DNA of 64,000 nucleotides from Gammaproteobacteria bacterium (lineage in GTDB: Bacteria; Pseudomonadota; Gammaproteobacteria; CBDBNL01; JAAOII01): NCBI GenBank assembly GCA_965207945.1, contig OZ242303.1, positions 1,408,935 to 1,472,934 of the forward strand, in the 5' to 3' direction. How positions within the stretch are numbered: position 1 is the first letter of the stretch; each line of letters starts with the position of its first letter. Below, one piece after another: positions 1 to 64,000 of this stretch. The notes below the pieces were generated by a model, which was not told the DNA's origin, made no database searches, and worked only from the letters and a program-made list of their open reading frames with translations. Made by a program: the position numbers and the translations under genes.

Positions 1-300
1 ATCATCTGTCGCACATTCGGAGTGTTGCGATCTATTTGGTTGCTGTTTACTATCGTGGGCGGATCATTGGGAATGTTTATGTTGTAATAGCTTATATTAA
101 TGCTGGCTATATCCGCATTGGGATTATTCCAGCTAAGAATGACGCTGCTGTCGCCAGGAATCGCATTTAGTTCTTGCACTGTAAACTTGGATAACTTGGT
201 TACGGGGGTGGGGGTGGGGGCGCCACCACCGCCACCGCCTCCACCACCGCAGGCAGTGAGGAAAACTACAAGGGCAGCCATCATAAAAATCGCACTGAAA
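1..300. repeat. Copy A of a ~300 bp duplicated segment (the 5' end of the GLUG lipoprotein gene), about 95 % identical to 1692..1991
   Basis: Direct read of the sequence. 1-300 aligns with 1692-1991 with only a few substitutions (for example aagaatgacgctgctg versus aagagtaacgttacgg). Confidence 0.85.
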
Positions 301-326
301 GATTTAGTTTCTTTAGCTACTTTCAT
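1..326 (-). CDS. N-terminal part of a second GLUG-repeat lipoprotein paralog; the gene continues past the window start
   Basis: Reverse-strand translation from ATG at 324-326 gives MKVAKETKSFSAIFMMAALVVFLTAC-GGGGGGGGG-APTPTPVTKLSKFTVQELNAIPGD..., nearly identical to the N-terminus of the 323..2008 gene. It has a lipobox (L-T-A-C) and no stop before the window edge. Its ATG overlaps the upstream gene's TGA as ATGA. Confidence 0.55.
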   Translation of the reverse strand, partial: MKVAKETKSFSAIFMMAALVVFLTACGGGGGGGGGAPTPTPVTKLSKFTVQELNAIPGDSSVILSWNNPNADIASINISYYNINIPNDPPTIVNSNQIDRNTPNVRQM

Positions 327-2008
327 GGACGCTGGGGGGCTAGCCCGTTGGGGGTGCAGGTGAGGGCTGGGTATTGGTTTGGGTTGCCTAAATTCCAGGC
401 ACGAGAACCATCATCGCACATCTCTCCTTCCCAAGTTTCATAAATACTCCCATCAAATGCCTCTGGCATCTTCAAGTTAACAGTGGTGTTGCCTGCGCTG
501 ACGTCATCCGGATCACGATTACCTATTGTTAGTGTTACATCACTACCACTGGTCTGGTTATCCCAATAAGAGTCGTTAATAGTTATAGTAGTGGCATGAC
601 CAACTAGACCGCCGACATTAATGCCCTCTTTAACATACTCTGCAGCAGCATAAGATGATGTGATCACGACATTATTAATAGAAGCACCAATCAAACCTCC
701 GATACTATTACCAGTGGAATTGATGACAACATCAGCTCCCACATAAGACGAAGTGATCTCTAATTCATCCCCATAGCCAACCAAACCGCCGACATTACTC
801 GTCGCGTTGACATGAGAGTCCTCCACATAAGACAAAGTGACCCCAGCACCGTTATCCGCCAGACCAACCAGACCGCCAACAGAACTACTCCCGATGACAG
901 AACCACCAACTGCATAAGACGAAGTTATGGTGGCACTCCCCCCATTACCAACCAGACCGCCGACTTGATTCGCTCCGCTTAAGACAGTAATATCCATCAC
1001 ATAAGACGAAGTGATGGTGGCACTCTCCCCATAACCAACCAAACCACCGACATAAAAACTAGAAGACGTAACCTTTCCTGATGCAGAACTATTACTAATG
1101 CTTGCACCCTCTGCATAACCAACCAGCAGCCCCGCATTATTATTTTGGGCGCTAATGTTGCCAGAACGGATATGAATATTATGCAGGACGGCAGTAGAGG
1201 AGATTGCGCCAAATAGTCCAGTCGGCTTAGCTTCAGAGTTTATTATAGTAAGATTATTGATTGTCCAACCATTGCCGTCAAAAGTTGCATTGAATGATAG
1301 CTTTCTATTAGTGCAAACCCCCGTAACGCCAAAAGAGCAGCTACCAATTGGTTCCCAGTTGGCATAGCCGTCAAGGGATATATTCTGCGTAAGCTCATAG
1401 CCGTTGCATGTAGTGATGCCGCTCTGACCGCCACAACCACGGGCATCACCAGCGAAAGATACACCATTAAGGTTTGCCCGTACCTGATTTAATTCCTCTG
1501 CATTATGTATCTCTATTAGTCCATTGCCGTTATCATCTACGTCCAGAAAATTAGGTGTGCCATCGCCATCATCATTAGGACCAATAGCCACAGTAGCAAC
1601 TGGAGCCGTTCCTTCTTTGCCTGTATCAGTGCCGTTTAATATCAAACTAACAGTGAAGTTATATGATTGTCCGTTGGTTAGGCCGCTGCTTATCATCTGT
1701 CGCACATTCGGAGTGTTGCGATCTATTTGGTTGCTGTTTACTATCGTGGGCGGATCATTGGGAATGTTTATGTTGTAGTAGCTTATATTAATGCTGGCTA
1801 TATCCGCATTGGGATTATTCCAGCTAAGAGTAACGTTACGGTCGCCAGGAATCGCATTTAGTTCTTGCACTGTAAACTTGGATAATTTGGTTGCGGGGGT
1901 GGGGGTGGGGGCGCCACCACCGCCACCGCCTCCACCACCGCAGGCAGTGAGGAAAACTACAAGGGCAGCCATCATTAAAATCGTATTAAAATCTTTTTGC
2001 ATAATCAA
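323..2008 (-). CDS. Surface lipoprotein with poly-Gly/Pro-Thr linker, Fn3-like N-region and multiple GLUG-motif repeats (GGLVG...ITSSY periodicity)
   Basis: 561-aa ORF. It has a signal peptide with lipobox FLTAC, then a G9 and PTPTP linker, then at least 8 repeats of about 25 aa each containing GGLVG(Y/N)G...ATITSSY, which is typical of GLUG-motif adhesin/IgA-protease-like repeats. Confidence 0.7.
   Translation of the reverse strand: MIMQKDFNTILMMAALVVFLTACGGGGGGGGGAPTPTPATKLSKFTVQELNAIPGDRNVTLSWNNPNADIASINISYYNINIPNDPPTIVNSNQIDRNTPNVRQMISSGLTNGQSYNFTVSLILNGTDTGKEGTAPVATVAIGPNDDGDGTPNFLDVDDNGNGLIEIHNAEELNQVRANLNGVSFAGDARGCGGQSGITTCNGYELTQNISLDGYANWEPIGSCSFGVTGVCTNRKLSFNATFDGNGWTINNLTIINSEAKPTGLFGAISSTAVLHNIHIRSGNISAQNNNAGLLVGYAEGASISNSSASGKVTSSSFYVGGLVGYGESATITSSYVMDITVLSGANQVGGLVGNGGSATITSSYAVGGSVIGSSSVGGLVGLADNGAGVTLSYVEDSHVNATSNVGGLVGYGDELEITSSYVGADVVINSTGNSIGGLIGASINNVVITSSYAAAEYVKEGINVGGLVGHATTITINDSYWDNQTSGSDVTLTIGNRDPDDVSAGNTTVNLKMPEAFDGSIYETWEGEMCDDGSRAWNLGNPNQYPALTCTPNGLAPQRP
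1692..1991. repeat. Copy B of the duplicated 5' gene segment
   Basis: See copy A. Confidence 0.85.
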
Positions 2009-2155
2009 TGTCCGTTTGTTTAATAGATATAGTACTGTAAATTATTATATACCATAATTCAAGTAATTAAGAATCAATAAGTATTTGGAGTTACTTGGAG
2101 TTATTTGGAATTATTCGGGCTTTTACCACTGCCCAAAGCATATTTTGAGCGTATT

Positions 2156-3253
2156 TTAGAACAGTTGTTTAAGCTGATTAAGAAATAATTCGTTCTCTTG
2201 CGGGCTGCCGATGGACACGCGTAAACAATTACGTAATAAAGGATGGGACTTATCAAGGCTCTTTATAAGCACTTTGTTGTCTTTTAGTTTTTCGCTAATG
2301 GTGGCGGCATCAAGTGTGTTGCTGCGAAACAATAAGAAGTTTGTTTCGCTGGGGTAGGTTTCTATTGCGCTAATTTCCTTCATCTTATGATATAAATCAT
2401 CACGTTGGGCAACCGTTTCAGCAGCCCATTGCAAGAAATATTGAATATTATCCATGGCAAATAATATGCTTTGTAATGTCAAGGAATTAATGTTGTAAGG
2501 CAGTCGTAACTTGTTTAGCTGTTCTATAACCTCAGGATGAGCAGCGGCAAAACCAAACCTTAACCCTGCCATACCAATCTTTGATAGAGTGCGCAGCTCA
2601 ACCATATTAGGATGCTGGGTTATATCCAGCGACAGATTGCCGCTACTACAGAAAAAATCATAGGCGCGGTCAACCACAACCAAACCATTGCTGGTAGCCA
2701 ACGCAATTTCAAGCACTTGTGGCGCAAATAAATTACCGGTTGGATTATTTGGCTGTGCAATAAAAATTAGTTCGGGGTCATTATCTTTAATTGCAGCGCG
2801 AAAAGAATCTAAATTTAATGAAAAATCTTCCTGCAAGTCCACCTCTATAAATTTACCACCAAGCACATTAGTTAAATGGGAATACATGCTAAAGCTTGGG
2901 GAAGGGCTTAGCACCCGCGCCTTACTTCCTCCGCAGAGTAGAATAAGCAGGAGGATGAGTTCGTCCGAACCATTGCCTGGCATCAACATGGTAGACGGAG
3001 AAATTGCAAACTCCTCTTTCAAACGAGATTGCAGTTCATCTGTCCAGCTAAGCGGATAACGATTGACTTCAATGTTCTTTAATCTTTCAAGCCACAGGGA
3101 AAATAAAGCGGGACTCAGGTCTTGAAAGCCATAAGCATTCTCCATAGCATCAAGACGCGCTGCTGACTTGTCCACTTGAACTGGCACATAAGCATTTGCT
3201 TGTTGAATTTCTGGGGGGACTACTTTTTTAATTATGGTGGATATATCTTTCAT
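2156..3253 (-). CDS. hisC: Histidinol-phosphate aminotransferase
   Basis: 365-aa class II aminotransferase with an NPTG motif, a PLP lysine context (LSK) and overall HisC-like layout. It lies directly downstream of hisD. Confidence 0.88.
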   Translation of the reverse strand: MKDISTIIKKVVPPEIQQANAYVPVQVDKSAARLDAMENAYGFQDLSPALFSLWLERLKNIEVNRYPLSWTDELQSRLKEEFAISPSTMLMPGNGSDELILLLILLCGGSKARVLSPSPSFSMYSHLTNVLGGKFIEVDLQEDFSLNLDSFRAAIKDNDPELIFIAQPNNPTGNLFAPQVLEIALATSNGLVVVDRAYDFFCSSGNLSLDITQHPNMVELRTLSKIGMAGLRFGFAAAHPEVIEQLNKLRLPYNINSLTLQSILFAMDNIQYFLQWAAETVAQRDDLYHKMKEISAIETYPSETNFLLFRSNTLDAATISEKLKDNKVLIKSLDKSHPLLRNCLRVSIGSPQENELFLNQLKQLF

Positions 3254-3261
3254 TTTTTCTG

Positions 3262-4605
3262 TTACTTCTTTTCCTTCTCTTCCTTCGTTTCCTCTTTTAG
3301 AGTTGGGGGTTTTTCCACTCTAATCTTAACTGCCGCTGCATGAGCAAGTAACCCCTCGTCTTTAGCCATCTCTGCTGCCATGGGGGTTAATTTCATTGCA
3401 GAAGGTTGGCTTAACTGCAGAAAAGATATTCGCTTGATAAAGTCGTAAACTCCTAATGGAGATGAGAAGCGCCCTGCGGCGCCAGTTGGTAAAATATGAT
3501 TAGGACCGGCCGCGTAATCGCCATAAACGGCAGAAGCATAATAGCCGCAAAAGACCGCAGAAGCAAACCTTATGCTATCTTTATATTCATCTGGTTTTTG
3601 TAGCATAAGTTGCAAATGCTCGGGTGCCAAAGAATCAGCCAATGCAACGGACTCTGCAATATTAGTGGTTTTCACTAACGCTCCGTTATTTTGTAATGAG
3701 TGTTCAATATTCTCCTTACGATGCTGGGTGACTATCGCCTCTTTGATGCCTTTTTCCACCTCGCTCAATAAAGCGGAATTATCACTGAACAGCACTACTC
3801 GTGTATCTGGAGAATGTTCGGCTTGGGCAAACATATCCAAGACAATCCAGTCGGGCGTAGCATGCTCATCCGCCACTATCGCCACCTCTGAAGGACCTGC
3901 GAGGGTGTCTATGCCAACCTCGCCATAAAGTTGCCGCTTTGCCTCTGTAACATATTGATTGCCGGGACCGGCTATCTTATCCACCTTATTAATGCTTGTT
4001 GTTCCCAAAGCGAGAGCTGCCACTGCCTGAGCTCCGCCTATGCAATAAAGAGTATCAACTTGCGCCAGATGAGCTGCGGCTAATACTATCTTGGAGATAT
4101 TCCCATCTTGGGCTGGGCTAACTACAATTACTTCATCCACTCCAGCTAAGTGCGCTGGAATTGCCCCCATTAATACAGATGAAGGGTAAAGGGCACTGCC
4201 GCCAGGAACATAAATGCCTACTCTTTGCAAAGGCACAATCTTTTGCCCCATAACATGTTGGGGATTTATTTGTTCATACCAGCTATGCTGAATCTGGAAG
4301 TTATGATAATAGGTGATATTATCCTTTGCTTGTTCCAAATACATGGCTTGCTCTGGCAACAAGGATTCATAAGCATCAGCAAAGTCATCTTTGCTGTATG
4401 TCAAATCTTTAATACTCTCTGCATTGCCTCCGTCATATTTCTTTGTTAGTGCAAGCAGCGCGTCATCTCCTTTTTGACGTACCTCATTAATGATGTGTGT
4501 TACCGCCTCAATAATCGCTGGATCTCGCTGGATACCCTTGCTTTTTAATAGAGCAAACTTTTCCTCAAAGCCCTGGGCTGAGGAATCTAAAGTCATAATT
4601 TTCAT
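3262..4605 (-). CDS. hisD: Histidinol dehydrogenase
   Basis: 447-aa ORF with HisD-typical segments (GPGNQYV, AGPSEV, GDYAAGPNHILPTGG). Confidence 0.9.
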   Translation of the reverse strand: MKIMTLDSSAQGFEEKFALLKSKGIQRDPAIIEAVTHIINEVRQKGDDALLALTKKYDGGNAESIKDLTYSKDDFADAYESLLPEQAMYLEQAKDNITYYHNFQIQHSWYEQINPQHVMGQKIVPLQRVGIYVPGGSALYPSSVLMGAIPAHLAGVDEVIVVSPAQDGNISKIVLAAAHLAQVDTLYCIGGAQAVAALALGTTSINKVDKIAGPGNQYVTEAKRQLYGEVGIDTLAGPSEVAIVADEHATPDWIVLDMFAQAEHSPDTRVVLFSDNSALLSEVEKGIKEAIVTQHRKENIEHSLQNNGALVKTTNIAESVALADSLAPEHLQLMLQKPDEYKDSIRFASAVFCGYYASAVYGDYAAGPNHILPTGAAGRFSSPLGVYDFIKRISFLQLSQPSAMKLTPMAAEMAKDEGLLAHAAAVKIRVEKPPTLKEETKEEKEKK

Positions 4606-4678
4606 AGGTTTATTTTAATGGTGTTGCTGTGGCTTTTGTAGCAAGTGCTATCATTTACTCTTGGGGATTTTACAAAAT

Positions 4679-5245
4679 TCATTTATTCTTAGGAGCTTTA
4701 TTCTTGGGGATTTTGCAAAATCCTTGGGGGGCTACATCTAAAGCTGCATTAAACTTACTGGAAAGGTTTTGAAAAGCAATTAGCCCAGTCAGTTCAACTA
4801 TGCCATCTTCATCCCAAAAATGTTTTAGGTTGTCAATGTGCTCCTGACTCACCTGCTTATCCGTGTAGGTCATTGCCTCACAATAATCAAGGGCGGCACG
4901 TTCTTTTTCGTCATATATATCCTCGTCACGCCAATTTTCTAATCCATCAACTTTTGCCATAGAACCATCACGTCTGGCAAGGGTGGCGGAGTTTATATCT
5001 ACACAAAAATGACACCAGTTAATTTGTGATACTCTGACGGTAATCATTGAACGTAGAATTGGGTCAATTGGAGAACGGCGGCGGTCTAATACTCCATATA
5101 GGACAGCAACTGCCATGAATAGCTTAGGGACCCGTCCCCACAGCAAGCCAGGGATAAGCACCTCTCCGTATTTTTTCTTCTGGCGGTTGAAAAAAGGTCT
5201 TAAATACTGCGGATACTTATTTAGTGGTTTAGTATTGATTCTCAT
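4679..5245 (-). CDS. Carboxymuconolactone decarboxylase / AhpD-like family protein
   Basis: 188-aa ORF with a CxxC-type AhpD core (NWCHFC) and helical context. Confidence 0.55.
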   Translation of the reverse strand: MRINTKPLNKYPQYLRPFFNRQKKKYGEVLIPGLLWGRVPKLFMAVAVLYGVLDRRRSPIDPILRSMITVRVSQINWCHFCVDINSATLARRDGSMAKVDGLENWRDEDIYDEKERAALDYCEAMTYTDKQVSQEHIDNLKHFWDEDGIVELTGLIAFQNLSSKFNAALDVAPQGFCKIPKNKAPKNK

Positions 5246-5252
5246 AAGGTTA

Positions 5253-6323
5253 TTATAATATTGATTTGATTATTTGCTTGGCTAATTCATCTGATGATAA
5301 AGAAGCATCCAATATGTTCAGATTGTCCCAAGACGACAACCAGGTTATTTGTTTTTTTGCCAGTTGGCGAGTTGCGATTATCCCCTTCTCTATCATTTCA
5401 TTATACTTAATTTTATCTTGGTGTTTATCTTGGTGTTTATCTTGGAGTTTGCCATCAGTCCCATCCTGCGATTTACTTAATTCTTGTTGTTCTAAGTACT
5501 CCCATACTTGACGATAACCCACTGCCCGCATAGCTGGATAGGTTAAGTTAAGATCGCCTCTAGCGGACAATGCTTTAACTTCTTCCAACAAGCCGTTCGC
5601 AATAAATTGATGGAATCTCTCGGCAAGTCGTTTATGCAGCTGCTCACGTTTAGCAAACATCAAAGCAAAAGTTAGAATTCGTCCTCCATGCCCTTCATGT
5701 TCGCCATGCTCCCCATGCCCTTCTTCTTTCCCCTGCTCGGACTCCCATAATTCTTTAAGCCCCTTTTTGTTGGACTTGTCAAATAATGAAGAGAGCGGCA
5801 TGCCAACCTGTTCGTTTAGCTCAAGAGCGCGGCACAACCTTTGCTCGTCGCCACTGCCGATTCTTTGCGCTGCCTCTGGGTCAACTTTCTGCAGGGCAGC
5901 ATGCAATGCGGCAGTTCCTCCTTGTTGTGCCAAAGCCATATATTTGGCGCGAATGGCTTTGTCTGCTCGCGGTAAGTCATTCAGCCCCTGTAAAAGTGCC
6001 TTAATATAAAACATTGTGCCGCCTACCACCAAAGGGACCTTGTGGCGAGCAACTACATCTGCTATTGCCTTGTGGGCATCTTCAACGAAACGCCCCGCCG
6101 AATAAACAGTGTTGGGTTCGGCTATATCAATCAGATGGTGTTTAACCTTTGCTTGGATGTGGGGTTCTGGTTTGGCTGAGCCGATATCCAGTCCTTTATA
6201 CACTTGAACTGCATCGGCGCTGATAATCTCAGCTGGCAGTATTTTAGCTAGCTCCAGAGCGAGAGCACTTTTACCGCTCCCGGTAGGACCCAGGATGATT
6301 ATTAGGGTTTTAGCAGAAATTAT
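5253..6323 (-). CDS. miaA: tRNA dimethylallyltransferase. The true N-terminus with the P-loop lies upstream of the ORF-track start and has no canonical start codon.
   Basis: The track ORF starts [12 protein letters not shown]. The same frame continues upstream as [40 protein letters not shown] up to an in-frame TGA at 6324-6326, with no ATG, GTG or TTG in between. There is a His/Gly/Glu-rich insertion and a [11 protein letters not shown] repeat. Confidence 0.85.
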
Positions 6324-7264
6324 TCAAAATTACCGAAGCCCATCCACTTGTCATATCTTTGACGGACGAGGTCGGCAGGATTGCTGACGCTGTTAAGTTC
6401 TTTTAACGAAGATAGTAATTGAGTACGGACTTTAGTATAAACATCTTCGGGGTGACGATGTGCTCCGCCAGATGGCTCTTGTATAACCTGATCCACCAGA
6501 GATATTTTTTTCAGTTTATCTGCGGTAATAGACATAGCTTTAGCAGCGACATCCGCATATTTGGCATCACGCCAGAGTATGGAAGCACAGCCCTCAGGTG
6601 ATATTACTGAGTAAATTGAATACTGCAGCATTAGTAATCTATCGCAAACCCCTATGGCAAGGGCTCCTCCCGAACCGCCTTCGCCTATAACCAAGCTTAT
6701 AATTGGGGTCTTAAGACGCGCCATAACCATAAGATTGCGGGCTATGGCTTCACTTTGCCCTCTTTCTTCCGCCCCTATGCCAGGATAGGCGCCGGGAGTA
6801 TCAATAAAAGTTATGATGGGAAGCTTGAACTTTTCTGCCATTTTCATTAATCGTAATGCCTTGCGATAGCCCTCGGGCTTAGGCATGCCAAAATTACGCT
6901 TGACCTTTTCCGGTACTTCACGCCCTTTTTGTTGTCCTATCACCATAACTGGCTTGCCGTCAAGACGCGCTAAAGCTGCTATCAGTGAAGCGTCATCGGA
7001 ATACTGGCGGTCGCCATGCAGTTCTTCATGGTCGCTGAATACGTGTTCAAGATAATCGGTGAAATATGGGCGTGATGGGTGACGGGCTATTTGGACAATC
7101 TGCCAGTCGCTGAGTGTGGAGAATACCTTCTGGGTAACTGACTCCAACCTTTCTTCTAATCTAATGATTTCGGAGGTTATGCTTTCATCATTGCTTGCCA
7201 TCCGCAAGCCGTCCAGTTTTTCCTGAACCTCCACTATAGGTTTTTCAAAATCTAAATGTTCCAT
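6320..7264 (-). CDS. accA: Acetyl-CoA carboxylase carboxyltransferase subunit alpha
   Basis: 314-aa ORF with AccA-typical segments ([20 protein letters not shown]). Confidence 0.9.
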
Positions 7265-7340
7265 AATTTTTTGCTGTGCTAGGCAACATTATACTACATA
7301 TAGTTGAATAATTTGATATTTTGATACAGAAATATTTTGT

Positions 7341-7517
7341 GTCGCGAGCGTTGGACATTTTGCGGGCGGAGCATGGCTCAGCCCCTACAGACCTTCATCG
7401 CGAGAATTTATGCACCATACAGAATTGCGTTGCAAGAATTTATGCATCATACAGACCTGCGTCGCGAGAATTTATGCACCATACAGACCTGCATTGCGAG
7501 GATTCATGCATCATAAT
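7341..7517. repeat. REP-like composite intergenic element: a palindromic head (gcgggcggagcatggctcagcccctacagacc) followed by four tandem ~33 bp units (gcgtcgcgagaatttatgcaccatacagacct)
   Basis: Direct read. Four contiguous imperfect units at 7395-7517. A related single-unit copy sits at 35761-35829. Confidence 0.8.
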
Positions 7518-9814
7518 TATGGTGGGTCAATGGGGTCAATGTCTAAATGCCAAGTGATGTTTGATTTGTTGTGTTGTTGTGCCTGCTCGCTCATAAGGCG
7601 TGCCACTTTATGTAATGCTTGCCTGCTTTCGCTCTTAATTAAAACAACGAAGCGATAAAAATTTAATCTTTTAGCTATGCTTGATTCAATAGGTCCCAAT
7701 AATTGTGCATTATTTTGACGTGCTTCATCTAATGCTGCATCTTTAAGTTTGCCAAGAAATTCCTGCGCATCTTCGGGCTTAAGTGCCTCGGCTCTTAGGT
7801 AAGCAAGGAAATGATAAGGAGGCAAGGCAAACTTGTTGCGATTATCAAGTTCCAGTTTGGCAAAGTCCGCATAGCTGCGTCTTATCAGGGTTTGTAGCAC
7901 AGTATGTTCTGGATAATAGGTTGGGATAATAATCCGTCCGCTGTTACGCCGTCCCACTCTACCAATTACCTGTGTAATAAGCTGAGCCACCTGCTCAACA
8001 TTATGAAAGTCATTGCTGAGCAAGCCACTATCGCAATTGACTATGATAGCAAGAGCAACATTAGCAAAATCATGACCTTTGGCAAGCATCTGAGTTCCCA
8101 CTAAAATTGCTGGTTCGTCTGATTGCACCTTACGATAAAAATCTTGAAAGGACTCCTTTTTGCTCATACTATCTCTATCTATACGGAGAATCTGCGCCTT
8201 AGGAAATTCTTTTGCCAGTATGCTCTCAATGCTTTGGGTTCCCAACCCTATAGGAGCTATTTGTAAACTGCCGCAGTTTGGACATTTGTGAGGTATAGGT
8301 TTTTGGGTTTCGCATAGGTGGCAAGCCAAAAGTGGCGGATGCTTATGCAAAGTCATCGATCGGTCACAAGAAGAACATACTTGCATCCAATTACAAGCCG
8401 AGCACTGTAGCTGCGGGGCAAAGCCGCGCCGATTAATGAACACCAAAACCTGTGAGTTATCTGCCAGAGTTTGTTTGATAGCGGTCAACGCTTCATGCGG
8501 CAAATTATTTGGCTGATAACGCCCTTTCATTTCAATTAATTGGGCACTGATTTTTCCAGCACTGGCAAATTTTTGTTTGAGACGAAGATGCTGATATTTA
8601 CCTTGTCGCGCATTGTAGAAGGACTCAAGCGCTGGAGTGGCACTACCCAAGACAATGGGTATGTTGTATTCGGAAGCAAGCTTAATTAAAAAATGTTTGC
8701 CATTATAGCGAAAGCCGCTGTGTTGCTTATAGGATGAGTCATGCTCTTCATCCACAATGATACATCCTGGCTTGGCGAGGGGAGCAAACGCTGCGGAACG
8801 AGTGCCTATAAGCACGCTAATTTGGTGACGCGCTACAAGTAAATAATTCTGCATTCTTGCGCCTGGACTAAGCGAAGAATGGATTACTCCTAAAGGAATA
8901 GCCAGAGATTTTTCCAGCCGCTGTAATGTCTGCGGTGATAGGCCTATTTCAGGCACTAAATATAATGCTTGCTCGCCACGTGCTAAAGCACGACGGATTA
9001 TTTCAATATATACTTCTGTCTTACCGCTATTGGTTACTCCTTCCAATAAAAAGCAATTATATTTGCCAAAGCTTGCAGAAACCTTGTCAACTGCTTGTTG
9101 TTGTTCCTCCGTTAGCTGCGGGTGAACATGAGGTATGCCAGTAAACTTACGCGGCGGGAGTTTGAGCACTTTCCTTCCTGCGATTAGCTCCTTCTTTTTT
9201 AGTGCCTGTAAAACGTTTGCCGATATACGCATGGCATTTAGGGCGCTGCTACTGATTTCAGTGTCGCTCTCTTGTTCTTGCTTTTGCGTTGAGGCAGGAG
9301 AGTCCCCCTGCCCCTGCTCTTGGGATTGCCCCAATTTTTGCCCAACGCCCAGTAGTTGTAACACCTTGCGTTGATTGCTACCTGTGATGCTTTCTATGTC
9401 AACATCCTTGCCTTTATCAGTTAAATGCCATTTAGTAATGAAAAGTGGCTCCGCATCTTTGCCGCTGCGTAATGCAGAAGGAATGGCAGTATCTAATACC
9501 TGCCCGAGCGGTTCGCAATAGTATTCTGCAGCCCAGCAAAGGGTTTTGTATAGCTTAGAGGGGAATAGAGTTGGCTGGTCAACTAATTGTTTTATTTCTT
9601 TTAGGGTTATTTTTTTTCTATCCTGTTCTTTACTCTTATTAAGTGCTTCTTGTGGCTTGCCTGAGCCGCTGATAAAACCAGAGAGAGTGCGTGGACCGAA
9701 TGGAGCGATAACTCTGGCTCCAAGCAGATGGCTGCCGTAAGTAATATCTGGCGGCAGCAGATAAGTAAAGCTTCTATTTAATGGCAGCGGGAATACTATT
9801 TCTACTGACTGCAC
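7517..9814 (-). CDS. priA: Primosomal protein N' (replication restart helicase PriA)
   Basis: 765-aa ORF with a helicase Walker A (VTNSGKTEVY), DEEH and the C-terminal Cys-rich zinc-binding region (CxxC x4). Confidence 0.9.
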   Translation of the reverse strand: MQSVEIVFPLPLNRSFTYLLPPDITYGSHLLGARVIAPFGPRTLSGFISGSGKPQEALNKSKEQDRKKITLKEIKQLVDQPTLFPSKLYKTLCWAAEYYCEPLGQVLDTAIPSALRSGKDAEPLFITKWHLTDKGKDVDIESITGSNQRKVLQLLGVGQKLGQSQEQGQGDSPASTQKQEQESDTEISSSALNAMRISANVLQALKKKELIAGRKVLKLPPRKFTGIPHVHPQLTEEQQQAVDKVSASFGKYNCFLLEGVTNSGKTEVYIEIIRRALARGEQALYLVPEIGLSPQTLQRLEKSLAIPLGVIHSSLSPGARMQNYLLVARHQISVLIGTRSAAFAPLAKPGCIIVDEEHDSSYKQHSGFRYNGKHFLIKLASEYNIPIVLGSATPALESFYNARQGKYQHLRLKQKFASAGKISAQLIEMKGRYQPNNLPHEALTAIKQTLADNSQVLVFINRRGFAPQLQCSACNWMQVCSSCDRSMTLHKHPPLLACHLCETQKPIPHKCPNCGSLQIAPIGLGTQSIESILAKEFPKAQILRIDRDSMSKKESFQDFYRKVQSDEPAILVGTQMLAKGHDFANVALAIIVNCDSGLLSNDFHNVEQVAQLITQVIGRVGRRNSGRIIIPTYYPEHTVLQTLIRRSYADFAKLELDNRNKFALPPYHFLAYLRAEALKPEDAQEFLGKLKDAALDEARQNNAQLLGPIESSIAKRLNFYRFVVLIKSESRQALHKVARLMSEQAQQHNKSNITWHLDIDPIDPP

Positions 9815-9860
9815 GCCTCTATAAATAATTGCAAATAATTACAGAAGTTGTGTGATGAAA

Positions 9861-10154
9861 TCAAACCCTTATAAGAAATTCTAAGACGGAAATTTTTTCC
9901 GGCTCTTCCAGCATCTGCATCATTTCTGCCACTGCTTCCTTGCGTTTATCCGACTTATGCCATTGATTCCAATTATGAATGTTGTCAAAGTTGACGACAA
10001 CATAGCGATGGTTGGGATCACGGGTGTTTATAAGAGCTTCACTTGAAATAAAGCCCGTGGCGTTAAATACTACCTGGTTGGCTTGCAATGCTCGTTTCTC
10101 ATATTGTTCTATGCACTCGGGCATAACTTTTCTTTCAATAATAACCTTTATCAT
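9861..10154 (-). CDS. Small ABM/Dabb-like alpha-beta barrel protein
   Basis: 97-aa ORF. Its size and secondary-structure pattern fit an antibiotic-biosynthesis-monooxygenase-like barrel. The call is weak. Confidence 0.4.
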   Translation of the reverse strand: MIKVIIERKVMPECIEQYEKRALQANQVVFNATGFISSEALINTRDPNHRYVVVNFDNIHNWNQWHKSDKRKEAVAEMMQMLEEPEKISVLEFLIRV

Positions 10155-10246
10155 AATTAGTATTTTACTTGAAAAAGTAGAATATCAAATAAATTGTGTG
10201 CTCCATTTTTCAAGCAAGATACCTTATGTTGTGTTATATTATTCAA

Positions 10247-10525
10247 ATGACAAAAGAAGTATTCTGTATAAAATATCATTTGAACTTGCCTGCTATGGAA
10301 AGCGCTCCCTTTCCCAACGAAAAAGGAGAATATATATTGGAAAATGTATCTCATCAGGCATGGGCAGAGTGGTTGAAACACCAAACTATGTTAATTAATG
10401 AGAAACATCTAAGTATGGTAAACAAAGAAGACCGTGATTATTTGACGGAGCAGATGGATAAATTTCTGAATAACAAAGATTTTGACAAGCCAGCGGGCTA
10501 TGTCCCTCCAGCAGAAGATAAATAA
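10247..10525 (+). CDS. yggX: Fe(II)-trafficking / oxidative-damage protection protein YggX
   Basis: [10 protein letters not shown]...[23 protein letters not shown]...GYVPP matches the YggX family (FCTF...[23 protein letters not shown]). The start is moved to the internal Met of the 109-aa track ORF. Confidence 0.75.
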   Translation: [92 protein letters not shown]

Positions 10526-10562
10526 ACTTGAAGAACTAAGCACGAACTAAGCACATAAAGAA

Positions 10563-10865
10563 ATGAACGAGGAAGAACACAACGACAGTAGCATTTTTAA
10601 ACAGGGCGATGCTAATAGCGATAATAATACAAAAGGAACAAGCCAAGATGACTTTAATTTTGAAAGCGCTATGACAGAAATAAAAAGCATTGTAGAAGCA
10701 ATTGAAGAAGGTCAATTGCCGCTTGACGAAAGCATTAAGAAGTATGAAAATGCGCTTACGTTAATAAAAAAATGCCAGAATCTGCTGCAAACAGCAAACC
10801 AGAAAATTGAAGAAATTACTGCAGCAGATAATAATGCTGACGATTCCACAAATAACAATTCTTAA
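10563..10865 (+). CDS. xseB: Exodeoxyribonuclease VII small subunit, with an Asn/Asp-rich N-terminal extension
   Basis: FESAMTEIKSIVEAIEEGQLPLDESIKKYENALTLIKKCQNLLQTANQKIEEI fits the XseB helical hairpin consensus. Confidence 0.75.
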   Translation: MNEEEHNDSSIFKQGDANSDNNTKGTSQDDFNFESAMTEIKSIVEAIEEGQLPLDESIKKYENALTLIKKCQNLLQTANQKIEEITAADNNADDSTNNNS

Positions 10866-10902
10866 AATACCACACAATAGCAATTAACATTGCATCCGAA
10901 TA

Positions 10903-11784
10903 ATGCTTGACTTTAATACAGAAAAGAAAGATTTTTGCAACAACTTTAATAAGTTTCTTGAAGGGTTACTAACGCCCTATAGGGCACGCTACCCTGATAG
11001 CAGTGAAATTATAGACGCGGTTATTTATAGCACCATAACAAGTGGCGGCAAGCGGCTGCGCCCTATGTTAGTTTATGGAGCTGCCCGTTCTCAGGGGGTG
11101 GATTTCAAGCAGATAGCCCATGCGGCAGCTGCTATTGAATTAGTCCATTGCTATTCTCTTATCCATGACGACTTGCCTGCTATGGACAATCATGACACTA
11201 GACGGGGGATGCAAAGCTGTCATAGTAAGTTTGGTGAAGCAAATGCTATCTTAGCTGGCGACATTATGCAGGTAATGGCTTTTGACAGCATTAATAGCTC
11301 TACTCTATACTCTGCTGAAGTAAAAGAAATAATGACTCAATCGCTTATTAAAGCATCTTGTGATATTGTCTGCGGACAAGTAATTGATTTAAGAGGAGAG
11401 AGTGAGCAGCTTACCCTGCAAGAAACAGAAAAGATGCATCAGCTAAAGTGTGGTGCTCTAATAAAAACTTCCTTGCAACTTGGAGCGTTGAGCGGCGGCA
11501 AGGCGACAGATGATTTTATTACTAAGATAACATCTGCTGGCGAAAAGATTGGCTTGGGGTTTCAGATAAAGGATGACCTAATGGATATGGACGAAGAAGG
11601 CGAATCTTCTACAGGTGTGTATAAGTCCACCTATCCAGCAATAGCTGGGGTAGAAAAATCGCGGCAACGGATAGAAGAGCTAAGAGAGCAAGCACTTAAT
11701 GATATAGGCGATTTATCAGATGAAGCAAATTTCTTGCGTCAGTTATTTATGTTGATGATAGAAATGCCTGAGGATGCCGGCTAG
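10903..11784 (+). CDS. ispA: Farnesyl-diphosphate synthase (geranyltranstransferase)
   Basis: First DDxxD motif (LIHDDLPAMDN), second motif (KDDLMD) and polyprenyl synthase layout. It lies adjacent to xseB, as in many gammaproteobacteria. Confidence 0.85.
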   Translation: MLDFNTEKKDFCNNFNKFLEGLLTPYRARYPDSSEIIDAVIYSTITSGGKRLRPMLVYGAARSQGVDFKQIAHAAAAIELVHCYSLIHDDLPAMDNHDTRRGMQSCHSKFGEANAILAGDIMQVMAFDSINSSTLYSAEVKEIMTQSLIKASCDIVCGQVIDLRGESEQLTLQETEKMHQLKCGALIKTSLQLGALSGGKATDDFITKITSAGEKIGLGFQIKDDLMDMDEEGESSTGVYKSTYPAIAGVEKSRQRIEELREQALNDIGDLSDEANFLRQLFMLMIEMPEDAG

Positions 11785-12421
11785 TCAACTCGCCTCCTTA
11801 TGGACGGCGGGAGCGCAGCGCGTCAACTGTGCTATTTTTATTGCATTGCTTGTTATTCCCTCCTTGGCGCATGCGGCGGATAATCAAGCAAGGAATAATC
11901 TTGAAGGTATTTTATCTTCAATAAAATCACTGCGTGGTGATTTTACCCAGCATGAATATGATTCCAATGGCAATACTTTACGTATCCTAAGCGGAAAGTT
12001 TAGGATGACTCGCCCATTGCTATTGAGATGGGAAGTTGACCCGCCTTTTGCTCAGACCATAATAAGCAATGGTACCAATATCTTGATTTATGATGAAGAA
12101 CTTAGGCAATTAATTATCCGTCCGCTTGATAAAAATAACCTGCCACCTTTCTTTTTCCTTGGAGGAAATAAAGAAATCTTAGATGCTATGGACATAAGCC
12201 AGCCAGATACAAGCGCTCCTATATTCTTTTTAAGTGACGCTCAATACACGCAAGAAATATCGGTTTATTTTAGAAACAATATACCGCGTGAGATTAACTG
12301 GGACACCGAACTTAACCAAAAAGTTGTTATGAAGTTTGACAACATTAAAAAGAATTGGCGCAATGCCCGCTCTCAGTTTAATCTTGTCCCTCCACCAGGA
12401 ACCGACATAATTATTGAATAA
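11774..12421 (+). CDS. lolA: Outer-membrane lipoprotein carrier protein
   Basis: Signal peptide, then FTQ...LRW...YD.ELRQ pattern typical of LolA. 215-aa ORF. Confidence 0.7.
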   Translation: MPASQLASLWTAGAQRVNCAIFIALLVIPSLAHAADNQARNNLEGILSSIKSLRGDFTQHEYDSNGNTLRILSGKFRMTRPLLLRWEVDPPFAQTIISNGTNILIYDEELRQLIIRPLDKNNLPPFFFLGGNKEILDAMDISQPDTSAPIFFLSDAQYTQEISVYFRNNIPREINWDTELNQKVVMKFDNIKKNWRNARSQFNLVPPPGTDIIIE

Positions 12422-12469
12422 TAGCCGGGGGGAGAGGCGGATGAAGCAACACAATAATTAATCTCCGAT

Positions 12470-13183
12470 TTATTGTTTAAATTGGTGAAAGGCGAAAGCC
12501 AAGCTACCGCCACTAATCCCAGCAAATAGCAAGGCAAAATCTTGATTCAGCAAAGTAAAGGGCATATACAACAAACATCCCCCTAATACCGCAATCCCAA
12601 TACAGGCATTCTGACTGCCATGCTTGGCTATAACACATAAGAAATATAAAGGATTTATCAGCAGCAAGGATAAAAATACTTCATGCGGAATATAGTTAAC
12701 CACATAGAATCCCGCTAGGGTTCCGCACAAAGAAAATACCCACAGAATTTCACCCGAATAAATAAAGTAACGCAACACGTCTTTTTGCGGCACCGAGCGA
12801 TGATTATCTATGAAATTGAGCCAGCCAGTGACTGCTATAAAATGGGCAGATAAATAATAGCTAACTGGCGAGTGAGTGCCCTTTTTAAATAAAGGGGCAA
12901 GGGTAAGCGCCATAGGTAGCAAACGGATATTGATTAACCAAGTTACGAAAGCAATGCCCAGTAAACTAGAACCTGCAGCTATGCCGTTAACAGCTACTAT
13001 CTGCCCAGGCAGAGCATAGATAAACATTGTTGAGACGGCGCTTTGTAGCGCGTCAAAACCAATGGATTCTAATCCAGCGCCGTAAGCAAAGAAGATAATG
13101 AATAGTGTCCAGCCAGGCGCACCACAAGAGTCACGCCAAGCTCTAGATATAACCGATGTTGTTTTAACTGCGGCTTCTGTCAT
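12470..13183 (-). CDS. azlC: AzlC-family branched-chain amino acid permease component
   Basis: Multi-TM protein with an AzlC-like N-terminus. The start is trimmed to the Met at MTEAAVKT to limit overlap with ispD. Confidence 0.65.
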   Translation of the reverse strand: MTEAAVKTTSVISRAWRDSCGAPGWTLFIIFFAYGAGLESIGFDALQSAVSTMFIYALPGQIVAVNGIAAGSSLLGIAFVTWLINIRLLPMALTLAPLFKKGTHSPVSYYLSAHFIAVTGWLNFIDNHRSVPQKDVLRYFIYSGEILWVFSLCGTLAGFYVVNYIPHEVFLSLLLINPLYFLCVIAKHGSQNACIGIAVLGGCLLYMPFTLLNQDFALLFAGISGGSLAFAFHQFKQ

Positions 13184-14045
13184 GTTGTTTATGCAAAATT
13201 GATTCCAGTATTTGTTTGTCTTGTTTGCGGGTAAGCTTAATGTTACAAACATCTCCCTCAATCTTATGGATGGACAAAGCAGGATTATGGGCTAACACAA
13301 CCGAACAGTCGTCTGTCCAGCGGCTGGTATCTCCGCCTTCATTCGCGGCACTTTGAAAACTATCACGCAATAGTTGGAGTTGAAATCCCTGCGGTGTTTG
13401 CAACAAACAGTAATCTGAACGGGTGGCAATCTTACTAATTTTGTATTCCCGATTATGTTTTGTTTGTAAAGGAGAGGTTGCTGGGCTTGTATTCTTGCTG
13501 GTATCTTTGCCTGTATCCTTGCCTAAGGATGTTAGCTGTCCCAACGTATCGGTTACGGGAAGAGCTGTGGCTACTGCTGGATGAGTTTGCAAAGCAACTA
13601 TACATTTTTCTACCAATTGTGTAGATACTAATGGGCGCGCTGCATCATGGATTAGAACACTTCTGTCCCCCGATTCATCCGCCAGTTCTGCAATTGCCAG
13701 ATGCGTTGAATCAAATCTATTTTTTCCACCCTCTTTTATGCAGCGGATTTTACTATTTATTTTTCCACTTATATTGCCTTTTATATTGCCCGCTAAATTA
13801 TTTATAACATCTTGAAATCTTGCTTGCATCCCAGGCGGAACCATCACTATAACTTCATCCACTAAATGGCAACTACAAAATGTTTCAAGCGAGTAGCTAA
13901 TAACCGATTTACCGTTTAATAGCTCAAGCTGTTTTAACTCTTCTGAGTTGGGTAATTCATGCTCATTATTCCCCGTATGATTACTATAGCGGCGGCTACT
14001 GCCAGCAGCGAGTAGGATAACCAACACGCCATTATTCTGATTCAT
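13164..14045 (-). CDS. ispD: 2-C-methyl-D-erythritol 4-phosphate cytidylyltransferase with low-complexity insertions
   Basis: VLVILLAAGSSRR (the nucleotide-binding GxGxR-like N-terminus), VLIHDAARPL and QTPQGF motifs. There is an inserted GKDTGKDTSKNTSP segment. Confidence 0.75.
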   Translation of the reverse strand: MNQNNGVLVILLAAGSSRRYSNHTGNNEHELPNSEELKQLELLNGKSVISYSLETFCSCHLVDEVIVMVPPGMQARFQDVINNLAGNIKGNISGKINSKIRCIKEGGKNRFDSTHLAIAELADESGDRSVLIHDAARPLVSTQLVEKCIVALQTHPAVATALPVTDTLGQLTSLGKDTGKDTSKNTSPATSPLQTKHNREYKISKIATRSDYCLLQTPQGFQLQLLRDSFQSAANEGGDTSRWTDDCSVVLAHNPALSIHKIEGDVCNIKLTRKQDKQILESILHKQHDRSRS

Positions 14046-14050
14046 CGGGA

Positions 14051-15118
14051 TTATTTATTATGCTGATAAGTAGTCAAGTACTCCACATCCTCACGCGGTG
14101 TATTGCGCAGGACACCCCATAAAACATGTTTAACTCTTTCGCCATTAAAAATAATTCTGTAAACACCTTCAAGTAAAGGCATATTGACTCCCATCTTAAT
14201 TGCTTGCTGATGAGCCATCTTGGTTGTGTGAATGCCCTCCGCCACTCCTCCAAGCTGGTCGCATATTTCATCAATTGATTTGCCCCCTATCAAAGCATTA
14301 CCCAAACGATAATTGCGGCTTTGCGGCGAGAAGCAAGTGGTTATTAAATCTCCTATGCCCGCAAGACCAAGAAAGGTTAAGTGATTGGCATTCATCTGCA
14401 CCGCAAAGCGCGCCATCTCTGCGGCACTTCTGGTTATTAGGACGCTTTTTGTGTTTATGCCAAAACCAAGAGAGTCCGAAATACCGGCAGCTATGGCATA
14501 GATATTTTTTAAAGCACCTGCAAGTTCAACACCATACACATCATCATTTTCAAAAATATGTAAGTACTTGGTGCTTATGGCTTGGCGCACCATTGCGCTT
14601 AGCAGATGATTATGGGTTGCTATAACACTGCCAGTAAGATGCTTATTAGCTATTTCGTTGGCAATATTAGGACCGCTGAGTACTCCTATATGCTGTTCTG
14701 GGTTAAGTCCTTTATCCTGAATTACCTTCTCTAACAACTGACTCATCAATTGGAAACTATCCCTGGCTATGCCTTTGGTGGCAGTTACGATGAATTGCTG
14801 ATTAATATATGGGCTTATATTTTGTAGCACCTCAGCGAAGGACTTACTTGGTACTGCTATTATGAGAAGCTGTGCGTCAGCAACAGCTTCTTGTAAATTA
14901 GTGGTGGCGTGTAGGTCGCCGTGCAGAGTCAGTTGTGGAATATATTTCTGGTTACGGTGGGTTGCGTTTATTTGTTGCGCCTGTTTTTCATCTCTTAGCC
15001 ATAAGAATGTCTTGTTGCCGCGCGTAGCGCTTATGTTGGCAAGAACTGTCCCAAAACTGCCGCCGCCTATGACGGCTACCTTCAGGGGCGCTATTAATGG
15101 TTGTGCGACATCAAGCAT
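14051..15118 (-). CDS. gpsA: NAD(P)H-dependent glycerol-3-phosphate dehydrogenase
   Basis: VAVIGGGSFGTVLA Rossmann N-terminus and GpsA-typical core (GLAGIGDLITTC). Confidence 0.9.
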   Translation of the reverse strand: MLDVAQPLIAPLKVAVIGGGSFGTVLANISATRGNKTFLWLRDEKQAQQINATHRNQKYIPQLTLHGDLHATTNLQEAVADAQLLIIAVPSKSFAEVLQNISPYINQQFIVTATKGIARDSFQLMSQLLEKVIQDKGLNPEQHIGVLSGPNIANEIANKHLTGSVIATHNHLLSAMVRQAISTKYLHIFENDDVYGVELAGALKNIYAIAAGISDSLGFGINTKSVLITRSAAEMARFAVQMNANHLTFLGLAGIGDLITTCFSPQSRNYRLGNALIGGKSIDEICDQLGGVAEGIHTTKMAHQQAIKMGVNMPLLEGVYRIIFNGERVKHVLWGVLRNTPREDVEYLTTYQHNK

Positions 15119-15197
15119 ATATAAAGGAATTATATACCAATTTCCGCTTGTTGAGAATATGTCCGATGTTTCTATCCCTCATATAATGTTATGCATA

Positions 15198-15539
15198 ATG
15201 AGTCAAGAAGATATTTTTATTTATGCAGTAATCGGAGTAGCCACATTGGTTACCTTCGGTACCAGAGTATTGGGATTAATCAGCAGCCGTAAGCTTGATG
15301 AGAGCAGTCCTGTTTTTACTTACGCTAACTATATAAGTTATGCCTTAGTTGGAGCTCTGGTAGTAAAGCTGATTGTCTTACCGAATAATGATTTGGGAGA
15401 GGTTCCTCTGTTATGGAGAATTGCTTTATCTTTATTATGTGTTGCGGCATACATAATCCATAAGAAGTATCTATTGGTTTATTTAATTCTGATAGGCGCA
15501 GGACTTACAGCACTGCAGTATATTCCATTTTTTAATTAG
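15198..15539 (+). CDS. Small AzlD-like membrane protein
   Basis: The C-terminal ~113 aa of the 225-aa track ORF is hydrophobic, with 3-4 TM helices. The upstream part of that ORF is antisense to gpsA. Confidence 0.4.
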   Translation: MSQEDIFIYAVIGVATLVTFGTRVLGLISSRKLDESSPVFTYANYISYALVGALVVKLIVLPNNDLGEVPLLWRIALSLLCVAAYIIHKKYLLVYLILIGAGLTALQYIPFFN

Positions 15540-15624
15540 GACACCAAATTAAGATAAGTGTGGGGATACTAATATGTGGGATAGAGGGAAGAGAAAAACC
15601 AGGGGGGATAGAACAAAGGGGGGG

Positions 15625-15660
15625 AGAAAAAAAAGGGGGGGATCTGAAAGATCCCCCCGC
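15625..15660 (-). terminator. Rho-independent terminator candidate downstream of mrcA
   Basis: On the minus strand this reads GCGGGGGGATC-TTTCA-GATCCCCCCC followed by T8. That is a 9-10 bp GC stem and then a U-tract. Confidence 0.5.
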
Positions 15661-15808
15661 AGCGGAGGCTATGTTGGTATCAATTATACGCTAAGTAAAT
15701 AGTTTGTCAAGTAATATTAATAAAAAACACTGGTTTTTTAATAATTTTTTATTTTATTGCAAAAAGGGCGTAAAACCTCAAGGACGAAGCAGAAAATCTT
15801 AGATTAAA

Positions 15809-18388
15809 CTAGAACAATTTCTGGACTTCTTGTCTTTTTTCGTTATTACGAGTTATATTGCTTTCCGTGCTGATATCTGGATTTATATCCAAACCCTCGG
15901 TATCCAAAAAATTGTAATAATAATCAACAAAGACCGCGCTCTTTTTAATCCTCTCAATATATGCATTAATATGTTCAATGTTAATATATTCGGTAAACTC
16001 CCTCGTCGTTCCTTCACTGCTGATAGAGATTTCAGTAGCAACAAGTCCTTCAGGGACGGCAAAGTGTTTTTCGGGAACACCTCTAAGGGCTTTTTTCATA
16101 AAACTTTTCCATATAGGAAGAGCTGCAATACTGCCATATTCTATAGGACCCAGAGATTTGGGGCTATCAAAACCAACCCAACTTACCGCGACTAAATCTG
16201 GGTTATAGCCGACAAACCAAGCATCTACAAAATCTTGAGTAGTCCCTGTTTTCCCTGCTAAATCAAGCCGCCCCAAATCCTTTGCCCTAATTGCAGTTCC
16301 GCGCTGCACTACATCTCGCAGTATGGAATTAATTTGATAATATTCTTGCGGACTTATAACCCTGGTTATTTTATCTTTGTCATAGCCGCCTTCACTAAAT
16401 TTATCTACTACTTTACGAGAACATCTGCCACACCCCAACACCGCAAGTTCTTCTTCAGATAAAATTTCTTGCAATTCTTTATTTTGACATATAATGCATT
16501 CTTCGGATAATTCTTCTTGCTTTGGAGTTTGAATAGTAGCATATTGATAAAGGATTTTACCATCGGCGCTTTCTATGCGGTCTATAAAATTGGGTTCTAC
16601 TAAGTATCCCCCATTGGCTAAAACACCGTAAGCTCTTGTAACTTCCAACAAAGTAAGTTCGGCGCTCCCCAAAGATAAAGACAAATCGTTAGGCAGGTGT
16701 TTTTCTGGCAAGCCAAATTTTGTCATAAAAGAACGAACACGATTCACTCCCAATTCTCTTAACAACCTAACACTAATCAGATTACGTGAACGATACAGCC
16801 CCTCACGCATGGGGATGTAACCAAGAAAACGGCTACCAGCATTGGTGGGACGCCACACAAAGTTTCCGCTTGCCCCAGATACTAAAGGCGCGTCATTAAA
16901 CATATCTGCTCCGTTATACCCAAGCGATAAAGCCGCAGCGTATAAGAATGGCTTAATCGCCGAACCTATTTGACGCCGAGCCTGCACTGCGCGATTATAC
17001 TTAGTCAGCTGGAAATGATAGCCACCCACCATAGCGGCAATCATTCCGTTATTTGGATTAACCGCCAGTAGCGCTCCTTCTGCGCGAGGTATTTGAGAAA
17101 TACGAAAACCTTCCCCCTCCTCATTGTCAGAGAGGCGCACCATATCTCCAACAGATACTATGTCACTTGCCAGTTCTGGTTTATCACCTATTTCTTCCTC
17201 TGATATATAAGGAGCTGCCCAGGACAATCCATCCCAGTTAATAACTATCTCATCACCCGAAGATAAAACAACAATGATACTCTGTTCATCTATTTGCTTC
17301 ACTATGACAGGTTCCAAAGAATTATCATAGCTTGATATAGTTGCCAACTCTTTGAGGGCTTCAACATAAACTGGGTTTTCCGCAAAGAAATCTTCCGTTT
17401 CAACCAAACTTTCAAACTGTCTTTCGGCGCCACGCCATCCATGCCTTTTATCATAAGCCAGTAGACCAGACCTGACTGCTACGTTAGCATATTGCTGAAG
17501 TTTTTTGTCAACTGAGGTATATACCTTATAGCCGGCGGTGAGCATTTCATCAGAGTTTACCCCATATTTATCTGGGTCATTCAAAATGGCAAGGCGCGCG
17601 GTTTCAGATACATATAAGCCCTCTACTTCAGTAGCATAGTCGTAGGGCTTGCCGCTTATCTCTTCTTCTACGGCACTTAGATACTGCCCTCTTGATATAT
17701 ATCCTAATTTTGCCATGCGCATAAGTATCCAGTCGCGTCTTTCTTGAGCACGTTTAGGATTACTAACTGGATTCAACTTGGATGGGGCTTTGGGTAAGCC
17801 AGCTAACATCGCATACTGAGCTAAACTCAGCTCGCTTAAATCTAAGTTGTAATAGGTTTTTGCCGCCGCCGCCATACCAAAGGACTTATATCCTAAAAAT
17901 ATTGTGTTGACATATAACGACATAATATCCTGTTTGCTGAGAGCTCGCTCCATTTTAATTGCCAATAAAATCTCATTCAATTTACGCATTATGGTGCGAT
18001 CGCGAGTTAGATAATAATTACGCGCTACCTGCATAGTAATAGTGCTGCCGCCAGTTTGAGTAGAGCTGCGAGTAATTAGTTGAAAAACTGCCCGAGCAAG
18101 TCCGCGCGGGTCTAAGCCAATATGCTGAAAAAACCTAGAGTCCTCAGCGGAAATTAATGCATTGATGAGGTCTGTGGGAGTTTCTTCATAAGCAACAGGA
18201 GTCCTTTTGACATTCCCTATTTGAGATATAAGTGCGCCATCTACCGTAAAAATTCTCAGGGGTTCCTGATACTTAACATTACGCAGCTCATTTATGTTAG
18301 GCAAGCGCAGATATAAAACACTAACAAATAGGGCTATTGATAAGCCTCCCCATAGCGCGAAGTAAAAAAATAACTTATAAATTTTCAT
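15809..18388 (-). CDS. mrcA: Penicillin-binding protein 1A (bifunctional glycosyltransferase/transpeptidase)
   Basis: 859-aa ORF with an N-terminal TM helix, GT51 motifs (EDSRFFQH, GGSTITMQ) and transpeptidase motifs SAIKP, SRN and KTGT. Confidence 0.9.
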   Translation of the reverse strand: MKIYKLFFYFALWGGLSIALFVSVLYLRLPNINELRNVKYQEPLRIFTVDGALISQIGNVKRTPVAYEETPTDLINALISAEDSRFFQHIGLDPRGLARAVFQLITRSSTQTGGSTITMQVARNYYLTRDRTIMRKLNEILLAIKMERALSKQDIMSLYVNTIFLGYKSFGMAAAAKTYYNLDLSELSLAQYAMLAGLPKAPSKLNPVSNPKRAQERRDWILMRMAKLGYISRGQYLSAVEEEISGKPYDYATEVEGLYVSETARLAILNDPDKYGVNSDEMLTAGYKVYTSVDKKLQQYANVAVRSGLLAYDKRHGWRGAERQFESLVETEDFFAENPVYVEALKELATISSYDNSLEPVIVKQIDEQSIIVVLSSGDEIVINWDGLSWAAPYISEEEIGDKPELASDIVSVGDMVRLSDNEEGEGFRISQIPRAEGALLAVNPNNGMIAAMVGGYHFQLTKYNRAVQARRQIGSAIKPFLYAAALSLGYNGADMFNDAPLVSGASGNFVWRPTNAGSRFLGYIPMREGLYRSRNLISVRLLRELGVNRVRSFMTKFGLPEKHLPNDLSLSLGSAELTLLEVTRAYGVLANGGYLVEPNFIDRIESADGKILYQYATIQTPKQEELSEECIICQNKELQEILSEEELAVLGCGRCSRKVVDKFSEGGYDKDKITRVISPQEYYQINSILRDVVQRGTAIRAKDLGRLDLAGKTGTTQDFVDAWFVGYNPDLVAVSWVGFDSPKSLGPIEYGSIAALPIWKSFMKKALRGVPEKHFAVPEGLVATEISISSEGTTREFTEYINIEHINAYIERIKKSAVFVDYYYNFLDTEGLDINPDISTESNITRNNEKRQEVQKLF

Positions 18389-18432
18389 TGTATGAGTATT
18401 GTAGCAATATGTTAAAGATTATGTTAAAGATT

Positions 18433-19656
18433 TTACAATCTGGCAACTTTAGTAGCAATTGCCGCTTTGGCAACCGCATTTCCTGCAACTTCTAACAAAC
18501 GGGGGTCCATTGGCTTAGGCAGGATATACTCCTTGCCAAACTTTAATGTCTCCTTCTTATATAGCTTCTGAATAGCAAGAGGAACTTCTTTGCGTGCCAA
18601 AGAGCTCACCGCGCGGGCGCAGGCAAGTTTCATTTCTATGTTTATTGCAGAAGAGCGGGTCTTAAGCGCCCCATAAAAGATATAAGGAAAAGCCAGCACA
18701 TTGTTTACTTGATTAGGATAATCTGAGCGTCCCGTTGCCATAATTGCATCCTTGCGCGTTGCCCTTACCAACTCGGGTTTTATCTCTGGGTCGGGGTTGG
18801 CGCAGGCAAAGATTATTGGGTTAGGCGCCATCACTTTTATATTATCCGTGACTAATAGATTCCCTTTGGAAAATCCTAAAATAACATCGGCATCCTGACA
18901 GGCGTCTGCAAGGACACGATCTTTGGTGGTAGCGGCAAATCTTCCCTTGAGCGCTCCATTATTAGCTCTGCCCTTATATACTACGCCTTGGCTATCTATC
19001 AACCTTAAATTATTAACGCTAATGCCCATGCCCTGTAAAAGTTCTAAGGTTGCTAAAGCAGCGGCTCCAGCTCCTATGCATACAATCTTAAGGTTTTTCC
19101 ATTTCTTTTTCTGCAGTTCCACCGCATTAATCATCGCTGCCAGAGTAACTATGGCGGTTCCATGCTGGTCATCGTGAAACACTGGAATATCACATATCTT
19201 TTGTAATTCTTTTTCAATATAAAAACAATCAGGCGCTTTTATGTCCTCTAAATTAATTCCGCCAAAAGTAGGCGCCAAAGCCCTGACGATTTCAACAAAT
19301 TTCTTAGGGTCCTTTTCATCCACCTCCAAATCAAAAGCATCTATGTTGGCAAATCGCTTAAACAACACTGCCTTCCCTTCCATAACTGGTTTACTAGCCA
19401 TAGCTCCCAAGTTACCCAGCCCTAATATTGCTGAACCATTGGATATTATTCCCACCAAGTTGGATTTAGCAGTATAGTCATATACACTAAGTGGCTCTTC
19501 AGCTATTCTCAGAACTGGTTCGGCAACTCCAGGACTATAAGCCAGAGTTAAATCTCCTGGCGTTTTTGCTGGTTTAGTTATCTTAATCGCAACTTTGCCT
19601 GCTGGCTCACGTGAATGATAAGCTAATGATTTTTTTCGTAAATTTGTTTCTTTCAT
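18433..19656 (-). CDS. NAD(P)-dependent malic enzyme, short form without a PTA domain
   Basis: 407-aa ORF with the LAYSPGVAEP malic-enzyme N-domain, an NAD-binding GAGAAA motif and NNVLAFP. Confidence 0.85.
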   Translation of the reverse strand: MKETNLRKKSLAYHSREPAGKVAIKITKPAKTPGDLTLAYSPGVAEPVLRIAEEPLSVYDYTAKSNLVGIISNGSAILGLGNLGAMASKPVMEGKAVLFKRFANIDAFDLEVDEKDPKKFVEIVRALAPTFGGINLEDIKAPDCFYIEKELQKICDIPVFHDDQHGTAIVTLAAMINAVELQKKKWKNLKIVCIGAGAAALATLELLQGMGISVNNLRLIDSQGVVYKGRANNGALKGRFAATTKDRVLADACQDADVILGFSKGNLLVTDNIKVMAPNPIIFACANPDPEIKPELVRATRKDAIMATGRSDYPNQVNNVLAFPYIFYGALKTRSSAINIEMKLACARAVSSLARKEVPLAIQKLYKKETLKFGKEYILPKPMDPRLLEVAGNAVAKAAIATKVARL

Positions 19657-19684
19657 AATGTATAACTAATAATATAATTTATGA

Positions 19685-19768
19685 TGCCGAAGAGAGGACT
19701 CGAACCTCCACGGGATTGCTCCCACTAGATCCTGAATCTAGCGTGTCTACCAATTTCACCACCTCGGC
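19685..19768 (-). tRNA. tRNA-Leu (anticodon CAG) with long variable arm
   Basis: The reverse complement reads GCCGAGGTGGTGAAATTGGTAGACACGCTAGATTCAGGATCTAGTGGGAGCAATCCCGTGGAGGTTCGAGTCCTCTCTTCGGCA, which folds as a cloverleaf with a CAG anticodon loop. CCA is not encoded. Confidence 0.85.
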
Positions 19769-19793
19769 ATTATTTGTTTATTTTACAGGAAAT

Positions 19794-20540
19794 TTATGCC
19801 TCCACCTCTGTAGATTTACGAAGTTTTCCCTTTGTCAAATCTTTTATAAACAACTCCACCTGTTCAGTAGCTTGACCATAGTAGCCATGGTCAAAATACT
19901 GCTGCACCATAGATGGCTCAAGGTTTATCTCACAACACAATGCTCCCGCCATGCGCGCTTGTAGGACAAAACCTGCCGCTGGAAAAACATTGCCAGAGGT
20001 TCCTATCGCGACAAATACATCGCAATTGCTTAATGCATCATTAATCTCCTCCATTCTATAAGGCATCTCGCCAAACCACACTATATCTGGTCTTAAACTG
20101 CCAATCATAGAACAAGCAGGACATCCTTCTTCTTTAGATAAATCTTCCTTACGTTCAAACTTTGCCCCGCAACTGGAACAGAATATCTTGTATAGTTCTC
20201 CATGCATGTGGGCAACTCGGTTAGCCCCGCCACGTTCATGCAAATCATCTATATTTTGGGTTACTAAAAACAGTTTATCTTGTAATTTTTTTTCTAAACC
20301 ACCCAAAGCAATATGAGCCGCATTGGGTTGCACCTTGCCCAGGTCTTGACGACGAGTATTATAAAATTTATGCACCAGGTCGGGGTCACGGGCAAAGCCC
20401 TCAGGGGTTGCCACCTCATCTACAGGATGATTTTCCCACAGCCCATCTGAGGCACGAAAAGTTTTTATGCCGGATTCAGCGGATACCCCTGCCCCGGTCA
20501 GGATAACCAGAGCATATTTATTTTCTTTTAATTCGGACAT
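19794..20540 (-). CDS. cobB: NAD-dependent protein deacylase (sirtuin)
   Basis: GAGVSAESGI NAD pocket, a Zn ribbon (CSSCG...CPAC) and HGxL. Confidence 0.85.
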   Translation of the reverse strand: MSELKENKYALVILTGAGVSAESGIKTFRASDGLWENHPVDEVATPEGFARDPDLVHKFYNTRRQDLGKVQPNAAHIALGGLEKKLQDKLFLVTQNIDDLHERGGANRVAHMHGELYKIFCSSCGAKFERKEDLSKEEGCPACSMIGSLRPDIVWFGEMPYRMEEINDALSNCDVFVAIGTSGNVFPAAGFVLQARMAGALCCEINLEPSMVQQYFDHGYYGQATEQVELFIKDLTKGKLRKSTEVEA

Positions 20541-20586
20541 TATTCGGATTTTACTTGGATGTTACTTGGATATTATTTGGATGTTA

Positions 20587-22464
20587 TTAAGATGTTAGAT
20601 TATTTAATTCTTGCTGTAATTTATCATGTGTATTCTGCAAAGTTGCGGCACGGCTATCTTCACCTGCTGCCTGCCATTTATCTATTGCCTGCAACGTCTT
20701 ACTGATTTGAATCTTTAAGCTGGCAATTTTCCTTTGCTTAACAGAAATATCTTCTGCGGGCGAACTATCTGTTGTCTGTTTCATCTTGGCAATTCGCTCT
20801 GCCCTTCTTGCCGCAAGTTCCTCTTTTTGTTTATCCAACCTTAGTGTATGAACATTAAACCTATCCCTTGCTCTATCCGCTTTATATTTATTGAGTTGTT
20901 CGGTTTTACTTGACTCCTTAGCAAATATATAATAATCACTCAAGGGTATATTGCTGGGGCATACATAATCACAAGCAGCGCATTCAATACAAGAAAATAA
21001 TCCCTCATCCACTGCCAACGGTATCTTATCCGCTTTGATATATCGGTAGAGTTGTTGCGGCAACAAACGGGCTGGACAGACCTGCTCGCACAAGCCACAT
21101 TTTATGCACTCGCGATGCTGAGTCCATTGTTTATCAAAGAGAGGGGTATCAGCGCTACGCCATAAGGCGCTTTGTGTCAGCGGTGCGTCCTGTTTATGCC
21201 TCTGTTCATCTTCATGCCCATGCCCGTTCTCATATCCATTATCCTCAATATTACCCCCAACATTACTACTGTTATTAGCAAGCATATTAGGTGATTTCTT
21301 AAACACCAATAGGCAATTTGTTGAGGAGGAAACTGGCATATTCAAATCATCAATTTTATAGTTCATCATTGCCCCGCCCATAAAAACATTAACCGAAGAT
21401 AAATCCTTAACCCCAGTTTGCAATAAGATTTGATTAATCGGAGTTCCCAACCGCACCCAATGATTACGAGGTTGAGGAACTCCATTACCCGCCACAGTGA
21501 TAATTCTTTGCAACAAAGGTTCATTGTGCACCACAGCCCGATATATAGCGCGTAAGGTTGCAACATTCAAACATAAAATGCCCTGCTGAACTGCTATTTT
21601 TCCACTTGGTATTTCCGTGCCAAGCAACGCCAAAATAAGTTGCTTCTCGCTTCCCATAGGATAAATTGTTGGCAACACCTTAAGTTGGGGACTGGGAATT
21701 GTTGGACTCGCAAGCCCGGCTTCTTTAGCTTCTTTAGCTTCTTTATTTTTGATTGCCGCACCAATTGCATCTATGGCAGAGGACATGTTATTTTCAAGCG
21801 CTATTATTGTCTGCGGGTTGCAGCCGAGTATTTTATTAGCTATGGGTATAGCTGCAACAACCTCATCACTATAAGAGTCAAGCAAAGCATGGTCAACTGT
21901 TATATATGGTTCACACTCTACAGCATTTACTATTAAATGCTTGACCTTCTGCGCCCCCATCTTGCGCAAAGCAGGAAATCCGCCACCGCCCATGCCATAT
22001 ATTGCCGCCCTTTTCAATCGTTCAATCAGCTCCTGCCGAGTACAATCTTGATAGCTTTTATTCTCAGGTGGAGTAACTCTCTCATGCTTGTTGTCGCTGC
22101 GTAACACCAAACACTCGGAATAATACGGCACTCTTCCGCTGATTAATATATTAGTAGTCCCCGTTATGACTCCTGATACTGGCGCCATCCTGTGCTTTTC
22201 GCCTGCCGTAATTGGCTCATTAATAAACTGTCCTGCCAAGACCCTATCACCTACCGCTACTTTATTTCCCATCTGCACTCCTGCTTTAGTGATAGGAATA
22301 TAAAATTCATCTGCGGGAATAATATCTCCTATAGGCAAGCGCATACTTTCTTCTTTATGCTCTGGCGGTTTAACTCCGCCGTGGAAAGTGCGTTTTAGCC
22401 GTGTGGTTATAGGCGCCTTAAATATTTGCGCCACTGACTGCGTCAGTCCTTGTATTTTAGACAC
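20587..22464 (-). CDS. rnfC: Rnf/Rsx electron-transport complex subunit C with a long coiled-coil C-terminal extension
   Basis: RnfC N-domain, an NADH/FMN-binding region (GMGGGGFP) and two 4Fe-4S motifs ([24 protein letters not shown]). Confidence 0.8.
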
Positions 22465-23023
22465 GGGCGTCTGTGGTGATGATCTGATATTCTTTATCGG
22501 GCCTTATAGGAAGTTTAGAATTATTTATACTTGTCAATTCCACCATATCTATACAATCCACAGGGCAAGGGTCAACGCATAAATCACAACCAGTACATTC
22601 GTCAAGGATAACTGTGTGCATTTTTTTAGCCGCTCCTACTATGGCGTCAACGGGGCATGCTTGGATACATTTGGTACATCCTATGCACTCGTCCTCACGA
22701 ATAATTGCCACACTTGGCGGCTGTTCCGCACCATGACTCTCATCTTGTGGTAAGGGGTCGCGATTAAGTAAATCCGCTAGTTGCTGAATTACATCAGCTC
22801 CACCAGGTGGACACTTATTGATTGCGTCTCCTTTGGCTATTGCTTCAGCATAAGGACGGCAGCCAGGGTATCCGCACTGTCCGCACTGAGTTTGGGGTAA
22901 TATGGCGTCTATTCTATCTATAGTAGGATCTTTCTTCACCCTTAAAAATGCTGCAGCAATGCCCAGCGATAATCCTGTTATCAGGGTGAGAGCCAATAAA
23001 TAAAATAATGAATAAATAGGCAT
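22457..23023 (-). CDS. rnfB: Rnf/Rsx electron-transport complex subunit B
   Basis: N-terminal TM helix, the CGQCGYPGC cluster and two ferredoxin CxxCxxCxxxCP motifs. Confidence 0.8.
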
Positions 23024-23045
23024 TCCCTTAAATTATAATAGCTAT

Positions 23046-23645
23046 ATGAGTGATTTTAAACAAGGAATGGCATTAATTAGGGGAAGATACATAATATTTA
23101 TATTATTGTTTATGGCACAAATACAGAGTGTGCAGGCGGTAGATTGGGGTTTGCAGTATCAGGGGGGAGATAATGATAATAATATAGCCATTAGTTATGC
23201 AGAGCGGGATCTTCCACAAAATATGCGTGAATGGTATTTGGGCTGTAGAGAGTTTGAGCGTTCAGATACGGACTTACATAAAAAAGAAAAGGCCTCGGGT
23301 TGTGGCTTAGCTTTTTCTTGGCGTTATTATTTCCGTCCATTATTTTCCTCCCCCCGAGTATCCCCTCGTGGAAGTTTCTTTTTAGGGGTGCGCAATGATT
23401 GGTGGCGGCTATATTATGATTGGGAGGGTGATTTCGCACAAGCAGATAATAAAGATGCCGCTCAAAAGGGACGTTCCACCGTTGACTCTCTTACTCCTGC
23501 AGCTATAGTGGGCTGGAGTTTTGGTGATGCGAAAATCTCTTATGATATTTATTTTTCTGTCGGCAATGAATTTAATGTCATAACCGATGGAGAAGATGTG
23601 AGTGATGGCAGCATTATATTGGGGGGGATAGGTATCAGGTTTTAG
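23046..23645 (+). CDS. Putative small outer-membrane beta-barrel protein
   Basis: Signal peptide (IIFILLFMAQIQSVQA), an aromatic-rich alternating pattern and a C-terminal ...GIGIRF ending in Phe. Confidence 0.4.
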   Translation: MSDFKQGMALIRGRYIIFILLFMAQIQSVQAVDWGLQYQGGDNDNNIAISYAERDLPQNMREWYLGCREFERSDTDLHKKEKASGCGLAFSWRYYFRPLFSSPRVSPRGSFFLGVRNDWWRLYYDWEGDFAQADNKDAAQKGRSTVDSLTPAAIVGWSFGDAKISYDIYFSVGNEFNVITDGEDVSDGSIILGGIGIRF

Positions 23646-23656
23646 AATGTTAGGTT

Positions 23657-24592
23657 TTAAAATATTAAATTAAAGTTTAATCCCATCGTCTCGCTTTTGG
23701 CACCGTAATAGGGGCTATAATCGCTAAATCCTTCACTCCAATCCGCAGTAATACGCCAGCCAGTAACTGGCGACTTAGATTTTTCTAGACCAACTTTAAC
23801 CTGATATGTTGAGCCCCAATCATTATATTCATAAGCCCTTTGCTCGGCGCCAAAAATCAGGCGGACAACATTGCCTGGCGCCGCGCCACGATAGTCAAAA
23901 CCATAACGGGCAAACTTTTGGTCAAGGTTAAGATTATTCTGCAAATAGTTCCCATAAGCTATGTAGTAGCGCAAAGACGTATGAATATCCCCGAATAGAA
24001 GTTCTAAATAGTCCCCTTCCAATAAAGGAGTTGCCCTTGCCTGATTAGCTATGTCTATTCCTATTTCTTCCAGTTTTTTATTGTTAGCATCCTCATCAAT
24101 CCCTTCAGTGCCAGGTTCCACAGGCAAATAATCTAAAAATTGACGGTGCACTTCCTTGCGTTCATAATTCCAATTTAAACGCAGAACAAAGGAATTAAGC
24201 AACAAGCCAATGTTGTATCCCAAAATATAGTCATTATTTATGAGCAATAATTCTTCCTCATTTTTATTGTCGGTTGGAGTTAAGTCCATATAAGAAAAAT
24301 GGTTTTTCATCCCAACCACGCCGCCTATTTCCACTATTTGCGACCTACCAAAATACCATCTACTGAGAGAAAATTCTTTAGCTATATCAAAGGTCAGCAA
24401 ATTTTCTTCACCAAAAATATCATGTTTAGATTCATAAGAGTTAACCGAGAAGCCATTATTATATCGAGCCGCCAAAGGGGCTAAAAATATTCCGCCTTCG
24501 GAAAAAGTTGCTCCATTAGGAGCATCGGGGAAAAAAGAAAATATTGAGCCGCTAAGAACTAAGGTGGATAGGATGGGGAGAAGGGAAGTCAT
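23657..24592 (-). CDS. Putative outer-membrane beta-barrel protein
   Basis: Signal peptide, many Y/W/F-rich strands and a C-terminal ...GLNFNLIF beta-barrel signature. I do not recognise the family. Confidence 0.4.
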   Translation of the reverse strand: MTSLLPILSTLVLSGSIFSFFPDAPNGATFSEGGIFLAPLAARYNNGFSVNSYESKHDIFGEENLLTFDIAKEFSLSRWYFGRSQIVEIGGVVGMKNHFSYMDLTPTDNKNEEELLLINNDYILGYNIGLLLNSFVLRLNWNYERKEVHRQFLDYLPVEPGTEGIDEDANNKKLEEIGIDIANQARATPLLEGDYLELLFGDIHTSLRYYIAYGNYLQNNLNLDQKFARYGFDYRGAAPGNVVRLIFGAEQRAYEYNDWGSTYQVKVGLEKSKSPVTGWRITADWSEGFSDYSPYYGAKSETMGLNFNLIF

Positions 24593-26028
24593 TATTTAGA
24601 TTTTTTAATCTTAGCAATGGTAGAGGTTGTAGAAATATCAGCAGTATGACAAAGAATTTTAACCTTACCTCCATAAGATTCCACTATATCATAACCTACT
24701 ACATCGGTTCTTTTTTTATAATCACCTCCCTTAACTAATAGGTCGGGCTTAATTTTGTGCAATAAAACCTCTGGGGTCTTCTCACTAAAAGGTACCACCC
24801 AATCCACTTGACGCAAACTTTTTAGCACTTCAGCCCGAGCGCGTAAATCATTTATTGGACGATTTTTCCCCTTGAGCCCGCGCGCTGATTTATCATCATT
24901 AATCGCCACCACCAATCTATCGCCAAGCTGTGCCGCTTGACGCAAATACGTAACATGTCCAGCATGCAGAATATCAAAAACCCCGTTGGTAAATACTATC
25001 TTGTGCCCTTTGGAGCGTTCTTTGTTTATTTGCTTAACCAACTCATCGGAGGATATATAAGGCATCTCATTCGCCAAAGGACCCGCCAAAGGACGGACAA
25101 CATCGTCATAGCCAATAACTCCAGTCCCAGCTTTAGTAACACTTACGCCTGCGGCTGCGCTTGCCAATTCTGTTGCCTCTTCTAGTTTCATCCCTGCGCC
25201 TATAGCAGCACTAAGAACAGCAACCACCGTATCTCCAGCGCCCGTAACATCATAAACCTCTCGGACTTGAGCTGGAATATTGTAAGTGCGATCCTGCAGG
25301 ACCAAGGACATTCCATCAGAGCCGCGAGTGATCAACAACGCCTTTAGTTTGAGCTGTTTAACCATATTGCGCGCCTTAGACAGAAACTCTTGCTCATCGC
25401 CGCAATCTCCAACAACTGCCACAAACTCTGCGTAGTTCGGAGTAAGGACATCAGCCCCTTTATAAGGAGAAAAATCTTTTCTTTTAGGGTCAATAATAAC
25501 AAAGGTACCCTGCTTTTTAGCAGCGGCGATTATCGGCTCTATATCTGCTAAAGAGCCCTTGTTATAATCCGAAAGAATTAACAAGTCGGCAAATCTTAAT
25601 TTCTTTATCAATGATTTATTCATGCGCCCCGCCTCTGCACTTAAATCATCTTCAAAATCTAACCTTAATAATTGTTGTGAAGAAACCACCCTAAGCTTAG
25701 TGGTGGTGATAGATTTAGCAGTTACGGTTAAGTTATCTTTAATATTGCCTTGCTTAATTAGTTTACGGATAGCTGCACCTTCACGGTCCTTGCCGATAAC
25801 GCCAAAAAGGTGTGGTTTAATACCCCAACCGCTAAGATTCAATGCTACGTTTGCCGCACCGCCTAAGCGATTTTCTTTGTTATCAACATGGACTACCGGG
25901 ACAGGCGCCTCTGGAGAAATGCGTGATACCTTGCCTTTGAAATAGCGGTCGAGCAGGACATCGCCTGCAACGATAACTTTTGCTTTAGCAAAAAAGCGTA
26001 AATCTGGAATTTTGTTGATACTAACCAT
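24592..26028 (-). CDS. hldE: Bifunctional D-beta-D-heptose 7-phosphate kinase / heptose 1-phosphate adenylyltransferase
   Basis: 478-aa ORF with an N-terminal PfkB kinase domain (GGAANVA, DVTGAGD) and a C-terminal cytidylyltransferase domain (FTNGVFDILHAGH). Confidence 0.9.
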   Translation of the reverse strand: MVSINKIPDLRFFAKAKVIVAGDVLLDRYFKGKVSRISPEAPVPVVHVDNKENRLGGAANVALNLSGWGIKPHLFGVIGKDREGAAIRKLIKQGNIKDNLTVTAKSITTTKLRVVSSQQLLRLDFEDDLSAEAGRMNKSLIKKLRFADLLILSDYNKGSLADIEPIIAAAKKQGTFVIIDPKRKDFSPYKGADVLTPNYAEFVAVVGDCGDEQEFLSKARNMVKQLKLKALLITRGSDGMSLVLQDRTYNIPAQVREVYDVTGAGDTVVAVLSAAIGAGMKLEEATELASAAAGVSVTKAGTGVIGYDDVVRPLAGPLANEMPYISSDELVKQINKERSKGHKIVFTNGVFDILHAGHVTYLRQAAQLGDRLVVAINDDKSARGLKGKNRPINDLRARAEVLKSLRQVDWVVPFSEKTPEVLLHKIKPDLLVKGGDYKKRTDVVGYDIVESYGGKVKILCHTADISTTSTIAKIKKSK

Positions 26029-26086
26029 ACTTATAATGATATATTTTATAAGATATTAAGCAATAATATAGTAAATAGATAGATTA

Positions 26087-26830
26087 TTGTTTATACTATT
26101 AACAACGATGAATCTTAATATCATTTCTTTTTATTGCTTTGCGGATTTTATAGAATATAAACGCTGGCAGCCCCCTTTGGAGAAGCTATGTTCTGCATTG
26201 CGGGGAACCATAATCTTGTCACCTGAGGGCGTAAACGTGTCTTTAGCTGGCGAAGAGAAGCAATTATCTGCAGTAGTTAATTTTTTTACTAAGGATAAAA
26301 GATTTACTGATATGGATATTAAAAAAAATAAAATTGATAAGATACCATTTAGGAGGCTGAAAATTAAATGTAAAAAAGAAATAATAACTTTCCGTTCCGC
26401 TGGGAATGCTCCTGATAAAGAGCTAACCCAAAATGGGAGGATGACTAAGAGATTAAATCCACAAGAGTGGAATAATCTCATAGAGGATGAAAACACTATT
26501 GTACTTGACACACGTAATAATTTTGAATGTGAAATGGGAAGTTTCCCTAAGGCAATCAATCCACGTGTGAATTACTTTAGTGAGATGGCGGAGTATGTGA
26601 ATAGACATAAAGAAAAAATAAAAGACAGACCAATTGCGATATTTTGCACCGGAGGAATTCGTTGCGAAAAATTGGCTAATTATATGTTACATCAAGGAAT
26701 ACAACAGGTTTATCAACTTAACAGCGGGATACTCGGGTATCTGCAGAAGGTTAAGAAAAGCGAAAATCTGTGGCAAGGGAATTGCTTTGTTTTTGATGAA
26801 CGTATAAATGTCAATAGCAATGGAGATTAA
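26087..26830 (+). CDS. trhO: Rhodanese-domain tRNA uridine(34) hydroxylase (YceA/TrhO family)
   Basis: UPF0176-like N-domain plus a rhodanese active-site loop (CTGGIRCEK). Confidence 0.75.
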   Translation: MFILLTTMNLNIISFYCFADFIEYKRWQPPLEKLCSALRGTIILSPEGVNVSLAGEEKQLSAVVNFFTKDKRFTDMDIKKNKIDKIPFRRLKIKCKKEIITFRSAGNAPDKELTQNGRMTKRLNPQEWNNLIEDENTIVLDTRNNFECEMGSFPKAINPRVNYFSEMAEYVNRHKEKIKDRPIAIFCTGGIRCEKLANYMLHQGIQQVYQLNSGILGYLQKVKKSENLWQGNCFVFDERINVNSNGD

Positions 26831-26943
26831 TTTATATTTCATATTCATTTTAGACAAATAAGTTGATCTAAGCCCAAGATTTATTTTCATAAGAAAATAT
26901 TTGTCAGGGTTTAGGGAGATTAGAATAACAATTACTATTTATT

Positions 26944-27693
26944 ATGAGTAGATTATTTCGTGTAAGACGAAGTTATACCCTGCGAGAAAGAGGGTTGAAA
27001 CAACAGCAACAAACAATTGCTGAAAAAGGTGTAAATATTATTATTCCTTATCAGGAGAAGGCAGTTGACTGGCTTAAGGTATTTGATATTAGGCAGGCAC
27101 CAGGGCTAATAAGCGTTGCGGAAGATAAAACCGATTGGAATTCAGCTATACAACCAGACGTAAGTCCTGCAAGGTTGGTGCTGGAAATTGGTTTTGGCAA
27201 AGGCGAGGTTTTAATTGATGAAGCGATTAAGAAACCTCGTGATTTATTTATAGGTGTTGATGTTTATAGCAGCGGCGTCTCTACTGTTTTGCGAGAGGTG
27301 GAAGCGCAAGACATTAAAAATATTTGCCTTATACAAGCCGATGCAGTGGATGTAGTCCCCGATATGTTTGCGGATAATATTCTGGATGAAGTCAAGATTT
27401 TATTCCCTGACCCCTGGCCTAAAAAACGCCATCATAAACGGAGAATGCTTAGATCTGATTTTATTAATGTCCTCGTCAAAAAGATGAAGGTGGACGGGAT
27501 CCTGCATGTAGCTACTGATTGGGATGAGTATGCCGAAGAAATTCTTGAGGTATTGGAAAGATGTCCTAAACTGAAAAATCTTTTTCCTGGCTATGCAGCT
27601 GGGAGGCAGTTAGATAGGATTGTCACTAATTTTGAGCAGAAGGCAATGAACAGCAGCAGGAATATCTACGAAATGCTATTCAAGAAGATATAA
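26944..27693 (+). CDS. trmB: tRNA (guanine46-N7)-methyltransferase
   Basis: SAM-binding LEIGFGKGE, FIGVDV and LFPDPWPKKRHHKRR, a hallmark TrmB segment. Confidence 0.88.
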   Translation: MSRLFRVRRSYTLRERGLKQQQQTIAEKGVNIIIPYQEKAVDWLKVFDIRQAPGLISVAEDKTDWNSAIQPDVSPARLVLEIGFGKGEVLIDEAIKKPRDLFIGVDVYSSGVSTVLREVEAQDIKNICLIQADAVDVVPDMFADNILDEVKILFPDPWPKKRHHKRRMLRSDFINVLVKKMKVDGILHVATDWDEYAEEILEVLERCPKLKNLFPGYAAGRQLDRIVTNFEQKAMNSSRNIYEMLFKKI

Positions 27694-27822
27694 ACGCGGA
27701 TAGCGGATATATAAGGGGGATGGGAGCTGCTGCCCCTATTGCCCCATATACTTAAAGATTTTGCTGAAATGCCTTTTGGTGGTGGAAGCTGCTGCCCCTA
27801 TTGCCTCCCTCCTATTACCCCC

Positions 27823-29838
27823 CTAGTGAGTGAGCGAAGTAATCTTGCTGTAGATGTGTTTGGTTGTAAGCCCAAAATGCTCAAATAATTCACTAGCAGG
27901 CGCCGATTTGCCAAAGGAGTTAATCCCTATAATCTCGCCCTGCAACCCAACGTAACGATGCCAGTAATATGGCATTGCCGCTTCTACTGCTAGACGTTTG
28001 ACAACCTTTGGTGGCAAAACCTTGTCGCGATATTCAGGCGACTGGGCATCAAATACTTCACAACAAGGCATGGATACCAATCTTACTTGCTTGTTGCCTC
28101 CTTTTGTTAGGTCCTCTTTATTATGTTGTTCCACGGCTTGACGGGCTGCGCCTAATTCCGAACCAGTAGCAATAACTATAGCGGCTGGCTCAGAGCTATT
28201 TCCCTCCTCAACTAAAATATAGCCGCCTTTAGCAATATCATTAATTTGTGATTCATCACGCGATTGAAATTCAAGATTCTGACGCGATAGTATTAAAGCG
28301 CTCGGGGATTGTTTTTGCAATGACTCCGTCCAAGCAACCGCGCACTCAACAGTATCCGCTGGACGCCATACCTCAATGCCGGGAGTGGTGCGTAGCATTG
28401 TTAGATGTTCTATTGGTTGATGGGTAGGTCCATCCTCGCCCACGCCAATTGAGTCGTGGCTAAAAATAAATATAACCTTCTGGCGCATCAAAGCCGCCAA
28501 ACGCACTGCGCTACGTGAGTAATCCAGAAATACTAAAAAGGTGCCTCCATAAGGGATATATCCACCATGCAAGGCAATACCATTCATTATTGAGCTCATC
28601 GCTAACTCACGCACTCCATAATTAATATAGTTGCCAGGTTTGCCGTTATCAGTTATGGCAACAGATAAATCACCGAGTGTGCAGTTGGAGCCGCTAAGAT
28701 CTGCCGAGCCGCCGAGCAACTCAGGTAGTGCAGGCAGCAAGTTATTAATTGCTTGTAAGGATGCCTGGCGGCTAGCCACTGAGGCAGCTGATTTATGCTG
28801 ACTAACAATAAAGTCCTGCGCCTTGTTAGCAAAATCATGCGGCATTTGCCCGCTCAATCTTCTTGTATATTCTTTTGCTTTAGCGGGATGAGCAGCGCTA
28901 TACTTAGCGTAAATATCTTCCCATTGTTGCTGCGCCTTTTTGCCCTTGTCGCGCATATTCCATTCTTGATATATTTCGTCTGTAATCACAAATGGCTCGT
29001 GTTGCCAGTCAAGTTTACTACGCATAAGAGCAATTTCTTCATCGCCTAAGGGCGCGCCATGCGCTGCTGCCTTGTCCGCCTTATTCGGCGAACCATAACC
29101 TATATGCGTCTTGCAGATGATTAAGGATGGCTTATCGCTTTGCTGAGCAGAGGCAATCGCCTTTCTAATTTGCTCATGGTCATGTCCGTCTATGGGACCT
29201 AAGACCTCCCAATTATAAGCATCAAATCTTTTTGCCACATCATCGTGACACCAGCCACTAACCTCGCCATCTATGGAGATGCCGTTATCATCAAAAAAGC
29301 AAATTAGCTTGTTGAGTCGTTGAGTTCCTGCCAAAGAGCACGCCTCATGGGATAGACCTTCCATAAGACAACCATCGCCAGCAAATACATAAGTGAAGTG
29401 GGATACTATATTAAGTTCTGGGAGATTGAACTCTGCCGCAAGATTGCGCTCGGCAAGTGCCATGCCAACCGCGTTTGCCAAACCCTGCCCTAAAGGACCT
29501 GTGGTGGTTTCAACCCCTACTGTTTCTAATTCGGGATGGCCGGGAGTTTGTGAATTCATTTGGCGAAAGTTTTTAATCTCTTCCATGCTGAGGTCATAAC
29601 CACTAAGATGAAGCAAAGCATATTGCAGCATTGAACCATGCCCATTGGAAAGAATGAACCTGTCGCGGTTATGCCAGTTAGGGTCGGCGGGATTATGCGC
29701 TAGAAACTCACGCCATAAAACTGTGGCAATATCAGCCATCCCCATTGGCATGCCAGGATGTCCCGATGAGGCACGTTGGACCGCATCCGCAGCCAACACC
29801 CTTAGCGGGTGGGCAAGTGATAAATCAGAGTTTTTCAT
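27823..29838 (-). CDS. tkt: Transketolase
   Basis: 671-aa ORF with the ThDP motif GDGCLMEG, RQ..SGHPG and a transketolase C-domain. Confidence 0.92.
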   Translation of the reverse strand: MKNSDLSLAHPLRVLAADAVQRASSGHPGMPMGMADIATVLWREFLAHNPADPNWHNRDRFILSNGHGSMLQYALLHLSGYDLSMEEIKNFRQMNSQTPGHPELETVGVETTTGPLGQGLANAVGMALAERNLAAEFNLPELNIVSHFTYVFAGDGCLMEGLSHEACSLAGTQRLNKLICFFDDNGISIDGEVSGWCHDDVAKRFDAYNWEVLGPIDGHDHEQIRKAIASAQQSDKPSLIICKTHIGYGSPNKADKAAAHGAPLGDEEIALMRSKLDWQHEPFVITDEIYQEWNMRDKGKKAQQQWEDIYAKYSAAHPAKAKEYTRRLSGQMPHDFANKAQDFIVSQHKSAASVASRQASLQAINNLLPALPELLGGSADLSGSNCTLGDLSVAITDNGKPGNYINYGVRELAMSSIMNGIALHGGYIPYGGTFLVFLDYSRSAVRLAALMRQKVIFIFSHDSIGVGEDGPTHQPIEHLTMLRTTPGIEVWRPADTVECAVAWTESLQKQSPSALILSRQNLEFQSRDESQINDIAKGGYILVEEGNSSEPAAIVIATGSELGAARQAVEQHNKEDLTKGGNKQVRLVSMPCCEVFDAQSPEYRDKVLPPKVVKRLAVEAAMPYYWHRYVGLQGEIIGINSFGKSAPASELFEHFGLTTKHIYSKITSLTH

Positions 29839-31510
29839 TACAAGCCGAAATCAAAAATTGAGTTAATAAAGGAACAGGTCGTCCAGTAGCTCCTTTTCTT
29901 GCCCCCTCAAGCCAAGCGGTGCCTGCTATATCAAGATGAACCCAGGGGTATGCTTGAGCAAACTCTGCCAAAAAACCTGCGGCGGTTATAGTGCCTGCAG
30001 AACGATTGCCCACATTGGCGATGTCGGCGAAGTTACTTTTCATATCTTCCATATATGCTTTATCCATAGGCAAACGCCAAACTAAATCACGAGTTAGATT
30101 GGCAGCTTTTTCTACTTGGCGCGCCAACGCATCATCGTTGGCAAACATCCCACTTCTGAGATGTCCAAGGGCTACTACACAAGCCCCGGTTAATGTGGCT
30201 ATGTCTATAACACAACGTGGACTATATTTTTTAGCTACATAGGTTAAGGTGTCGCACAACACCAAACGTCCTTCCGCATCTGTATTGAGAACTTCCACCG
30301 ACTTACCAGACATTGTTGAGAGTATGTCGCCAGGACGATAGGACTTGGCATCCACCGAATTCTCAGCGCCCACTGCCATGCCTACAACATTAATTGGTAA
30401 CCCTAATTCTGCCAGTGCCTTCATTGTGCCAAACACCGAAGCGGCGCCGCACATGTCATATTTCATTTCGTCCATCTTACCCGAGGGCTTGATGCTGACA
30501 CCACCAGTATCAAAAGTCATCCCCTTGCCAACCAAAACCACAGGCGGGGTTGATGCTTTAGCTCCCTTGTATTCCATAATTACCAGCTGAGGAGGATAGG
30601 AACTCCCCTGAGTAACCGCCAGATAGGCATTCATCTTAAGCTGCTGTAGTTGCTTTTCACCAAGCACCTTGCATGAGATTTTTTTATACTGACGCGCCAA
30701 CTGCCTGCCTTGAGATGCTAGATGCGGCGGAGTGCAGTGGTTCGGAGGAGAATTGGCTAGGTCTTTTGCCAGCGCTATACCCTGGGCAATCCCTTGTAAT
30801 TGCTGTAATCTTGGTTTAATTAGCTCGGGTTGCGAATGTAAAATAGTTAGATTAGATGGCACAGGTGATGTGCTCTTCTTGGATTTAAAGTCATCATAAA
30901 TGTAGCTGGAAGCTGCAGCTGCCAAACAAATAGAGTCCAACACGGGCGAAGAATAATCTACGGAGTGTTTGGCTGCTGGCAACTTTGACTTGGAACTTGC
31001 TTGGCTAATAACGCGGCCACCTTTCTTAACCTCAATGCGCAGCCCAGAGAACTTTGCCATTGCCTTACTTATGCTGGCTTGCATTTTTGCGCTCATTTCA
31101 CTTGCTAGCTCCACCCCTTCACAACATATTTGCGCTTTATTCGCATGAGTTTGGCGTAGGGCAGTTTTAAGAGGAATAGCCAGCTTGCTAAGGGCTAGCT
31201 CGGATAACGGCTTGTCGCCGCAAGATATAGCTGTTAATTTATCTGAAAGATGCCACACTTCGCCAAATCTGTTCTTGTCGCTGCTTGCAATTTCATCAAG
31301 GGACTTGCGCGCCGCTGCGCTCAGCTGGTTATATAGCCAAGTCGGGCAAGCACTGGCGCTGGTGGTGGCGGTTTTGCTTTGCTTAGCGGTTTTGCTTTGC
31401 TTCTTGCTTAATTCGTTATGTTTTTCGCCACCCTGCTTAAGGATGATAATAGCCGCCTGGTCACCCTGCAACTTGGAGCTTGCTGATAATTTAATTGATT
31501 GCCTTGCCAT
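29825..31510 (-). CDS. pepA: Leucyl aminopeptidase (M17) with a Lys/Ser-rich ~50 aa N-terminal extension
   Basis: NTDAEGRL motif and a VGKGMTFDTGG catalytic domain. There is a SKKQSKTAKQSKT repeat at the N-terminus. Confidence 0.85.
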   Translation of the reverse strand: MARQSIKLSASSKLQGDQAAIIILKQGGEKHNELSKKQSKTAKQSKTATTSASACPTWLYNQLSAAARKSLDEIASSDKNRFGEVWHLSDKLTAISCGDKPLSELALSKLAIPLKTALRQTHANKAQICCEGVELASEMSAKMQASISKAMAKFSGLRIEVKKGGRVISQASSKSKLPAAKHSVDYSSPVLDSICLAAAASSYIYDDFKSKKSTSPVPSNLTILHSQPELIKPRLQQLQGIAQGIALAKDLANSPPNHCTPPHLASQGRQLARQYKKISCKVLGEKQLQQLKMNAYLAVTQGSSYPPQLVIMEYKGAKASTPPVVLVGKGMTFDTGGVSIKPSGKMDEMKYDMCGAASVFGTMKALAELGLPINVVGMAVGAENSVDAKSYRPGDILSTMSGKSVEVLNTDAEGRLVLCDTLTYVAKKYSPRCVIDIATLTGACVVALGHLRSGMFANDDALARQVEKAANLTRDLVWRLPMDKAYMEDMKSNFADIANVGNRSAGTITAAGFLAEFAQAYPWVHLDIAGTAWLEGARKGATGRPVPLLTQFLISACNEKL

Positions 31511-31764
31511 ATAATTTTTCTGCTAAAGAGATACTCTGTTGTTTTAACTTAACTATTGTAGGAGACGAGATATATTCCCGTATATTCTCCTATATATCCA
31601 TACATACCCTCCCCATGGCTTATCCCGTTAGGTGGAAGGTTTAATAATACCTCACCTATTTTTTTGACAAACTCACTATTGAAATTATAGGATAAAATAA
31701 ATCTTATTTGCTATTATTCCTTAAAAACTTATTAAAATAATTCAATGCAATATAATTCAATGCA

Positions 31765-32700
31765 ATGCTATATAGCGCGATAATAACCACCGTCTCATCT
31801 AAAGAAGAGAGCAATCAAGGACGCGCAAATTTTTTGAAAATGGCTTTGACTTCTGTGATGCAACAAACCTTGCCACCAACAGAGATTCTCATAGTTTATG
31901 ATTATCCTTATGGAGAGGGGATGGGAGTTGGGACGGGAGTGGGCGCACCAATTCCCAAGCATCCCGACAGCGGCAAGCCAATCAATATAACCACTCTGCC
32001 ATCTGAAGGACGTGGAATCAGTGCCTCACGCAATACAGGGATTAAGCATTCTTGTGAACCTTGGTTGGCTTTCCTGGACGATGATGATGAATGGCTACCA
32101 CGCAAGATGGAGAAGCAAGCCAAACTTATCAAGCATGAGACGCAACAAGGAATGAATTCTTTAATGAACCCCTTGATGAATCCTTTGATATGTCATGCGG
32201 ACGAAAAATGGCGACGCCATGGCGAGCATGTTAATCCACATCTAAAACATCGCAAGAGTGGTGGCAGAATTTATGAAAAATGTCTGGAGCTGTGCTGCAT
32301 ATCGCCCTCTACTGTCCTTATGCAACGCGAGGTGTTTGATAAATATGGATTATTTGATGAAAAGATGCCGGTGTGTGAAGATTATGATATGTGGCTGAGA
32401 ATTTGCGCTTATGAAGACGTGCTGTTTGTCCCTGAAAAATTGACGCTAAAAAGGGGCGGGCATGCCGACCAGCTATCACGCAAATATTGGGGCATGGACA
32501 GGTTTCGCTGTTATGCCTTGAAAAAGATGCTGCTACAATCCGAACTTACTGCTGATTATCGGCAGGCAACCAAAAATGCGTTGCAAAAACGGCTAGAAAT
32601 ATTATCTATTGGAGCGCGTAAACGTGACAAACAACAACACCTAAATTATTACCAAGAGCAAATCCAACAATTGCAAAAACAAGATGCCCAACCTACCTAG
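31765..32700 (+). CDS. Family-2 glycosyltransferase with low-complexity inserts
   Basis: GT-A fold N-terminus (ILIVYD...), a DxD motif LDDDDEW, and GMGVGTGVG and MNSLMNPLMNPL inserts. Confidence 0.65.
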   Translation: MLYSAIITTVSSKEESNQGRANFLKMALTSVMQQTLPPTEILIVYDYPYGEGMGVGTGVGAPIPKHPDSGKPINITTLPSEGRGISASRNTGIKHSCEPWLAFLDDDDEWLPRKMEKQAKLIKHETQQGMNSLMNPLMNPLICHADEKWRRHGEHVNPHLKHRKSGGRIYEKCLELCCISPSTVLMQREVFDKYGLFDEKMPVCEDYDMWLRICAYEDVLFVPEKLTLKRGGHADQLSRKYWGMDRFRCYALKKMLLQSELTADYRQATKNALQKRLEILSIGARKRDKQQHLNYYQEQIQQLQKQDAQPT

Positions 32701-33622
32701 CCCATCTAGCTCACTAATCCCAATTTGTTATGTTATAGCTCTGGCAGCTGAAGCCCGCCCGCTGCTTGACCGCTGGAAGTTCACCCAGTTGGAATCCACT
32801 CCCTTTCCTCTATACTACTGCGAACAACAAAATTACTTCTTAGTGGTAAGCGGCATGGGGAAGGTGCGCAGTGCTGCGGCTACTTCCTACTTAGCGAGTA
32901 AAGTCAATCCCTTGCGGGCTCAAGCGACACCACCCGCAATATGGATTAATTTTGGCACCTGCGGTCATCATAATTACCCGCTGGGGCAAGGGCTATTAGT
33001 TCATAAAATAATTGACATAAGCAACGGAAATAATTATTATCCGCTACGGCTACCCTACTCTGCATCTGCAACTATTGAATGCCATGCTACATCTCAACGC
33101 GAATACCCGCAGGAGGGGGATATCATAGATATGGAAAGCGCTGGCTTCTTCCCCACCGCCTGTTTGTTTAGCCCAAACGAACTGGTGCACTTGTATAAGG
33201 TGGTATCAGACAATGCTGATAATCTGCCTACAAAGCCGGCGTTAATGCAAAAAAGAATAATCCCTCTGCTAATGGAACGCATACCTGAGTTGCACATCAT
33301 AAGCGACAAGCTGCGCGCCATAGCAAGCAAAGAGTTTGATGAGGGGCACAAAATGGCGCAACAGATTGAAAAATGGCAACTTGATTTTACTGCTGCATGT
33401 CGTTGGACTACAACCCAAAGAATTCAATTGCAGGGACTGCTAAGAAAATGGTATGTTGTGTATTACGCTGTGGTTAGTGCGCGGACTTCTGCCCCAGCAA
33501 AGCAGCTAAAGCAATCAAAGCAGCCAAAATATAAGGCACCTTATGAAATATGTACGCAAGCAAAAGATGCCAAGCAGATGTTGCAAATATTACAAGATTT
33601 TATACAAAAAGTAAATGGTTGA
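32684..33622 (+). CDS. Purine-nucleoside-phosphorylase / MTA-SAH-nucleosidase-like protein with an extra ~120 aa C-terminal domain
   Basis: N-terminal 190 aa resemble the Pfs/MTAN fold (ICYVIALAAEARPL; VVSGMGKVRSAAATSYL matching SGIGKVNAA; WINFGTCGH). The C-terminus has no recognisable family. It overlaps the GT2 stop by 17 bp. Confidence 0.5.
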   Translation: MPNLPSPSSSLIPICYVIALAAEARPLLDRWKFTQLESTPFPLYYCEQQNYFLVVSGMGKVRSAAATSYLASKVNPLRAQATPPAIWINFGTCGHHNYPLGQGLLVHKIIDISNGNNYYPLRLPYSASATIECHATSQREYPQEGDIIDMESAGFFPTACLFSPNELVHLYKVVSDNADNLPTKPALMQKRIIPLLMERIPELHIISDKLRAIASKEFDEGHKMAQQIEKWQLDFTAACRWTTTQRIQLQGLLRKWYVVYYAVVSARTSAPAKQLKQSKQPKYKAPYEICTQAKDAKQMLQILQDFIQKVNG

Positions 33623-34697
33623 AAAGCAGATGAGTGAGGCACTGGCAATTAAGCCACACGGAGATAAACCTGAGCACGAGAATGTGTCCATGCCCGCCCG
33701 TCAGACCATATATCTTGAACAATCAGTGCGCCATCATCCACGCGCCGCCGCCATCATCAAAAGATTTAACAATCCTTGTGTTATTGAATGTGATAACTAT
33801 CGTGAAATATTCAATCCAAAACGCAATAACTTCCGTTTGCAAAAAAATCATCCCGCCCTGATAATTGCCCGCAAAGAGAACGACTGGGTGCAACCCAGCC
33901 CTTATGGTATAGGCGGCAAGCATAATTTTTACTTCTCACACATGCTGAACTGCATGTATGATTGCAGCTATTGCTTTTTACAGGCAATGTATTCATCGGC
34001 GCACTATGTAATTTTTATCAACTACGAGGACTTCTTCACCGCAATAGAAAAGCAGGTGCAACAAGTGCAACAGTTAAATGGAGGAGATGGAAAGAGTTTT
34101 TTCTTCTCTGGCTATGATTGTGATTCGCTTGCCTACGAGCCAACCAGTAAGTTTGTCGCTGAGGCACTACCCTTCTTTGCCAAACAGCCAAATGCTTGGC
34201 TGGAACTGCGCACTAAAAGCTTGCAAGTCAAAACTCTATTACAGCAAACAGCTATTCCCAATTGCATCGTGGCTTTTAGCATGGCGCCAGATGCAGTAGC
34301 CCGCCAATATGAAAAGGGCACACCGACACCAAGCAAAAGATTACTCGCAATGAAAAAATTGGCGCAACGCGACTGGAAGATTGGAGCACGTTTAGACCCA
34401 TTGATATGGCATGATAAATGGCAAGAATCCTACAGCGAACTAATAGAACAACTTGCCACCGCAGTCCCCAACAAAGCAATGCACTCCATAACCCTTGGTA
34501 CTCTAAGATTTCCGCGCAGCATGGCAGCAACAATGTCGCGCCACTACCCAACCGCGCCCTTTTTAGTAAATAAAATGATAACTACCGACTCCGCCCTACA
34601 GATGCAAAAGGCAGCCCATGATGAGATGATAGAATTCTGCCGCAGTCGCCTATCCCAAAACTACGACGACGCCAAAATCATCCCCAACGCAATATAA
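33615..34697 (+). CDS. Radical SAM enzyme of the spore-photoproduct-lyase-like family
   Basis: CMYDCSYCFLQ has CX3CX2C followed by the FLQ context typical of the SPL family. 360-aa ORF whose start overlaps the preceding gene by 8 bp. Confidence 0.6.
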   Translation: MVEKQMSEALAIKPHGDKPEHENVSMPARQTIYLEQSVRHHPRAAAIIKRFNNPCVIECDNYREIFNPKRNNFRLQKNHPALIIARKENDWVQPSPYGIGGKHNFYFSHMLNCMYDCSYCFLQAMYSSAHYVIFINYEDFFTAIEKQVQQVQQLNGGDGKSFFFSGYDCDSLAYEPTSKFVAEALPFFAKQPNAWLELRTKSLQVKTLLQQTAIPNCIVAFSMAPDAVARQYEKGTPTPSKRLLAMKKLAQRDWKIGARLDPLIWHDKWQESYSELIEQLATAVPNKAMHSITLGTLRFPRSMAATMSRHYPTAPFLVNKMITTDSALQMQKAAHDEMIEFCRSRLSQNYDDAKIIPNAI

Positions 34698-34701
34698 AGT
34701 T

Positions 34702-35115
34702 CTACTTCTTCTCTTCTGGCAAACTAGCAAACAGCTCGTGAATATTACCATCTGGGTCAGCAAAAAAAGCCGTTCTATGTCCCCATGGCATATCAGCTGG
34801 TTGTGCTACCTCTTTAGCTCCTTTAGCAAGTATTTCTTTATATGTCTCGTCCACTTGCGCTGGAGTATCAATAATAAAAGCTAATTCAAACGTCTGTCCC
34901 TTCTTTGGCTCATTGTAGCTGGGATGACGGGTAAACTCAGCCATGACTTTATTAGTGGAAATACCAAAACGTGTGCCAGGCATTTTAAACTCCACATAAT
35001 CACCCTCCATCTCAAAGATAACCTCAAGACCGATAACATCATGATAGAATGCTCTCATCTCAGCAAAATTGCTTGTGATGATTCCCACCATATCCATTTT
35101 TAAAGTTAATTTCAT
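34702..35115 (-). CDS. VOC/glyoxalase-family protein
   Basis: About 138 aa from the internal Met (MKLTLKMDMVGIITSNF...), with paired beta-alpha-beta-beta-beta modules and H/E metal ligands. Confidence 0.55.
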   Translation of the reverse strand: MKLTLKMDMVGIITSNFAEMRAFYHDVIGLEVIFEMEGDYVEFKMPGTRFGISTNKVMAEFTRHPSYNEPKKGQTFELAFIIDTPAQVDETYKEILAKGAKEVAQPADMPWGHRTAFFADPDGNIHELFASLPEEKK

Positions 35116-35248
35116 AATAAAAATTATAACATGGTGGTATAAGTGAGGGGGTATAGCTGGGAGGCATATACGAGTGCCTGAACTCGTCTGCAAAACAGAC
35201 GAAAGTGTTAAGCATTAAGTAAGTAAATAATTAGTATAATATACTATT

Positions 35249-35674
35249 ATGAAAATTCAATCTTATATTAACTTCAACGGCAATACCGAAGAAGCATTCA
35301 AGTACTACAAATCAATCTTTGGTGGAAACTTTAGTGAACTACAAAGATTTAAAGATATGCCTGGCTCAGAGAAAATGCCAAAGGAAGCCCTAAAGCAAAT
35401 TCTATATATATCACTACCAATCGGCGATGGCGTTTTAATGGGTAGCGATGCAATGGGTCATCCAGTTACCGCTGCCAATAACTTCTCCATAACTATTCAA
35501 CCAGACAGCAAAAAAGAAGCAAGTAGAATATTCAATGCTCTGGCAAAAGGAGGCAAAACCAAAAGACCATTAGGTGATATGAAGATGGAACCAGAAGGTT
35601 CTTTTTGGAGTTCCTACTTTGGTGTATGCACCGATAAGTACGACATAAACTGGATAGTTCGCTACGGAAATTAG
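35249..35674 (+). CDS. PhnB/YjdN-like glyoxalase-fold protein
   Basis: 141-aa ORF. Its N-terminus (INFNGNTEEAFKYYKSIFGG) is typical of the PhnB-like 3-demethylubiquinone-9 3-methyltransferase-domain family. Confidence 0.55.
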   Translation: MKIQSYINFNGNTEEAFKYYKSIFGGNFSELQRFKDMPGSEKMPKEALKQILYISLPIGDGVLMGSDAMGHPVTAANNFSITIQPDSKKEASRIFNALAKGGKTKRPLGDMKMEPEGSFWSSYFGVCTDKYDINWIVRYGN

Positions 35675-35760
35675 GGGGAGATAGCAATGGGTGGGATAAT
35701 GCCAAACTAATGTGAAGCGAGCATGGTGCGGGTAGAAATTATTAGCTTAGTTTTGTTTAT

Positions 35761-35829
35761 GGGGCGAGTACCTTGCGGGTGGAGCACGGCTCCGCCCCTA
35801 CAGACCAGCATCGCAAGAATTTATGCATT
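35761..35829. repeat. Second copy of the REP-like element (head plus one unit)
   Basis: gcgggtggagcacggctccgcccctacagacc-agcatcgcaagaatttatgcat matches the 7361-7425 head plus first unit. Confidence 0.75.
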
Positions 35830-35881
35830 AAGTATAAATTTTTATTTGATATAAGGGGTTAGTGAGGTATATAATAAGCTT

Positions 35882-36220
35882 ATGGCTAAGAAAGCAGCTA
35901 AGGCGCGCGGCAAGGGCGTCAGTAGGAAAGGCGGGATAGTATTTACTATCGCCGGGTTAATCTTTCTTGCGATTACGGCAGTCAATATTAAGTATATTTT
36001 TTCGGGGGAGGAAAATATATTTTTACTGGGTAATATTAAAAAAGAGATTACGCGAACTCAAAGTAAGGTTGATGACCTCACTGAAGAGAACAAAGCAAAG
36101 AAAGAATATATTGATAACTTACGTAATGACCCACAAATAATTGAAGAGGAAGCACGACGTAGTTTGAATTTAGTTAAAGATGATGAAACCCTTTTCGTTT
36201 TTCCTGACGAGGAAAAGTAA
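35882..36220 (+). CDS. ftsB: Cell division protein FtsB (septum formation initiator)
   Basis: 112-aa ORF with a single N-terminal TM helix and a coiled coil (LTEENKAKKEYIDNLRNDPQIIEEEAR). Confidence 0.7.
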   Translation: MAKKAAKARGKGVSRKGGIVFTIAGLIFLAITAVNIKYIFSGEENIFLLGNIKKEITRTQSKVDDLTEENKAKKEYIDNLRNDPQIIEEEARRSLNLVKDDETLFVFPDEEK

Positions 36221-36290
36221 CTTTATCTCCTGTCAGTCATCCCTGCTGACTGTTCCCCCAATATTTCCCCCCCGCTTCGTATTCAGTTAG

Positions 36291-36734
36291 TTATCTTTTG
36301 TAGCGGTCTTTGATTCGTCTTAGAGTGCGTAGCTGTCCGACTGCTTCTATGAGTTTGGCACGGGTGAGAGCGTATTCTTTTGCCTCCATTTTATCTTTAG
36401 AGTTGAGTTCTTCGGCTGCCACTTTTCTTGCTTCTTCAGCTGCTTCTTCGCTTAGTCCTTGCTCGCGCAGTGCTTCATCGGCAAGGATGTGGACGCTATC
36501 TGGCTGCACTTCTAAGAAGCCGCCTTTGATATAGAATATATCTTCTTCGCCACCTTTTTTGCGCAGTTGCACTGGTCCTGGCATTAATTCTGTAAGTAAG
36601 GGCGCGTGGCCTGGCAGAATGCCAAGTTCACCGCGCACGCCTGTAGCAGTGAGTTCTTCTATCTCGCCACGATATATTTCTTCGCGCATGCTGGTAATAA
36701 AGCATTGTGTGGTTTTTGCGTTATCTTGTTCCAT
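36291..36734 (-). CDS. atpC: F0F1 ATP synthase epsilon subunit, stand-alone
   Basis: TGVRGELGILPGHAPLLTELMPGPVQLRKKGGEEDIFYIKGGFLEVQPDSVHILAD aligns with E. coli AtpC. The start is moved to MEQDN. No atpD lies upstream. Confidence 0.8.
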   Translation of the reverse strand: MEQDNAKTTQCFITSMREEIYRGEIEELTATGVRGELGILPGHAPLLTELMPGPVQLRKKGGEEDIFYIKGGFLEVQPDSVHILADEALREQGLSEEAAEEARKVAAEELNSKDKMEAKEYALTRAKLIEAVGQLRTLRRIKDRYKR

Positions 36735-36834
36735 AGAGGTTATTTTACATGTTTTGCGGGTGCGATTCAAGCAATATACAGAAATTTATCATTTATAATA
36801 ATGGAATGAGATTACTGAATCTATATCCGCGCTG

Positions 36835-38472
36835 ATGTCTTTGAAGATATTGCAGGATTATAATCGCCTAATCCAGTCATCGCGAGTTTATGAAACTCTC
36901 AGCGAGACCCCTCTGCAACGAATAAACAACTTTTCCAAACGGTTCAATAAAGAGGTATATCTAAAGCGCGAGGATCTGCTGCCCATATTCTCTTTCAAAC
37001 TGCGCGGTGCCTATAATATGATTGCATCCTTACCTGTTAGCAAAACAAAAAATGGCATAATTGCCGCATCTGCTGGCAACCATGCGCAGGGAGTGGCAAT
37101 GTCAGCAGAGCAGCTTGGGATTAAGGCAACTATTGTAATGCCCGTCTCCACGCCCGAAACCAAAGTTAAGTCGGTGCGCTCGTATAAAGCGAACTTGATT
37201 CTTAAAGGTGATACTTTTGATGAAGCGTTTCAACACACCCAATCGCTTATCAAGGAAAATGGCTACACATATATACCACCCTTCAACGATCCACAAATCA
37301 TAGCTGGGCAGGGCACCATTGGAGCTGAGATAATCCGCCAACAGCAGCAACGCGTAGATGCGGTGTTTGTTCCGGTCGGCGGCGGCGGTCTAATAGCTGG
37401 CATAGGCGCATATATAAAGTATGTTAATCCAAAAGTTAAGATAATTGGGGTAGAGCCAGAGGATGCCGCCAGTATGACCATTGCCCTCAAGAACAAAAGA
37501 GTTACCACTTTGCCGCATGTTGGCATATTTGCCGATGGAGTAGCTGTTAATAGAGTTGGCAGCGAGTGCTTTAAGTTGGCGCGCCAGTGCATTGATGGGA
37601 TGATAACCGTAACTACGGATGAGATATGCGCCGCCACGAAGGATATTTTTGAAGATACTCGCGTTCTTGCCGAGCCAGCGGGCGCTGTCGCATTAGCTGG
37701 AGTGCGCAAATATTGTGAGAACGGTTCGGATTGGCGCGGGCTTGATGGGTTTAATGGACAGCAACGAAACAAAACTGGTGGCAGGGTTGGCAGCAAAGCA
37801 GCAAGCAAAAGCAACTCAGCTGCATCCTCGTCATCCACCGAGCATCTGGTAGCAATTCTTTCTGGCGCCAATACGGACTTTGACCGCTTGCGTCATATAG
37901 CCGAACGCACCGACATAGGTGAGCAACGAGAAGGGTTATTCGCGGTGACTATCCCTGAGAAGCCAGGAAGCTTTCGCCGTTTTTGCAGTTTACTGCACAA
38001 GTACAACATAACTGAATTTAACTATAGATATAGCCGCTCTGCTCAGGCACATATTTTTGTTGGAGTGCGGATTAAGAGTAGAAATGATATTGACCAGATA
38101 CTGGATAAACTACGCAAGATTAACTTTCCTGCTTATGATATGACATCCAACGAAATGGCTAAACTACATATTAGATATATGGTGGGAGGTATTCCCCCTA
38201 CTCCGCCTGAGAATGAGATTATCTTTAGGTTTGAGTTTCCTGAAAGACCAGGGGCTTTGCTACACTTTTTGCAGAAGCTTAACCCCAAGTGGAATATTTC
38301 TTTGTTTAACTATCGCAATCACGGAGCGGCTTATGGCAGAGTGCTGGCGGGAATGCAGGTGCCAGCAAATGAGAGGAATATGTTGTATAGGTACTTGAAG
38401 GATCTTGGCTTTACCTTTTATCCAGAGACGGATAATGAGGCATATAATATATTTTTGCGAAGTATAAGCTAG
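36835..38472 (+). CDS. ilvA: Biosynthetic threonine dehydratase with a Ser/Ala/Lys-rich insertion
   Basis: PLP lysine context (FSFKLRGAYN), a GGGGL loop and C-terminal ACT-like regulatory repeats. It has a ~30 aa low-complexity insert. Confidence 0.9.
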   Translation: MSLKILQDYNRLIQSSRVYETLSETPLQRINNFSKRFNKEVYLKREDLLPIFSFKLRGAYNMIASLPVSKTKNGIIAASAGNHAQGVAMSAEQLGIKATIVMPVSTPETKVKSVRSYKANLILKGDTFDEAFQHTQSLIKENGYTYIPPFNDPQIIAGQGTIGAEIIRQQQQRVDAVFVPVGGGGLIAGIGAYIKYVNPKVKIIGVEPEDAASMTIALKNKRVTTLPHVGIFADGVAVNRVGSECFKLARQCIDGMITVTTDEICAATKDIFEDTRVLAEPAGAVALAGVRKYCENGSDWRGLDGFNGQQRNKTGGRVGSKAASKSNSAASSSSTEHLVAILSGANTDFDRLRHIAERTDIGEQREGLFAVTIPEKPGSFRRFCSLLHKYNITEFNYRYSRSAQAHIFVGVRIKSRNDIDQILDKLRKINFPAYDMTSNEMAKLHIRYMVGGIPPTPPENEIIFRFEFPERPGALLHFLQKLNPKWNISLFNYRNHGAAYGRVLAGMQVPANERNMLYRYLKDLGFTFYPETDNEAYNIFLRSIS

Positions 38473-38523
38473 GCATGGGTTAGGAAGAAGTTAGGTGGGA
38501 GTTGGGAAGAAATTAAGATGTGG

Positions 38524-39213
38524 CTAGGATGCTTTTTTACAATCCAGCCATCCTTTCTCGGTTACTACATAATCCATCCGTACATCCAAAGGTGATGTCT
38601 TAACATGTTTGACTTGTTGAAAGCTAAACGCCACCCCAATTAATAAAGGTCTTCTGCCGCTCGCTTGCCCAGATAAACCCCGAGTCCACCCCTTATCCAA
38701 CCCCTTATTCAAGCCGCCACAAAAAGAAAATGCTCTATCATAGTAACCGCCGCCCATTCCTAGACGATTGCCTTGTGCGTCAAAAGCGGTTAAAGGCATA
38801 AACACCGCGCTAAGCGTCCACAAGGGAACTCGTCTCCCGTAAGGAAGCGCTGGCTCATAGATGCCATAGCGGTTACTCATCCACGCGCCACTTTCTCTAT
38901 CAACCTCATCATTAAAGGGTAAAAAATGCATGCTTTCGCCCAGTCCTTTTATGTTGCCTTCCACAACAGGAGCATAGCATTGTTTATTGCGCTGTAGTGC
39001 CTCATGGATTAACATATATAAGTTCACCTCCTTACCAACAGACATGTATAGCCCTATCCGTTTGCTGCGGAGGAATATGCCGCTGGATATTATCTTGCGG
39101 CTTACGGCATAAGAGTTGTTCTTGTGCGCAGCTGCTCCCATATTGCTGCGCTGTTGAATTAGCCGCTTACGTAGCTGGACTTTATTGTCCGTAACGGGAG
39201 TTTTCTGCGGCAA
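38524..39213 (-). CDS. 5-formyltetrahydrofolate cyclo-ligase
   Basis: Family signature GMGGGYYDR near the C-terminus and a K-rich N-terminus. Confidence 0.7.
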   Translation of the reverse strand: MPQKTPVTDNKVQLRKRLIQQRSNMGAAAHKNNSYAVSRKIISSGIFLRSKRIGLYMSVGKEVNLYMLIHEALQRNKQCYAPVVEGNIKGLGESMHFLPFNDEVDRESGAWMSNRYGIYEPALPYGRRVPLWTLSAVFMPLTAFDAQGNRLGMGGGYYDRAFSFCGGLNKGLDKGWTRGLSGQASGRRPLLIGVAFSFQQVKHVKTSPLDVRMDYVVTEKGWLDCKKAS

Positions 39214-39805
39214 GATATTTTGTTTCTTCCTCTGTAGATCTTCTGCCTAACACCTCATTGCGATGAGGAAAGCGTCCAAAACGAGAAATTATTGTAAGGT
39301 GGTCGCGCGCCATTTTAAGGGAAAGGTTGGCTACTTCATACTGTTCCCTGCTTGATTTATCTAAAAGACCACGATAGAGAGAAACCGATTTATTTTGTGC
39401 CTGTTCATCCTCGCGATGTTCATAAGGCAGATAGCAGAATATCTTTTCGCAAAAATGCATGTCCCTATCATATCCTGCTGCTACTGTTGCTTGGGCTATT
39501 TCAAATGCCTTACTATCATAAGCAAAAGCGCGTTCAGTTTTACGATGAATTTGGCGGGAGAATTGGTCCAAAATAATTATCAATACCAGTGAGCCCTGCG
39601 GGCTATCACGCCATTCGTCCAGGTCTCCCCGTGAAGCCGCCTCCAGTAAGTCGGAGTATTTTTCGGTTATTTCTTTGTCTACGTCCTGGGAGAAACCAAA
39701 CCAGAATTTAAGTTGTTCTTCTGTAGGGGCATCAGTTTTATTTGCCATGTTACCAAACCAAAAATAATGGATATCATGAAGCAGTTGATGATTGTATTCA
39801 GTCAT
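39182..39805 (-). CDS. DUF924-family protein
   Basis: The ILDFWFG-like N-terminus (IHYFWFGN) is typical of DUF924. The start is moved to the internal Met. Confidence 0.45.
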   Translation of the reverse strand: MTEYNHQLLHDIHYFWFGNMANKTDAPTEEQLKFWFGFSQDVDKEITEKYSDLLEAASRGDLDEWRDSPQGSLVLIIILDQFSRQIHRKTERAFAYDSKAFEIAQATVAAGYDRDMHFCEKIFCYLPYEHREDEQAQNKSVSLYRGLLDKSSREQYEVANLSLKMARDHLTIISRFGRFPHRNEVLGRRSTEEETKYLAAENSRYGQ

Positions 39806-39831
39806 AATGGAGATTATTATAGCATCCCGCC

Positions 39832-41286
39832 TTACATAAAGCTGCTGTTTATGAATAGGTGAGTTAGGATGGATGCTATATAGCCAAGCATTATTACTGG
39901 TGCCCATTTAAGATGTCCAAAAAAAGTGTACATGCCGCGTGCTTGTCCCAGCAAGGCAACCCCAGCTGCCGAACCAGTTGCCAACAAACTACCTCCCACT
40001 CCAGCGGTAAGGGTAACCAACAGCCATTGCCCTTCACTCATAGTCGGGTCCATATTTAGCACTGCAAACATAACTGGTATATTATCTAAGATTGCAGAAA
40101 ATATTCCTACCAGGGCATTGGCTATTGTTGGACTAAAAACTCCATAAGTATTCAATGACAATAACTCTAAATATCCTAAAAATCCCAGTCCACCAATGCA
40201 CATTACCACCCCATAGAAAAAGATTAACGTATCCCACTCTGATTTTGCCACACGACTAAAAACATCAAAAGGAACTATAGCTCCCATACGCACAAACTCA
40301 TCAGATGTAATTTGGGCTTTGGCAGCTTTCCTCGCTATGGAGCGTGGTAAGGTTTTGCGCAGGAAGTAACCAAAAAACTGCAAATAACTTAAGCCCATCA
40401 TCATTCCCACTGCAGGCGGCAGATGAAACTGGGCATGAAAGATAACCGATGTAACTATGGTTAGAAAAAACAGGAAAATAATCCGAAAGGCGCCACGTTT
40501 TATCTCCACTTTTTCTGCTTTCTGCTTAGGTGCATGCTTGGTAATGAAGAAACTCATAATGGTGGAGGGGATTATAAAATTAACCAATGACGGAACAAAT
40601 AAAATTAAAAACTCAAAGAATGGTACCTTGCCTGCCTGCCAAACCATTAGAGTAGTGATATCGCCAAACGGACTAAAGGCACCGCCAGCATTTGCTGCCA
40701 CCACTGTATTGATACAAGCAAGGTTTATGAATTTTTTATCCTTTCCCCCTACTGCTATAATAACTCCGCACATCAACAATGCTGTCGTGAGATTATCGGC
40801 AAATGGAGATATAAAAAATGACAATAAACCAGTCATCCAAAAAATACCTCTCATCCCAAAGCCCTTATGCACAAGCCACGACTTCAATGCCAAGAACAAA
40901 CGTCTTTCTTCCATAGCATTTATATATGTCATCGCCACTAACAAAAATAGCAGCAACTCGGCATAATCCAGAATATTTCTTTCAAGCGCCTCCTCCACTA
41001 AGTGAGATAAGCCGGTTCCCGAGTACATCCAAGCAATGACAGCCCAGATAACTCCAGCGCAAAGTAGCACTGGTTTAGATTTACGCATATTGGTATACTC
41101 TTCCAGCATCACCAGAATATACGCAGCGAAGAAAATTATCAAGCAAAGTATCGCCACAGGATGATAGACAAGGTCAAGCGGTGTCGTTAAATCCAAAGGA
41201 GCTGTTGCAGCAATTGCTGTTGTTGGGATTATTAACCCAGCTATAGCTGCAGCCAATATCAAGAATGTATTAATTAATTTATCCAT
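39832..41286 (-). CDS. nhaD: NhaD/ArsB-superfamily Na+/H+ antiporter
   Basis: 484-aa ORF with about 12 TM helices and a duplicated transporter fold. Confidence 0.65.
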   Translation of the reverse strand: MDKLINTFLILAAAIAGLIIPTTAIAATAPLDLTTPLDLVYHPVAILCLIIFFAAYILVMLEEYTNMRKSKPVLLCAGVIWAVIAWMYSGTGLSHLVEEALERNILDYAELLLFLLVAMTYINAMEERRLFLALKSWLVHKGFGMRGIFWMTGLLSFFISPFADNLTTALLMCGVIIAVGGKDKKFINLACINTVVAANAGGAFSPFGDITTLMVWQAGKVPFFEFLILFVPSLVNFIIPSTIMSFFITKHAPKQKAEKVEIKRGAFRIIFLFFLTIVTSVIFHAQFHLPPAVGMMMGLSYLQFFGYFLRKTLPRSIARKAAKAQITSDEFVRMGAIVPFDVFSRVAKSEWDTLIFFYGVVMCIGGLGFLGYLELLSLNTYGVFSPTIANALVGIFSAILDNIPVMFAVLNMDPTMSEGQWLLVTLTAGVGGSLLATGSAAGVALLGQARGMYTFFGHLKWAPVIMLGYIASILTHLFINSSFM

Positions 41287-41358
41287 AATAGTTTTCTGTT
41301 ACCTTGTATATTATCCCCCTCATGCTATATCTCATGTTATATCTTGTCATTATAAAGA

Positions 41359-41961
41359 TTAATCATCGCCTAACTCCGCCATCTTTGCTTCATATTTGAC
41401 AACAAAATCTTTAATTCTGTCATCCTTGCCTATAATAAACGGCTCAGACAATTTTGGCTTAATAAATGCAAATGGGTAAGGCATTTTTGTTTTATCCCAA
41501 GTGCTATTGATACGAAATCCTTTATAGCTAAAACGACAAGCATATACGGGAATCTGTTTGCGTTTAGCAACAACGAATATTCCTGCTTTCGCCTTTCTCC
41601 GCGGACCGCGCGAACCATCTACCGCCATCACAATGCAGTGATTATCATACTTCATCAGACCATACACTCCAGCTACTGCAGATTCACGTTTACCGCTGGA
41701 AAATCTTAAGGGGGTAATATTTAAGGATTTTGCTAATGGCATAGAAATAGCGCTTGCATCTTTACTCGGGCTAACGAGAGTAACAGAATTATAATGAGAG
41801 ATGAACTTTGCTGCAGGTAAAATCTCTTCATGCCAAATAGCTATAATACATGGCTTGGGGGGGCGCTTGACTGTATACCTTAAGCTACGCACCAGCAAAG
41901 GCATTATCCGTGCCAGGATTTTTCGCTGCCTTTCTTTTCGCTGTGCTTTATTTTTTGGCAT
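41359..41961 (-). CDS. DUF374 / lysophospholipid-acyltransferase-superfamily protein
   Basis: IWHEEIL plus MAVDGSRGPRR segments typical of DUF374 proteins, which are often found near Kdo/lipid A genes. Confidence 0.5.
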   Translation of the reverse strand: MPKNKAQRKERQRKILARIMPLLVRSLRYTVKRPPKPCIIAIWHEEILPAAKFISHYNSVTLVSPSKDASAISMPLAKSLNITPLRFSSGKRESAVAGVYGLMKYDNHCIVMAVDGSRGPRRKAKAGIFVVAKRKQIPVYACRFSYKGFRINSTWDKTKMPYPFAFIKPKLSEPFIIGKDDRIKDFVVKYEAKMAELGDD

Positions 41962-41972
41962 AGTTCATTTGC

Positions 41973-42746
41973 TTAGAATATTTTCTCATCGGCTGATTTA
42001 GTTAACACTTGGCAATTACCAGCAGCGGTAATTAAAACCGTGTGTTCCCATTGGGCAGACAAACTATTATCCTGGGTTACTACAGTCCAGTCATCGCTGA
42101 GGGTACGAGTTGCATAATCGCCAGAATTTATCATCGGCTCAATAGTAAAACACATCCCTTCTTGTAGTTTAACTCCTGTTCCTTTTTTGCCATAATGTAA
42201 CACCTGCGGCTCACAGTGAAAATCCTTGCCTATGCCATGTCCGCAATAATCACGCACTACGGAAAAGCCAGCACTCTCAGCATAATTTTGAATAGCTGCC
42301 CCCACGTCTCCTAAATGGTTGCCTGCCTTCACTTGTCTTATTCCTGCATAAAGAGCTTGGAGGGTTTCCTCCACTAACCGTTTAGCAAAAGGGTTTACTT
42401 TGCCAACACAAAACATGCGGCTGCTATCACCATAGTAGCCATCTTTAATTATTGCAACATCCACATTGATGATGTCGCCAGACGACAAAGTTTTATCCGA
42501 ATTTGGAATGCCATGGCACACAACATTATTTACCGAAGTACAAATTGATTTAGGAAAACCCATGTAGCCCAAGCTAGCAGGCACTGCGTCTTCTTCATTA
42601 ACCATATAGTTGTGGCATAAGTCATTAATCTCATCGGTTGAAATGCCTGGACGGATTGATGAAGAAATAAAATCCAGAGTGCGCACGACAATATCAGCTG
42701 CCAGCTGCATAGCGGCAATATCTTCCGGAGTATTAATTAGTTTCAT
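41973..42746 (-). CDS. map: Type I methionine aminopeptidase
   Basis: INTPEDIAAM N-terminus and metal ligands (D..D..H..E..E pattern; FTIEPM). The start is moved to MKLINTPED. Confidence 0.85.
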   Translation of the reverse strand: MKLINTPEDIAAMQLAADIVVRTLDFISSSIRPGISTDEINDLCHNYMVNEEDAVPASLGYMGFPKSICTSVNNVVCHGIPNSDKTLSSGDIINVDVAIIKDGYYGDSSRMFCVGKVNPFAKRLVEETLQALYAGIRQVKAGNHLGDVGAAIQNYAESAGFSVVRDYCGHGIGKDFHCEPQVLHYGKKGTGVKLQEGMCFTIEPMINSGDYATRTLSDDWTVVTQDNSLSAQWEHTVLITAAGNCQVLTKSADEKIF

Positions 42747-43356
42747 CAGCGTATTCAGTATATATAGTGCGTCCGCTAAGGGCACGGGCGATAGTTCCGC
42801 CATCAATATATTCTAACTCTCCTCCCATTGGCACCCCATGGGCAATGCGGGTTATCCGCATCTGCGGCATATTGGCTAATCTTTGTTTAATATAATGAGC
42901 GGTGATTTCTCCTTCCACGGTTGGATTAGTTGCCAGAATAACCTCAGTACAGTCACTTTCTTTAAGCATAGTATCAAGCATATCCAGTCCAAGCTGTTCG
43001 GGACCCACATCATCCATAGGCGAGAGATGCCCATGCAACACAAAATAATAACCCTTATAGCTGCCACTTTTTTCAACCGCCATAACATCAATAGGCGATT
43101 CCACCACACAGATTTGTTTATTGCGCCCTTCATCATTACATATTTCACACAAGGGTTGTTCGGAAAAGTTGCGACATCTTTTGCATTCGGATACGCGGGT
43201 AAGGGCAAGGTCAAGATTCTCTGCCATACGATGTCCCAAAGGGCGATTGTTAGCCAGCAGATAAAGGACAATTCTTTGCGCGGTGCGTGGTCCTATGCCA
43301 GGCAGACCGCACAGGGTATCAATTAAGTTACTGATAGATTTACTAAATTCCGTCAT
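42733..43356 (-). CDS. recR: Recombination protein RecR
   Basis: HhH (LPGIGPRTAQRI), a C4 zinc finger (CKRC...CEIC) and a Toprim domain. Confidence 0.9.
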   Translation of the reverse strand: MTEFSKSISNLIDTLCGLPGIGPRTAQRIVLYLLANNRPLGHRMAENLDLALTRVSECKRCRNFSEQPLCEICNDEGRNKQICVVESPIDVMAVEKSGSYKGYYFVLHGHLSPMDDVGPEQLGLDMLDTMLKESDCTEVILATNPTVEGEITAHYIKQRLANMPQMRITRIAHGVPMGGELEYIDGGTIARALSGRTIYTEYADETN

Positions 43357-43375
43357 TTAGGATGACTCGTATATC

Positions 43376-43684
43376 TTATAAAGGAAAATTTATTCCCGCT
43401 GGAAGCCCTAAAAGTTTTTTCTGTTTTTCTGCCACTTCATTCTTAACCTTTGCTGCAGTGACGTTTACTGCCGAAGCAATTAATGACTCCAACACATCTT
43501 TGTCTTCTTGCAATGCCTCATCGCTGATGTGAATGTTTAGCACTTCGCTATTACCATTCATCTCCACTTTAACCATTCCGCCACCAGATTCTCCTTCAAT
43601 GCGCAGCGACTTCATCTCTTTTTGGATACCATCCATCTTCTGCTTCATTTCTTCCGCTTGCTGCATTATTTGTTTTAAGTCCAT
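43376..43684 (-). CDS. ybaB: Nucleoid-associated protein YbaB/EbfC
   Basis: 102-aa ORF with MQQAEEMKQKM...GGGMVKVEMNG. It is in the conserved dnaX-ybaB-recR order. Confidence 0.85.
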   Translation of the reverse strand: MDLKQIMQQAEEMKQKMDGIQKEMKSLRIEGESGGGMVKVEMNGNSEVLNIHISDEALQEDKDVLESLIASAVNVTAAKVKNEVAEKQKKLLGLPAGINFPL

Positions 43685-43699
43685 AATTATATTACTCGG

Positions 43700-45517
43700 T
43701 TAGGGTGTGTTTTCATCATCTGCGGCAATTGAACGAACCGAAGCTTCGTTTAGTTCGCCATCATATTTATTGACTATAGTATTGATAATAGGTTCTTGGT
43801 GCACTTTCTCTACTAATTCTTTATGCTTTTTATTGATTATCATAGATGGAGTATTTTCTGCGGGACCCACCTCCACTTCAATACTAATCTGTTGCATAAT
43901 TTCTCTACTTATTGCCTGTTCTATAGAAGTTATCATTTCATCGGTTAATCTTTCCCACACATTGGATTGACAACTCAATATCCAAATGCCACCGCGAATG
44001 TCCACTAATCTGGTGTCACGAATTAATGAAACACCTAAGCCCTCCAGGTTAATTGAGTCCACTAACATAGCCCAATTATCTGCTTGGGTATAATCTGGAG
44101 CAGAGGGCGGGGGGGATTTAATAGAGGGAGAGGCCGCTGGTTGGGGCTCTGCTGCCGCCGCGGATTCTGCCGCTGCTTCAGGTTGCTCTACTTCAGGTTC
44201 TACTGCTGCGGATTCTGTCGCTACCTCAACTTCTACTGCTGCGGATTCTGCCGCTGCTTCAGGTTCTGCCGCGGGCTGTGATTCGGGTTGAGATTCAGCT
44301 GACGATTCTTCTTGCTGTTCAGGTTCGGCTTGTGCTGGTGGTTGTGATTCGGATTGGGGCTCGGCTGGTTGCACCGGCGTTTCAGTTTTTTCTGGCACAG
44401 GGGCAACATAACGTGGTGGAGTGCTGTTCTTGTTTGCCAAAGAATTAGCAAGAGGTTGCATTGATAACATTCTTATTAGCCCCATCTCTGTTCCTTGACG
44501 CGGTGAAGACGCCCAAGGCAACTCTTTTTTACACATCAGCGCAATCTGATAATAAAGCTGTAATTCCTCTGGAGTAAACTTGTTCGCCAAAGCAGCGAGT
44601 TCGTTGTTATCTGCATCGGCAGCACCTAAGGTTAAAATGGATAACTCTTGAATCGCTTCCATTATGCTATCCCATAATTCAGTAAAATCACCTCCCTCTT
44701 CTTCCATCTGTTTTATTGCGTTTAGCAATGAATCTAAATCACCTTGCGCCACATATTCCAGCAATTCTTCTGCCGGCAACATCCCCGACACCCCTAACAT
44801 ATCTGCCACCTTAGTTGCTTCAAGGTCATTGTTGCAATAGGCAATTGCTTGGTCGGTCAAGCTCAAGGCATCTCTCATACTTCCAGCAGCATAATAAGAA
44901 ATCAGGTCAAGGGAATCGTCATCAAACTTCACTTCCTCTTGCGGCAATATTTCACGCAACCTGTCGGCTATCATCTCCTTTGAGATTGCTTTGAGGTTAA
45001 ACCTCAAGCAGCGAGACATCACTGTAACTGGAATTTTTTGTGGCTCGGTAGTGGCAAATAAAAATATAATATGTGATGGTGGTTCTTCCAATGTCTTAAG
45101 CAAGGCATTAAAACTATGATTGGAAAGCATGTGCACTTCGTCAATCAAATAAATCTTATACTTACCTTTAGTGGGAGCAAATTGCATATCTCCTAACAGG
45201 TCGCGGGTATCCTCAACCTTAGTTCGCGAGGCGGCATCAACTTCTATTAAGTCGGCATAATTGCCCATATCTATGCCTTTACAAGTGGGACACTCATTAC
45301 ATGGTTGAGCGCTGACGCCCTTGTCGCAACAAAAACACTTAGCGAGGACGCGGGCGACTGTAGTTTTACCTATTCCACGAGTGCCGCAAAAAAGATAGGC
45401 ATGATGAAGACGGTTGGACTGCAACGCATTGGTTAGCGTGCGGGTAATATGCTCTTGCCCTACCAATTGACTAAAACTATTGGGACGCCACTTAAGTGCC
45501 AAAACACGGGAGTGCAT
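43700..45517 (-). CDS. dnaX: DNA polymerase III subunits tau/gamma
   Basis: AAA+ Walker A (GTRGIGKTT), a Zn module (CNECPTC) and SRC. It has a long Pro/Glu/Ala-rich linker. Confidence 0.9.
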   Translation of the reverse strand: MHSRVLALKWRPNSFSQLVGQEHITRTLTNALQSNRLHHAYLFCGTRGIGKTTVARVLAKCFCCDKGVSAQPCNECPTCKGIDMGNYADLIEVDAASRTKVEDTRDLLGDMQFAPTKGKYKIYLIDEVHMLSNHSFNALLKTLEEPPSHIIFLFATTEPQKIPVTVMSRCLRFNLKAISKEMIADRLREILPQEEVKFDDDSLDLISYYAAGSMRDALSLTDQAIAYCNNDLEATKVADMLGVSGMLPAEELLEYVAQGDLDSLLNAIKQMEEEGGDFTELWDSIMEAIQELSILTLGAADADNNELAALANKFTPEELQLYYQIALMCKKELPWASSPRQGTEMGLIRMLSMQPLANSLANKNSTPPRYVAPVPEKTETPVQPAEPQSESQPPAQAEPEQQEESSAESQPESQPAAEPEAAAESAAVEVEVATESAAVEPEVEQPEAAAESAAAAEPQPAASPSIKSPPPSAPDYTQADNWAMLVDSINLEGLGVSLIRDTRLVDIRGGIWILSCQSNVWERLTDEMITSIEQAISREIMQQISIEVEVGPAENTPSMIINKKHKELVEKVHQEPIINTIVNKYDGELNEASVRSIAADDENTP

Positions 45518-45942
45518 CAGAAGGGTTTAGTTACTGCCAGTAGGACGATAATTATCAAAAAAACCGTTGGTATTTCGTTAAACAAACGAAAAAACCGAGC
45601 ACTTTTATTGTTTGTGCCAGCAGCAAGAGAACGGAGGTATCTGCCACAGACAATATGATATGCTAATAAACAAAAAACCAATAAAAGCTTGACATGCAAC
45701 CAGCCGTTGGATGCAACTGATGGGTTAAGGAACAGCAATGTGAAACCAAGAATAAACACCGCGGCAACCGCAGGATTCATTATGAAGCGATAGAGACGCT
45801 TTTCCATTAAGGCAAGTTGTCCTTGCACCTTGCCATCATCACTTGCTGCGTGATAAGCAAATAGCCGCGGCAGATATAACAAGCCAGCGAACCAGGCAAC
45901 TATGGAAATAATATGAAATGCCTTAAGCAATAGATACAGCAT
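45517..45942 (-). CDS. hemJ: Protoporphyrinogen IX oxidase HemJ (UPF0093/CopD-like)
   Basis: 141-aa ORF with 4 TM helices and the HemJ-typical N-terminus (KAFHIISIVAWFAGL). Confidence 0.65.
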   Translation of the reverse strand: MLYLLLKAFHIISIVAWFAGLLYLPRLFAYHAASDDGKVQGQLALMEKRLYRFIMNPAVAAVFILGFTLLFLNPSVASNGWLHVKLLLVFCLLAYHIVCGRYLRSLAAGTNNKSARFFRLFNEIPTVFLIIIVLLAVTKPF

Positions 45943-45945
45943 ATT

Positions 45946-46854
45946 TTAGTGACTTTTAACTGTCTTGTAACCTGGTGGTAACTCTTCATTATCTGCAAAC
46001 TCCTCTATTTTGTAACATTCCTCATGTTCTAAAAGTTTACGGATAAGAGAGTTATTAACCATGTGTCCGGACTTATAGCCACGAAACTCTCCTATGATGT
46101 TATATCCAATAAGATGCAAGTCGCCAATGGCATCCAACACCTTATGATGAAGCAGCTCTTTGGGATGCCTGAGCCCTTCTTTATTGACAATTTTTTCATC
46201 ATCCAACAACACCGCATTCTTAAAAGTCCCGCCTAAAGCGCGGTTTTCTTTTTGCAACCTTTCCAAATCCCGAGTAAAACCAAAGGTGCGTGAACGGCTC
46301 AGCTCTTTTATGAAAGATGTATTGGAGAACTCTATTGAAGTTTTATGATGTTTATCCGCAAAAAATGGATGGTCAAAATCTATTTCCATAGTTATACGAT
46401 AGCCGTTATAAGGCAGAAACTGTCCAACTTTATCTTCAAAGCGAAACTCAACTGGTTTGATAATGCGCAGATATTTTTTGGGGTCTTCCTGCTCTGCCAC
46501 CCCGCATGATTGCAATAAGAATATATAGTTAGAAGCGCTGCCATCCATTATGGGAATTTCCTCGTTATCCACATTAACATAAGCATTATCAATTCCCATG
46601 CCAGCAAAGGCAGAAATTAGATGCTCAACCGTGCAGACGGATATATCCTTTGAACTTATCTCGGTGGACAAAATAGTGCGATGCACATTTAATGCATGGG
46701 CTTTTATTTCTATGTTTGGGTCAACATCAATTCTACGAAACACTATCCCTGTTCCTGGCGGGGCTGGGAAAAGCTCAATGTTTATATTCTTGCCAGTATG
46801 TAATCCCACGCCGGATGCCTTTATACTGGAGCGAATAGTTCTTTGTTTAATCAT
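45946..46854 (-). CDS. lpxC: UDP-3-O-acyl-N-acetylglucosamine deacetylase
   Basis: MIKQRTIRSSIKASGVGLHTG N-terminus and HHxxxD-like zinc ligands (LLHHKVLDAIGD). Confidence 0.9.
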   Translation of the reverse strand: MIKQRTIRSSIKASGVGLHTGKNINIELFPAPPGTGIVFRRIDVDPNIEIKAHALNVHRTILSTEISSKDISVCTVEHLISAFAGMGIDNAYVNVDNEEIPIMDGSASNYIFLLQSCGVAEQEDPKKYLRIIKPVEFRFEDKVGQFLPYNGYRITMEIDFDHPFFADKHHKTSIEFSNTSFIKELSRSRTFGFTRDLERLQKENRALGGTFKNAVLLDDEKIVNKEGLRHPKELLHHKVLDAIGDLHLIGYNIIGEFRGYKSGHMVNNSLIRKLLEHEECYKIEEFADNEELPPGYKTVKSH

Positions 46855-46967
46855 TTAAAAATAGTTTCAATAACGATAGTTTAATTTAGTTGCTTATTTG
46901 GTATTTTATGCGTATTTTGTGTGTATATGGGGTAAATCTAAACAAAAATTGGAGTAAATAGTGATTG

Positions 46968-47291
46968 TTATTTAACTTGGATGCGGACTTGGATGCTTTC
47001 TAAATCCCTAAATTGTGGGTGCTGGCGTAAGAGTTGGACGTATTCATCGGCAGAGTACTTAATAGAGCTGGCACTAGCGGCATTGTTACAAAAGACAGAT
47101 AATTCACCATTTTTATATTGCGCCAGGGTGGCTGAAGAACGAAACTCAGCAGGGATGATTTGGTGGAATATCTCCTCAAGTTGTTGCATTATTTTGTGAT
47201 GGCGCAGCAGGTCGTCTTGTTTGTTAGCAGTGTATGAACGGCTGCTTTGCGCCAGAGTCAATAAGCCGCTTCGTTTACCTTTATAAAACAT
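46968..47291 (-). CDS. DciA/DUF721-family protein
   Basis: The C-terminal half (ATLAQYKNGELSVFCNNAASASSIKYSADEYVQLLRQ) matches DUF721. The start is moved to an internal Met to avoid a 64 bp overlap with prfA. Confidence 0.45.
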   Translation of the reverse strand: MFYKGKRSGLLTLAQSSRSYTANKQDDLLRHHKIMQQLEEIFHQIIPAEFRSSATLAQYKNGELSVFCNNAASASSIKYSADEYVQLLRQHPQFRDLESIQVRIQVK

Positions 47292-47313
47292 CCTTATAAA
47301 ACATCTAAGATTA

Positions 47314-48453
47314 TTACAAACCTGTATCGCCACCCTTATCGCTACCTGCATCACCCCCTGCAACACCCCCTGCAACACCAGAGGTGAGAAGGATTTTTTC
47401 TTCAGTTTTTAAGGGATCAATGATTAAATCAAGGTCGCCAAGCATTATACCGTCCAAAGCATGCAGAGTTAGTCCCAAACGATGGTCGGTAACTCTATTC
47501 TGCGGGTAATTATAAGTTCGCACCTTCTCTGCCCTATCCCCGCTTCCCACCAAACTCTTTCTTAGCTGCGCCTCCTCCTCTTGTTGCTTAGTTTGTTCTG
47601 CCAGCAAAAGTTTTGCATTCAAAATAGCCATTGCCTTCTCCTTGTTGCGATGCTGCGAACGCTCTTCCTGGCACTCAGCGGTTACACCAGTGGGCAAGTG
47701 AGTTATACGCACTGCCGAATCAGTTTTGTTGATATGTTGTCCGCCGGCGCCGCTGGCGCGATAGGTATCAATTCTTAAATCAACTTTCTTTACCATAATA
47801 GCCGCGCTGTCTGTTGGGCTAACTTCTGGCAAAATAGCAACCGTGCAGGTTGAAGTATGGAGTCGTCCTTTGGCTTCAGTTTTTGGTACCCGCTGCACGC
47901 GATGAGTGCCTGACTCAAACTTCATATCGCCATAAACTCCGCTCCCCTTTATGTATAGCACCGCAAGCTTATAGCCACCCTTTTCAGAATAGTTTAGATT
48001 AACAATTTCTTTAGTCCAACCACGTTTATCCGCATAACGTTGATACATTGATAGAAGGTCGCCACCAAAAATTGCCGCTTCATCACCGCCAGCGCCAGCG
48101 CGTATTTCTAAGTAGATATTGCGCTTGTCTGCGGAATTATCACCGATTAGTTCGGACTGAATTAAAGCATCTTGTTGTTGCAACTGTTCTTTAAGTTGAG
48201 CGTGTTCAACTGCGGCAAGGTTGCGAATATCTTCATCAGCATCCTTAAGCATGGTTGATGCCTGCTGATATTCTTCTTCCAGTTTTTCATATTCTTCAAA
48301 CAAATTCAGAACACTTCTTAAGTCAGCCACTTCCTTGCCATAGTCGCGGCGTAAATTGTTATCGCTCAACACTTCAGGAGACATCAATAGATTATTAATC
48401 TCCTCATGACGTTTTTGCATCTTTTTAAGATGCTGCCGTTGTTTATCGTTCAT
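47314..48453 (-). CDS. prfA: Peptide chain release factor 1 with a Gly/Val/Ala-rich C-terminal tail
   Basis: PxT-type recognition region and the GGQ motif (SGAGGQHINKTDSAVRITHLPTG). Confidence 0.9.
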   Translation of the reverse strand: MNDKQRQHLKKMQKRHEEINNLLMSPEVLSDNNLRRDYGKEVADLRSVLNLFEEYEKLEEEYQQASTMLKDADEDIRNLAAVEHAQLKEQLQQQDALIQSELIGDNSADKRNIYLEIRAGAGGDEAAIFGGDLLSMYQRYADKRGWTKEIVNLNYSEKGGYKLAVLYIKGSGVYGDMKFESGTHRVQRVPKTEAKGRLHTSTCTVAILPEVSPTDSAAIMVKKVDLRIDTYRASGAGGQHINKTDSAVRITHLPTGVTAECQEERSQHRNKEKAMAILNAKLLLAEQTKQQEEEAQLRKSLVGSGDRAEKVRTYNYPQNRVTDHRLGLTLHALDGIMLGDLDLIIDPLKTEEKILLTSGVAGGVAGGDAGSDKGGDTGL

Positions 48454-48465
48454 TTATTTTCAAGG

Positions 48466-49725
48466 TTATGCATCATCCTTTTTTATTAGGTTATTTTGTA
48501 TATGGAGTAATGATTTTATATCGTTATTATTTGTGCCTTCTTTTATCATCTCAGTAGGTCCATGGCTTAATTTAGCAGTCAATCTATCCGCCAGTTGCCT
48601 CATAGTTTTTTGCGTCTTTTCATCCCCATCCTTCACTTCATTTAATGCCTTTTGCAGTTCTTGTTGTTTCCAGTCGTCAACCTGGGCGCGATACCCCTTC
48701 AATATATCGTTAGAAGAAACCACAGTAGATAAGTATGTATTTATTTCTTTTTCAATTAGCAGTTCTGCCTTGCCTATTTCTTTTTCTTTTAGAGCGCGAT
48801 TATTGGTCAGCACGGTTTCCAAGTCCTTCAAAGTATATAGATAAACCTGGTCAAGTTCATCTACAGAATCTTCAACATCATGTGGCAGCGACATGTCACT
48901 GATGAATAATGGTTTCCTACCCCATTTTTTTACTGCATCTTCCACCATGCCCTTGCCAATTAATATGGTTGGACCTGAGGTTGAAGTGAAAATTGCATTA
49001 ACCCGCGGCAGGTAAGATGATATATCCATCAAGGCGAGCGCCTCACCCTTATATTTTTTTGCCAGTTGTTCGGCTTTAGCATAAGTGCGGTTTGCTATAT
49101 ATAGTTTTTTAATGCCGCGCGAATGCAGATACTCTGCAGTTAGACGGGCATTTTCTCCTGCTCCCACCACTAGTGCATTATTTTCGCTTAAATCTCCAAG
49201 CATTCTGCTGGCAATGTTCACCGCAGTGGATGCCAGAGTTATAGTATGCTTACCAATGTCTGTACTGCTGCGCACCTTCTTGGTTGTAGCAAAGATAAAC
49301 TGTATTATCCCATCCAGAGGACCGCTGAGACATCCTTGCGCTTGGGCTATTTTATAGCCATCCTTAATTTGACCCAGCACCTGCGTCTCTCCCAGAGCCA
49401 TTGAATCAAGCCCACTTGCTACTTTTAGCAGATGAATCATAGCCGTTTTATCTTCATATTGATATATAAAATTACTGATGCTTGAAGCGGCAATATGATG
49501 AAAGCCCGCCAGCCAAGCAATGATACTACTACGTTCGGCATCCCCATAATAATAAATTTCGGTGCGATTGCAAGTTGACAGAATAAACCCCTGCTCCACC
49601 CCGGTGATTTGGTTTAGCGAAATAAGCGCTTCTATAATGTTGTCTTTATGAAAGGCGATATGCTCACGCACACTCAGTGGAGAGGTGAGATGATTACAGC
49701 CGATTATTGAGAAACTGGCGGTCAT
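48466..49725 (-). CDS. hemA: Glutamyl-tRNA reductase
   Basis: Catalytic Cys context (ILSTCNRTEIY) and an NADPH Rossmann motif (VVGAGENARL). It is in the hemA-prfA order. Confidence 0.85.
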   Translation of the reverse strand: MTASFSIIGCNHLTSPLSVREHIAFHKDNIIEALISLNQITGVEQGFILSTCNRTEIYYYGDAERSSIIAWLAGFHHIAASSISNFIYQYEDKTAMIHLLKVASGLDSMALGETQVLGQIKDGYKIAQAQGCLSGPLDGIIQFIFATTKKVRSSTDIGKHTITLASTAVNIASRMLGDLSENNALVVGAGENARLTAEYLHSRGIKKLYIANRTYAKAEQLAKKYKGEALALMDISSYLPRVNAIFTSTSGPTILIGKGMVEDAVKKWGRKPLFISDMSLPHDVEDSVDELDQVYLYTLKDLETVLTNNRALKEKEIGKAELLIEKEINTYLSTVVSSNDILKGYRAQVDDWKQQELQKALNEVKDGDEKTQKTMRQLADRLTAKLSHGPTEMIKEGTNNNDIKSLLHIQNNLIKKDDA

Positions 49726-50450
49726 TTGCTATGCACCTGATGCATCATTGTATCCATTTTTGTTAGCGCCAGTTCATAGAAGCTTGCTTTGCTATGCCCC
49801 TGCGGATTAAGTGGAGTGCCGATAATAACCTTAATCGTGCCTGGATACATAATGAACTTATGGGGAGGAAGTAGTTCGCCAGAATTATGCGCCACTAACA
49901 AAAGAGGAAAGCCGCTAAGTAAGGATATATTAGCCGCGCTGGGGTTGAATTTATCTATGCCGAACCCTGCTGTGTTTGGGGCAGACCTTGTCCCCTGTGG
50001 AAATATGAGCAAATTATACCCTTCATTAAGGCGCGCTACTCCTTGGGTATAAATCCTCTTCATTGATTGCAGCAGATTGGAACGTTGCAGAATAATTGGT
50101 TTCAATAGCAATAGTGCTTGACCAAAAAACGGCAATCTAATAAGCTCTTCTTTGAGCACGGTAACCGAAGGAATTCTTAACACGGTTAGCGCGAACGCCT
50201 CCCACGAGCTTTGGTGGTTTGCCATTATTACATAATTTTGCCCTGCAGGGATTGCGCTTTCATAATGATATGAAACGCGAATATTGCAGCACAGGAATAG
50301 CCATATCTCATAGCACTTATAAAAGAAACAACATATATAAGTGCGTTTTTTTAATGGCAACCAAACAGAAATTAACACCATTGATAACGCCCATAGCAGA
50401 ATAATAATAATATAGCCGGGATAAAAAAGCATGCTGCGGATAGTTATCAT
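49722..50450 (-). CDS. 1-acyl-sn-glycerol-3-phosphate acyltransferase-like (LPLAT family)
   Basis: N-terminal TM helix, an acyltransferase motif I variant (ANHQSSWE) and motif III (FPQGTRS). Confidence 0.6.
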   Translation of the reverse strand: MITIRSMLFYPGYIIIILLWALSMVLISVWLPLKKRTYICCFFYKCYEIWLFLCCNIRVSYHYESAIPAGQNYVIMANHQSSWEAFALTVLRIPSVTVLKEELIRLPFFGQALLLLKPIILQRSNLLQSMKRIYTQGVARLNEGYNLLIFPQGTRSAPNTAGFGIDKFNPSAANISLLSGFPLLLVAHNSGELLPPHKFIMYPGTIKVIIGTPLNPQGHSKASFYELALTKMDTMMHQVHSK

Positions 50451-50533
50451 CTGAGAAGCGCCGAACGTGGCTTAAGTAAGTATTTGCCCGCTGCTGGCGC
50501 GAATGCGTAGCGTGAAATTAACATTACCGTTAG

Positions 50534-51346
50534 CTAAGCTGCTTGAATTTTTTTGCGCAGGAAGACCGGAGTATCAGGAGTGGAATCAGATGGACTGAAA
50601 GAATAGCCAGCCAAATTAAAGGAGAGTAAATCATTTGACTTAGAGAGTCCATTCTGAATGATATAACGTGCCATCATACCACGCGCTTTCTTGGCAAGTA
50701 ATCCAATAACCTTGTATTGCCCATTCTTATAATCCTTAAACTTAGGGGTAATCACATTACCTTGTATTTTAGACGGCAGCACTGAGGCAAAGTATTCATT
50801 AGAGGCAAGATTAACTAATAGCTTATCGCCCGCCTCCTCCATCTGTTGCCCTAAAAGCATAGTTATTTTATCGCCCCAAAAATCATAGAGGTTTCTGCCA
50901 TGTTTGTTAGCAAGTGATGAACCCATTTCTAAACGATAAGCAAGAATTAAATCCAGTGGTTTAAGCAGTCCAAACAAACCAGATAGTATACGCAGCCGTT
51001 GTTGCATGTAGGTTATGTCCTGTTGGTTGAGCGTAGTAACGTCCAGCCCTTGATATACATCGCCATGAAAAAAGAAAGCAGCACAATAAGCGTTATGTGA
51101 GGTCAGTGGCAAAGAAAAGTTCTTGTATCTTTGCAAGTTTAAAGCGGCAAGTTGCGGACTAATTCCCATAAGTTGCATAAGTTGCTGCTCGCTCATTTTT
51201 GTGAGGATGGAAATTAACTCTTGTGCCTCAGCAGTAAATGCAGGAATAGTTGGCTGTGCCTGTGGTGCATCAGGCGCTGCTGCTCCCATGCCTCCTGGGG
51301 CTATATTCTCATTGAGTTTCTTTGCTGGCGAAATAACAATAAACAT
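50534..51346 (-). CDS. yaaA: Peroxide stress protein YaaA (UPF0246)
   Basis: MFIVISPAKKLN N-terminus and YaaA-length helix-hairpin-helix fold, with an Ala/Pro-rich insert. Confidence 0.8.
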   Translation of the reverse strand: MFIVISPAKKLNENIAPGGMGAAAPDAPQAQPTIPAFTAEAQELISILTKMSEQQLMQLMGISPQLAALNLQRYKNFSLPLTSHNAYCAAFFFHGDVYQGLDVTTLNQQDITYMQQRLRILSGLFGLLKPLDLILAYRLEMGSSLANKHGRNLYDFWGDKITMLLGQQMEEAGDKLLVNLASNEYFASVLPSKIQGNVITPKFKDYKNGQYKVIGLLAKKARGMMARYIIQNGLSKSNDLLSFNLAGYSFSPSDSTPDTPVFLRKKIQAA

Positions 51347-51681
51347 ACATAATTATAGAATACTGCGGTTAATATTACAAGTAAAAGATAAGAGTTTGTT
51401 GATGGAACATTACTTCGCTTATATAGACACCGCTTAATAAGCACCCCCTTAATAAACACCCCCCTGGGGCATATTGCCAACACATAACAACACCGCGACA
51501 ATGGGAGCCGAGCATAATATTATTATTTCCCCACCATTCCCCATGGCTAGTGTGAAATATTATATCACCAAATTAAATAAACATCAACTAAAATGATTAA
51601 TTATTATAAAAAGATGTAATCAATAAATTAGTGTTTAAGCAAAAAATATTGGAGGTTTTATTTGAGCTATAAGATATAATT

Positions 51682-52566
51682 TTGCTTATGAGAAGAAATA
51701 AATGGACGTATCTTATAATTCTGTGGTTTGGGTTGGGACTGGCTAAATCACCTACTCTGTTACGTTACTTGTGGGTTATGATTATCTTTGGGTTATTAAT
51801 CATTATTCCCAATATCTATAGAAAAAGAGTAAGGAAAAACTTAAAAATGTTTTTCCCTGAAATAAAACCTGCGCAAAGATTACTGCTGATTCATCATAAT
51901 ATGCTGTTAGCATTACAAATAGGTGTGGATATAATTACTGTATGGTTTAGAGGAAAAGATTGGGCTGAAAGCCGTATAAGTAAAATAAATAATAGTGAAC
52001 TTGCGGATACTGCTATGCGGCGCGGAAAAGGAGTTATTTTTATATCGCCTCATTTGGGGAATTGGGAAATGTTATCTCCTTATTTAGGGAAAAAATACAA
52101 ATGCCTTGCCTTGTATAAAGAGGCACGTAATCCGCATTATAACCTTGCCAGCATTGCCTTTCGTAATGCCTGCGGCTTAGAGTCATTGGCAATTAGCCAA
52201 CCAATGTTTGTCAAAAAAGTAATACAAAAATTAAAACAAGGCGGAGGGCTGACATTATTACCAGACCAAAGGCCGCAAGAAAATAAAGGTAGTATTATGG
52301 CAGAATTCTATGGAGTGAATATTCCTTCAGCTATTTTACTTAGCAGAATAACAAAAATAACTGGGGCAGAGATCGTCTGTACCTTTGCCTTGCGCCAGGC
52401 AAACGGAAAGTATGAAGTATTTTTTCAAAAGCCGCACCCAGATATTTATGCAGATGATTTATATACTTCCACGAGGGCAGTTAATAAAAGTGTGGAGAGT
52501 TGCATTGGTAAGAATATCGCCCAATATAATTGGCTACAAAACAAGGTTAAACATTCGCGTAATTAA
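51682..52566 (+). CDS. lpxL: Lipid A biosynthesis lauroyl/myristoyl acyltransferase (LpxL/HtrB family)
   Basis: N-terminal TM helix and HLGNWE (the H(X)4E acyltransferase motif). Confidence 0.75.
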   Translation: MLMRRNKWTYLIILWFGLGLAKSPTLLRYLWVMIIFGLLIIIPNIYRKRVRKNLKMFFPEIKPAQRLLLIHHNMLLALQIGVDIITVWFRGKDWAESRISKINNSELADTAMRRGKGVIFISPHLGNWEMLSPYLGKKYKCLALYKEARNPHYNLASIAFRNACGLESLAISQPMFVKKVIQKLKQGGGLTLLPDQRPQENKGSIMAEFYGVNIPSAILLSRITKITGAEIVCTFALRQANGKYEVFFQKPHPDIYADDLYTSTRAVNKSVESCIGKNIAQYNWLQNKVKHSRN

Positions 52567-53999
52567 CGCCAAGCAATTGGCAATAAAAGCACCACAAAAG
52601 TAAATACTTCCAAGCGTCCTATCAGCATTGCAAAAGAGAGGATGAGTTTCTTGCCGTTTCCCATGTCGGCATAATTAATCGCCGCATCTCCTAAAGCTGG
52701 TCCTAGGTTGTTAATTGTGGCTATGGTGGCAGACCAAGCAGTTAAATGGTCGGCGCCAGTTAGTAGCAGCAAGGACATAATTATAAAAAAACTAACCAGA
52801 TAAATTGAGCAAAAGCCCCAGACCGCTTCCAATATTCTATCGGGGACAGTATTGCCACTAAGACGAACATTGAATACGCCATGCGGATGCACCACCCTTT
52901 TACATTCACGGTGTCCTTGCTTTATTAACAGCAGGAACCTTATTGCTTTTACACCGCCGCCAGCAGAACCAGCGCAACAGCCAATTGAAGCAAAAGCAAA
53001 CATAAAGAATAGGATATTTAACGAGAAGCCGTTGTAGTTATTAAGAGTGTAGCCAGTGGTGGTGATAACCGATATTCCTTGGAATATGGTTGCTATTAGT
53101 GATGCGCCGTCGGTTATCTGCGGTAGCTGTAATAATGTTATGCCAAGTAAGGTTAGCACAATAAATGAAACGAAAAATTTCCATTCAGGGTCCTGCCAAT
53201 AGGGGACTAAACTCTTGCGATCCCATACATAAAAGTGCAAAGCAAAGTTCATTGATGCCAAGAACATAAATAGAATTGCTACCAGCTGAATAGCTGGACT
53301 ATCAAAATAACCAAAGTTCTCTTTATGAGGAGAAAAACCGCCAATGGAAACAGTAGAAAAACTGTGATTAATTGCATCCATAAAATTCATGCCCGCCAGC
53401 ATGTAAGCAAGAGTGCAGGCAACAGTTAGCACTATGTATATGCCCCATAATAACTTTGCGGTCTCGGTTATGCGGGGAGTAAGTTTGGTGTCTTTAACTG
53501 GACCTGGGATTTCTGTGCGATATAGCTGCATGCCTCCTACCCCCAAAACTGGAAGGACTGCAACAGCTAATAGGATAATTCCCATGCCACCAATCCATTG
53601 TAGAAATTGGCGATAGAATAATAGGGATACAGATAGGAGCTCGGTGTCTACCAAAATAGTGGAACCAGTGGTGGTGAGACCTGACATTGATTCAAACCAA
53701 GCATCAACAAAACTAAGTGGCTTGGCAGCAAATACAAAAGGTAAGGTGCCGCAGAATGCCAGGATTAGCCAAGATGATATAGTTATAATCATGCCGTCTC
53801 TGGTGCGCAGGTTTTTTTCATCACTGCTTGAAAAGGAACTAAAGATTAAACCTATTACTAAGATTATGACTATTGATTTTACAAAAGAATACTGCGCCCC
53901 GTCTTGGTAGTACAAAGAAATAAGTAGCGGGATGGTTAATGATAGGGCAAATAGAATAATGAGTATGCCCACCAAGCGAAAGATAATGCCTGTTTTCAT
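52563..53999 (-). CDS. trkH: Trk-system potassium uptake protein TrkH
   Basis: 478-aa ORF with about 10-12 TM helices and selectivity-filter-like GTTG and TGYT motifs in the repeats. Confidence 0.85.
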   Translation of the reverse strand: MKTGIIFRLVGILIILFALSLTIPLLISLYYQDGAQYSFVKSIVIILVIGLIFSSFSSSDEKNLRTRDGMIITISSWLILAFCGTLPFVFAAKPLSFVDAWFESMSGLTTTGSTILVDTELLSVSLLFYRQFLQWIGGMGIILLAVAVLPVLGVGGMQLYRTEIPGPVKDTKLTPRITETAKLLWGIYIVLTVACTLAYMLAGMNFMDAINHSFSTVSIGGFSPHKENFGYFDSPAIQLVAILFMFLASMNFALHFYVWDRKSLVPYWQDPEWKFFVSFIVLTLLGITLLQLPQITDGASLIATIFQGISVITTTGYTLNNYNGFSLNILFFMFAFASIGCCAGSAGGGVKAIRFLLLIKQGHRECKRVVHPHGVFNVRLSGNTVPDRILEAVWGFCSIYLVSFFIIMSLLLLTGADHLTAWSATIATINNLGPALGDAAINYADMGNGKKLILSFAMLIGRLEVFTFVVLLLPIAWR

Positions 54000-54033
54000 T
54001 TTATTTTCATGTCGTTTTTATTTCGCTGGGCGG

Positions 54034-55815
54034 TTAATCCTTGAACTCAATGGGTGGGTAACCCTTAATCTCAATTCCTTTATGAGTTACGTGAATCTCG
54101 TTATCTCCAGTTGGGATGTCTGCCAATTGATAGCGCACCTTAAAATTGCCCGACTCTGCTTGACTTATGTACTCGTTAATTCTTGCCAAAGTTTTTTCAC
54201 GTTTAGGGATAGCTCGTTTAATTTTCTTGCTACCAACCAATTTTTTATACATTGCCTGTGCCTGCTGCGGCGACAAAAGTAGCGCAGTGGCATTATTGCC
54301 CCCAAATCCTTTCGCATTAATCAGGGCTACATCCATTGCTTCTACACCAATATCATTGTGTGCTAAATTAAAGCGCAGGTTTTCAGTGGCAACATCCGTT
54401 GCAAGATGCTGGACGGTGCTTATACCAGGCAATATGCCGTGCTTCCAAAAACCAAGAGCGGTGCTGAGTTGGTCGCCGCCTGCAGTTGCCTGCGAGTGGC
54501 CAAGATATGATTTAATTGCCAGGACGTTCCAGTCCTTTATGCCAAACGCTGCAGCAACCGAAGATAGTATTTGTGATTCTGTTACGCGGTTTTGTGGGGT
54601 TGAGGTGCCGTGGGCATGAACATAAGATGATTTACGCAGAGTTTTACTCCCTAATAATTTTTCGGCGGCATAAGCTGCTTTGCCCATAGTAATGTAGTTG
54701 CCAGGACCAGGAGAAGAGATGGAACGTTTTGCCCCATCTGCGCTGATAAATACATCTGGCACTGCTCCATGGATTGTTGCTCCCAGGTTACAGGCAACTT
54801 CCTCTGATGCCAGAATTACAAATTGCGCCGATTCACCCATTACAAAGCCGGAATTATCACCAAATGGCAAACTCGCTTTGCTGAAGTCGGGGTTGTTGGG
54901 GTTATTGGGGTTGTTGGGATTATTAGAATTACCTTTGTCATTGATGGCGCCGCTAACATCAAGCTTTTTATCTGAAGTCATTGCCCCCATATTGTAAAAA
55001 GCACTCATTAACTGCGGCAGAATTGGCGCTTCGCTGGTGCCAACTACTGCCATACTTAATTCACCAGATTTTATATTATGAGCTGCCAAAGATAGATTGT
55101 AAAGAAAGGTGGCGCAAGCGCCACATTGATTACCTGTTTGCCCCAGATTATTAAGCACATAAGCATTAACGAAGTCAGCGCTCATCTGCGGGTAACTAAA
55201 TGGCAGCTGCTTAGTAATGGTTTTTACGCGGCGCAGCATTGAGGTTAGCACCCCGCCCATACCTGCTAAGTCCAACTGCCCAAGAGAATTACCGGCATAT
55301 ACTGCCAGCTTGTCGGGGGCAACTACTGAGCGAATAGTGGGGATATCCAAACCAGCAGAGTTGAGGGCATCATTGGCGGCAAACACTGCCATCTGTAAAG
55401 AACGGGGGTGATTATGAGATGTGTATAGTTTGCCTGGGTTGAATTCATCTGGCAAGGAAGCAGCAAAACTTATGGGGAATGATTCGGAGTTACCGTTGGT
55501 GCGGTAATAGGAAGTGGTCCGTGGGTCAAAATGATTTGTTTGGTTGATGGCACGAATGAAGAACCTGTCTGCCAAAGCGGCAGGGTCTTTGTTGATGGAG
55601 TGAGTGGCGCTTGATGAGGTAGCACTTGATGAAGTAGTGCTGGAAGATTTTGGGGATTCTTTCTGACTCATCAGTAACTTATGCAGCGAATCGTATAGTT
55701 TCTTCCTTGCTGCAGTTGACAACTCTGGAGCTACTATGTTGCGGTATGCTTGGTCTGTAGACGATATGCCGCCAGAGTTAATCCCGCCGTATCCTATTAT
55801 TAATGGTAAATGCAT
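54034..55815 (-). CDS. Divergent long (593 aa) beta-ketoacyl synthase family protein
   Basis: Cys nucleophile context (GNQCGACATFL), HAHGTSTP and GHSQATAG His motifs in KAS I/II order. It has an atypical N-terminus (IIGYGGINSGG) and Ser/Thr-rich and NPNNPNNPNNP inserts. Confidence 0.7.
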   Translation of the reverse strand: MHLPLIIGYGGINSGGISSTDQAYRNIVAPELSTAARKKLYDSLHKLLMSQKESPKSSSTTSSSATSSSATHSINKDPAALADRFFIRAINQTNHFDPRTTSYYRTNGNSESFPISFAASLPDEFNPGKLYTSHNHPRSLQMAVFAANDALNSAGLDIPTIRSVVAPDKLAVYAGNSLGQLDLAGMGGVLTSMLRRVKTITKQLPFSYPQMSADFVNAYVLNNLGQTGNQCGACATFLYNLSLAAHNIKSGELSMAVVGTSEAPILPQLMSAFYNMGAMTSDKKLDVSGAINDKGNSNNPNNPNNPNNPDFSKASLPFGDNSGFVMGESAQFVILASEEVACNLGATIHGAVPDVFISADGAKRSISSPGPGNYITMGKAAYAAEKLLGSKTLRKSSYVHAHGTSTPQNRVTESQILSSVAAAFGIKDWNVLAIKSYLGHSQATAGGDQLSTALGFWKHGILPGISTVQHLATDVATENLRFNLAHNDIGVEAMDVALINAKGFGGNNATALLLSPQQAQAMYKKLVGSKKIKRAIPKREKTLARINEYISQAESGNFKVRYQLADIPTGDNEIHVTHKGIEIKGYPPIEFKD

Positions 55816-55947
55816 TATTGATTAATCCGCTTTGTGGTAATTCATAGTATTATTTTAGGGAAATATTTTATATTGTTTTATATTGTTTTATAATATAGCT
55901 GAGTGGGGAGAAACCCTCTCTCTAAAAAGGGGATTATTAGATTTGTT

Positions 55948-56020
<73 letters not shown>

Positions 56021-56105
56021 TAATTATACTGGATACTTTTCTGGATGCTTATATTCGTGCTTGTGTTTATGGTCATATACATATCTTCTTTTCTTTCTCT
56101 CCTAT

Positions 56106-57287
56106 TTATTGTCCTCTATGCTGCACGCTTGAAACCAAACGTTCAACAATCTCTACCAGGGGAATACCCGCGTGTGTAAGCAGTTTGGGATACATGCTAA
56201 TTGCGGTAAAGCCAGGAATGGTCTGAACTTCGTTTACCACTATACGGCTTGTCTCTGGCTGGCTATCAGCCAAGAATATATCCAATCTCATAATGTTGCG
56301 GCACTCTAAAATTTTAAATGTCTTAATGGCAATTTGTTTAATCTTATCCACCACTTCAGCAGAGCACTTTGCAGGTACTTCCAATTTTGCTCCTTGTGGG
56401 TCATTATACTTGGCATCATAATCATAAAAGTAATGCTTGCCAGTGACTATTATTTCCCCGGGTAGCGAAACCGTTATGCCGCTTGTATCCTCCAATACCG
56501 AGCATTCCATTTCCCTACCTTGAATATGCTCTTCTAAGATAACCTTGCTGTCAAGCTTAAATGCCTCTTGCACTGCATTAGTAAAATCTGTGGCAGTTGT
56601 TACCCGTTGAATTCCCAGAGATGAACCGAGATTTGCTGGCTTTACCCAAAAAGGCGTTGAGAGTTCTGCAACGGCGCTTTTATAAGTGCTGGCATATACT
56701 TGCTCCTTATCTACGCTTGTTTGAGGATATTCGTCACTTCTAATAGTAATATGTTCAGCAGTATCAATGCCAGCTTGGATTAATAACCTTTTGGTTATAT
56801 CCTTGTCATTAGTGATAGCTGAGGCGGTGACTCCGCCACCTATGTATGGAATGGCACAGGAGTCCAGTGCCCCTTGAATTTTGCCATCTTCACCATAGAT
56901 GCCGTGCAAAACAGGAAACACCATATCTACTGGAATACTCTTGGCGTCAAGTTGTAGCCCCTTTGCCGTGCCGCCGCCTGGAACTATGGATATCCTGCCT
57001 AAAGAAACGTTTTCCTTTGCTGTGCTTGTATCGGGTGTGTCAGTGGAGGGCGAAGGCAAAGAATTGGAGGAATTGGAGGGACTGGAAGGATTGGGGATAT
57101 CTGGGGATGCTACTGAGGGCATAAGATGCCAGGAACCTTGTTTATCAATACATATAAAAATGCACTCATAGCCGGCCTGTTGCAAAGCATCTGCCACCGC
57201 AGTAGCTGAAAGAACCGAGATGTTATGCTCTACTGATTGTCCGCCAAACAATAAAGCCACTCTTATTCCTTTTCTGTCTTTACTCAT
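56106..57287 (-). CDS. ddl: D-alanine--D-alanine ligase with a ~40 aa Ser/Pro/Asn-rich insertion
   Basis: ALLFGGQSVEHNIS N-terminus and an ATP-grasp core (ECSVL, NEVQTIPGFT). The insert is PDIPNPSSPSNSSNSLPSPSTDTPDTS. Confidence 0.85.
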   Translation of the reverse strand: MSKDRKGIRVALLFGGQSVEHNISVLSATAVADALQQAGYECIFICIDKQGSWHLMPSVASPDIPNPSSPSNSSNSLPSPSTDTPDTSTAKENVSLGRISIVPGGGTAKGLQLDAKSIPVDMVFPVLHGIYGEDGKIQGALDSCAIPYIGGGVTASAITNDKDITKRLLIQAGIDTAEHITIRSDEYPQTSVDKEQVYASTYKSAVAELSTPFWVKPANLGSSLGIQRVTTATDFTNAVQEAFKLDSKVILEEHIQGREMECSVLEDTSGITVSLPGEIIVTGKHYFYDYDAKYNDPQGAKLEVPAKCSAEVVDKIKQIAIKTFKILECRNIMRLDIFLADSQPETSRIVVNEVQTIPGFTAISMYPKLLTHAGIPLVEIVERLVSSVQHRGQ

Positions 57288-57443
57288 TCTGCTACTGGTA
57301 GATTAGTTGGTTAGTTGATTAGTAAACACTATAGTGATTATAAAACAAAATTTAGTAAAGAGAGGCGCAAGCATCAAACTAATATAAGGAGAAGCATGCT
57401 CTATCCGTTGGGTGAGACGCAGATCTAACCAAAAATGTTTTAT

Positions 57444-57472
57444 TTGGCAGGTTAGCAAAAATATTCTATAAT
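57444..57472 (+). promoter_or_regulatory. Sigma70-like promoter candidate for aroK: TTGGCA-N17-TATAAT
   Basis: TTGGCA at 57444-57449, a 17-nt spacer and TATAAT at 57467-57472. The predicted transcription start is only ~2-3 nt before ATG 57482. Confidence 0.4.
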
Positions 57473-57481
57473 CTGTTGACT

Positions 57482-58009
57482 ATGGGTAAAGGTAAATATA
57501 AACATATAATTCTTGCTGGCATGCCAGCAAGCGGGAAAAGTTCTGTAGGGGCTTTGCTGGCTGATAAGCTGGGGCGCGATTTCTATGATACAGATGCTAT
57601 GTTGGAACAAGAACACAATATGGACATATCTGCTATCTTTGCGAGTAAAGGAGAAAGAATATTCCGCAAGTATGAGTCAAATACGTTGCGACGCACCCTA
57701 ACTTATGAGCCAGCTGTTATAGCGTTGGGAGGAGGAGCAGTGTTAGCAAGCGATAACCGCAAAGTTATGCAAGACGGCAATCTAATAATATATCTGCGCG
57801 CTTCAGTTGCAACTTTAGTTAAAAATCTGGGGGATAATAATAATCGTCCACTGATTAAACCTCAGCATAATAAAGAGGAGCAGCTAAGAGGAATGCTTGA
57901 GGTGCGCGAGGATATATATCAAGATTGCGCAGATATTGTGGTTGCAGTTGATGGTATAAGCGCAGAAGATGTTGCAGTCGTTATTGAGAATGAAATTGAA
58001 AAAATATAA
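57482..58009 (+). CDS. aroK: Shikimate kinase
   Basis: Walker A (LAGMPASGKSS), shikimate-binding and LID regions. The start is placed at the ATG of MGKGKYKHIIL. Confidence 0.8.
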   Translation: MGKGKYKHIILAGMPASGKSSVGALLADKLGRDFYDTDAMLEQEHNMDISAIFASKGERIFRKYESNTLRRTLTYEPAVIALGGGAVLASDNRKVMQDGNLIIYLRASVATLVKNLGDNNNRPLIKPQHNKEEQLRGMLEVREDIYQDCADIVVAVDGISAEDVAVVIENEIEKI

Positions 58010-58076
58010 CCTTTTCTGTTGCAGGTAGCATAAACTTACCAGCGATGGATGCGCGTGGATTTGCGCTATGGGGGGA

Positions 58077-58937
58077 TTATGCGTCGTGTAGCTCTTTAAG
58101 GTGTCTTCTAACTTTTTGGAAAGCCAACTGTTCTATTTGCCGCACACGCTCTGTTGATACCCCAAACTCTTTAGATAAAACTTGTAATGTGGTTTTTTGT
58201 GGCGCTAACCATCTTGCCTTAACTATCCTTTTGCTACGCTCGTCCAATTCACTAATCCCGATGGATAATGCCTGATGAAGTTTCTCTTTCCATTCATCAT
58301 CTTCCGCTAACATTGCCGGATTCATGCTATTATCAGCAAGATAAGTTGAAGGCGACTTTGGCGACTCGTCATCATCGTTATCGTCATAATCAAAGGAAAC
58401 ATCCGAGGCAGTTAGGCGGCTTTCCATTTCTCTGACTTCCGAAACCTTTACGTTTAAGTCCTTAGCTACTGCGCTGATTTCGGATTCAGTCATCCAAGCA
58501 AGCCGTTTTTTGCTGCTGCGTAGATTAAAGAAAAGTTTGCGTTGCGGCTTGGTGGTGGCAACTTTTACTATGCGCCAATTCTGTAGGATATATTCATGAA
58601 TTTCAGCGCGAATCCAGTAAACTGCAAAAGTTATTAGCCGAACTCCACGATGGGGGTCAAATCTTTTGACTGCTTTCATTAAACCTACGTTTCCTTCCTG
58701 TATGAGGTCACTTAATGGCAATCCGTACCCGCCATAAGAGCGCGCAATATAAACAACAAATCTAAGATGCGCCATAATCAATGCTTGGGCTGAGTTTAAG
58801 TCATCCTCTTCAACAAATTTGAGAGCGAGCTTTTGCTCCTCCATCGGAGATAATATCTCAATATTCTTAATGAAAGAAAGATATGATTGAAGATTCTGTC
58901 CAGGAGTCGCCGCAACTGGTAGTAGTGACCTAGCCAT
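58077..58937 (-). CDS. rpoH: RNA polymerase sigma-32 (heat-shock sigma factor)
   Basis: RpoH box (QRKLFFNLR), region 2.4 and region 4.2 HTH (EFGVSTERVRQIE). Confidence 0.88.
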   Translation of the reverse strand: MARSLLPVAATPGQNLQSYLSFIKNIEILSPMEEQKLALKFVEEDDLNSAQALIMAHLRFVVYIARSYGGYGLPLSDLIQEGNVGLMKAVKRFDPHRGVRLITFAVYWIRAEIHEYILQNWRIVKVATTKPQRKLFFNLRSSKKRLAWMTESEISAVAKDLNVKVSEVREMESRLTASDVSFDYDDNDDDESPKSPSTYLADNSMNPAMLAEDDEWKEKLHQALSIGISELDERSKRIVKARWLAPQKTTLQVLSKEFGVSTERVRQIEQLAFQKVRRHLKELHDA

Positions 58938-59075
58938 TGCTAAGAATTATACCTCTTTGATTGCAAGCTGATTGATTGTGCTTTAATTGGTTGTGCTTTA
59001 ATTGGTTGCAAGAATTGGTTGCAAGCTGATTTATTGCAAACTGGTTGTAAGTTTAGATATTCCATAAATAAGTGG

Positions 59076-59148
59076 CTCCTCGAGCAGGACTCGAACCTGC
59101 GACAAATTGGTTAACAGCCAACTGCTCTACCAACTGAGCTATCGAGGA
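59076..59148 (-). tRNA. tRNA-Asn (anticodon GTT); CCA is encoded at 59073-59075
   Basis: The reverse complement reads TCCTCGATAGCTCAGTTGGTAGAGCAGTTGGCTGTTAACCAATTTGTCGCAGGTTCGAGTCCTGCTCGAGGAGCCA. Confidence 0.88.
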
Positions 59149-59268
59149 ACCTGATAATCATACAATTATTATAAGGATTAATTGTAGAAATTAATGTTAA
59201 ATAAAAAGTTTATTGCAAGTAACGAGCTGATATTAGGTGCCTGATATGAGGCGAGCGCGCCCCTGCCC

Positions 59269-60375
59269 CTATAATCGGTATTGTTGGTATGCCTCTTCAT
59301 ATTGTGGAAACATTATAAACATTGCGCGCTCTAGTTTGTATATTCTATCTACTAACTCATTATTGCTGTAGTAGCTATCATAAGCACCCTTAGTGGAAAC
59401 ATTAAGTGGCGGCATTTCTTTGATGAAGTTTATGTCGTGCGGTGGATAGCCCTGTTGCAGTAAAAAATCATAAGTATCTTGGTTAAGATTAGCCGTCTGC
59501 ATAAAGTTTATGTTATTTAGCTCTTTTTTATATTCGCCACTGTTGAAGTATTCAAGATATTCTTTTTCATTTAAGTTCATTACCTCCAAAGGATTGCGGA
59601 AAAAAAACCACAAGAATAAGAAGGATTGTAGTCCTATATGTTGCGGCGCTTGTGTGGCGGCAGATGACTTAGCAAGCCGAGAAAATTCATCGGAAGATAC
59701 ATCGGAAAATACATCGGAAAATACATCGGAAAATACATCAACAGGATATTGGTATCTGTCTATTCCGCTGTTAGCTGCCATAGCGGCAGTGTAGCTTTTA
59801 TAATAAATTGCTTGCGTTTCCATCATCTGCTTGTCGCAATAACGACTAAAGTTGTTGAAGTCGCCAACCTTATGGCATATTTGAGCGGCATGAATGTTAT
59901 TGGGGCGGCGATTCTTGTAATAGTTGAAACGAGAAATATGCCAGCGGAATGGGTTATTTATACAGCCCAGAATTGGAAGATTAGCAAGCGATGCAGGCAA
60001 CTGAGAACGGCGCGAATGAACTAAAAACATTACTAATGGTTTGGAAGGAGGCAATAGTTTAGTGAAAGATGCTATTTTGAGAAGCAAACGAGATATTATT
60101 TTTCTTTTATAAGGTGATTTGCCAAAGGACGCAAGAGTAAAATCATGTAGCTCGCTGTGGCTGTACTCTGAAGTTGCTAAAGGATAGATTAATCTCTCCA
60201 TCCGTTGTCTTGTAGCGGGAAAGATTTTCATGATAATGGTAATTATCTTGCCTAATGGCGAACCACTTAAAAACATATTAAGATGGGCGCGCAGTAGAAC
60301 ACTGCGCATCCAAGTGCCACCTGTTTTGGGCAGATGAATAAAAATAAATTTGTCTGTAATCCTCATATTACTCAC
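59269..60375 (-). CDS. Sulfotransferase-family protein; paralog 1, with a degenerate 3'-PB motif
   Basis: Has the 5'-PSB motif FIHLPKTGGTW, but the expected RDP...S motif reads INNPFRWHISRFNYY. It has a DVFSDVFSDVFSD repeat. The C-terminus is nearly identical to paralog 2 (VDRIYKLERAMFIMFPQYEE). Confidence 0.6.
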   Translation of the reverse strand: MSNMRITDKFIFIHLPKTGGTWMRSVLLRAHLNMFLSGSPLGKIITIIMKIFPATRQRMERLIYPLATSEYSHSELHDFTLASFGKSPYKRKIISRLLLKIASFTKLLPPSKPLVMFLVHSRRSQLPASLANLPILGCINNPFRWHISRFNYYKNRRPNNIHAAQICHKVGDFNNFSRYCDKQMMETQAIYYKSYTAAMAANSGIDRYQYPVDVFSDVFSDVFSDVSSDEFSRLAKSSAATQAPQHIGLQSFLFLWFFFRNPLEVMNLNEKEYLEYFNSGEYKKELNNINFMQTANLNQDTYDFLLQQGYPPHDINFIKEMPPLNVSTKGAYDSYYSNNELVDRIYKLERAMFIMFPQYEEAYQQYRL

Positions 60376-60457
60376 TAATTATATAGGACTATAAAGATTA
60401 TCAACTAACATACTTGCATAAACAAGCATATAATTCTATTAATCAGTAACTGAAACC

Positions 60458-61525
60458 ATGATAATTACCCGTAGATTTGTTTTTATTCATCTGCCTAAGA
60501 GCGCAGGTATGTGGGCGCATAAAGCCATTGAGCAAGCGCACTTAAATTTGTTTTTTCGTAAGACACCATTAGGGGAAATTCTATTCACTCTTGGCAAGCA
60601 CCTACCCTTTGCCTTTGCTCGCCAGACAATATATAAAATAGCCAAGCGTCTAGTTATTTTTAACTATAGGTATTATGATATCAGTAATCTTTCTATTAAG
60701 AACTATCATGATCCTCTGGGTAGCTCTAAGATAAAATGGTTCATCTTTTTTGCCCAAGGAATGCATCTGTTGGATGTTAAATATGAAACCATGCTGCGCC
60801 TACAACGTCATACCAGGTACGCGCAACTGCCAGAGTTCTTTCAAGAGCTGCCGATATTGGCGGCTATACGCGACCCTTTTAGCTGGCATGTCTCGCGCTA
60901 TAACTATTATAAGGAACAAGAGAGTAAGCAGATTATAGGCAGCGGGAACAGCGCTCAAAGCTTTATTAAAATTTTAGGCGATAATATTGATTTTGACCAA
61001 TACTGCTCAAACAAGATGATGAAATTACAGGATTTCTTTTATCAAGGGTATAACAACTATATCAAAAATCAAAAGGATGGTGAAGAGGTGCCGCAATATC
61101 ATGATGAGCTGATAGATTTTTATAATCCCGCTGATAATAATTGCCCGCCCGCCAAACACTATGGGTTAATGACCTTAAGATTTATTCAGCTATTTTTCAA
61201 ACGTCCGCTTGATGTTGTGAACCTGCCACCAGCTGAGTTTGAACAATACTTTATAGATGGCAAGTATAAGGATAATTTGAAGAATATTACTTTTTTGCAA
61301 CAGGACAAGATAAACCAACAGCTGTATGATTATATGATTAAGCTACGTTATGAAGCGCAAGACCTGCAGCATATTAAGGACTTACCGCCAGAAAATGTGT
61401 CCACAGAGAAGCCCTATAAAAGCTTTTATACTTCTAAGAATATGGTGGATAGAATATATAAACTGGAACGGGCAATTTTTATAATGTTTCCTCAGTATGA
61501 GGAGGTGTATAAACTGTATAAATAG
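60458..61525 (+). CDS. Sulfotransferase-family protein; paralog 2, with canonical motifs
   Basis: Has the 5'-PSB motif FIHLPKSAGMW and an intact 3'-PB motif IRDPFSWHVSRYNYY. It is transcribed divergently from paralog 1. Confidence 0.6.
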   Translation: MIITRRFVFIHLPKSAGMWAHKAIEQAHLNLFFRKTPLGEILFTLGKHLPFAFARQTIYKIAKRLVIFNYRYYDISNLSIKNYHDPLGSSKIKWFIFFAQGMHLLDVKYETMLRLQRHTRYAQLPEFFQELPILAAIRDPFSWHVSRYNYYKEQESKQIIGSGNSAQSFIKILGDNIDFDQYCSNKMMKLQDFFYQGYNNYIKNQKDGEEVPQYHDELIDFYNPADNNCPPAKHYGLMTLRFIQLFFKRPLDVVNLPPAEFEQYFIDGKYKDNLKNITFLQQDKINQQLYDYMIKLRYEAQDLQHIKDLPPENVSTEKPYKSFYTSKNMVDRIYKLERAIFIMFPQYEEVYKLYK

Positions 61526-61540
61526 CTTCTCAGTTTGATA

Positions 61541-64000
61541 TCAATTTGGCACTTGGTTGGTATTTAAGATAAATATTTCAATTTGGGATATTATGCTGTC
61601 GGTAATATCTTTTTCGTTATTTGCCAAGTAATTGGCTTTCCTAAGATTGTACTTGACTATGATTCTTAATTTAGCGCGAGATTTTTCTCTTATGTTCCAG
61701 TCAATTGTTGCATTAGACCTTAAGTCATTTAGTATAACCTTAGCTAACTTTATAAGCTCGTCATTCTTCAGTATGGCTTTATCGCTTTGATTATTGCTTT
61801 GATGATCTATGAGGATAGAATAAAGCGCGTAAACTTCTTCCGATGCCCCAAGGTTATTCCTTTCTTTCTCCCACTCTCTTAATTCCAACGCTAGTTCTAT
61901 TAAGGAACTAATTAATTTATCTTTATCAGAAGAACGTTTTGTCGATTTATTTAGAATTGCAAATAACTTGCTAGCAAACTTATCGCCAGTAACAAAATTA
62001 TTTTTCCCCACATTAATGATTATAAGATGGACTAGCTTGGCAAGAATCCGCAATTCCAGATTAGGACAATCCATCTCATGGATGCGCGCCAGTAGTTCGT
62101 CTGTCAGAAATTGCGGCTGCAGCTGGGCTTCCTTATCTTTATCATAAAACTCTGCTAAAGAACCTTTAACAATTGAATCATCTGCCATGTATAACAGTTC
62201 GTTGGATGATTCGCTATTAATTTCAAGCAACGCTAAGCTTTTTCTTAAGGTATGGAAAAATTCCAGGTTCTTGTTAGCAGCTGCTTTGGTGGATATCACC
62301 ATAGAATGAGCTAAAGAAAAATTGCTAAGTAGACGAGTGAATTTATCAATAGAAAAATATAAGACGTATTCTTGCGCCCGCCTAATAATGGCAAGTCGTT
62401 GTTTTTTATTCGCTTGCGAATATGGTTCATGATTGAAGTCACAGAAAAAACCCAGCATTTTTTTATGTTGCTGTTCCATTGTAGTTATTGCCTCTTGCAT
62501 ATCTTGTATTGGCGCCCCATCGCCTCCCCTTTTTATATAATCTTTGCTCATCTCATTCAAGTAGTCGCCAATGCCCATATAATCAGCTATGAGACCTCCT
62601 GGTTTGTTGATGCGAGCATTATTGACAATAGAAATTGCCTGCATAAGTTGCCTACCCTGCAACGGTTTATCCCAATATAGGACATCTAAACAAGCAGCAT
62701 CAAATCCAGTTAGCCACATATCTCTGACTATCACCAATCTAAGCGAGTCGTTGGAATCTTTAAACCTAGCGCCTAATATCTTTCTTTCCTTTTGAGTAGT
62801 TTGATGTTTTCCCCAAGATGATAGTTCTTCAGTGGAAGGCGCCATTAAAACCTTAATCTTACCCTTGAGTATATTGTCGTCTTGCCATTGGGGGCGTAGT
62901 TTAATGATTTCCTTGTATAGGTCAACTGCGATGCGACGACTCATCGTGGCAATGATTCCCTTTCCTTGAAGAACCGATGAATACTGCTCAAAATGATTAA
63001 CTATATCTTGAGCTATTAATTTTAATCTGCTGGGGTTGGCTAAAAATTTTTCCATTTTTTGCCAACTAACAGTATTAGGATTCTTGCCAGAAAAATCCAC
63101 CTCTGCAATATCTTCCTTTACTCGGTCCTCAGGGGCTATATGAATTTTGGTAAGACGCTTTTCATAATAAACATTAACAATTGACTTGTCGTTGAGCGCT
63201 TGTTTAATATCATATATATCAATGTAGTCGCCAAATAGATTATCTGCCGAAGTATCTGCAGAATCATCATGCGGATAATTGGGGGTGTAGCCAAAACCAA
63301 GGACGGTGGCATTGGGGAGAAAATTCTCTTTTAAGTAATTGGCGAATACTTTGACGTTTTTATCCTTTGTGTTGGCATTGCCAAATCCATAGCGACTGAG
63401 ATGCACTCCATTTACTATGACAAAAATATTGTTCCTGTCAGATAATACTTTGGGCGCAGCTCCCTTCCCTGAATAAAATTTCTGGATGGTGGTGAATATT
63501 ACCCCCCCTCCTGAAGTACTAAGCAGCTTTTTTAGGGATGAATGACTATCCGCCTGAATGGGTGCCTGATGCAATAACTGCTTGCCCCCCACAAATGTTT
63601 GGAATATCTGCTCATCCATATCATTGCGGTCGGAGATAAATACCAAAGTGGGATTTTGCGCTGGCGAATTCCTGATTATCTTGCCAGCATAAAATAGCAT
63701 GGTAAGAGCGTTATCAGTACCGTAAGTGTGGCAAAGAATGCCTCCTTTTTTGTTTCCTGAGCCCTGTAATTGCTGTACTTCTTGAATATTCACCTTGGGA
63801 GAGTATTTGCGCTTATGCGATTTAGCGCCTACTGGCGGAATATAAGAGCCGATATTTATCTCAGATAAGCCATAGTAGCTTTTGTCTACTTCGTCCATTG
63901 CAATATCAGCAGCATTAATAGTTGAAGCAATCGCACGATTAACTCCATAGTATTGATGATAAGTTCCTATGTCTTTTACAAGAATATTTGTCATCATTTG
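61541..64000 (-). CDS. hsdR: Type I restriction enzyme R-subunit (HsdR)-like protein, partial (N-terminus beyond the window); all ATPase catalytic residues are substituted
   Basis: Strong HsdR scaffold: TLVFISDRNDMDEQIF, GGVIFTTIQKF, FGDYIDIYDIKQAL, YYEKRL, GFDAACLDVLYWDKP. But the Walker A GSGKS is replaced by GTDNA (CHTYGTDNALTM), DEAHRSQ by NGVHLSR, TGTP by GYTP, and motif VI QAIxRVNR by QAISIVNNAR. Confidence 0.8.
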   Translation of the reverse strand, partial: QMMTNILVKDIGTYHQYYGVNRAIASTINAADIAMDEVDKSYYGLSEINIGSYIPPVGAKSHKRKYSPKVNIQEVQQLQGSGNKKGGILCHTYGTDNALTMLFYAGKIIRNSPAQNPTLVFISDRNDMDEQIFQTFVGGKQLLHQAPIQADSHSSLKKLLSTSGGGVIFTTIQKFYSGKGAAPKVLSDRNNIFVIVNGVHLSRYGFGNANTKDKNVKVFANYLKENFLPNATVLGFGYTPNYPHDDSADTSADNLFGDYIDIYDIKQALNDKSIVNVYYEKRLTKIHIAPEDRVKEDIAEVDFSGKNPNTVSWQKMEKFLANPSRLKLIAQDIVNHFEQYSSVLQGKGIIATMSRRIAVDLYKEIIKLRPQWQDDNILKGKIKVLMAPSTEELSSWGKHQTTQKERKILGARFKDSNDSLRLVIVRDMWLTGFDAACLDVLYWDKPLQGRQLMQAISIVNNARINKPGGLIADYMGIGDYLNEMSKDYIKRGGDGAPIQDMQEAITTMEQQHKKMLGFFCDFNHEPYSQANKKQRLAIIRRAQEYVLYFSIDKFTRLLSNFSLAHSMVISTKAAANKNLEFFHTLRKSLALLEINSESSNELLYMADDSIVKGSLAEFYDKDKEAQLQPQFLTDELLARIHEMDCPNLELRILAKLVHLIIINVGKNNFVTGDKFASKLFAILNKSTKRSSDKDKLISSLIELALELREWEKERNNLGASEEVYALYSILIDHQSNNQSDKAILKNDELIKLAKVILNDLRSNATIDWNIREKSRAKLRIIVKYNLRKANYLANNEKDITDSIISQIEIFILNTNQVPN

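Follow-up and report, generated by a model that had tools for sequence, protein, structure and literature searches.

Results

Three overlapping genes form the local version of a four-gene module

Three overlapping genes of a gammaproteobacterium, encoding a GT2 glycosyltransferase (ORF1), a nucleosidase resembling MTA nucleosidase (MTAN; ORF2) and a radical SAM enzyme resembling spore photoproduct lyase (SPL; ORF3), raise the question of which pathway could call for all three activities, and of what an SPL-like protein does in a non-sporulating host. The genes lie on the same strand of the window (the whole 64-kb stretch of DNA that was analysed), and the overlaps of 17 bp and 8 bp described in a first-pass annotation were present in the junction sequences (Table 1). 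Were translation of ORF3 to start at an alternative in-frame ATG at position 33630, the second overlap would become a 7-nt gap, so that the packing is tight in both cases. A sigma-70-like promoter candidate sits in the 254-bp gap between the GT2 gene and the divergent pepA gene, comparable sites in the region numbering 15 against 9.8 expected. The window also encodes TrmB (tRNA modification).

Table 1. Features of the locus (window coordinates)
Feature	Position	Strand	Details
ORF1, GT2 gene	31765-32700	+	311 aa
ORF2, nucleosidase gene	32684-33622	+	312 aa; start overlaps GT2 stop by 17 bp
ORF3, radical SAM gene	33615-34697	+	360 aa; start overlaps nucleosidase stop by 8 bp
Nucleosidase core (ORF2)	32723..33214	+	residues 14-177; profile alignment and Foldseek
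Helical C-terminal domain (ORF2)	33236..33616	+	residues 185-311, ~100-125 aa; AlphaFold model and family alignment
CX3CX2C [4Fe-4S]/SAM motif (ORF3)	33951..33974	+	C113, C117 and C120 in CMYDCSYC
Sigma-70-like promoter candidate	31664..31693	+	TTGACA-18-TAGGAT; 10 of 12 matches, by consensus only

The three genes constitute a genuine operon, and the locus is the local three-gene form of a widespread four-gene module composed of GT2, nucleosidase, SPL-fold radical SAM enzyme and an SDR. The arrangement is not due to chance, because the same order and strand recur in dozens of unrelated contigs and because two of the proteins are fused in Fusobacterium. Co-conservation was counted over 44 metagenomic loci with full flanks, in none of which the SPL-like gene stood alone. 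It was accompanied by GT2 and nucleosidase genes in 13 loci, by these two and the SDR gene in 12, and by the SDR gene only, with no nucleosidase gene, in 17; the nucleosidase gene was found with the SDR gene in one further locus and as sole companion in another. Gene order and strand were fixed across loci. Among the 48 loci with enough flank, 29 had a GT2 orthologue as the gene immediately upstream of the nucleosidase gene, and GT2 occurred only where the nucleosidase was present (29/29). There were also GT2-nucleosidase-SDR operons with no radical SAM gene in the surrounding 5-7 kb or so.

The module was also found in Myxococcales, an Omnitrophica-labelled MAG, Petrotoga, Fusobacterium and human-gut contigs (WP_211287781.1 from Petrotoga and WP_008802597.1 from Fusobacterium are examples of the radical SAM enzyme). 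In Fusobacterium, nucleosidase, helical domain and SPL-like enzyme make up a single 623-aa protein, with the SDR gene coming next; the nucleosidase-radical SAM fusion is conserved throughout the genus. This fusion and the conserved synteny mark nucleosidase and radical SAM enzyme as a dedicated pair. The neighbourhood survey thus upheld the first-pass view of the three co-conserved genes as a functional unit containing such a pair, except that the full unit comprises four genes, the fourth encoding an NADP-type SDR that is missing from this lineage's locus, no SDR gene being found within the 64-kb window. Elsewhere, the SDR has its N-S-Y-K tetrad intact along with the Arg of NADP-type enzymes and is therefore probably a reductase; its subfamily is generic and no equivalog was matched.

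Cross-locus neighbour clustering revealed no conserved candidate acceptor or acceptor-biosynthesis gene nearby. TrmO is translationally coupled to the module in two loci (L009 and L096), TrhO and TrmB are neighbours in a third (L002), and DNA-metabolism genes lie near the module in Fusobacterium and one gut contig; these associations are lineage-specific and anecdotal, and none passed the clustering. In locus L003, the module is followed by a gene of the adenosine deaminase family.

Literature full-text searches and family databases returned neither a description of the module nor a curated family, in keeping with the initial statement that the combination is not a described pathway. Membership in hopanoid, futalosine or arsenosugar pathways was rejected, no model reaching its cut-off, as was anti-phage defence, none of the three proteins having a PADLOC match. 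A phage origin was set aside since PHROGs gave just a trivial GT match; two module-bearing contigs labelled 'Bacteriophage sp.' are unverified, unannotated faecal scaffolds with bacterial-type genes. A RiPP system was discounted in view of the lack of a SPASM domain and of a convincing small ORF at the window locus, the cross-locus census covering ORFs of at least 70 aa, so that a shorter precursor is possible.

ORF3 has the SPL fold and lacks the hallmarks of SP lyase

ORF3 matched PF20903 (SPL) with 92.3 bits (gathering threshold 27), indicating membership at the superfamily level, and stayed far below the cut-offs of the SP lyase equivalog TIGR04070 (95.2 bits; cut-off 400) and of TIGR03886 (65.8 bits; cut-off 437.55); profile searches pointed to no housekeeping family. 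With the genes co-conserved as well, the outcome named in the first-pass annotation as a refutation did not occur. [quoted passage not shown] The sequence contains the CMYDCSYCFLQ stretch previously quoted, and the residues that contact SAM in SPL, Lys174, Ser195 and Arg273, have conserved counterparts in K201, S222 and R298. ORF3 thus shares with SplB (TIGR04070; PDB 4FHC/4FHD) the PF20903 match, the CX3CX2C motif with Tyr96 and the Lys174/Ser195/Arg273 equivalents, at about 17-25% identity; the module differs from SplB in having no splA partner, non-sporulating hosts and a constant linkage to the nucleosidase and/or the SDR.

The H-donor residues of SPL, in contrast, are not retained in ORF3. 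The position of Cys140 is occupied by Tyr167, invariant in the family, while the nearby Cys169 of ORF3 gives way to Gly, Ser or Thr elsewhere in the family, and no alternative donor Cys was found in the family alignment at the position equivalent to SPL S76. Tyr98 is replaced by Phe121 in ORF3 and in all 40 proteobacterial-type sequences, its equivalent being kept as Tyr in Petrotoga, Fusobacterium and gut members. Finally, the beta-hairpin for which a lesion-flipping role has been proposed in SPL (PMC3467042) is eight residues shorter than in Bacillus SplB and devoid of Arg304, Tyr305 and Lys309; the model shows just a short 3+4-residue hairpin at 321-330. With these radical-return and H-donor residues lost and the hairpin shortened, the chemistry of ORF3 is predicted to differ from SP repair, which acts on 5-thyminyl-5,6-dihydrothymine in DNA. 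The assignment to the SPL family made at first sight therefore holds for profile and fold, but a true SP lyase out of its usual context was rejected on account of the equivalog score, the missing Cys140, the Phe at Tyr98 in this lineage and the short hairpin. From sequence comparison, ORF3 is best classified as an SPL-fold paralogue and not an SP lyase.

The 'SPL family protein' of the TIGR03886 type was likewise rejected, as it belongs to another clade: an Aureimonas example is solitary and scored 84 bits against the family HMM, compared to at least 290 for module members. At E <= 0.001, the radical SAM search retrieved 3,953 proteins, true SPLs probably among them. Isoelectric points were discarded as a sign of nucleic-acid binding, the family values being unremarkable and uninformative.

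ORF2 combines an MTAN-like core with a helical domain

The motifs SGMGKVRSAAA and FGTCGH reported for ORF2 were both found. Its score against PF01048 (PNP_UDP_1), 23.7 bits, fell just below the cut-off of 25.1, several homologues having a precomputed match to this family, and it scored well under the thresholds for Pfs (NF004079; 13.9 bits, cut-off 169) and futalosine hydrolase (TIGR03664; 16.8 bits, cut-off 124.7). The AlphaFold model (pLDDT 88) comprises a core followed by long helices, and the best 50 Foldseek matches in the PDB were all MTAN/MqnB enzymes, with E-values down to 2e-11 (Arabidopsis thaliana MTAN). CT263/MqnB was the best match in size and fold (Chlamydia CT263, TM relative to the target 0.69-0.75). 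Profile alignment to Streptococcus pneumoniae MTAN (1zos) placed E23, M150-E151 and S175-D176 at the positions of MTAN Glu12, Met173-Glu174 and Ser196-Asp197; over 40 sequences, E23, M150, E151 and D176 were invariant and S175 was conserved in at least 90%. Because the Glu12, Glu174 and Asp197 equivalents are invariant within an MTAN fold, the nucleosidase looks catalytically competent and purine-directed. Common to ORF2 and Pfs/MtnN are thus the fold and the catalytic Glu, Met-Glu and Ser-Asp constellation; ORF2 differs in lacking ~30 residues around the GDSF adenine-stacking loop, as do the short MqnB-type enzymes, in its added C-terminal domain and in its genomic coupling, up to fusion, to a radical SAM enzyme.

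The C-terminal domain is modelled as helices at 185-197, 200-238, 243-268 and 296-311, mostly with pLDDT above 85, and carries the conserved motif H/R-[WF]-T-x-x-Q-x-x-Q-L-x-x-L-L. It was present from end to end in the top 150 family representatives and serves as the linker in the Fusobacterium fusion protein. In locus L095, where the nucleosidase is short, it weakly matches (~8 bits) an N-terminal extension of the SPL-like protein; the domain seems to accompany the radical SAM enzyme. The reading of ORF2 as an MTA-nucleosidase-like domain with an extra C-terminal domain was accordingly borne out by model and Foldseek matches, and we describe the protein as a predicted N-ribosyl hydrolase, MTAN-like and extended by a helical C-terminal domain. 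The nucleosidase family counts at least 2,390 clusters at 50% identity and is fast-evolving, a single-sequence query against the genome contigs recovering one close relative only.

ORF1 represents a conserved GT2 subfamily

ORF1 belongs to the GT2 family by its PF00535 score (49.3 bits; threshold 23.3). No NCBIfam equivalog cut-off was reached, the only weak match, to TIGR04283 (28 bits), covering a local stretch. In the family alignment, with ~60 invariant columns, the DXD (LDDDDEW) and ED (CEDYD) motifs are invariant; the first nucleotide-binding motif of ORF1 is degenerate, and ORF1 carries a lineage-specific insertion, PLMNPLMNPL. By its sequence, it is assigned to a distinct, highly conserved GT2 subfamily.

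Discussion

The gene unit and its conservation, the fusion, the folds, the intact catalytic residues and the loss of SPL-specific features are what the analysis has shown. The account that we favor, at a probability of about 0.38, is that the nucleosidase removes adenine from an adenosine-bearing intermediate, which the SDR then reduces and the GT2 enzyme glycosylates. The radical SAM enzyme would cleave SAM reductively, and the resulting 5'-deoxyadenosyl radical would yield an adenine-bearing pathway intermediate, most likely by attachment of the 5'-deoxyadenosyl unit, through a new C-C bond, to an sp2 carbon in an acceptor. The dedicated MTAN-like hydrolase would next take off adenine and expose a ribose hemiacetal, the carbonyl of which would be turned into a polyol by the SDR, where present, before glycosylation by GT2. 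We infer here the order of the steps, adenosylation rather than hydrogen abstraction, and all substrates.

Two known systems provide the precedents. In the hopanoid route, HpnH adds adenosine, HpnG removes adenine and HpnI is a GT2, a redox step being without an assigned enzyme (PMC4263297). One cluster thus unites a radical SAM enzyme with an adenine-releasing hydrolase of the MTAN family and with a GT2, a reductive step lying in between, and this enzyme set offers a complete chemical rationale for all four module genes; that all four enzyme types fit the reaction sequence counts for adenosylation followed by deadenination. The system itself is another one: none of the three window proteins matched the hopanoid-specific NCBIfam models at E <= 0.1, no squalene-hopene cyclase or isoprenoid genes were found among the module neighbours, and the hosts of the module include Fusobacterium and gut anaerobes. 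In the MqnE/MqnB pair, a short MTAN-fold hydrolase likewise removes the purine from a 5'-C-adenosylated radical SAM product, and the similarity of ORF2 to CT263/MqnB counts for the same role. The adenosine-deaminase-family gene of locus L003 recalls the aminofutalosine deaminase of the futalosine pathway; that pathway has no counterpart to the helical domain, GT2 and SDR, and no other mqn genes were found among the conserved neighbours.

Several points speak against the proposal. We know of no SPL-fold enzyme that adenosylates, SPL itself acting by hydrogen abstraction, and HpnH and MqnE belong to radical SAM subfamilies unrelated to ORF3 (TM of MqnE to the ORF3 model, 0.37 only). An N-terminal domain and an open barrel make the SPL fold suited to large substrates such as nucleic acids, and the tRNA-modification and DNA-metabolism neighbours hint at a nucleic-acid context not predicted by the lipid and quinone precedents. 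The neighbourhoods contain no conserved gene for a candidate acceptor or its biosynthesis, and the lineage of the window has no SDR at the locus. The 17 loci where SPL-like enzyme and SDR occur without the nucleosidase indicate that the radical SAM step and the reduction can go together in the absence of local deadenination; either a housekeeping MTAN would have to stand in at these loci, or the steps follow another order.

The first-pass annotation had suggested clearance of the inhibitory by-product 5'-deoxyadenosine. Spelled out, this explanation has the SPL-like enzyme abstract hydrogen and use SAM stoichiometrically, the nucleosidase only hydrolyse 5'-deoxyadenosine, and GT2 and SDR act on the true substrate or product independently of the nucleosidase. 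Adjacency or fusion of the two genes and the intact MTAN catalytic residues agree with it, and the absence of the H-returning, SAM-regenerating residues of SPL (Cys140, and Tyr98 in this lineage) fits SAM as a co-substrate with 5'-deoxyadenosine released at each turnover. Most radical SAM families, however, manage with the housekeeping MTAN, and Fusobacterium, which produces AI-2, presumably has Pfs. By-product clearance also leaves the conserved helical domain unexplained, as it does the radical SAM genes without a nucleosidase in 17 of 44 loci. GT2 strictly tracks the nucleosidase and keeps company with it and the SDR also at loci with no radical SAM gene close by, which points to the nucleosidase as a pathway enzyme rather than a radical SAM accessory. 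Clearance may occur and stays a serious rival, though it is not the best fit and we regard it as rather unlikely.

That the SPL-like enzyme acts on DNA or tRNA, on a lesion other than SP or in a hypermodification, with nucleosidase, SDR and GT2 elaborating or recycling the adduct, is improbable in our judgment. The complete SPL fold including the N-terminal domain (TM ~0.8), the conserved Lys174, Ser195 and Arg273 equivalents, the tRNA-modification genes adjoining the module, TrmB in the window among them, and the nearby DNA-metabolism genes would all be in line with such a substrate. Against it stand the shortened hairpin without its three side chains, the unremarkable pI values and the failure of the neighbour associations to emerge from cross-locus clustering; UV repair in particular is at odds with the presence of the module in strict gut anaerobes.

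About as improbable is a role in salvaging or degrading a modified purine nucleoside, in which the nucleosidase would free a modified base, the SPL-like enzyme would act as a radical lyase on its C-C or C-N substituent and the SDR would reduce the fragment. Bond cleavage is what SPL chemistry itself consists of, and the lifestyles of the gut anaerobes, Fusobacterium and small-genome Gammaproteobacteria in which the module is common favor salvage; MTAN-type enzymes, however, protonate purine N7, which would make 7-deazapurines such as queuosine unlikely substrates, and a biosynthetic GT2 has no salvage role. The pairing of a dedicated nucleoside hydrolase with a radical SAM lyase is that of queuosine salvage by QueK and QueL (PMC11130926, PMC11570991), but QueK belongs to another hydrolase superfamily (IUNH; IPR023186), QueL is classified under IPR006638 and not with SPL, so that the idea of QueL as SPL-like was unsupported and membership in this pathway was rejected, and neighbour clustering disclosed no conserved transporter, TGT or other salvage gene nearby.

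To return to adenosylation, a bolder and more doubtful form of the proposal is that the SPL fold has been repurposed from C-C cleavage to C-C-forming 5'-deoxyadenosylation. The module would then be a third, very widespread pathway of the type 'adenosylate, deadeninate, reduce, glycosylate' after the hopanoid and futalosine pathways, and would place a glycosylated, SAM-derived five-carbon polyol on an acceptor that could be a base in a nucleic acid or a lipid of the membrane, in organisms from Fusobacterium to marine Gammaproteobacteria.

The label 'spore photoproduct lyase' or 'DNA photolyase', which the enzyme carries in thousands of genomes of non-sporulating bacteria, those of the medically important Fusobacterium nucleatum group included, is very probably wrong. 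The enzyme family is strongly conserved, with 45-50% identity across phyla, and is kept in genomes of 1-2 Mb, from which its product likely matters physiologically, and the nucleosidase-radical SAM fusion provides a clean, testable handle on the pathway. If adenosylation proves true, a rare radical SAM chemistry would be extended to a new fold, and the module may lead to a glycoconjugate, lipid or nucleic-acid modification that is new.

Layout of the cassette in the window

Three same-strand ORFs, encoding a GT2 glycosyltransferase (ORF1), an MTAN-like nucleosidase with a helical C-terminal domain (ORF2) and an SPL-like radical SAM enzyme (ORF3; SPL, spore photoproduct lyase), were described by the first-pass annotation as overlapping; inspection of the junction sequences confirmed overlaps of 17 and 8 bp, and every motif cited there was found in the ORFs. 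ORF3 has an alternative ATG start at 33630 that would replace the 8-bp overlap by a gap of only 7 nt, so that ORF2 and ORF3 are tightly packed with either start. Flanked by divergent pepA on its upstream side and a convergent glyoxalase/VOC-family gene downstream, the cassette thus stands as a transcription unit of its own; evidence for a promoter-like site upstream of the GT2 gene is weak. The closest relatives were MAGs labelled Gammaproteobacteria with chromosomes of 1-2 Mb, which have the transketolase-pepA-cassette synteny in common with the window.

A PhnB-like gene (PF06983) follows the glyoxalase/VOC-family gene, and another stands near the module in compared locus L002, probably as lineage synteny. 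Elsewhere in the window, IlvA threonine dehydratase carries a low-complexity Ser/Ala-rich insertion, GGRVGSKAASKSNSAASSSS, and the N-terminal region of PepA leucyl aminopeptidase is Lys/Ser-rich and unusually long.

Genes and sites in the window and compared loci (positions outside the window are locus-internal)
Feature	Locus	Position	Strand	Remark
TrmB	window	26944-27693		4 kb upstream of module
pepA	window	29825-31510	-	divergent neighbour
Promoter-like site	window	31664-31693		upstream of GT2 gene
ORF1	window	31765-32700	+	311 aa
ORF2	window	32684-33622	+	312 aa
ORF3	window	33615-34697	+	360 aa
Glyoxalase/VOC-family gene	window	34702-35193	-	convergent neighbour
PhnB-like gene	window	within 34702-35674	+	range includes glyoxalase/VOC-family gene
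IlvA	window	36835-38472
TrhO-like gene and TrmB	L002	7374-8887		directly downstream of module
Adenosine-deaminase-family gene	L003, gammaproteobacterial	7689-9218		509 aa, directly 3' of SDR
MnmE	L007, Petrotoga	898-2256		5 kb upstream of module
GT2, short nucleosidase, SDR, TrmO	L009, Candidatus Thiodiazotropha	6165-9025
TrmO	L009	8309-9025		4-bp overlap with SDR stop
GT2, short nucleosidase, SDR, TrmO	L096, Candidatus Thiodiazotropha	2239-5233
TrmO	L096	4526-5233		4-bp overlap with SDR stop
YjbR-family gene	L090, Fusobacterium	4355-5023		upstream of module
Nucleosidase/SPL-like fusion	L090, F. vincentii NZ_CP084075.1	5098-6969		623-aa single ORF, WP_008802597.1
UDG-superfamily gene	L090	8687-9283		downstream of module
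DNA modification/repair radical SAM and partner lookalike	L093, gut contig	2226-4324		next to module; identified by eye
Gene cluster	L095, low-GC genome	5001-8697		short nucleosidase, SDR, sister-clade SPL-like protein, PssA-like CDP-alcohol phosphatidyltransferase, MOSC protein

ORF3 is an SPL-fold paralogue

The earlier reading of ORF3 as an SPL-like radical SAM enzyme held for fold and family, and ORF3 is not itself an SP lyase. ORF3 is a member of the Pfam SPL family (92 bits), and its model (pLDDT 89.5) superposed on Geobacillus SPL with TM 0.77-0.82, the next-best matches lying at TM <= 0.45, whereas it reached only 95 of the 400 bits needed for the SPL equivalog. ORF3 retains the CX3CX2C motif and Tyr96, together with Lys174, Ser195 and Arg273, which contact SAM. 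SP lyases are defined by Cys140 (or the alternative S76 site), Tyr98 and a beta-hairpin bearing Arg304, Tyr305 and Lys309 (PMC3467042). Throughout the SPL-like family Tyr stands invariably at the Cys140 position, the alternative S76 site is without a Cys in the ORF3 and family alignments, the Tyr98 position is Phe in proteobacterial-type members, and the hairpin is 8 residues shorter. The low equivalog score and the loss of these features thus mark ORF3 as an SPL-fold paralogue with different chemistry and rule out a stray spore enzyme. On the family HMM, module members scored 290-540 bits, Bacillus SplB 104 and a TIGR03886-type protein 84.

ORF2 and ORF1

ORF2 scored 23.7 bits on PNP_UDP_1, just under the threshold of 25.1. 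Its confident AlphaFold model (pLDDT 88.4) bore out the proposed MTAN-like N-domain with an extra C-domain: the alpha/beta core comprises residues 14-177, residues 185-311 form long helices without assigned function, and the best 50 PDB matches were all MTA/SAH nucleosidases or MqnB enzymes, among them structures of the E. coli MTAN Glu12Gln and Asp197Asn mutants. In an alignment of 40 members of the family, E23, M150-E151 and D176 never vary and S175 seldom does; a profile alignment places these residues on the Glu12, Met173-Glu174 and Ser196-Asp197 motifs of S. pneumoniae MTAN. The core lacks a segment of ~30 residues in the region of the MTAN GDSF loop, which brings it to the size of Chlamydia CT263, a 6-amino-6-deoxyfutalosine hydrolase (TM 0.69-0.75 to the ORF2 core). 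An exhaustive profile search gave 6,290 nucleosidase representatives at E <= 1e-3, of which 2,390 passed E <= 1e-30; the best 150 matched end to end, helical domain included.

ORF1 is a GT2 glycosyltransferase (49 bits to PF00535) that matched none of the curated equivalogs. In the tight subfamily made up by its orthologues, ~60 positions are invariant, among them those of LD(S/D)DDEW, CEDYD and KYGGHxDQLSxxYWGMDRFR. In the window protein the first nucleotide-binding motif is degenerate (IVYDYPYGEG where VVDDGSTD is usual) and a short repeat, PLMNPLMNPL, is inserted; in this lineage of small genomes the site that binds the donor may be altered or decayed. The N-terminus of the L002 relative is aberrant too.

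A fusion joins the nucleosidase and the SPL-like enzyme

In Fusobacterium vincentii the two enzymes are parts of one protein, in which a helical linker joins the nucleosidase (29% identity to ORF2, E 1e-15) to the SPL-like enzyme (28% identity with ORF3 across 318 residues, E 2e-50); an SDR gene comes next. No other finding speaks as strongly for joint action of nucleosidase and SPL-like enzyme as this Rosetta-stone fusion. The same architecture occurs in F. animalis, F. polymorphum and F. canifelinum; the 90%-identity cluster counts 1,355 members, and across the genus the fusion carries the annotation 'spore photoproduct lyase', probably a systematic misannotation. The record NZ_CP084075.1 files a 2.1-Mb chromosome as a plasmid. 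Genetic manipulation is feasible in the F. nucleatum group.

Conservation of the gene set

With the SPL-like protein as query, 3,953 proteins were retrieved at E <= 0.001, true SPLs probably among them; every named host in the best 120 matches was of a non-sporulating lineage (Gammaproteobacteria, Legionellales, Thiotrichaceae, Myxococcales, Omnitrophica). Three neighbourhoods picked as divergent all showed the order GT2, nucleosidase, SPL-like gene, with an SDR immediately 3' in two. Eighty metagenomic loci were then collected by the SPL-like family alone and scored with purpose-built HMMs for the four families. In the 44 with sufficient flank on both sides, the SPL-like gene was accompanied by GT2 and nucleosidase in 13, by these plus SDR in 12, by SDR only in 17, by nucleosidase and SDR in one and by nucleosidase only in one, and it never stood without a companion. 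The three genes are therefore co-conserved elsewhere (GT2 and nucleosidase in 25/44). Of the 48 loci whose upstream flank reached 1.9 kb or more, 29 had GT2, in every case (29/29) together with the nucleosidase.

The module comprises four genes, with the SPL-fold radical SAM enzyme as its core and an MTAN-like hydrolase and/or an SDR beside it; the SDR is NADP-type, with an invariant Arg after beta-2 and its N-S-Y-K tetrad intact. Gene order and strand are fixed across loci, and all-against-all clustering of neighbours yielded no further partner conserved with these four, any other neighbours in common being lineage synteny. Petrotoga, whose SPL-like enzyme is WP_211287781.1 with the nucleosidase gene immediately upstream, and one other MAG have nucleosidase and SPL-like gene only; human-gut contigs have nucleosidase-SPL-like-SDR or SDR-small ORF-SPL-like. 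The Thiodiazotropha nucleosidase (~200 aa) lacks the helical domain, and no SPL-like gene lies within the ~5-7 kb of retrieved flank. The SPL-like protein of L095, which is 420 aa long, carries a CGFDCSYC motif and scored 134 bits on the family HMM, is extended at its N-terminus by a stretch weakly matching the helical domain. No SDR was found in the available sequence of the window, L001 or L002.

tRNA-modification genes stand beside the module in separate lineages, which may point to tRNA as the substrate or be coincidence, and DNA-metabolism genes flank it in anaerobes. The adenosine-deaminase-family protein of L003 recalls aminofutalosine deaminase; its gene is absent from the neighbour families common to other loci.

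Proposed function

MTAN-type enzymes cleave adenine off 5'-substituted adenosines. The module's MTAN-like hydrolase, with catalytic residues intact, looks purine-directed, and beside a radical SAM enzyme we infer its substrate to be one of two compounds: 5'-deoxyadenosine, released as a by-product, or a 5'-C-adenosylated product. We tentatively favour the latter, at a probability of roughly 0.38; the hydrolase would then act on the product of the radical SAM enzyme. This is favoured because GT2 co-occurs strictly with the nucleosidase and not with the radical SAM gene, because GT2-nucleosidase-SDR operons exist without an adjacent radical SAM gene, because every pairwise sub-cluster is seen, as expected for the steps of one pathway, and because the four enzyme classes mirror the hopanoid side-chain sequence, with MqnE/MqnB logic alike. 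In the hopanoid case adenosine is attached by HpnH and adenine then released by HpnG, no enzyme is assigned to the redox step, and HpnI belongs to GT2 (PMC4263297). The module would act most like HpnH/G/I or MqnE/B, although their radical SAM fold differs and the module alone adds a helical domain. In the hopanoid pathway, hpnG mutants build up adenosylhopane. No acceptor candidate is encoded near it.

That the nucleosidase merely clears 5'-deoxyadenosine agrees with the absence of the SPL residues that regenerate SAM, yet it leaves GT2 and SDR without account, and we consider it unlikely. A nucleic-acid substrate, at which the adjoining tRNA-modification and DNA-metabolism genes of several lineages hint, is more doubtful still, and could be combined with adenosylation. 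Salvage logic of the QueK/QueL type is about as improbable.

Family-membership tests rejected assignment to the SPL, Pfs, MqnB, Hpn, QueK/QueL or defence families. The first-pass view that the three-gene combination is not a described pathway stands, neither a curated family nor an open-access paper describing the module having been found. The module family is large, uncharacterised and probably mis-annotated, and offers a clear experimental entry point.

What the first reader, a model, noticed from the sequence alone, without database searches (positions are those of the whole stretch)
59076..61525. tRNA-Asn-adjacent island with two divergent paralogous sulfotransferase-family genes, one with a mutated PAPS 3'-phosphate motif
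Both ORFs carry the sulfotransferase 5'-PSB signature (FIHLPK(T/S)GG(T/M)W) and near-identical C-termini, so they are recent paralogs arranged head-to-head. Paralog 2 keeps the 3'-PB motif RDPFSWHVSRYNYY. Paralog 1 has NNPFRWHISRFNYY, losing the conserved Arg-Asp, and also carries a DVFSDVFSDVFSD repeat. The pair sits between a tRNA-Asn, which is a classic island integration site, and the degenerate hsdR. The placement and the lack of homology to the flanking housekeeping genes suggest horizontally acquired accessory function. That function could be sulfation of a glycan, lipid or small molecule, or an effector-like role. I did not compute the local GC content. The acidic C-termini (QYEE...) would be compatible with secretion signals in Legionellales, but that is speculative.
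Basis: partly seen in the sequence, partly recalled or inferred. Interest (0 to 1): 0.55.

Follow-up and report, generated by a model that had tools for sequence, protein, structure and literature searches.

The report
Paired divergent sulfotransferase genes, not an island
Two back-to-back genes beside a tRNA-Asn encode very divergent sulfotransferase-like enzymes that standard domain libraries miss, but they are an old, vertically inherited part of this bacterial lineage's chromosome and not a recently acquired island.

Summary
The two ORFs, the quoted motifs, the DVFS repeat and the tRNA-Asn are all real. The main readings placed on them do not hold.

- **Age of the paralogs.** They share only 34% identity, and each has orthologues at 44-62% identity in other lineages, so they are old.
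- **Island claim.** Every available relative carries family genes beside rpoH-aroK-ddl; five of six lineages have both, one only paralog 2. Synonymous divergence (dS), dN/dS, third-codon-position GC (GC3) and codon usage match the housekeeping flanks. There is no integrase and no repeat of the tRNA end. The genes lie on the 5' side of the tRNA.
- **hsdR.** It is cut by the window edge, not shown to be degenerate.
- **Host.** It groups with Oceanospirillales, not Legionellales.
- **Family membership.** Pfam and NCBIfam give no hit. Profile searches link the genes (E 1e-47) to about 270-aa proteins that match Sulfotransfer_2 and Sulfotransfer_1, and from there to solved sulfotransferase structures (SULTs). 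The Lys of the PAPS (sulfate-donor) binding loop, the catalytic His and the Ser of the 3'-phosphate-binding helix are all kept.
- **Paralog 1.** It lacks the 3'-phosphate Arg, but an Arg appears four residues later.

They belong to a rare, clade-restricted, multi-copy "long-form" sulfotransferase branch. The substrate is unknown; a glycan or glycolipid is the likeliest guess.

The parts
59073..59148 (-). tRNA-Asn (GTT). Its 3' end faces rpoH and its 5' end faces paralog 1.
   Evidence: ARAGORN; Rfam tRNA model, 72 bits. No copy of its 3' end occurs elsewhere in the window.
59269..60366 (-). Paralog 1: long-form sulfotransferase-like protein, 365 aa from the ATG at 60366. The ORF listing extends it to a GTG at 60375.
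   Evidence: ORF. Orthologues start at MRITDKF. dN/dS is 0.159 against the orthologue in related locus L001. The AF2 model has pLDDT 83.8, and the top 50 PDB fold matches are all sulfotransferases, at weak E-values.
60310..60330 (-). Paralog 1 PAPS-binding loop (5'-PSB), PKTGGTW: canonical.
   Evidence: Translation. It aligns with the PKSGTTW loop of solved SULTs.
60016..60018 (-). Paralog 1 His120, the putative catalytic base.
   Evidence: An invariant column in alignments A2-A4. The family column aligns with the KTH histidine of SULT1C3.
59932..59958 (-). Paralog 1 3'-phosphate-binding motif NNPFRWHIS. The Arg at position i is replaced by Asn, an Arg has been gained at i+4, and the helix Ser at i+8 is kept.
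59680..59739 (-). In-frame 12-bp tandem repeat encoding (D/E)(V/F)FS x5. Copy number varies between strains.
   Evidence: Tandem Repeats Finder: 4.9 copies, 93% matches. There are 1-5 copies in proteins more than 90% identical, with lengths of 349, 353, 357 and 365 aa. The repeat lies in a loop with pLDDT 52-57.
60367..60457 (.). 91-bp divergent intergenic region, with a promoter-like site at 60405-60434 (+).
   Evidence: Consensus scan only; not evidence of function.
60458..61525 (+). Paralog 2: long-form sulfotransferase-like protein, 355 aa.
   Evidence: ORF. Its sequence matches database protein P0027, which sits on a 1,863,397-bp contig. dN/dS is 0.132. The AF2 model has pLDDT 83.6 and its best PDB fold matches are sulfotransferases.
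60494..60514 (+). Paralog 2 PAPS-binding loop PKSAGMW. It differs from the canonical loop (Gly to Ala, Thr to Met); PK[ST]AGxW is typical of the clade.
60809..60811 (+). Paralog 2 His118, the putative catalytic base.
   Evidence: Invariant in alignment A1; translation.
60869..60895 (+). Paralog 2 3'-phosphate-binding motif RDPFSWHVS (Arg at i, Ser at i+8).
   Evidence: It fits the RxxxDxxxS consensus described in PMC11625862.
61541..64000 (-). Type I restriction subunit hsdR, C-terminal 818+ codons. The gene continues beyond the window edge. It is a neighbour, not part of the pair.
   Evidence: Pfam domains SWI2_SNF2, T1R_D3-like and T1RH-like_C, and TIGR00348 profile positions 258-669. The preceding codon is CAA. 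An intact 1077-aa orthologue with hsdS and hsdM is present in L001.

Best explanation
The two ORFs are intact, vertically inherited genes. They encode two old paralogs (34% identity) of a rare 'long-form' branch (350-400 aa) of the PAPS-dependent sulfotransferase superfamily.

The core is the usual sulfotransferase module:
- a strand-loop-helix PAPS-binding loop carrying the catalytic Lys;
- a His that acts as base;
- a strand-turn-helix 3'-phosphate site carrying the helix Ser.

On top of this core there are about 100 extra residues in four insertions, mostly amphipathic helices plus one variable loop.

Inferred mechanism:
- Both proteins work in the cytoplasm; they have no signal peptide and no transmembrane helix.
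- They take the sulfuryl group from PAPS.
- The His deprotonates an acceptor hydroxyl while the loop Lys stabilises the leaving phosphate.
- The acceptor is most likely a sugar of an envelope glycan or glycolipid. The nearest domain-annotated relatives sit in Wzy-type and Wzm/Wzt-type polysaccharide clusters next to other sulfotransferases.
- The two paralogs would sulfate different positions or different acceptors.

Paralog 1 has lost the Arg that normally binds the 3'-phosphate. It has gained an Arg one helical turn further on, on the same face as the conserved Ser. I read this as relocation of the phosphate-binding side chain, not loss of function.

The pair belongs to the conserved rpoH-aroK-ddl neighbourhood of an uncultured Oceanospirillales-like lineage with genomes of roughly 2 Mb. 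At least one relative comes from a sponge metagenome. The pair is not a tRNA-borne island.

Shown: the genes, the motifs, the homology chain, the synteny and purifying selection. Inferred: PAPS as donor, the acceptor class, and the role of the relocated Arg.
For: Homology chain:
- The long-form profile matches the short-form profile by hhalign at 100% probability, E 1.1e-47, over 265 columns end to end.
- 25 of 37 scanned members hit PF03567 and 15 hit PF00685.
- The short-form profile matches solved SULTs at E 1e-7. The mixed profile matches at E 3.8e-8 and aligns PKxGxT, the KTH histidine and RNPxDxxVS.
- AF2 models have pLDDT of about 84, and the best PDB fold matches are almost exclusively sulfotransferases.

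Residues kept: Lys, His and Ser are kept in both paralogs.

Selection and inheritance:
- dN/dS is 0.159 and 0.132. dS is 0.22-0.24, against 0.24-0.35 for rpoH, aroK and ddl.
- GC3 and codon distance are average for the window.

Synteny: family genes sit next to rpoH-aroK-ddl in loci L001, L003, L005, L006/L007, L013 and L014.

Acceptor class: short-form relatives lie in polysaccharide clusters.

Relocated Arg:
- Arg at position i is present in 137 of 143 members with a readable motif.
- Apart from one Arg/Arg member and one spurious match, Arg at i+4 occurs only in the paralog-1 lineages that lack Arg at i. Those lineages are as little as 44% identical to each other.

Localisation: no transmembrane segment was found, and the inserted helices are amphipathic.
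Against: - Neither protein hits any Pfam or NCBIfam model at E<=1.
- Neither the proteins nor the long-form profile hit any PDB sulfotransferase by sequence.
- Foldseek E-values are weak (0.01-1) and TM-scores are only 0.2-0.4.
- No sulfate-activation genes (cysDN, cysC) or polysaccharide-export genes lie in the window. The rest of the genome could not be checked.
- In this lineage the genes are not in a glycan cluster, so the acceptor class is extrapolated from distant relatives.
- The relocated-Arg idea could not be tested on coordinates.
- One paralog-1 orthologue (P0012) has the ordinary RDPFSWH motif. The change may therefore be a reversal, or an old gene-conversion event, rather than evidence of functional coupling between the two positions.
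Confidence: 0.6

Rival explanations
1. One reading: the pair is a horizontally acquired accessory island integrated at tRNA-Asn.
For: - The pair is adjacent to tRNA-Asn.
- Overall GC is about 4 points below the window mean.
- The neighbouring type I restriction-modification cassette really is variable among relatives: present in L001, L005 and L006, absent in L003 and L014.
- The family is confined to one clade, so it must have originated or been acquired once.
Against: - Family genes occupy the same neighbourhood in all six lineages examined (44-62% identity; one lineage keeps only paralog 2).
- dS is equal to that of the flanks.
- GC3 and codon usage are native; the low GC comes from amino-acid composition.
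- There is no integrase, and no direct repeat of the tRNA 3' end.
- The genes lie 5' of the tRNA gene.
- In L005 the tRNA is on the far side of rpoH-aroK.
Confidence: 0.04
2. Paralog 1 is not a PAPS-dependent enzyme. It could be a pseudoenzyme or regulatory partner of paralog 2. [quoted passage not shown]
For: - The near-invariant Arg (137 of 143 members) is lost.
- The two genes are adjacent in five of the six lineages, and their stop and start overlap in L013. This fits proteins that act together.
- A review notes that some sulfotransferases accept APS or pNPS as donor (PMC11625862).
Against: - Paralog 1 has the more canonical PAPS-binding loop of the two (PKTGGTW), and it keeps His120 and Ser148.
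- Its dN/dS is 0.159, like that of housekeeping genes.
- An Arg is conserved at i+4 in every orthologue that lacks Arg at i.
- The review treats the loop Lys, the helix Ser and the fold, not this Arg, as the defining features.
Confidence: 0.2
3. The proteins are exported, host-directed effectors of a host-associated bacterium. They would sulfate host molecules using host PAPS.
For: - The family is restricted to a lineage with small (1.8-2.2 Mb) genomes, and one member comes from a sponge metagenome.
- It is multi-copy: three copies in the chromosome behind L001/L002, and at least four in the assembly behind L015/L016.
- A loop tandem repeat varies in length between strains.
- The genes are not embedded in a glycan cluster.
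Against: - There is no signal peptide, and no secretion-system genes occur in the window.
- The C-terminus is a well-folded helix shared with the short-form relatives, some of them cyanobacterial.
- The host is not Legionellales.
- In several lineages the genes are tightly packed after aroK, like ordinary cytoplasmic enzymes.
Confidence: 0.1
4. The proteins share the fold but carry out another P-loop chemistry and are not sulfotransferases at all.
For: - No direct hit to a curated domain model.
- Weak fold-search statistics.
- About 100 residues of lineage-specific insertions.
Against: - All three catalytic and nucleotide-binding motifs are kept in register.
- There is an E 1e-47 profile link to proteins that Pfam does recognise as sulfotransferases.
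Confidence: 0.06

Closest known systems
Pfam Sulfotransfer_2 (PF03567) short bacterial members, about 250-290 aa, for example the 'sulfotransferase family protein' of Symploca sp. SIO2D2 (P0014)
   Same: End-to-end profile homology (hhalign E 1.1e-47). They share the same N-terminal MxITDxFVFIHxPKTGGT loop, the same His, the same RNPxxxxxS motif and the same C-terminal ...LFPEY helix.
   Different: The window proteins are about 100 aa longer because of four insertions. They do not reach any Pfam threshold themselves. They are not in polysaccharide clusters. Their motifs are remodelled: paralog 1 has NNPFRWHIS and paralog 2 has PKSAGMW.
Cytosolic sulfotransferases (Sulfotransfer_1, PF00685; for example SULT1C3 2REO and mouse oestrogen sulfotransferase 1AQU)
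   Same: The family profile aligns PKxGxTW, the catalytic His of KTH, and the RNPxDxxVS 3'-phosphate motif. They are the best fold matches for both models.
   Different: Sequence identity is about 10-14% and TM-scores are 0.2-0.4. The match covers only the N-terminal half by sequence. The acceptor-binding regions are unrelated.
Heparan sulfate 2-O- and 6-O-sulfotransferases (3F5F, 4NDZ, 5T03)
   Same: They appear among both the sequence and the fold matches. They are glycan O-sulfotransferases that use a His as base (PMC11625862).
   Different: They are eukaryotic Golgi enzymes. The E-values are weak (0.002-0.5).
Bacterial glycolipid and glycan sulfotransferases NodH, Stf0, KpsS and LpsS
   Same: They provide functional precedent for bacterial sulfation of envelope or signal glycolipids (PMC11625862).
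   Different: No detectable sequence relationship was found here. NodH belongs to PF13469 and has an RxG loop, and Stf0 uses Arg in its loop. The window proteins have the PKxGG-type loop.

Membership tests
PAPS-dependent sulfotransferase superfamily (PF00685/PF03567 type) | PAPS-binding loop with a catalytic Lys (or Arg) | tested here: met
   Paralog 1 has PKTGGTW and paralog 2 has PKSAGMW. Both align to the PKSGTTW loop of SULTs.
PAPS-dependent sulfotransferase superfamily (PF00685/PF03567 type) | Conserved Ser on the 3'-phosphate-binding helix | tested here: met
   Ser148 (paralog 1) and Ser146 (paralog 2) occupy an invariant column. The feature is as defined in PMC11625862.
PAPS-dependent sulfotransferase superfamily (PF00685/PF03567 type) | Arg at the start of the RxxxDxxxS 3'-phosphate motif | tested here: inconclusive
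   Paralog 2 meets it (Arg138). Paralog 1 does not (Asn140), but it has an Arg at i+4.
PAPS-dependent sulfotransferase superfamily (PF00685/PF03567 type) | Catalytic base (His or Glu) | tested here: met
   His120 and His118 are invariant. The column aligns with the KTH histidine of SULT1C3.
PAPS-dependent sulfotransferase superfamily (PF00685/PF03567 type) | Central beta-sheet flanked by helices (sulfotransferase fold) | tested here: inconclusive
PAPS-dependent sulfotransferase superfamily (PF00685/PF03567 type) | Score above the curated Pfam or NCBIfam threshold | tested here: not met
   No family matched at E<=1 for either protein. The link is transitive only.
PAPS-dependent sulfotransferase superfamily (PF00685/PF03567 type) | PAPS-dependent sulfuryl transfer | not testable with these tools
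   This needs a biochemical assay.
tRNA-associated genomic island | Integrase or other mobility gene | tested here: not met
   Only paralog 1, paralog 2 and hsdR lie between the tRNA and the window end. L001 continues with hsdS, hsdM, a glpD-like oxidoreductase and ribonucleotide reductase genes.
tRNA-associated genomic island | Direct repeat of the tRNA 3' end at the far boundary | tested here: not met
   No second copy was found with up to 3 mismatches anywhere in the window, and none in the repeat scan.
tRNA-associated genomic island | Insertion on the 3' side of the tRNA gene | tested here: not met
   The tRNA is on the minus strand at 59073-59148, so the pair lies on its 5' side.
tRNA-associated genomic island | Variable presence among related genomes | tested here: not met
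   Family genes are present beside rpoH-aroK-ddl in all six lineages sampled. One lineage (L014) keeps only paralog 2.
tRNA-associated genomic island | Foreign composition or codon usage | tested here: not met
   GC is 0.38-0.39, but GC3 is 0.385 and 0.421 against a mean of 0.40, and codon distance is 0.133 and 0.143 against a mean of 0.134.
Legionellales Dot/Icm-type effector | The organism is Legionellales, and the C-terminal signal is disordered | tested here: not met
   The nearest named relatives of PBP1A are a 'Candidatus Portiera sp.' genome bin (64%) and Marinobacterium, Motiliproteus and Halopseudomonas (about 45%). The C-terminus is helical with pLDDT 90-96 and is conserved across the family.

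The most novel reading that the evidence does not exclude
An uncultured, small-genome Oceanospirillales-like lineage, at least partly sponge-associated, has evolved its own multi-copy branch of sulfotransferases (2-4 or more genes per genome of about 2 Mb) with rebuilt nucleotide-binding motifs. These enzymes would sulfate a bacterial envelope glycolipid or LPS component, or a host molecule, as a lineage-specific trait for interacting with the host. Paralog 1 would represent a previously undescribed solution in which the 3'-phosphate-binding Arg has moved one helical turn, or a switch to another sulfate donor.
Probability: 0.15. Interest if true: 0.6.

Novelty: new variant of a known kind. Interest (0 to 1): 0.38.

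Why it matters
Curated domain libraries miss these proteins completely. Genome annotation would therefore call them hypothetical, and any sulfation capacity of this bacterial lineage would go unseen.

The family is very rare: 11 cluster representatives among 1.84 billion proteins. All the members whose genomic context I examined lie in relatives of this lineage. Within it the family is conserved, duplicated and under purifying selection, which suggests a lineage-specific sulfated product.

The Arg at position i and the Arg at i+4 alternate across the family. This offers a simple mutational test of how much freedom the sulfotransferase 3'-phosphate site has.

For the scan itself, the case is a useful caution. 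Adjacency to a tRNA plus low GC did not indicate an island here.

Tried and rejected
Searches and checks that led nowhere or came back negative:
- Direct Pfam and NCBIfam scans of both proteins gave nothing at E<=1.
- Searches of PDB sequences with single sequences and with the long-form profile gave nothing relevant.
- I tested for recent gene conversion at the 3'-phosphate motif in L003. Third-position identity there (0.53) is no higher than in other conserved segments, so recent conversion is rejected. An old conversion cannot be excluded.
- I tested for gene conversion at the C-termini in the window. Identical synonymous codons are 20 of 30 in the last ~60 full codons against 35 of 89 elsewhere. 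This is only a weak hint after testing many windows.
- The transmembrane scan was negative: the highest 19-residue Kyte-Doolittle hydropathy is 1.42.
- Rfam found nothing but the two tRNAs.
- Literature searches by accession found no paper. A search for sulfotransferases in sponge symbionts found nothing relevant.
- A first bootstrap run timed out and was redone.
- I considered whether the adjacent aroK-like kinase could be a dedicated partner. It scores below all NCBIfam equivalog cut-offs and is tightly packed with paralog 1 in L005, L006 and L013. However, by eye its sequence keeps what I recall as shikimate-kinase signature motifs (DTD, an FRxxE Arg, GGG), and in the window lineage it is on the opposite strand to rpoH and paralog 1. 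I therefore left it as aroK.
Full report
**1. What is there**

- The window holds tRNA-Asn(GTT) at 59073-59148 on the minus strand.
- Next comes an ORF at 59269-60375(-), which I call paralog 1. Its homologues begin at MRITDKF, so the real start is the ATG at 60366 and the protein is 365 aa.
- A 91-bp gap follows, then an ORF at 60458-61525(+), paralog 2, of 355 aa.
- An hsdR gene on the minus strand starts 15 bp further on.
- The DVFS repeat is a 12-bp tandem array of 4.9 copies at 59681-59739.

**2. The paralogs are old**

- They are 34% identical (E 3e-76).
- Each has its own orthologues in other lineages. Paralog 2 has relatives at 93, 62, 57 and 47-51% identity. Paralog 1 has relatives at 93, 90, 49 and 44%.
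- In neighbour-joining trees the paralog-1 genes form one clade in 500 of 500 bootstraps, separate from the paralog-2 clade and from a third clade.
- The similar C-termini reflect a helix conserved across the whole family, including the short relatives (...LFPEYD).
- There is only a weak excess of identical synonymous codons in the last ~60 full codons: 20 of 30 against 35 of 89 elsewhere.

**3. Are they sulfotransferases?**

Direct tests fail:
- Pfam and NCBIfam give no match at E<=1.
- Neither the single sequences nor a 14-sequence long-form profile hit any PDB sulfotransferase by sequence.

Indirect evidence is strong:
- A search with paralog 1 reached proteins of 255-278 aa that carry PF03567 or PF00685 (E 1e-19 to 6e-5).
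- A profile search of 1.84 billion cluster representatives found 11 long-form proteins (E<1e-30) and about 1000 proteins at E<=0.001, nearly all short forms among the 150 listed.
- Comparing the long-form and short-form profiles gives 100% probability and E 1.1e-47 over 265 columns.
- Of 37 scanned members, 25 hit PF03567 and 15 hit PF00685.
- The short-form profile alone matches solved cytosolic sulfotransferases at E 1e-7.
- The combined profile matches at E 3.8e-8. It aligns the PKxGxT loop, the KTH histidine and RNPxDxxVS in register.
- AlphaFold models of both proteins are confident (pLDDT 83.6 and 83.8; pTM 0.83 and 0.85).
- Their best Foldseek matches in the PDB are almost exclusively sulfotransferases. 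The numbers are weak, though: E 0.01-1 and TM-scores 0.2-0.4.

A recent review (PMC11625862) gives the defining features as the loop Lys or Arg, the Ser on the 3'-phosphate helix, and the beta-sheet architecture. The base is a His or a Glu. Both window proteins keep the Lys, the His and the Ser.

I conclude that they belong to the superfamily, in a branch that the curated models do not cover. Compared with the short forms they have about 100 extra residues in four insertions. No transmembrane segment is predicted. One inserted helix in paralog 1, RKIISRLLLKIASFTKLL, is the most amphipathic stretch of the protein.

**4. The motif changes**

- Among 143 family members with a readable motif, 137 have Arg at the first position.
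- The main exceptions are paralog-1 lineages: the window genus (NNPFRWHIS), L005 (SNPIRWHIS), L006 (SNPLRWHIS), P0041 and P0043.
- All of these carry an Arg four residues later. The rest of the family has D, S, E, T or A at that position.
- Position i+4 lies in the first turn of the helix, which starts at Pro i+2. It is one turn before the conserved Ser at i+8.
- A relocated Arg could therefore plausibly still reach the 3'-phosphate. This is an inference; I could not inspect coordinates.
- One paralog-1 orthologue, P0012 from the sponge metagenome, has the ordinary RDPFSWHVS motif.
- P0012 groups with the window genus in 345 of 500 bootstraps with the motif columns removed. The swap-carrying sequences form a single group in only 84 of 500.
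- This suggests more than one coordinated change, or an old conversion from paralog 2. Recent conversion is not supported.
- Paralog 2's clade has its own signature, PK[ST]AGxW. One member (P0008) even has PETAG, and it comes from a lineage that has lost paralog 1.
- Both window genes are under purifying selection against the 93%-identical relative: dN/dS is 0.159 and 0.132.

**5. Island or core?**

The pair, or at least paralog 2, sits beside rpoH, aroK and ddl in every related contig I could obtain.

| Locus | Source | Gene order |
|---|---|---|
| L001 | OZ242292.1 | Same order as the window, including tRNA-Asn and an intact hsdR-hsdS-hsdM |
| L003 | Sponge metagenome | RNR genes, oxidoreductase, NYN, paralog 1(-), paralog 2(+), tRNA-Asn, rpoH, aroK, ddl; no hsd genes |
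| L005 | ENA assembly ERZ25070259 | tRNA-Asn, rpoH, aroK, paralog 1, paralog 2, hsdR |
| L006/L007 | Logan SRR11301535 / GCA_008847585.1 | ddl, rpoH, aroK, paralog 1, paralog 2, hsdRSM |
| L013 | Logan SRR31358910 | ddl, rpoH, aroK, paralog 1, paralog 2, with stop and start overlapping |
| L014 | Logan SRR8405194 | ddl, rpoH, aroK, paralog 2, then RNR genes |

Other island tests also fail:
- dS for the two genes (0.22-0.24) equals that of rpoH (0.24) and is close to that of aroK and ddl (0.30-0.35).
- GC is low (0.38-0.39 against 0.43), but GC3 and codon usage are average. The low GC reflects a composition rich in K, N, Y, F and I.
- There is no integrase and no repeat of the tRNA 3' end.
- The genes lie on the 5' side of the tRNA gene.

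The variable element in this neighbourhood is the type I restriction cassette.

**6. The neighbours and the organism**

- The hsdR ORF is open up to the last base of the window. The codon before its first ATG is CAA. It matches an intact 1077-aa orthologue over 810 codons at dN/dS 0.155. It is therefore cut by the window edge, not shown to be degenerate.
- Nearly all the large ORFs in the rest of the window are housekeeping genes. They include his genes, accA, priA, isoprenoid genes, PBP1A, rnfC, hldE, tkt, pepA, ilvA, dnaX, lpxC, prfA, hemA, lpxL and trkH. No sulfate-activation or secretion genes are among them.
- The window's PBP1A has unnamed relatives at 97% to 55% identity. After those come a genome bin labelled 'Candidatus Portiera sp.' (64%) and Marinobacterium, Motiliproteus, Halopseudomonas and Amphritea at about 45%.
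- This points to an uncultured Oceanospirillales-like lineage, not Legionellales.
- Near-identical strains sit on contigs of 1.29-2.24 Mb.

**7. Family behaviour elsewhere**

- The relative's chromosome has a third paralog (P0009) at another locus, beside asd. It also has a 248-aa PF03567 protein next to tRNA-Leu.
- Another member of the lineage has three tandem family genes between queH and a PAP2 phosphatase. A fourth, of paralog-1 type, lies 3 kb away. The region also contains bamA, skp, fabZ, lpxA, lpxB, a sugar epimerase and a DegT aminotransferase.
- Short-form relatives lie in polysaccharide clusters with Wzy or Wzm/Wzt, glycosyltransferases and further sulfotransferases.
- This is the basis for proposing a glycan or glycolipid acceptor. 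It is an extrapolation.

**8. Verdict**

- The island, 'recent paralog', 'degenerate hsdR' and Legionellales readings are not supported.
- What remains is a rare, clade-restricted, multi-copy long-form branch of sulfotransferases. It is invisible to curated models and has an interesting displaced Arg in one paralog.
- This is a new variant of a known kind and of moderate interest.

Noticed in passing
window 59680-59739: The 12-bp repeat in paralog 1 is a copy-number polymorphism. Proteins more than 90% identical carry 1-5 (D/E)(V/F)FS units, giving lengths of 349, 353, 357 and 365 aa. The repeat sits in a low-confidence loop. Paralog 2 has a smaller length polymorphism in the equivalent loop (NPADNN against NPADNPTDNN or NPGDNTTDNN).
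   Followed up: yes
window 58957-59051: Short direct repeats rich in TTGCAA and AATTGGTTG (periods of 15 and 13 nt) lie between the rpoH start codon and the 3' end of tRNA-Asn. They may be a regulatory repeat region upstream of rpoH.
   Followed up: no
L002 11656-21056 (OZ242292.1, downstream of the third paralog): An array with a 66-bp period and about 142 copies runs to the end of the fetched locus. Each unit is a conserved stretch of about 36 nt (GTTGTGCATTGCGGACAGAGGCAAATCATTTATAAT) plus about 30 variable nt. This looks like a very large CRISPR array in a 2-Mb genome. Rfam gives no match.
   Followed up: partly
L015 5751-9149 and L016 8001-9125, 12402-15800: Another member of the lineage has three tandem long-form genes (364, 368 and 382 aa) between queH and a PAP2 phosphatase. 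A fourth lies 3 kb away. The region is near bamA, skp, fabZ, lpxA and lpxB, a sugar epimerase and a DegT aminotransferase. This may hint at envelope or lipid A chemistry. The two contigs appear to carry the same region.
   Followed up: partly
L014 3395-4504: One lineage has only paralog 2 at the site; paralog 1 has been lost. The remaining protein (P0008) has Glu in place of the catalytic loop Lys (PETAGMW).
   Followed up: partly
window 57476-58009; L005, L006, L013: The aroK-like kinase next to the pair scores below every NCBIfam shikimate-kinase cut-off (121 bits against 161-204). In three lineages it is packed within a few bases of paralog 1, or overlaps it, as if they were co-transcribed.
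   Followed up: partly
window 59269-61525 compared with L003 8889-11077: The two-gene unit is inverted relative to tRNA-Asn and rpoH between the window lineage and the sponge-metagenome lineage. The similar 3' ends of the two genes form inverted repeats that could mediate such a flip. Synonymous-codon identity is slightly raised there.
   Followed up: partly
window 61541-64000; L001 11084-17436: The type I restriction-modification cassette (hsdR, hsdS, hsdM) next to the pair is present in some lineages and absent in others (L003, L014). It is the truly variable part of this neighbourhood.
   Followed up: partly
L002/L008 4376-5122: A separate 248-aa Sulfotransfer_2 protein lies directly after a tRNA-Leu(CAA) in the relative's genome. 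That genome therefore encodes at least four sulfotransferase-like proteins.
   Followed up: no
window 323-2008: A 561-aa protein whose only Pfam match is the GLUG motif sits among otherwise housekeeping genes.
   Followed up: no

What the first reader, a model, noticed from the sequence alone, without database searches (positions are those of the whole stretch)
61541..64000. Intact HsdR-like ORF with every ATPase catalytic residue replaced: candidate pseudo-translocase
The 818 aa visible in the window align with canonical type I R-subunits motif by motif, and the structural motifs are almost unchanged (TDRNDLD, TTIQKF, FGDYID.YDI, YYE.RL, GFDAP.L..Y.DKP). Yet the Walker A reads GTDNA instead of GSGKS, so the lysine is lost. 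The DEAH box reads NGVH, and both motif VI arginines read I and N. Random decay of a pseudogene would also produce frameshifts or stops, and none are present over about 2.4 kb. Removing only the ATP-hydrolysis residues while keeping the scaffold points to selection for an ATPase-dead HsdR. Such a protein could be a regulatory or anti-restriction subunit, a DNA-binding or complex-forming pseudoenzyme, or a recently inactivated restriction system in an island. No hsdM or hsdS lies downstream of it in the window.
Basis: partly seen in the sequence, partly recalled or inferred. Interest (0 to 1): 0.7.

Follow-up and report, generated by a model that had tools for sequence, protein, structure and literature searches.

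The report
Ancient, selected, catalytically dead HsdR subunit
A full-length type I restriction-enzyme motor subunit has lost the key residues it needs to burn ATP or cut DNA, yet natural selection has kept it intact across a clade of small-genome Gammaproteobacteria, so it most likely now does a non-enzymatic job beside a still-active DNA methyltransferase.

Summary
Window 61541-64000 (minus strand) encodes the C-terminal 819 residues of an intact 1085-aa HsdR homologue. Walker A reads GTDNA, box II reads NGVH and motif VI reads SIVNN. Outside the window the nuclease ExK lysine and the QxxxY motif are also lost.

It is not a decaying pseudogene. Across four related genomes dN/dS is 0.08-0.15 (dS up to 0.31), the same as neighbouring housekeeping genes, and every domain is constrained. 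Syntenic orthologues with the same dead motifs occur in at least three more, deeply diverged lineages (30-36% identity; NrdB 83%). The full-length ones form one clade.

About 36% of family-invariant columns have changed, and HsdR evolved much faster than its partner HsdM.

hsdM and hsdS do exist, immediately upstream and outside the window. HsdM is catalytically intact in every lineage. hsdS is missing from the locus in two lineages.

Best reading: an anciently inactivated R subunit kept as a non-catalytic partner in a domesticated type I methylation locus. The exact role is unknown. I found no description of this in the literature searched. I rate it a new variant of a known kind, of moderately high interest.

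The parts
61541..64000 (-). C-terminal 819 codons plus stop of the hsdR-like gene. The full product is 1085 aa (P0396); the N-terminal 266 aa, with the degenerate nuclease domain, lie beyond the window edge.
   Evidence: ORF and translation. Pfam SWI2_SNF2, T1R_D3-like, T1RH-like_C. Identical to the P0396 tail. Full length scores 366 bits on TIGR00348, cutoff 284.55. dN/dS 0.12-0.15.
63701..63730 (-). Degenerate motif I (Walker A): HTYGTDNALT in place of HTQGSGKSLS. The P-loop Lys and Ser are lost.
   Evidence: Aligned to GSGKT of EcoR124I and to GSGKS of the canonical relatives. In these columns K was found in 125 and S in 119 of 149 cluster representatives. Coordinates.
63608..63634 (-). Motif Ia retained (SDRNDMDEQ versus canonical TDRNDLDDQ).
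   Evidence: This motif is retained in the window's clade but degenerate in the deeper dead lineages P0126 and P0139.
63476..63496 (-). Motif Ic retained (FTTIQKF).
   Evidence: K440 of this motif is kept in all three dead lineages.
63386..63421 (-). Degenerate motif II (Walker B / DEAH box): VIVNGVHLSRYG in place of VIADEAHRSQYG. The Asp and Glu are lost.
   Evidence: Aligned to DECH of EcoR124I. D, E, A and the following R are lost in all three dead lineages. Coordinates.
63281..63298 (-). Degenerate motif III: GFGYTP in place of GFTGTP.
62693..62728 (-). Motif V largely retained: VRDMWLTGFDAA (canonical VRDMWLTGFDAP).
   Evidence: L692 and F695 are kept in all dead lineages; P698 is lost in all.
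62615..62647 (-). Degenerate motif VI: LMQAISIVNNA in place of LMQAIARVNRV. Both arginines are lost.
   Evidence: Aligned to QAFSRTNR of EcoR124I.
61544..62533 (-). C-terminal helical domain (T1RH-like_C; residues about 756-1085 of the full protein). In canonical enzymes this is the region that docks on the methyltransferase.
   Evidence: Pfam PF11867 2.1e-48. dN/dS 0.11-0.21 in this domain. The docking role comes from published EcoR124I structures and is my own knowledge; it was not tested here.

Best explanation
This is an anciently inactivated HsdR, the motor-nuclease subunit of a type I restriction-modification enzyme. It has been retained as a folded, non-catalytic protein, that is, a pseudoenzyme.

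**Inferred history.** A type I hsdM-hsdS-hsdR operon became fixed between nrdAB-glpD and aroK/sigma in the ancestor of a clade of small-genome, probably host-associated Gammaproteobacteria. HsdR then lost the Walker A Lys/Ser, the DEAH Asp/Glu, motif VI arginine(s) and the nuclease ExK Lys.

**Shown here.** Since then the gene has been kept open and under purifying selection, while the methyltransferase subunit HsdM stayed catalytically intact.

**Inferred function.**
- The protein can no longer hydrolyse ATP, translocate DNA or cut it.
- It probably still docks on HsdM (and on HsdS where present) through its conserved helicase-fold and C-terminal helical domains.
- The locus would therefore work as a restriction-less methylation / DNA-binding module, with the dead R subunit as a structural or regulatory accessory.

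**Sub-confidences.** Selected non-catalytic HsdR: about 0.9. It acts together with HsdM: about 0.4-0.5.
For: **1. The fold and architecture are kept.**
- Pfam finds HSDR_N, SWI2_SNF2, T1R_D3-like and T1RH-like_C.
- The AF2 model (pLDDT 69.7) has EcoR124I HsdR as its top Foldseek match (E 4e-22).

**2. The catalytic residues are gone.**
- This holds in the alignments.
- In EcoKI the single Walker A change K477R gives a holoenzyme that still forms but cannot hydrolyse ATP, translocate or cleave (PMC4231737).

**3. Purifying selection is clear.**
- Pairwise dN/dS is 0.12-0.15 with dS 0.18-0.31 (Fisher p 1e-27 to 1e-62).
- By domain: nuclease 0.10, RecA1 0.07-0.12, RecA2 0.16-0.25, C-terminal helical 0.11-0.21.
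- Single branches give 0.08-0.16.
- Neighbouring genes: hsdM 0.09, hsdS 0.145, ddl 0.15-0.2, KAS 0.1. A non-coding-like ORF gives 0.66-0.8.
- Indels among the four copies are 12-nt and in frame, except one 1-nt deletion.
- A neutral simulation predicts many stop codons.

**4. The dead state is conserved over deep time.**
- Syntenic orthologues P0139/P0400 (L084, L086), P0126 (L083) and P0185 (L087) have the same catalytic losses and are 30-36% identical to the window's clade.
- Over the same divergence NrdB is 83%, and NrdA and HsdM are 68%.
- The three full-length dead lineages are monophyletic in 200 of 200 NJ bootstraps and share 19 derived residues.

**5. The positions lost in every lineage are mostly catalytic.**
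- Of 82 columns at least 90% conserved in 96 canonical representatives, 12 are lost in all three dead lineages.
- Most are catalytic-motif positions: the ExK Lys, Walker A K and S, DEAH D/E/A and the following R, and the second motif VI Arg. The other four lie in or near motifs Ia, III and V.
- The replacements differ between lineages (K to N/L/L; D to N/H/M), which indicates released constraint rather than new chemistry.
- 35 columns are kept in all three.

**6. The partner genes are conserved.**
- HsdM carries NPPF and DPCCGSG in all lineages. For L087 only the N-terminal 172 aa of HsdM is on the contig, so these motifs could not be checked there.
- HsdM is as similar to canonical HsdMs as those are to each other.
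- HsdS orthologues are 48-52% identical over both target-recognition domains, against 22-35% to unrelated systems. This suggests a stable specificity.
Against: - There is no experimental or expression evidence.
- hsdS is absent from the locus in L087 and in the L083/L088 genome, and hsdR is about 62 kb from hsdM in the latter. An obligate M2S1 partnership is therefore not universal, unless hsdS sits elsewhere, which I could not check.
- DNA-contact motifs Ia and III are degenerate in the deeper lineages.
- HsdR evolves much faster than HsdM: 30% versus 68% identity, against an R/M identity ratio of about 0.87 in canonical pairs. Constraint is therefore weaker than in active enzymes.
- Some assemblies carry split copies (L002, plus 28-kb and 10-kb contigs). 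L002's own branch shows no relaxation (0.08), and the low-coverage contig L087 has many split genes.
- The AF2 model is only of moderate confidence.
Confidence: 0.55

Rival explanations
1. The dead HsdR has a new role that does not involve the methyltransferase. It could be a DNA- or protein-binding scaffold, and it merely sits at the old R-M locus.
For: - In the L083/L088 genome hsdR is separated from hsdM by about 62 kb, and no hsdS is adjacent to either gene.
- In L087, hsdM and hsdR are divergent neighbours with only 367 nt between them and no hsdS.
- The three dead lineages share 19 derived residues, which could mark a new interface.
- RecA2 is the best-conserved domain among the dead lineages, at 47-50%.
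Against: - An intact hsdM is found in every lineage that has the dead hsdR.
- hsdM stays adjacent to hsdR in the window's clade, in L084/L086 and in L087.
- The C-terminal helical domain is still under purifying selection.
- Whether hsdS exists elsewhere in these genomes was not testable.
Confidence: 0.3
2. The gene is a recently inactivated restriction subunit that is decaying as a pseudogene and has simply not yet acquired stops.
For: - Many invariant positions are changed.
- One related genome (L002) has a 1-nt deletion that splits the ORF, and two short contigs carry split copies.
Against: - dN/dS is 0.08-0.15 on every pair and branch, including L002's own branch downstream of the frameshift (28 synonymous against 7 non-synonymous changes).
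- The dead motifs are shared by syntenic orthologues only 30-36% identical, each with a full-length ORF of 996-1085 aa.
- A neutral simulation gives about 6 stops at 0.05 substitutions per site.
Confidence: 0.03
3. It acts as a decoy or dominant-negative R subunit. It would occupy the methyltransferase, or bind unmethylated sites, and so suppress restriction (self-protection or restriction alleviation) or block incoming DNA without cutting it.
For: It is compatible with retained assembly surfaces and loss of catalysis. In EcoKI, ATPase-dead HsdR still forms a holoenzyme.
Against: - No active hsdR paralogue is seen in the window or in the fetched loci.
- A decoy needs something to antagonise.
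- Whole genomes could not be searched, so this is untested rather than excluded.
Confidence: 0.07
4. The protein is still an active motor or nuclease that uses non-canonical residues, or the motifs are only mis-aligned.
For: Several SF2 motifs remain in the window's clade (Ia, Ic, IV, V).
Against: - Three independent alignments agree on the registration.
- The P-loop Lys, the Walker B acids and the second motif VI Arg are lost in every lineage.
- The replacement residues are not conserved between dead lineages, so no alternative active site is under selection.
- Single substitutions in these motifs abolish EcoKI activity.
Confidence: 0.02

Closest known systems
Canonical HsdR subunits of type I R-M systems with a T1RH-like_C C-terminal domain (TIGR00348; PADLOC REase_I PDLC03040; for example P0003 and P0005; EcoR124I HsdR as structural reference)
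   Same: - It has the same four-domain architecture and fold.
- It has the same operon partners (hsdM, hsdS).
- The full-length protein still passes the TIGR00348 cutoff (366 bits against 284.55), so annotation pipelines would name it a restriction subunit.
   Different: - Walker A, DEAH, motif III, motif VI and the nuclease ExK/QxxxY residues are replaced.
- It is 32-40% identical to canonical members, whereas canonical pairs at the same HsdM divergence are 47-63% identical.
- It scores far lower on TIGR00348 than a canonical member does (637 bits).
Engineered ATPase-dead HsdR mutants of EcoKI (K477R; substitutions in any of the seven DEAD-box motifs)
   Same: They lose Walker A / DEAD-box function. 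The mutant subunit still assembles into a holoenzyme that cannot hydrolyse ATP, translocate or cleave (PMC4231737; it cites Davies et al. 1998). This is the best experimental model for what the natural protein can and cannot do.
   Different: - Those are single laboratory substitutions in an otherwise optimal enzyme.
- Here many motifs are lost at once, the nuclease is dead too, and the state is natural, ancient and maintained by selection.
Type I methyltransferases acting as epigenetic regulators independently of restriction (SpnD39III, EcoKI; PMC13624659)
   Same: There is a conserved, catalytically intact HsdM (with HsdS) whose value to the cell need not be defence. Where hsdS is present it looks vertically inherited and stable.
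   Different: - In those systems HsdR is either active or irrelevant.
- Here a dead HsdR is itself conserved, which implies that it contributes something.
Domesticated defence systems that lost their nuclease/helicase effector (for example CRISPR-associated transposons and type IV CRISPR-Cas lacking Cas3). This analogy is from my own knowledge.
   Same: A targeting or complex-forming scaffold of an immune system is kept while the destructive activity is lost.
   Different: - The protein families are unrelated.
- No mobile-element association is seen here.
- The effector gene is kept as a dead protein rather than deleted.

Membership tests
Functional type I restriction subunit HsdR | Four-domain architecture: N-terminal PD-(D/E)xK domain, two RecA-like SF2 domains and a C-terminal helical domain | tested here: met
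   Pfam HSDR_N, SWI2_SNF2, T1R_D3-like and T1RH-like_C on P0001 and on the window fragment. The top Foldseek match is EcoR124I HsdR, E 4e-22.
Functional type I restriction subunit HsdR | Score above the curated cutoff of NCBIfam TIGR00348 (hsdR) | tested here: met
   - Full-length P0396 scores 366 bits against a cutoff of 284.55.
- The window fragment alone scores 270.1, below the cutoff.
- Deep orthologues P0126 (247.6) and P0139 (272.5) fall below it; canonical P0003 scores 637.5.
Functional type I restriction subunit HsdR | Walker A GxGK[ST] (motif I) | tested here: not met
   It reads GTDNA. K and S are lost here and in all dead lineages.
Functional type I restriction subunit HsdR | DE(A/C)H box (motif II, Walker B) | tested here: not met
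   It reads NGVH in the window and NGIH in L001. P0126 and P0139 have HD and MG at the two acidic positions.
Functional type I restriction subunit HsdR | Motif VI arginines (QxxxRxxR) | tested here: not met
   It reads QAISIVNN; both arginines are replaced.
Functional type I restriction subunit HsdR | PD-(D/E)xK nuclease triad plus the QxxxY motif | tested here: not met
   This part lies outside the window and was read in P0396, P0001 and P0002. PD and E are kept, but ELK becomes EFG (Lys lost), and the QxxxY region is disrupted with an insertion.
Functional type I restriction subunit HsdR | Encoded with hsdM and hsdS | tested here: met
   The order hsdM(518 aa)-hsdS(402 aa)-hsdR is found in L001, L002 and L003. 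These genes lie outside the window in the window's own genome. The feature is not met in L083 or L087, where hsdS is missing from the locus.
Functional type I restriction subunit HsdR | [quoted passage not shown] | not testable with these tools
   This needs biochemistry. It is predicted to be absent from the motif losses and from the EcoKI K477R precedent.
Pseudoenzyme (catalytically dead homologue retained by selection) | Clear homology to an enzyme family together with loss of essential catalytic residues | tested here: met
Pseudoenzyme (catalytically dead homologue retained by selection) | Purifying selection on the coding sequence after the loss | tested here: met
   dN/dS is 0.08-0.15 and every domain is constrained. 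In a second lineage it is 0.26, from only 18 changes.
Pseudoenzyme (catalytically dead homologue retained by selection) | The dead state is conserved across divergent species | tested here: met
   Syntenic orthologues occur in L083, L084/L086 and L087. The three full-length dead lineages are monophyletic.
Pseudoenzyme (catalytically dead homologue retained by selection) | Demonstrated lack of activity and a demonstrated non-catalytic function | not testable with these tools
   This requires protein expression, an ATPase/nuclease assay and genetics.
R-less ('orphan') type I methyltransferase system | hsdM (and hsdS) intact, with no hsdR gene | tested here: not met
   HsdM is intact (NPPF, DPCCGSG), but an hsdR-derived gene is present and conserved.

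The most novel reading that the evidence does not exclude
A type I R-M complex has been domesticated across a whole clade. A catalytically dead HsdR would serve as a sequence-targeted but non-translocating DNA-bound factor, recruited by HsdM/HsdS (or by HsdM alone in the lineages without hsdS). It could act as a natural roadblock, a nucleoid organiser or a modulator of methylation in host-restricted bacteria. That would give HsdR-fold proteins a regulatory role distinct from defence.
Probability: 0.2. Interest if true: 0.8.

Novelty: new variant of a known kind. Interest (0 to 1): 0.62.

Why it matters
- **A new kind of R subunit.** Type I R subunits are normally thought of as either active defence motors or decaying pseudogenes. 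Here one has lost ATPase and nuclease chemistry, yet its 3.2-kb ORF has been kept under purifying selection through deep divergence in small genomes, where useless DNA is normally lost. The HsdR scaffold therefore seems to have a selectable non-catalytic function.
- **An experimental handle.** This bears on the non-defence roles of R-M systems, such as epigenetic regulation and DNA binding.
- **A caution for annotation.** The full-length protein still passes the curated hsdR model, so pipelines and defence-system finders would count it as a working restriction enzyme.

Tried and rejected
1. **Motif shift or mis-alignment: rejected.** I tested it with HMMER against PDB chains, MAFFT with 110 close-family members and MAFFT with 149 diverse representatives.
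2. **Recent pseudogene: rejected.** dN/dS, branch-specific counts, the neutral simulation and the deep orthologues all argue against it.
3. **Genomic island or HGT: rejected.**
   - The window is ordinary chromosome (PBP1A, PriA, tkt, rnfC, dnaX, ilvA, pepA).
   - The locus is syntenic across lineages.
   - GC is 0.38 against 0.42 for the window, which is unremarkable.
4. **Intermediate relatives: none found.** The 5.8-billion-protein search, the 1.84-billion-representative search and a metagenome-contig scan found nothing between the dead clade and canonical HsdRs at no more than 40% identity.
5. **'orf71' between hsdS and hsdR as a fourth component: rejected.** It has dN/dS 0.28-0.54 and no family match, and the spacer is only 157 nt in L084.
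6. **The two conserved unknown neighbours as system components: no evidence of a link.** They are paralogues, sulfotransferase-like in one orthologue, have no defence-family hit, and are convergent with hsdR.
7. **Literature: nothing found.** Four searches for natural ATPase-dead or pseudoenzyme HsdR gave nothing relevant. A search for the run and accession identifiers gave nothing.
8. **Exact taxonomy: not resolved.**
   - The best named transketolase hits are generic Gammaproteobacteria at 57-59%.
   - One related lineage is labelled 'Candidatus Portiera sp.' in NCBI.
Full report
**1. What is in the window**

- Positions 61541-64000 carry a minus-strand ORF. Its stop codon (TGA) is at 61541-61543, and the frame runs open to the window edge, 819 codons in all.
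- Pfam finds the SF2 motor domain (SWI2_SNF2, 2.6e-44), T1R_D3-like and the type I R C-terminal domain (T1RH-like_C, 2.1e-48).
- HMMER against PDB sequences aligns it with EcoR124I HsdR. GTDNA lies opposite GSGKT, NGVH opposite DECH, and QAISIVNN opposite QAFSRTNR.
- The 819 residues are identical to the C-terminus of database protein P0396 (1085 aa, from a 1.86-Mb contig). The complete gene is therefore intact, with 266 N-terminal residues outside the window.
- Full-length P0396 scores 366 bits on NCBIfam TIGR00348 (cutoff 284.55). A canonical relative scores 637. Automatic annotation would therefore call this a restriction subunit.

**2. Are the motifs really lost?**

Yes. I aligned the protein with 110 full-length relatives from a protein search and with 149 representatives of 50%-identity clusters. 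The registration is the same in both.

| Motif | Canonical | Here |
|---|---|---|
| I (Walker A) | HTQGSGKS | HTYGTDNA |
| II (DEAH) | DEAHR | NG(V/I)HL |
| III | TGTP | GYTP |
| VI | ARVNR | SIVNN |
| Nuclease ExK (outside window) | ELK | EFG (Lys lost) |

- The QxxxY region of the nuclease domain is also disrupted, with an insertion.
- "Only the ATPase residues were removed" is not accurate.
  - Of 282 columns at least 97% conserved in the canonical relatives, this protein keeps 64%. Canonical members keep at least 95.7%, with a median of 99.6%.
  - Its HsdM partner is 50-62% identical to canonical HsdMs, which is normal for the family. HsdR is 32-35% identical, where canonical pairs at the same HsdM divergence are 47-63%.
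  - The whole R subunit has therefore evolved fast.

**3. Context**

- The closest genomes are L001, L002 and L003. L003 is OZ242292.1, 'MAG: Gammaproteobacteria bacterium', 2.06 Mb.
- They show the order gyrA-nrdA-nrdB-glpD-like-(NYN)-hsdM(518 aa)-hsdS(402 aa)-hsdR, followed by two paralogous unknown genes, a sigma-70-family factor, aroK and ddl.
- The window covers this locus from hsdR downstream. hsdM and hsdS therefore lie just beyond its edge.
- The window contains no other hsd gene. Otherwise it holds housekeeping genes.
- HsdM has its catalytic NPPF and SAM-binding DPCCGSG motifs.

**4. Selection**

- Nei-Gojobori dN/dS for hsdR among the window, L001, L002 and L003 is 0.12-0.15, with dS 0.18-0.31. 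The closest pair gives 0.24.
- Fisher tests against neutrality give p from 1e-27 to 1e-62.
- Neighbouring genes give similar values:

| Gene | dN/dS |
|---|---|
| hsdM | 0.09 |
| hsdS | 0.145 |
| nrdA | 0.06-0.14 |
| glpD-like | 0.14 |
| ddl | 0.15-0.20 |
| KAS | 0.10 |
| trkH | 0.10 |
| small ORF that is probably not a gene | 0.66-0.80 |

- Every domain of hsdR is constrained: nuclease 0.10, RecA1 0.07-0.12, RecA2 0.16-0.25, C-terminal helical 0.11-0.21.
- Indels among the four copies are 12-nt and in frame. The exception is a single 1-nt deletion in L002 (GG to G between A-runs), which splits that ORF.
- L002's own branch has dN/dS 0.08, with 28 synonymous against 7 non-synonymous changes downstream of the frameshift. 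The deletion is therefore an assembly error or very recent.
- A neutral simulation of this ORF gives about 6 stops at 0.05 substitutions per site and about 27 at 0.3.

**5. Deep conservation**

- The exhaustive representative search found no relative between 50% and 93% identity.
- Among the weaker hits, several HsdR-like proteins also lack the catalytic residues.
  - P0126 (996 aa) has K to L, DE to HD, and R..R to Q..G.
  - P0139 (1020 aa) has K to L and DE to MG.
  - The fragment P0185 shows similar losses.
- Their genomic contexts show that they are orthologues.
  - L084/L086 carry nrdA-nrdB-glpD-NYN-hsdM-hsdS-hsdR-unkA-unkB-aroK.
  - L087 carries hsdM-hsdR-unkA-unkB-aroK-sigma-ddl.
  - L083 carries hsdR-unkA-unkB-aroK-sigma.
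  - In the L083 genome hsdM is at the ancestral site, gyrA-nrdA-nrdB-glpD-hsdM-NYN, about 62 kb away on the same contig.
- Amino-acid identity between L001 and L084:

| Protein | Identity |
|---|---|
| NrdB | 83% |
| NrdA | 68% |
| HsdM | 68% |
| GlpD-like | 56% |
| HsdS | 52% |
| unkA | 50% |
| unkB | 45% |
| HsdR | 30% |

- The three full-length dead proteins form a clade in 200 of 200 NJ bootstraps. Long-branch attraction is a caveat here, but synteny is independent support. They also share 19 derived residues, for example Q to Y just before the P-loop.
- Of 82 columns at least 90% conserved in 96 canonical representatives, 12 are lost in all three dead lineages.
  - They are the ExK Lys, Walker A Lys and Ser, a motif Ia Leu, DEAH D/E/A and the following Arg, a motif III Gly, T514, the motif V Pro and the second motif VI Arg.
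  - The replacements differ between lineages.
  - 35 columns are kept in all three.
  - This is the pattern expected if catalysis was abandoned once, early, while the fold stayed under constraint.
- A second-lineage pair (L084 against L086) has few differences: 9 synonymous and 9 non-synonymous, giving dN/dS 0.26.

**6. Partners**

- HsdM carries NPPF and DPCCGSG in all full-length copies examined.
- HsdS orthologues are 48-52% identical over both target-recognition domains across the deep split. Against unrelated systems of the same family they are 22-35%. This suggests a vertically inherited, stable specificity rather than arms-race turnover.
- hsdS is missing from the locus in L087, where a 367-nt gap separates hsdM and hsdR. 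No hsdS is adjacent to hsdM or hsdR in the L083/L088 genome.
- I could not search those genomes in full.

**7. Structure**

- An AF2 model of P0001, built on a 58-sequence alignment, has mean pLDDT 69.7 and pTM 0.63.
- Its low-confidence stretches include lineage-specific insertions.
- Foldseek against the PDB returns EcoR124I HsdR chains first (E 4e-22, TM 0.45-0.58).
- The fold is that of HsdR.

**8. Mechanism**

*Shown:*
- The gene is an intact HsdR-fold gene.
- Residues needed for ATP binding and hydrolysis and for DNA cleavage are lost.
- Purifying selection acts on all domains.
- The gene is orthologous across deeply diverged lineages.
- An intact HsdM is retained alongside it.

*From established knowledge:*
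- In EcoKI, K477R in Walker A gives a holoenzyme that forms but cannot hydrolyse ATP, translocate or cleave.
- A substitution in any of the seven DEAD-box motifs impairs the ATPase and the endonuclease (PMC4231737, citing Davies et al. 1998).
- SF2 motifs I, II and VI bind and hydrolyse ATP. This last point is my own knowledge.

*Inferred:*
- The protein is a non-catalytic subunit.
- It most likely still assembles with the methyltransferase, so the locus is a restriction-less methylation / DNA-binding module.

*The main rival:*
- The protein may have an HsdM/HsdS-independent scaffold role.
- The loss of hsdS in two lineages and the unlinking of hsdR from hsdM in one favour this.

Methylation by type I systems is known to regulate transcription independently of restriction (PMC13624659). 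That gives a plausible selective value for the MTase part of the locus, but it does not explain why the dead R is kept.

**9. Organism**

- The relatives come from contigs of 1.1-2.2 Mb.
- Transketolase is at most 71% identical to anything outside the immediate group, and 57-59% identical to named free-living Gammaproteobacteria.
- The NrdB of the L084 lineage is identical to an NCBI protein labelled 'MAG: Candidatus Portiera sp.'. NCBI places that genus in Johnevansiales.
- A scan of the metagenome-contig collection returned only canonical HsdRs.
- A host-associated lifestyle is my inference, not a demonstrated fact.

**10. Novelty**

- Four full-text literature searches found no description of a naturally ATPase- and nuclease-dead HsdR kept under selection.
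- Partial catalytic loss also appears in a few unrelated HsdR clusters (P0132, P0174, P0197). Inactivation may therefore recur.
- The long-term, clade-wide, selected retention shown here is what is unusual.
- I class it as a new variant of a known kind. Interest is about 0.6.

Noticed in passing
window 60458-61525 (+) and 59269-60375 (-): Two paralogous genes of unknown function (355 and 368 aa; the L001 orthologues are 34% identical to each other) sit next to the dead hsdR in every lineage examined (L001-L003, L083, L084/L086, L087). The window copies match no Pfam or PADLOC family. One orthologue (L086 13617-14678) matches Sulfotransfer_1 at 25.5 bits, above the cutoff of 22.
   Followed up: partly
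L002 6156-6752; L084 5827-6462; L086 5861-6496; L088 11568-12224; L090 2946-3578: A NYN-domain gene (PADLOC candidate HEC-09, 1.4e-26) is adjacent to hsdM in five loci across several lineages, but absent in L001 and L003. It may be a conserved partner of the methyltransferase.
   Followed up: partly
L001 9785-10000 (hsdS-hsdR spacer; outside the window): A called 71-aa ORF between hsdS and hsdR has dN/dS 0.28-0.54 and matches no family. The spacer is only 157 nt in L084, so the ORF is probably not a gene; the spacer may hold hsdR's own promoter.
   Followed up: partly
L002 about 11745 (alignment column 1746); also P0393+P0395 and P0394+P0397 on short contigs: Some assemblies carry split copies of the dead hsdR. 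In L002 the cause is a 1-nt deletion (GG to G between A-runs). L002's own branch shows no relaxed selection, so this is either an assembly error or a very recent change. Read-level evidence was not available.
   Followed up: partly
L087 (ERZ26868619 ctg10355, 1.76x coverage), 516-886: hsdM and the dead hsdR are divergent neighbours with only 367 nt between them and no hsdS. Several genes on this low-coverage contig are split (sigma, ddl, hsdR), presumably by sequencing errors.
   Followed up: partly
L091 6001-9450 (P0174); L092 5220-8327 (P0132); P0197: Unrelated HsdR cluster representatives also have several catalytic residues replaced.
- P0174 comes from a groundwater metagenome. It has no adjacent hsdM or hsdS, lies between YibE_F and PPDK/enolase, and is seen on 6 contigs.
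- P0132 sits in an hsdM-hsdS-338aa-hsdR-1200aa (PNP_UDP_1 + HATPase_c_4) cluster.

Catalytic loss in HsdR may therefore recur independently.
   Followed up: partly
window 323-2008 (-); L083 1-9593: The window encodes a 561-aa GLUG-motif protein. In L083, giant genes of 2501 aa and 2913 aa (the latter with peptidase S8) lie directly upstream of hsdR in place of hsdM and hsdS. Large surface or secreted proteins of this kind are compatible with a host-associated lifestyle.
   Followed up: no
L001 18641-18946 and the corresponding window region between ddl and the KAS-like gene (about 55.8-56.1 kb): A called 101-aa ORF has dN/dS 0.66-0.80 and frame-breaking indels between genomes, so it is probably not coding. 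A tRNA lies in this spacer in the window (55948-56020).
   Followed up: no
window 54034-55815 (-): A 593-aa ketoacyl-synthase-like protein with only weak KAS domain scores (1.6e-12 and 2.4e-10) is conserved in all relatives at dN/dS about 0.1. It is an unusually long and divergent KAS.
   Followed up: no
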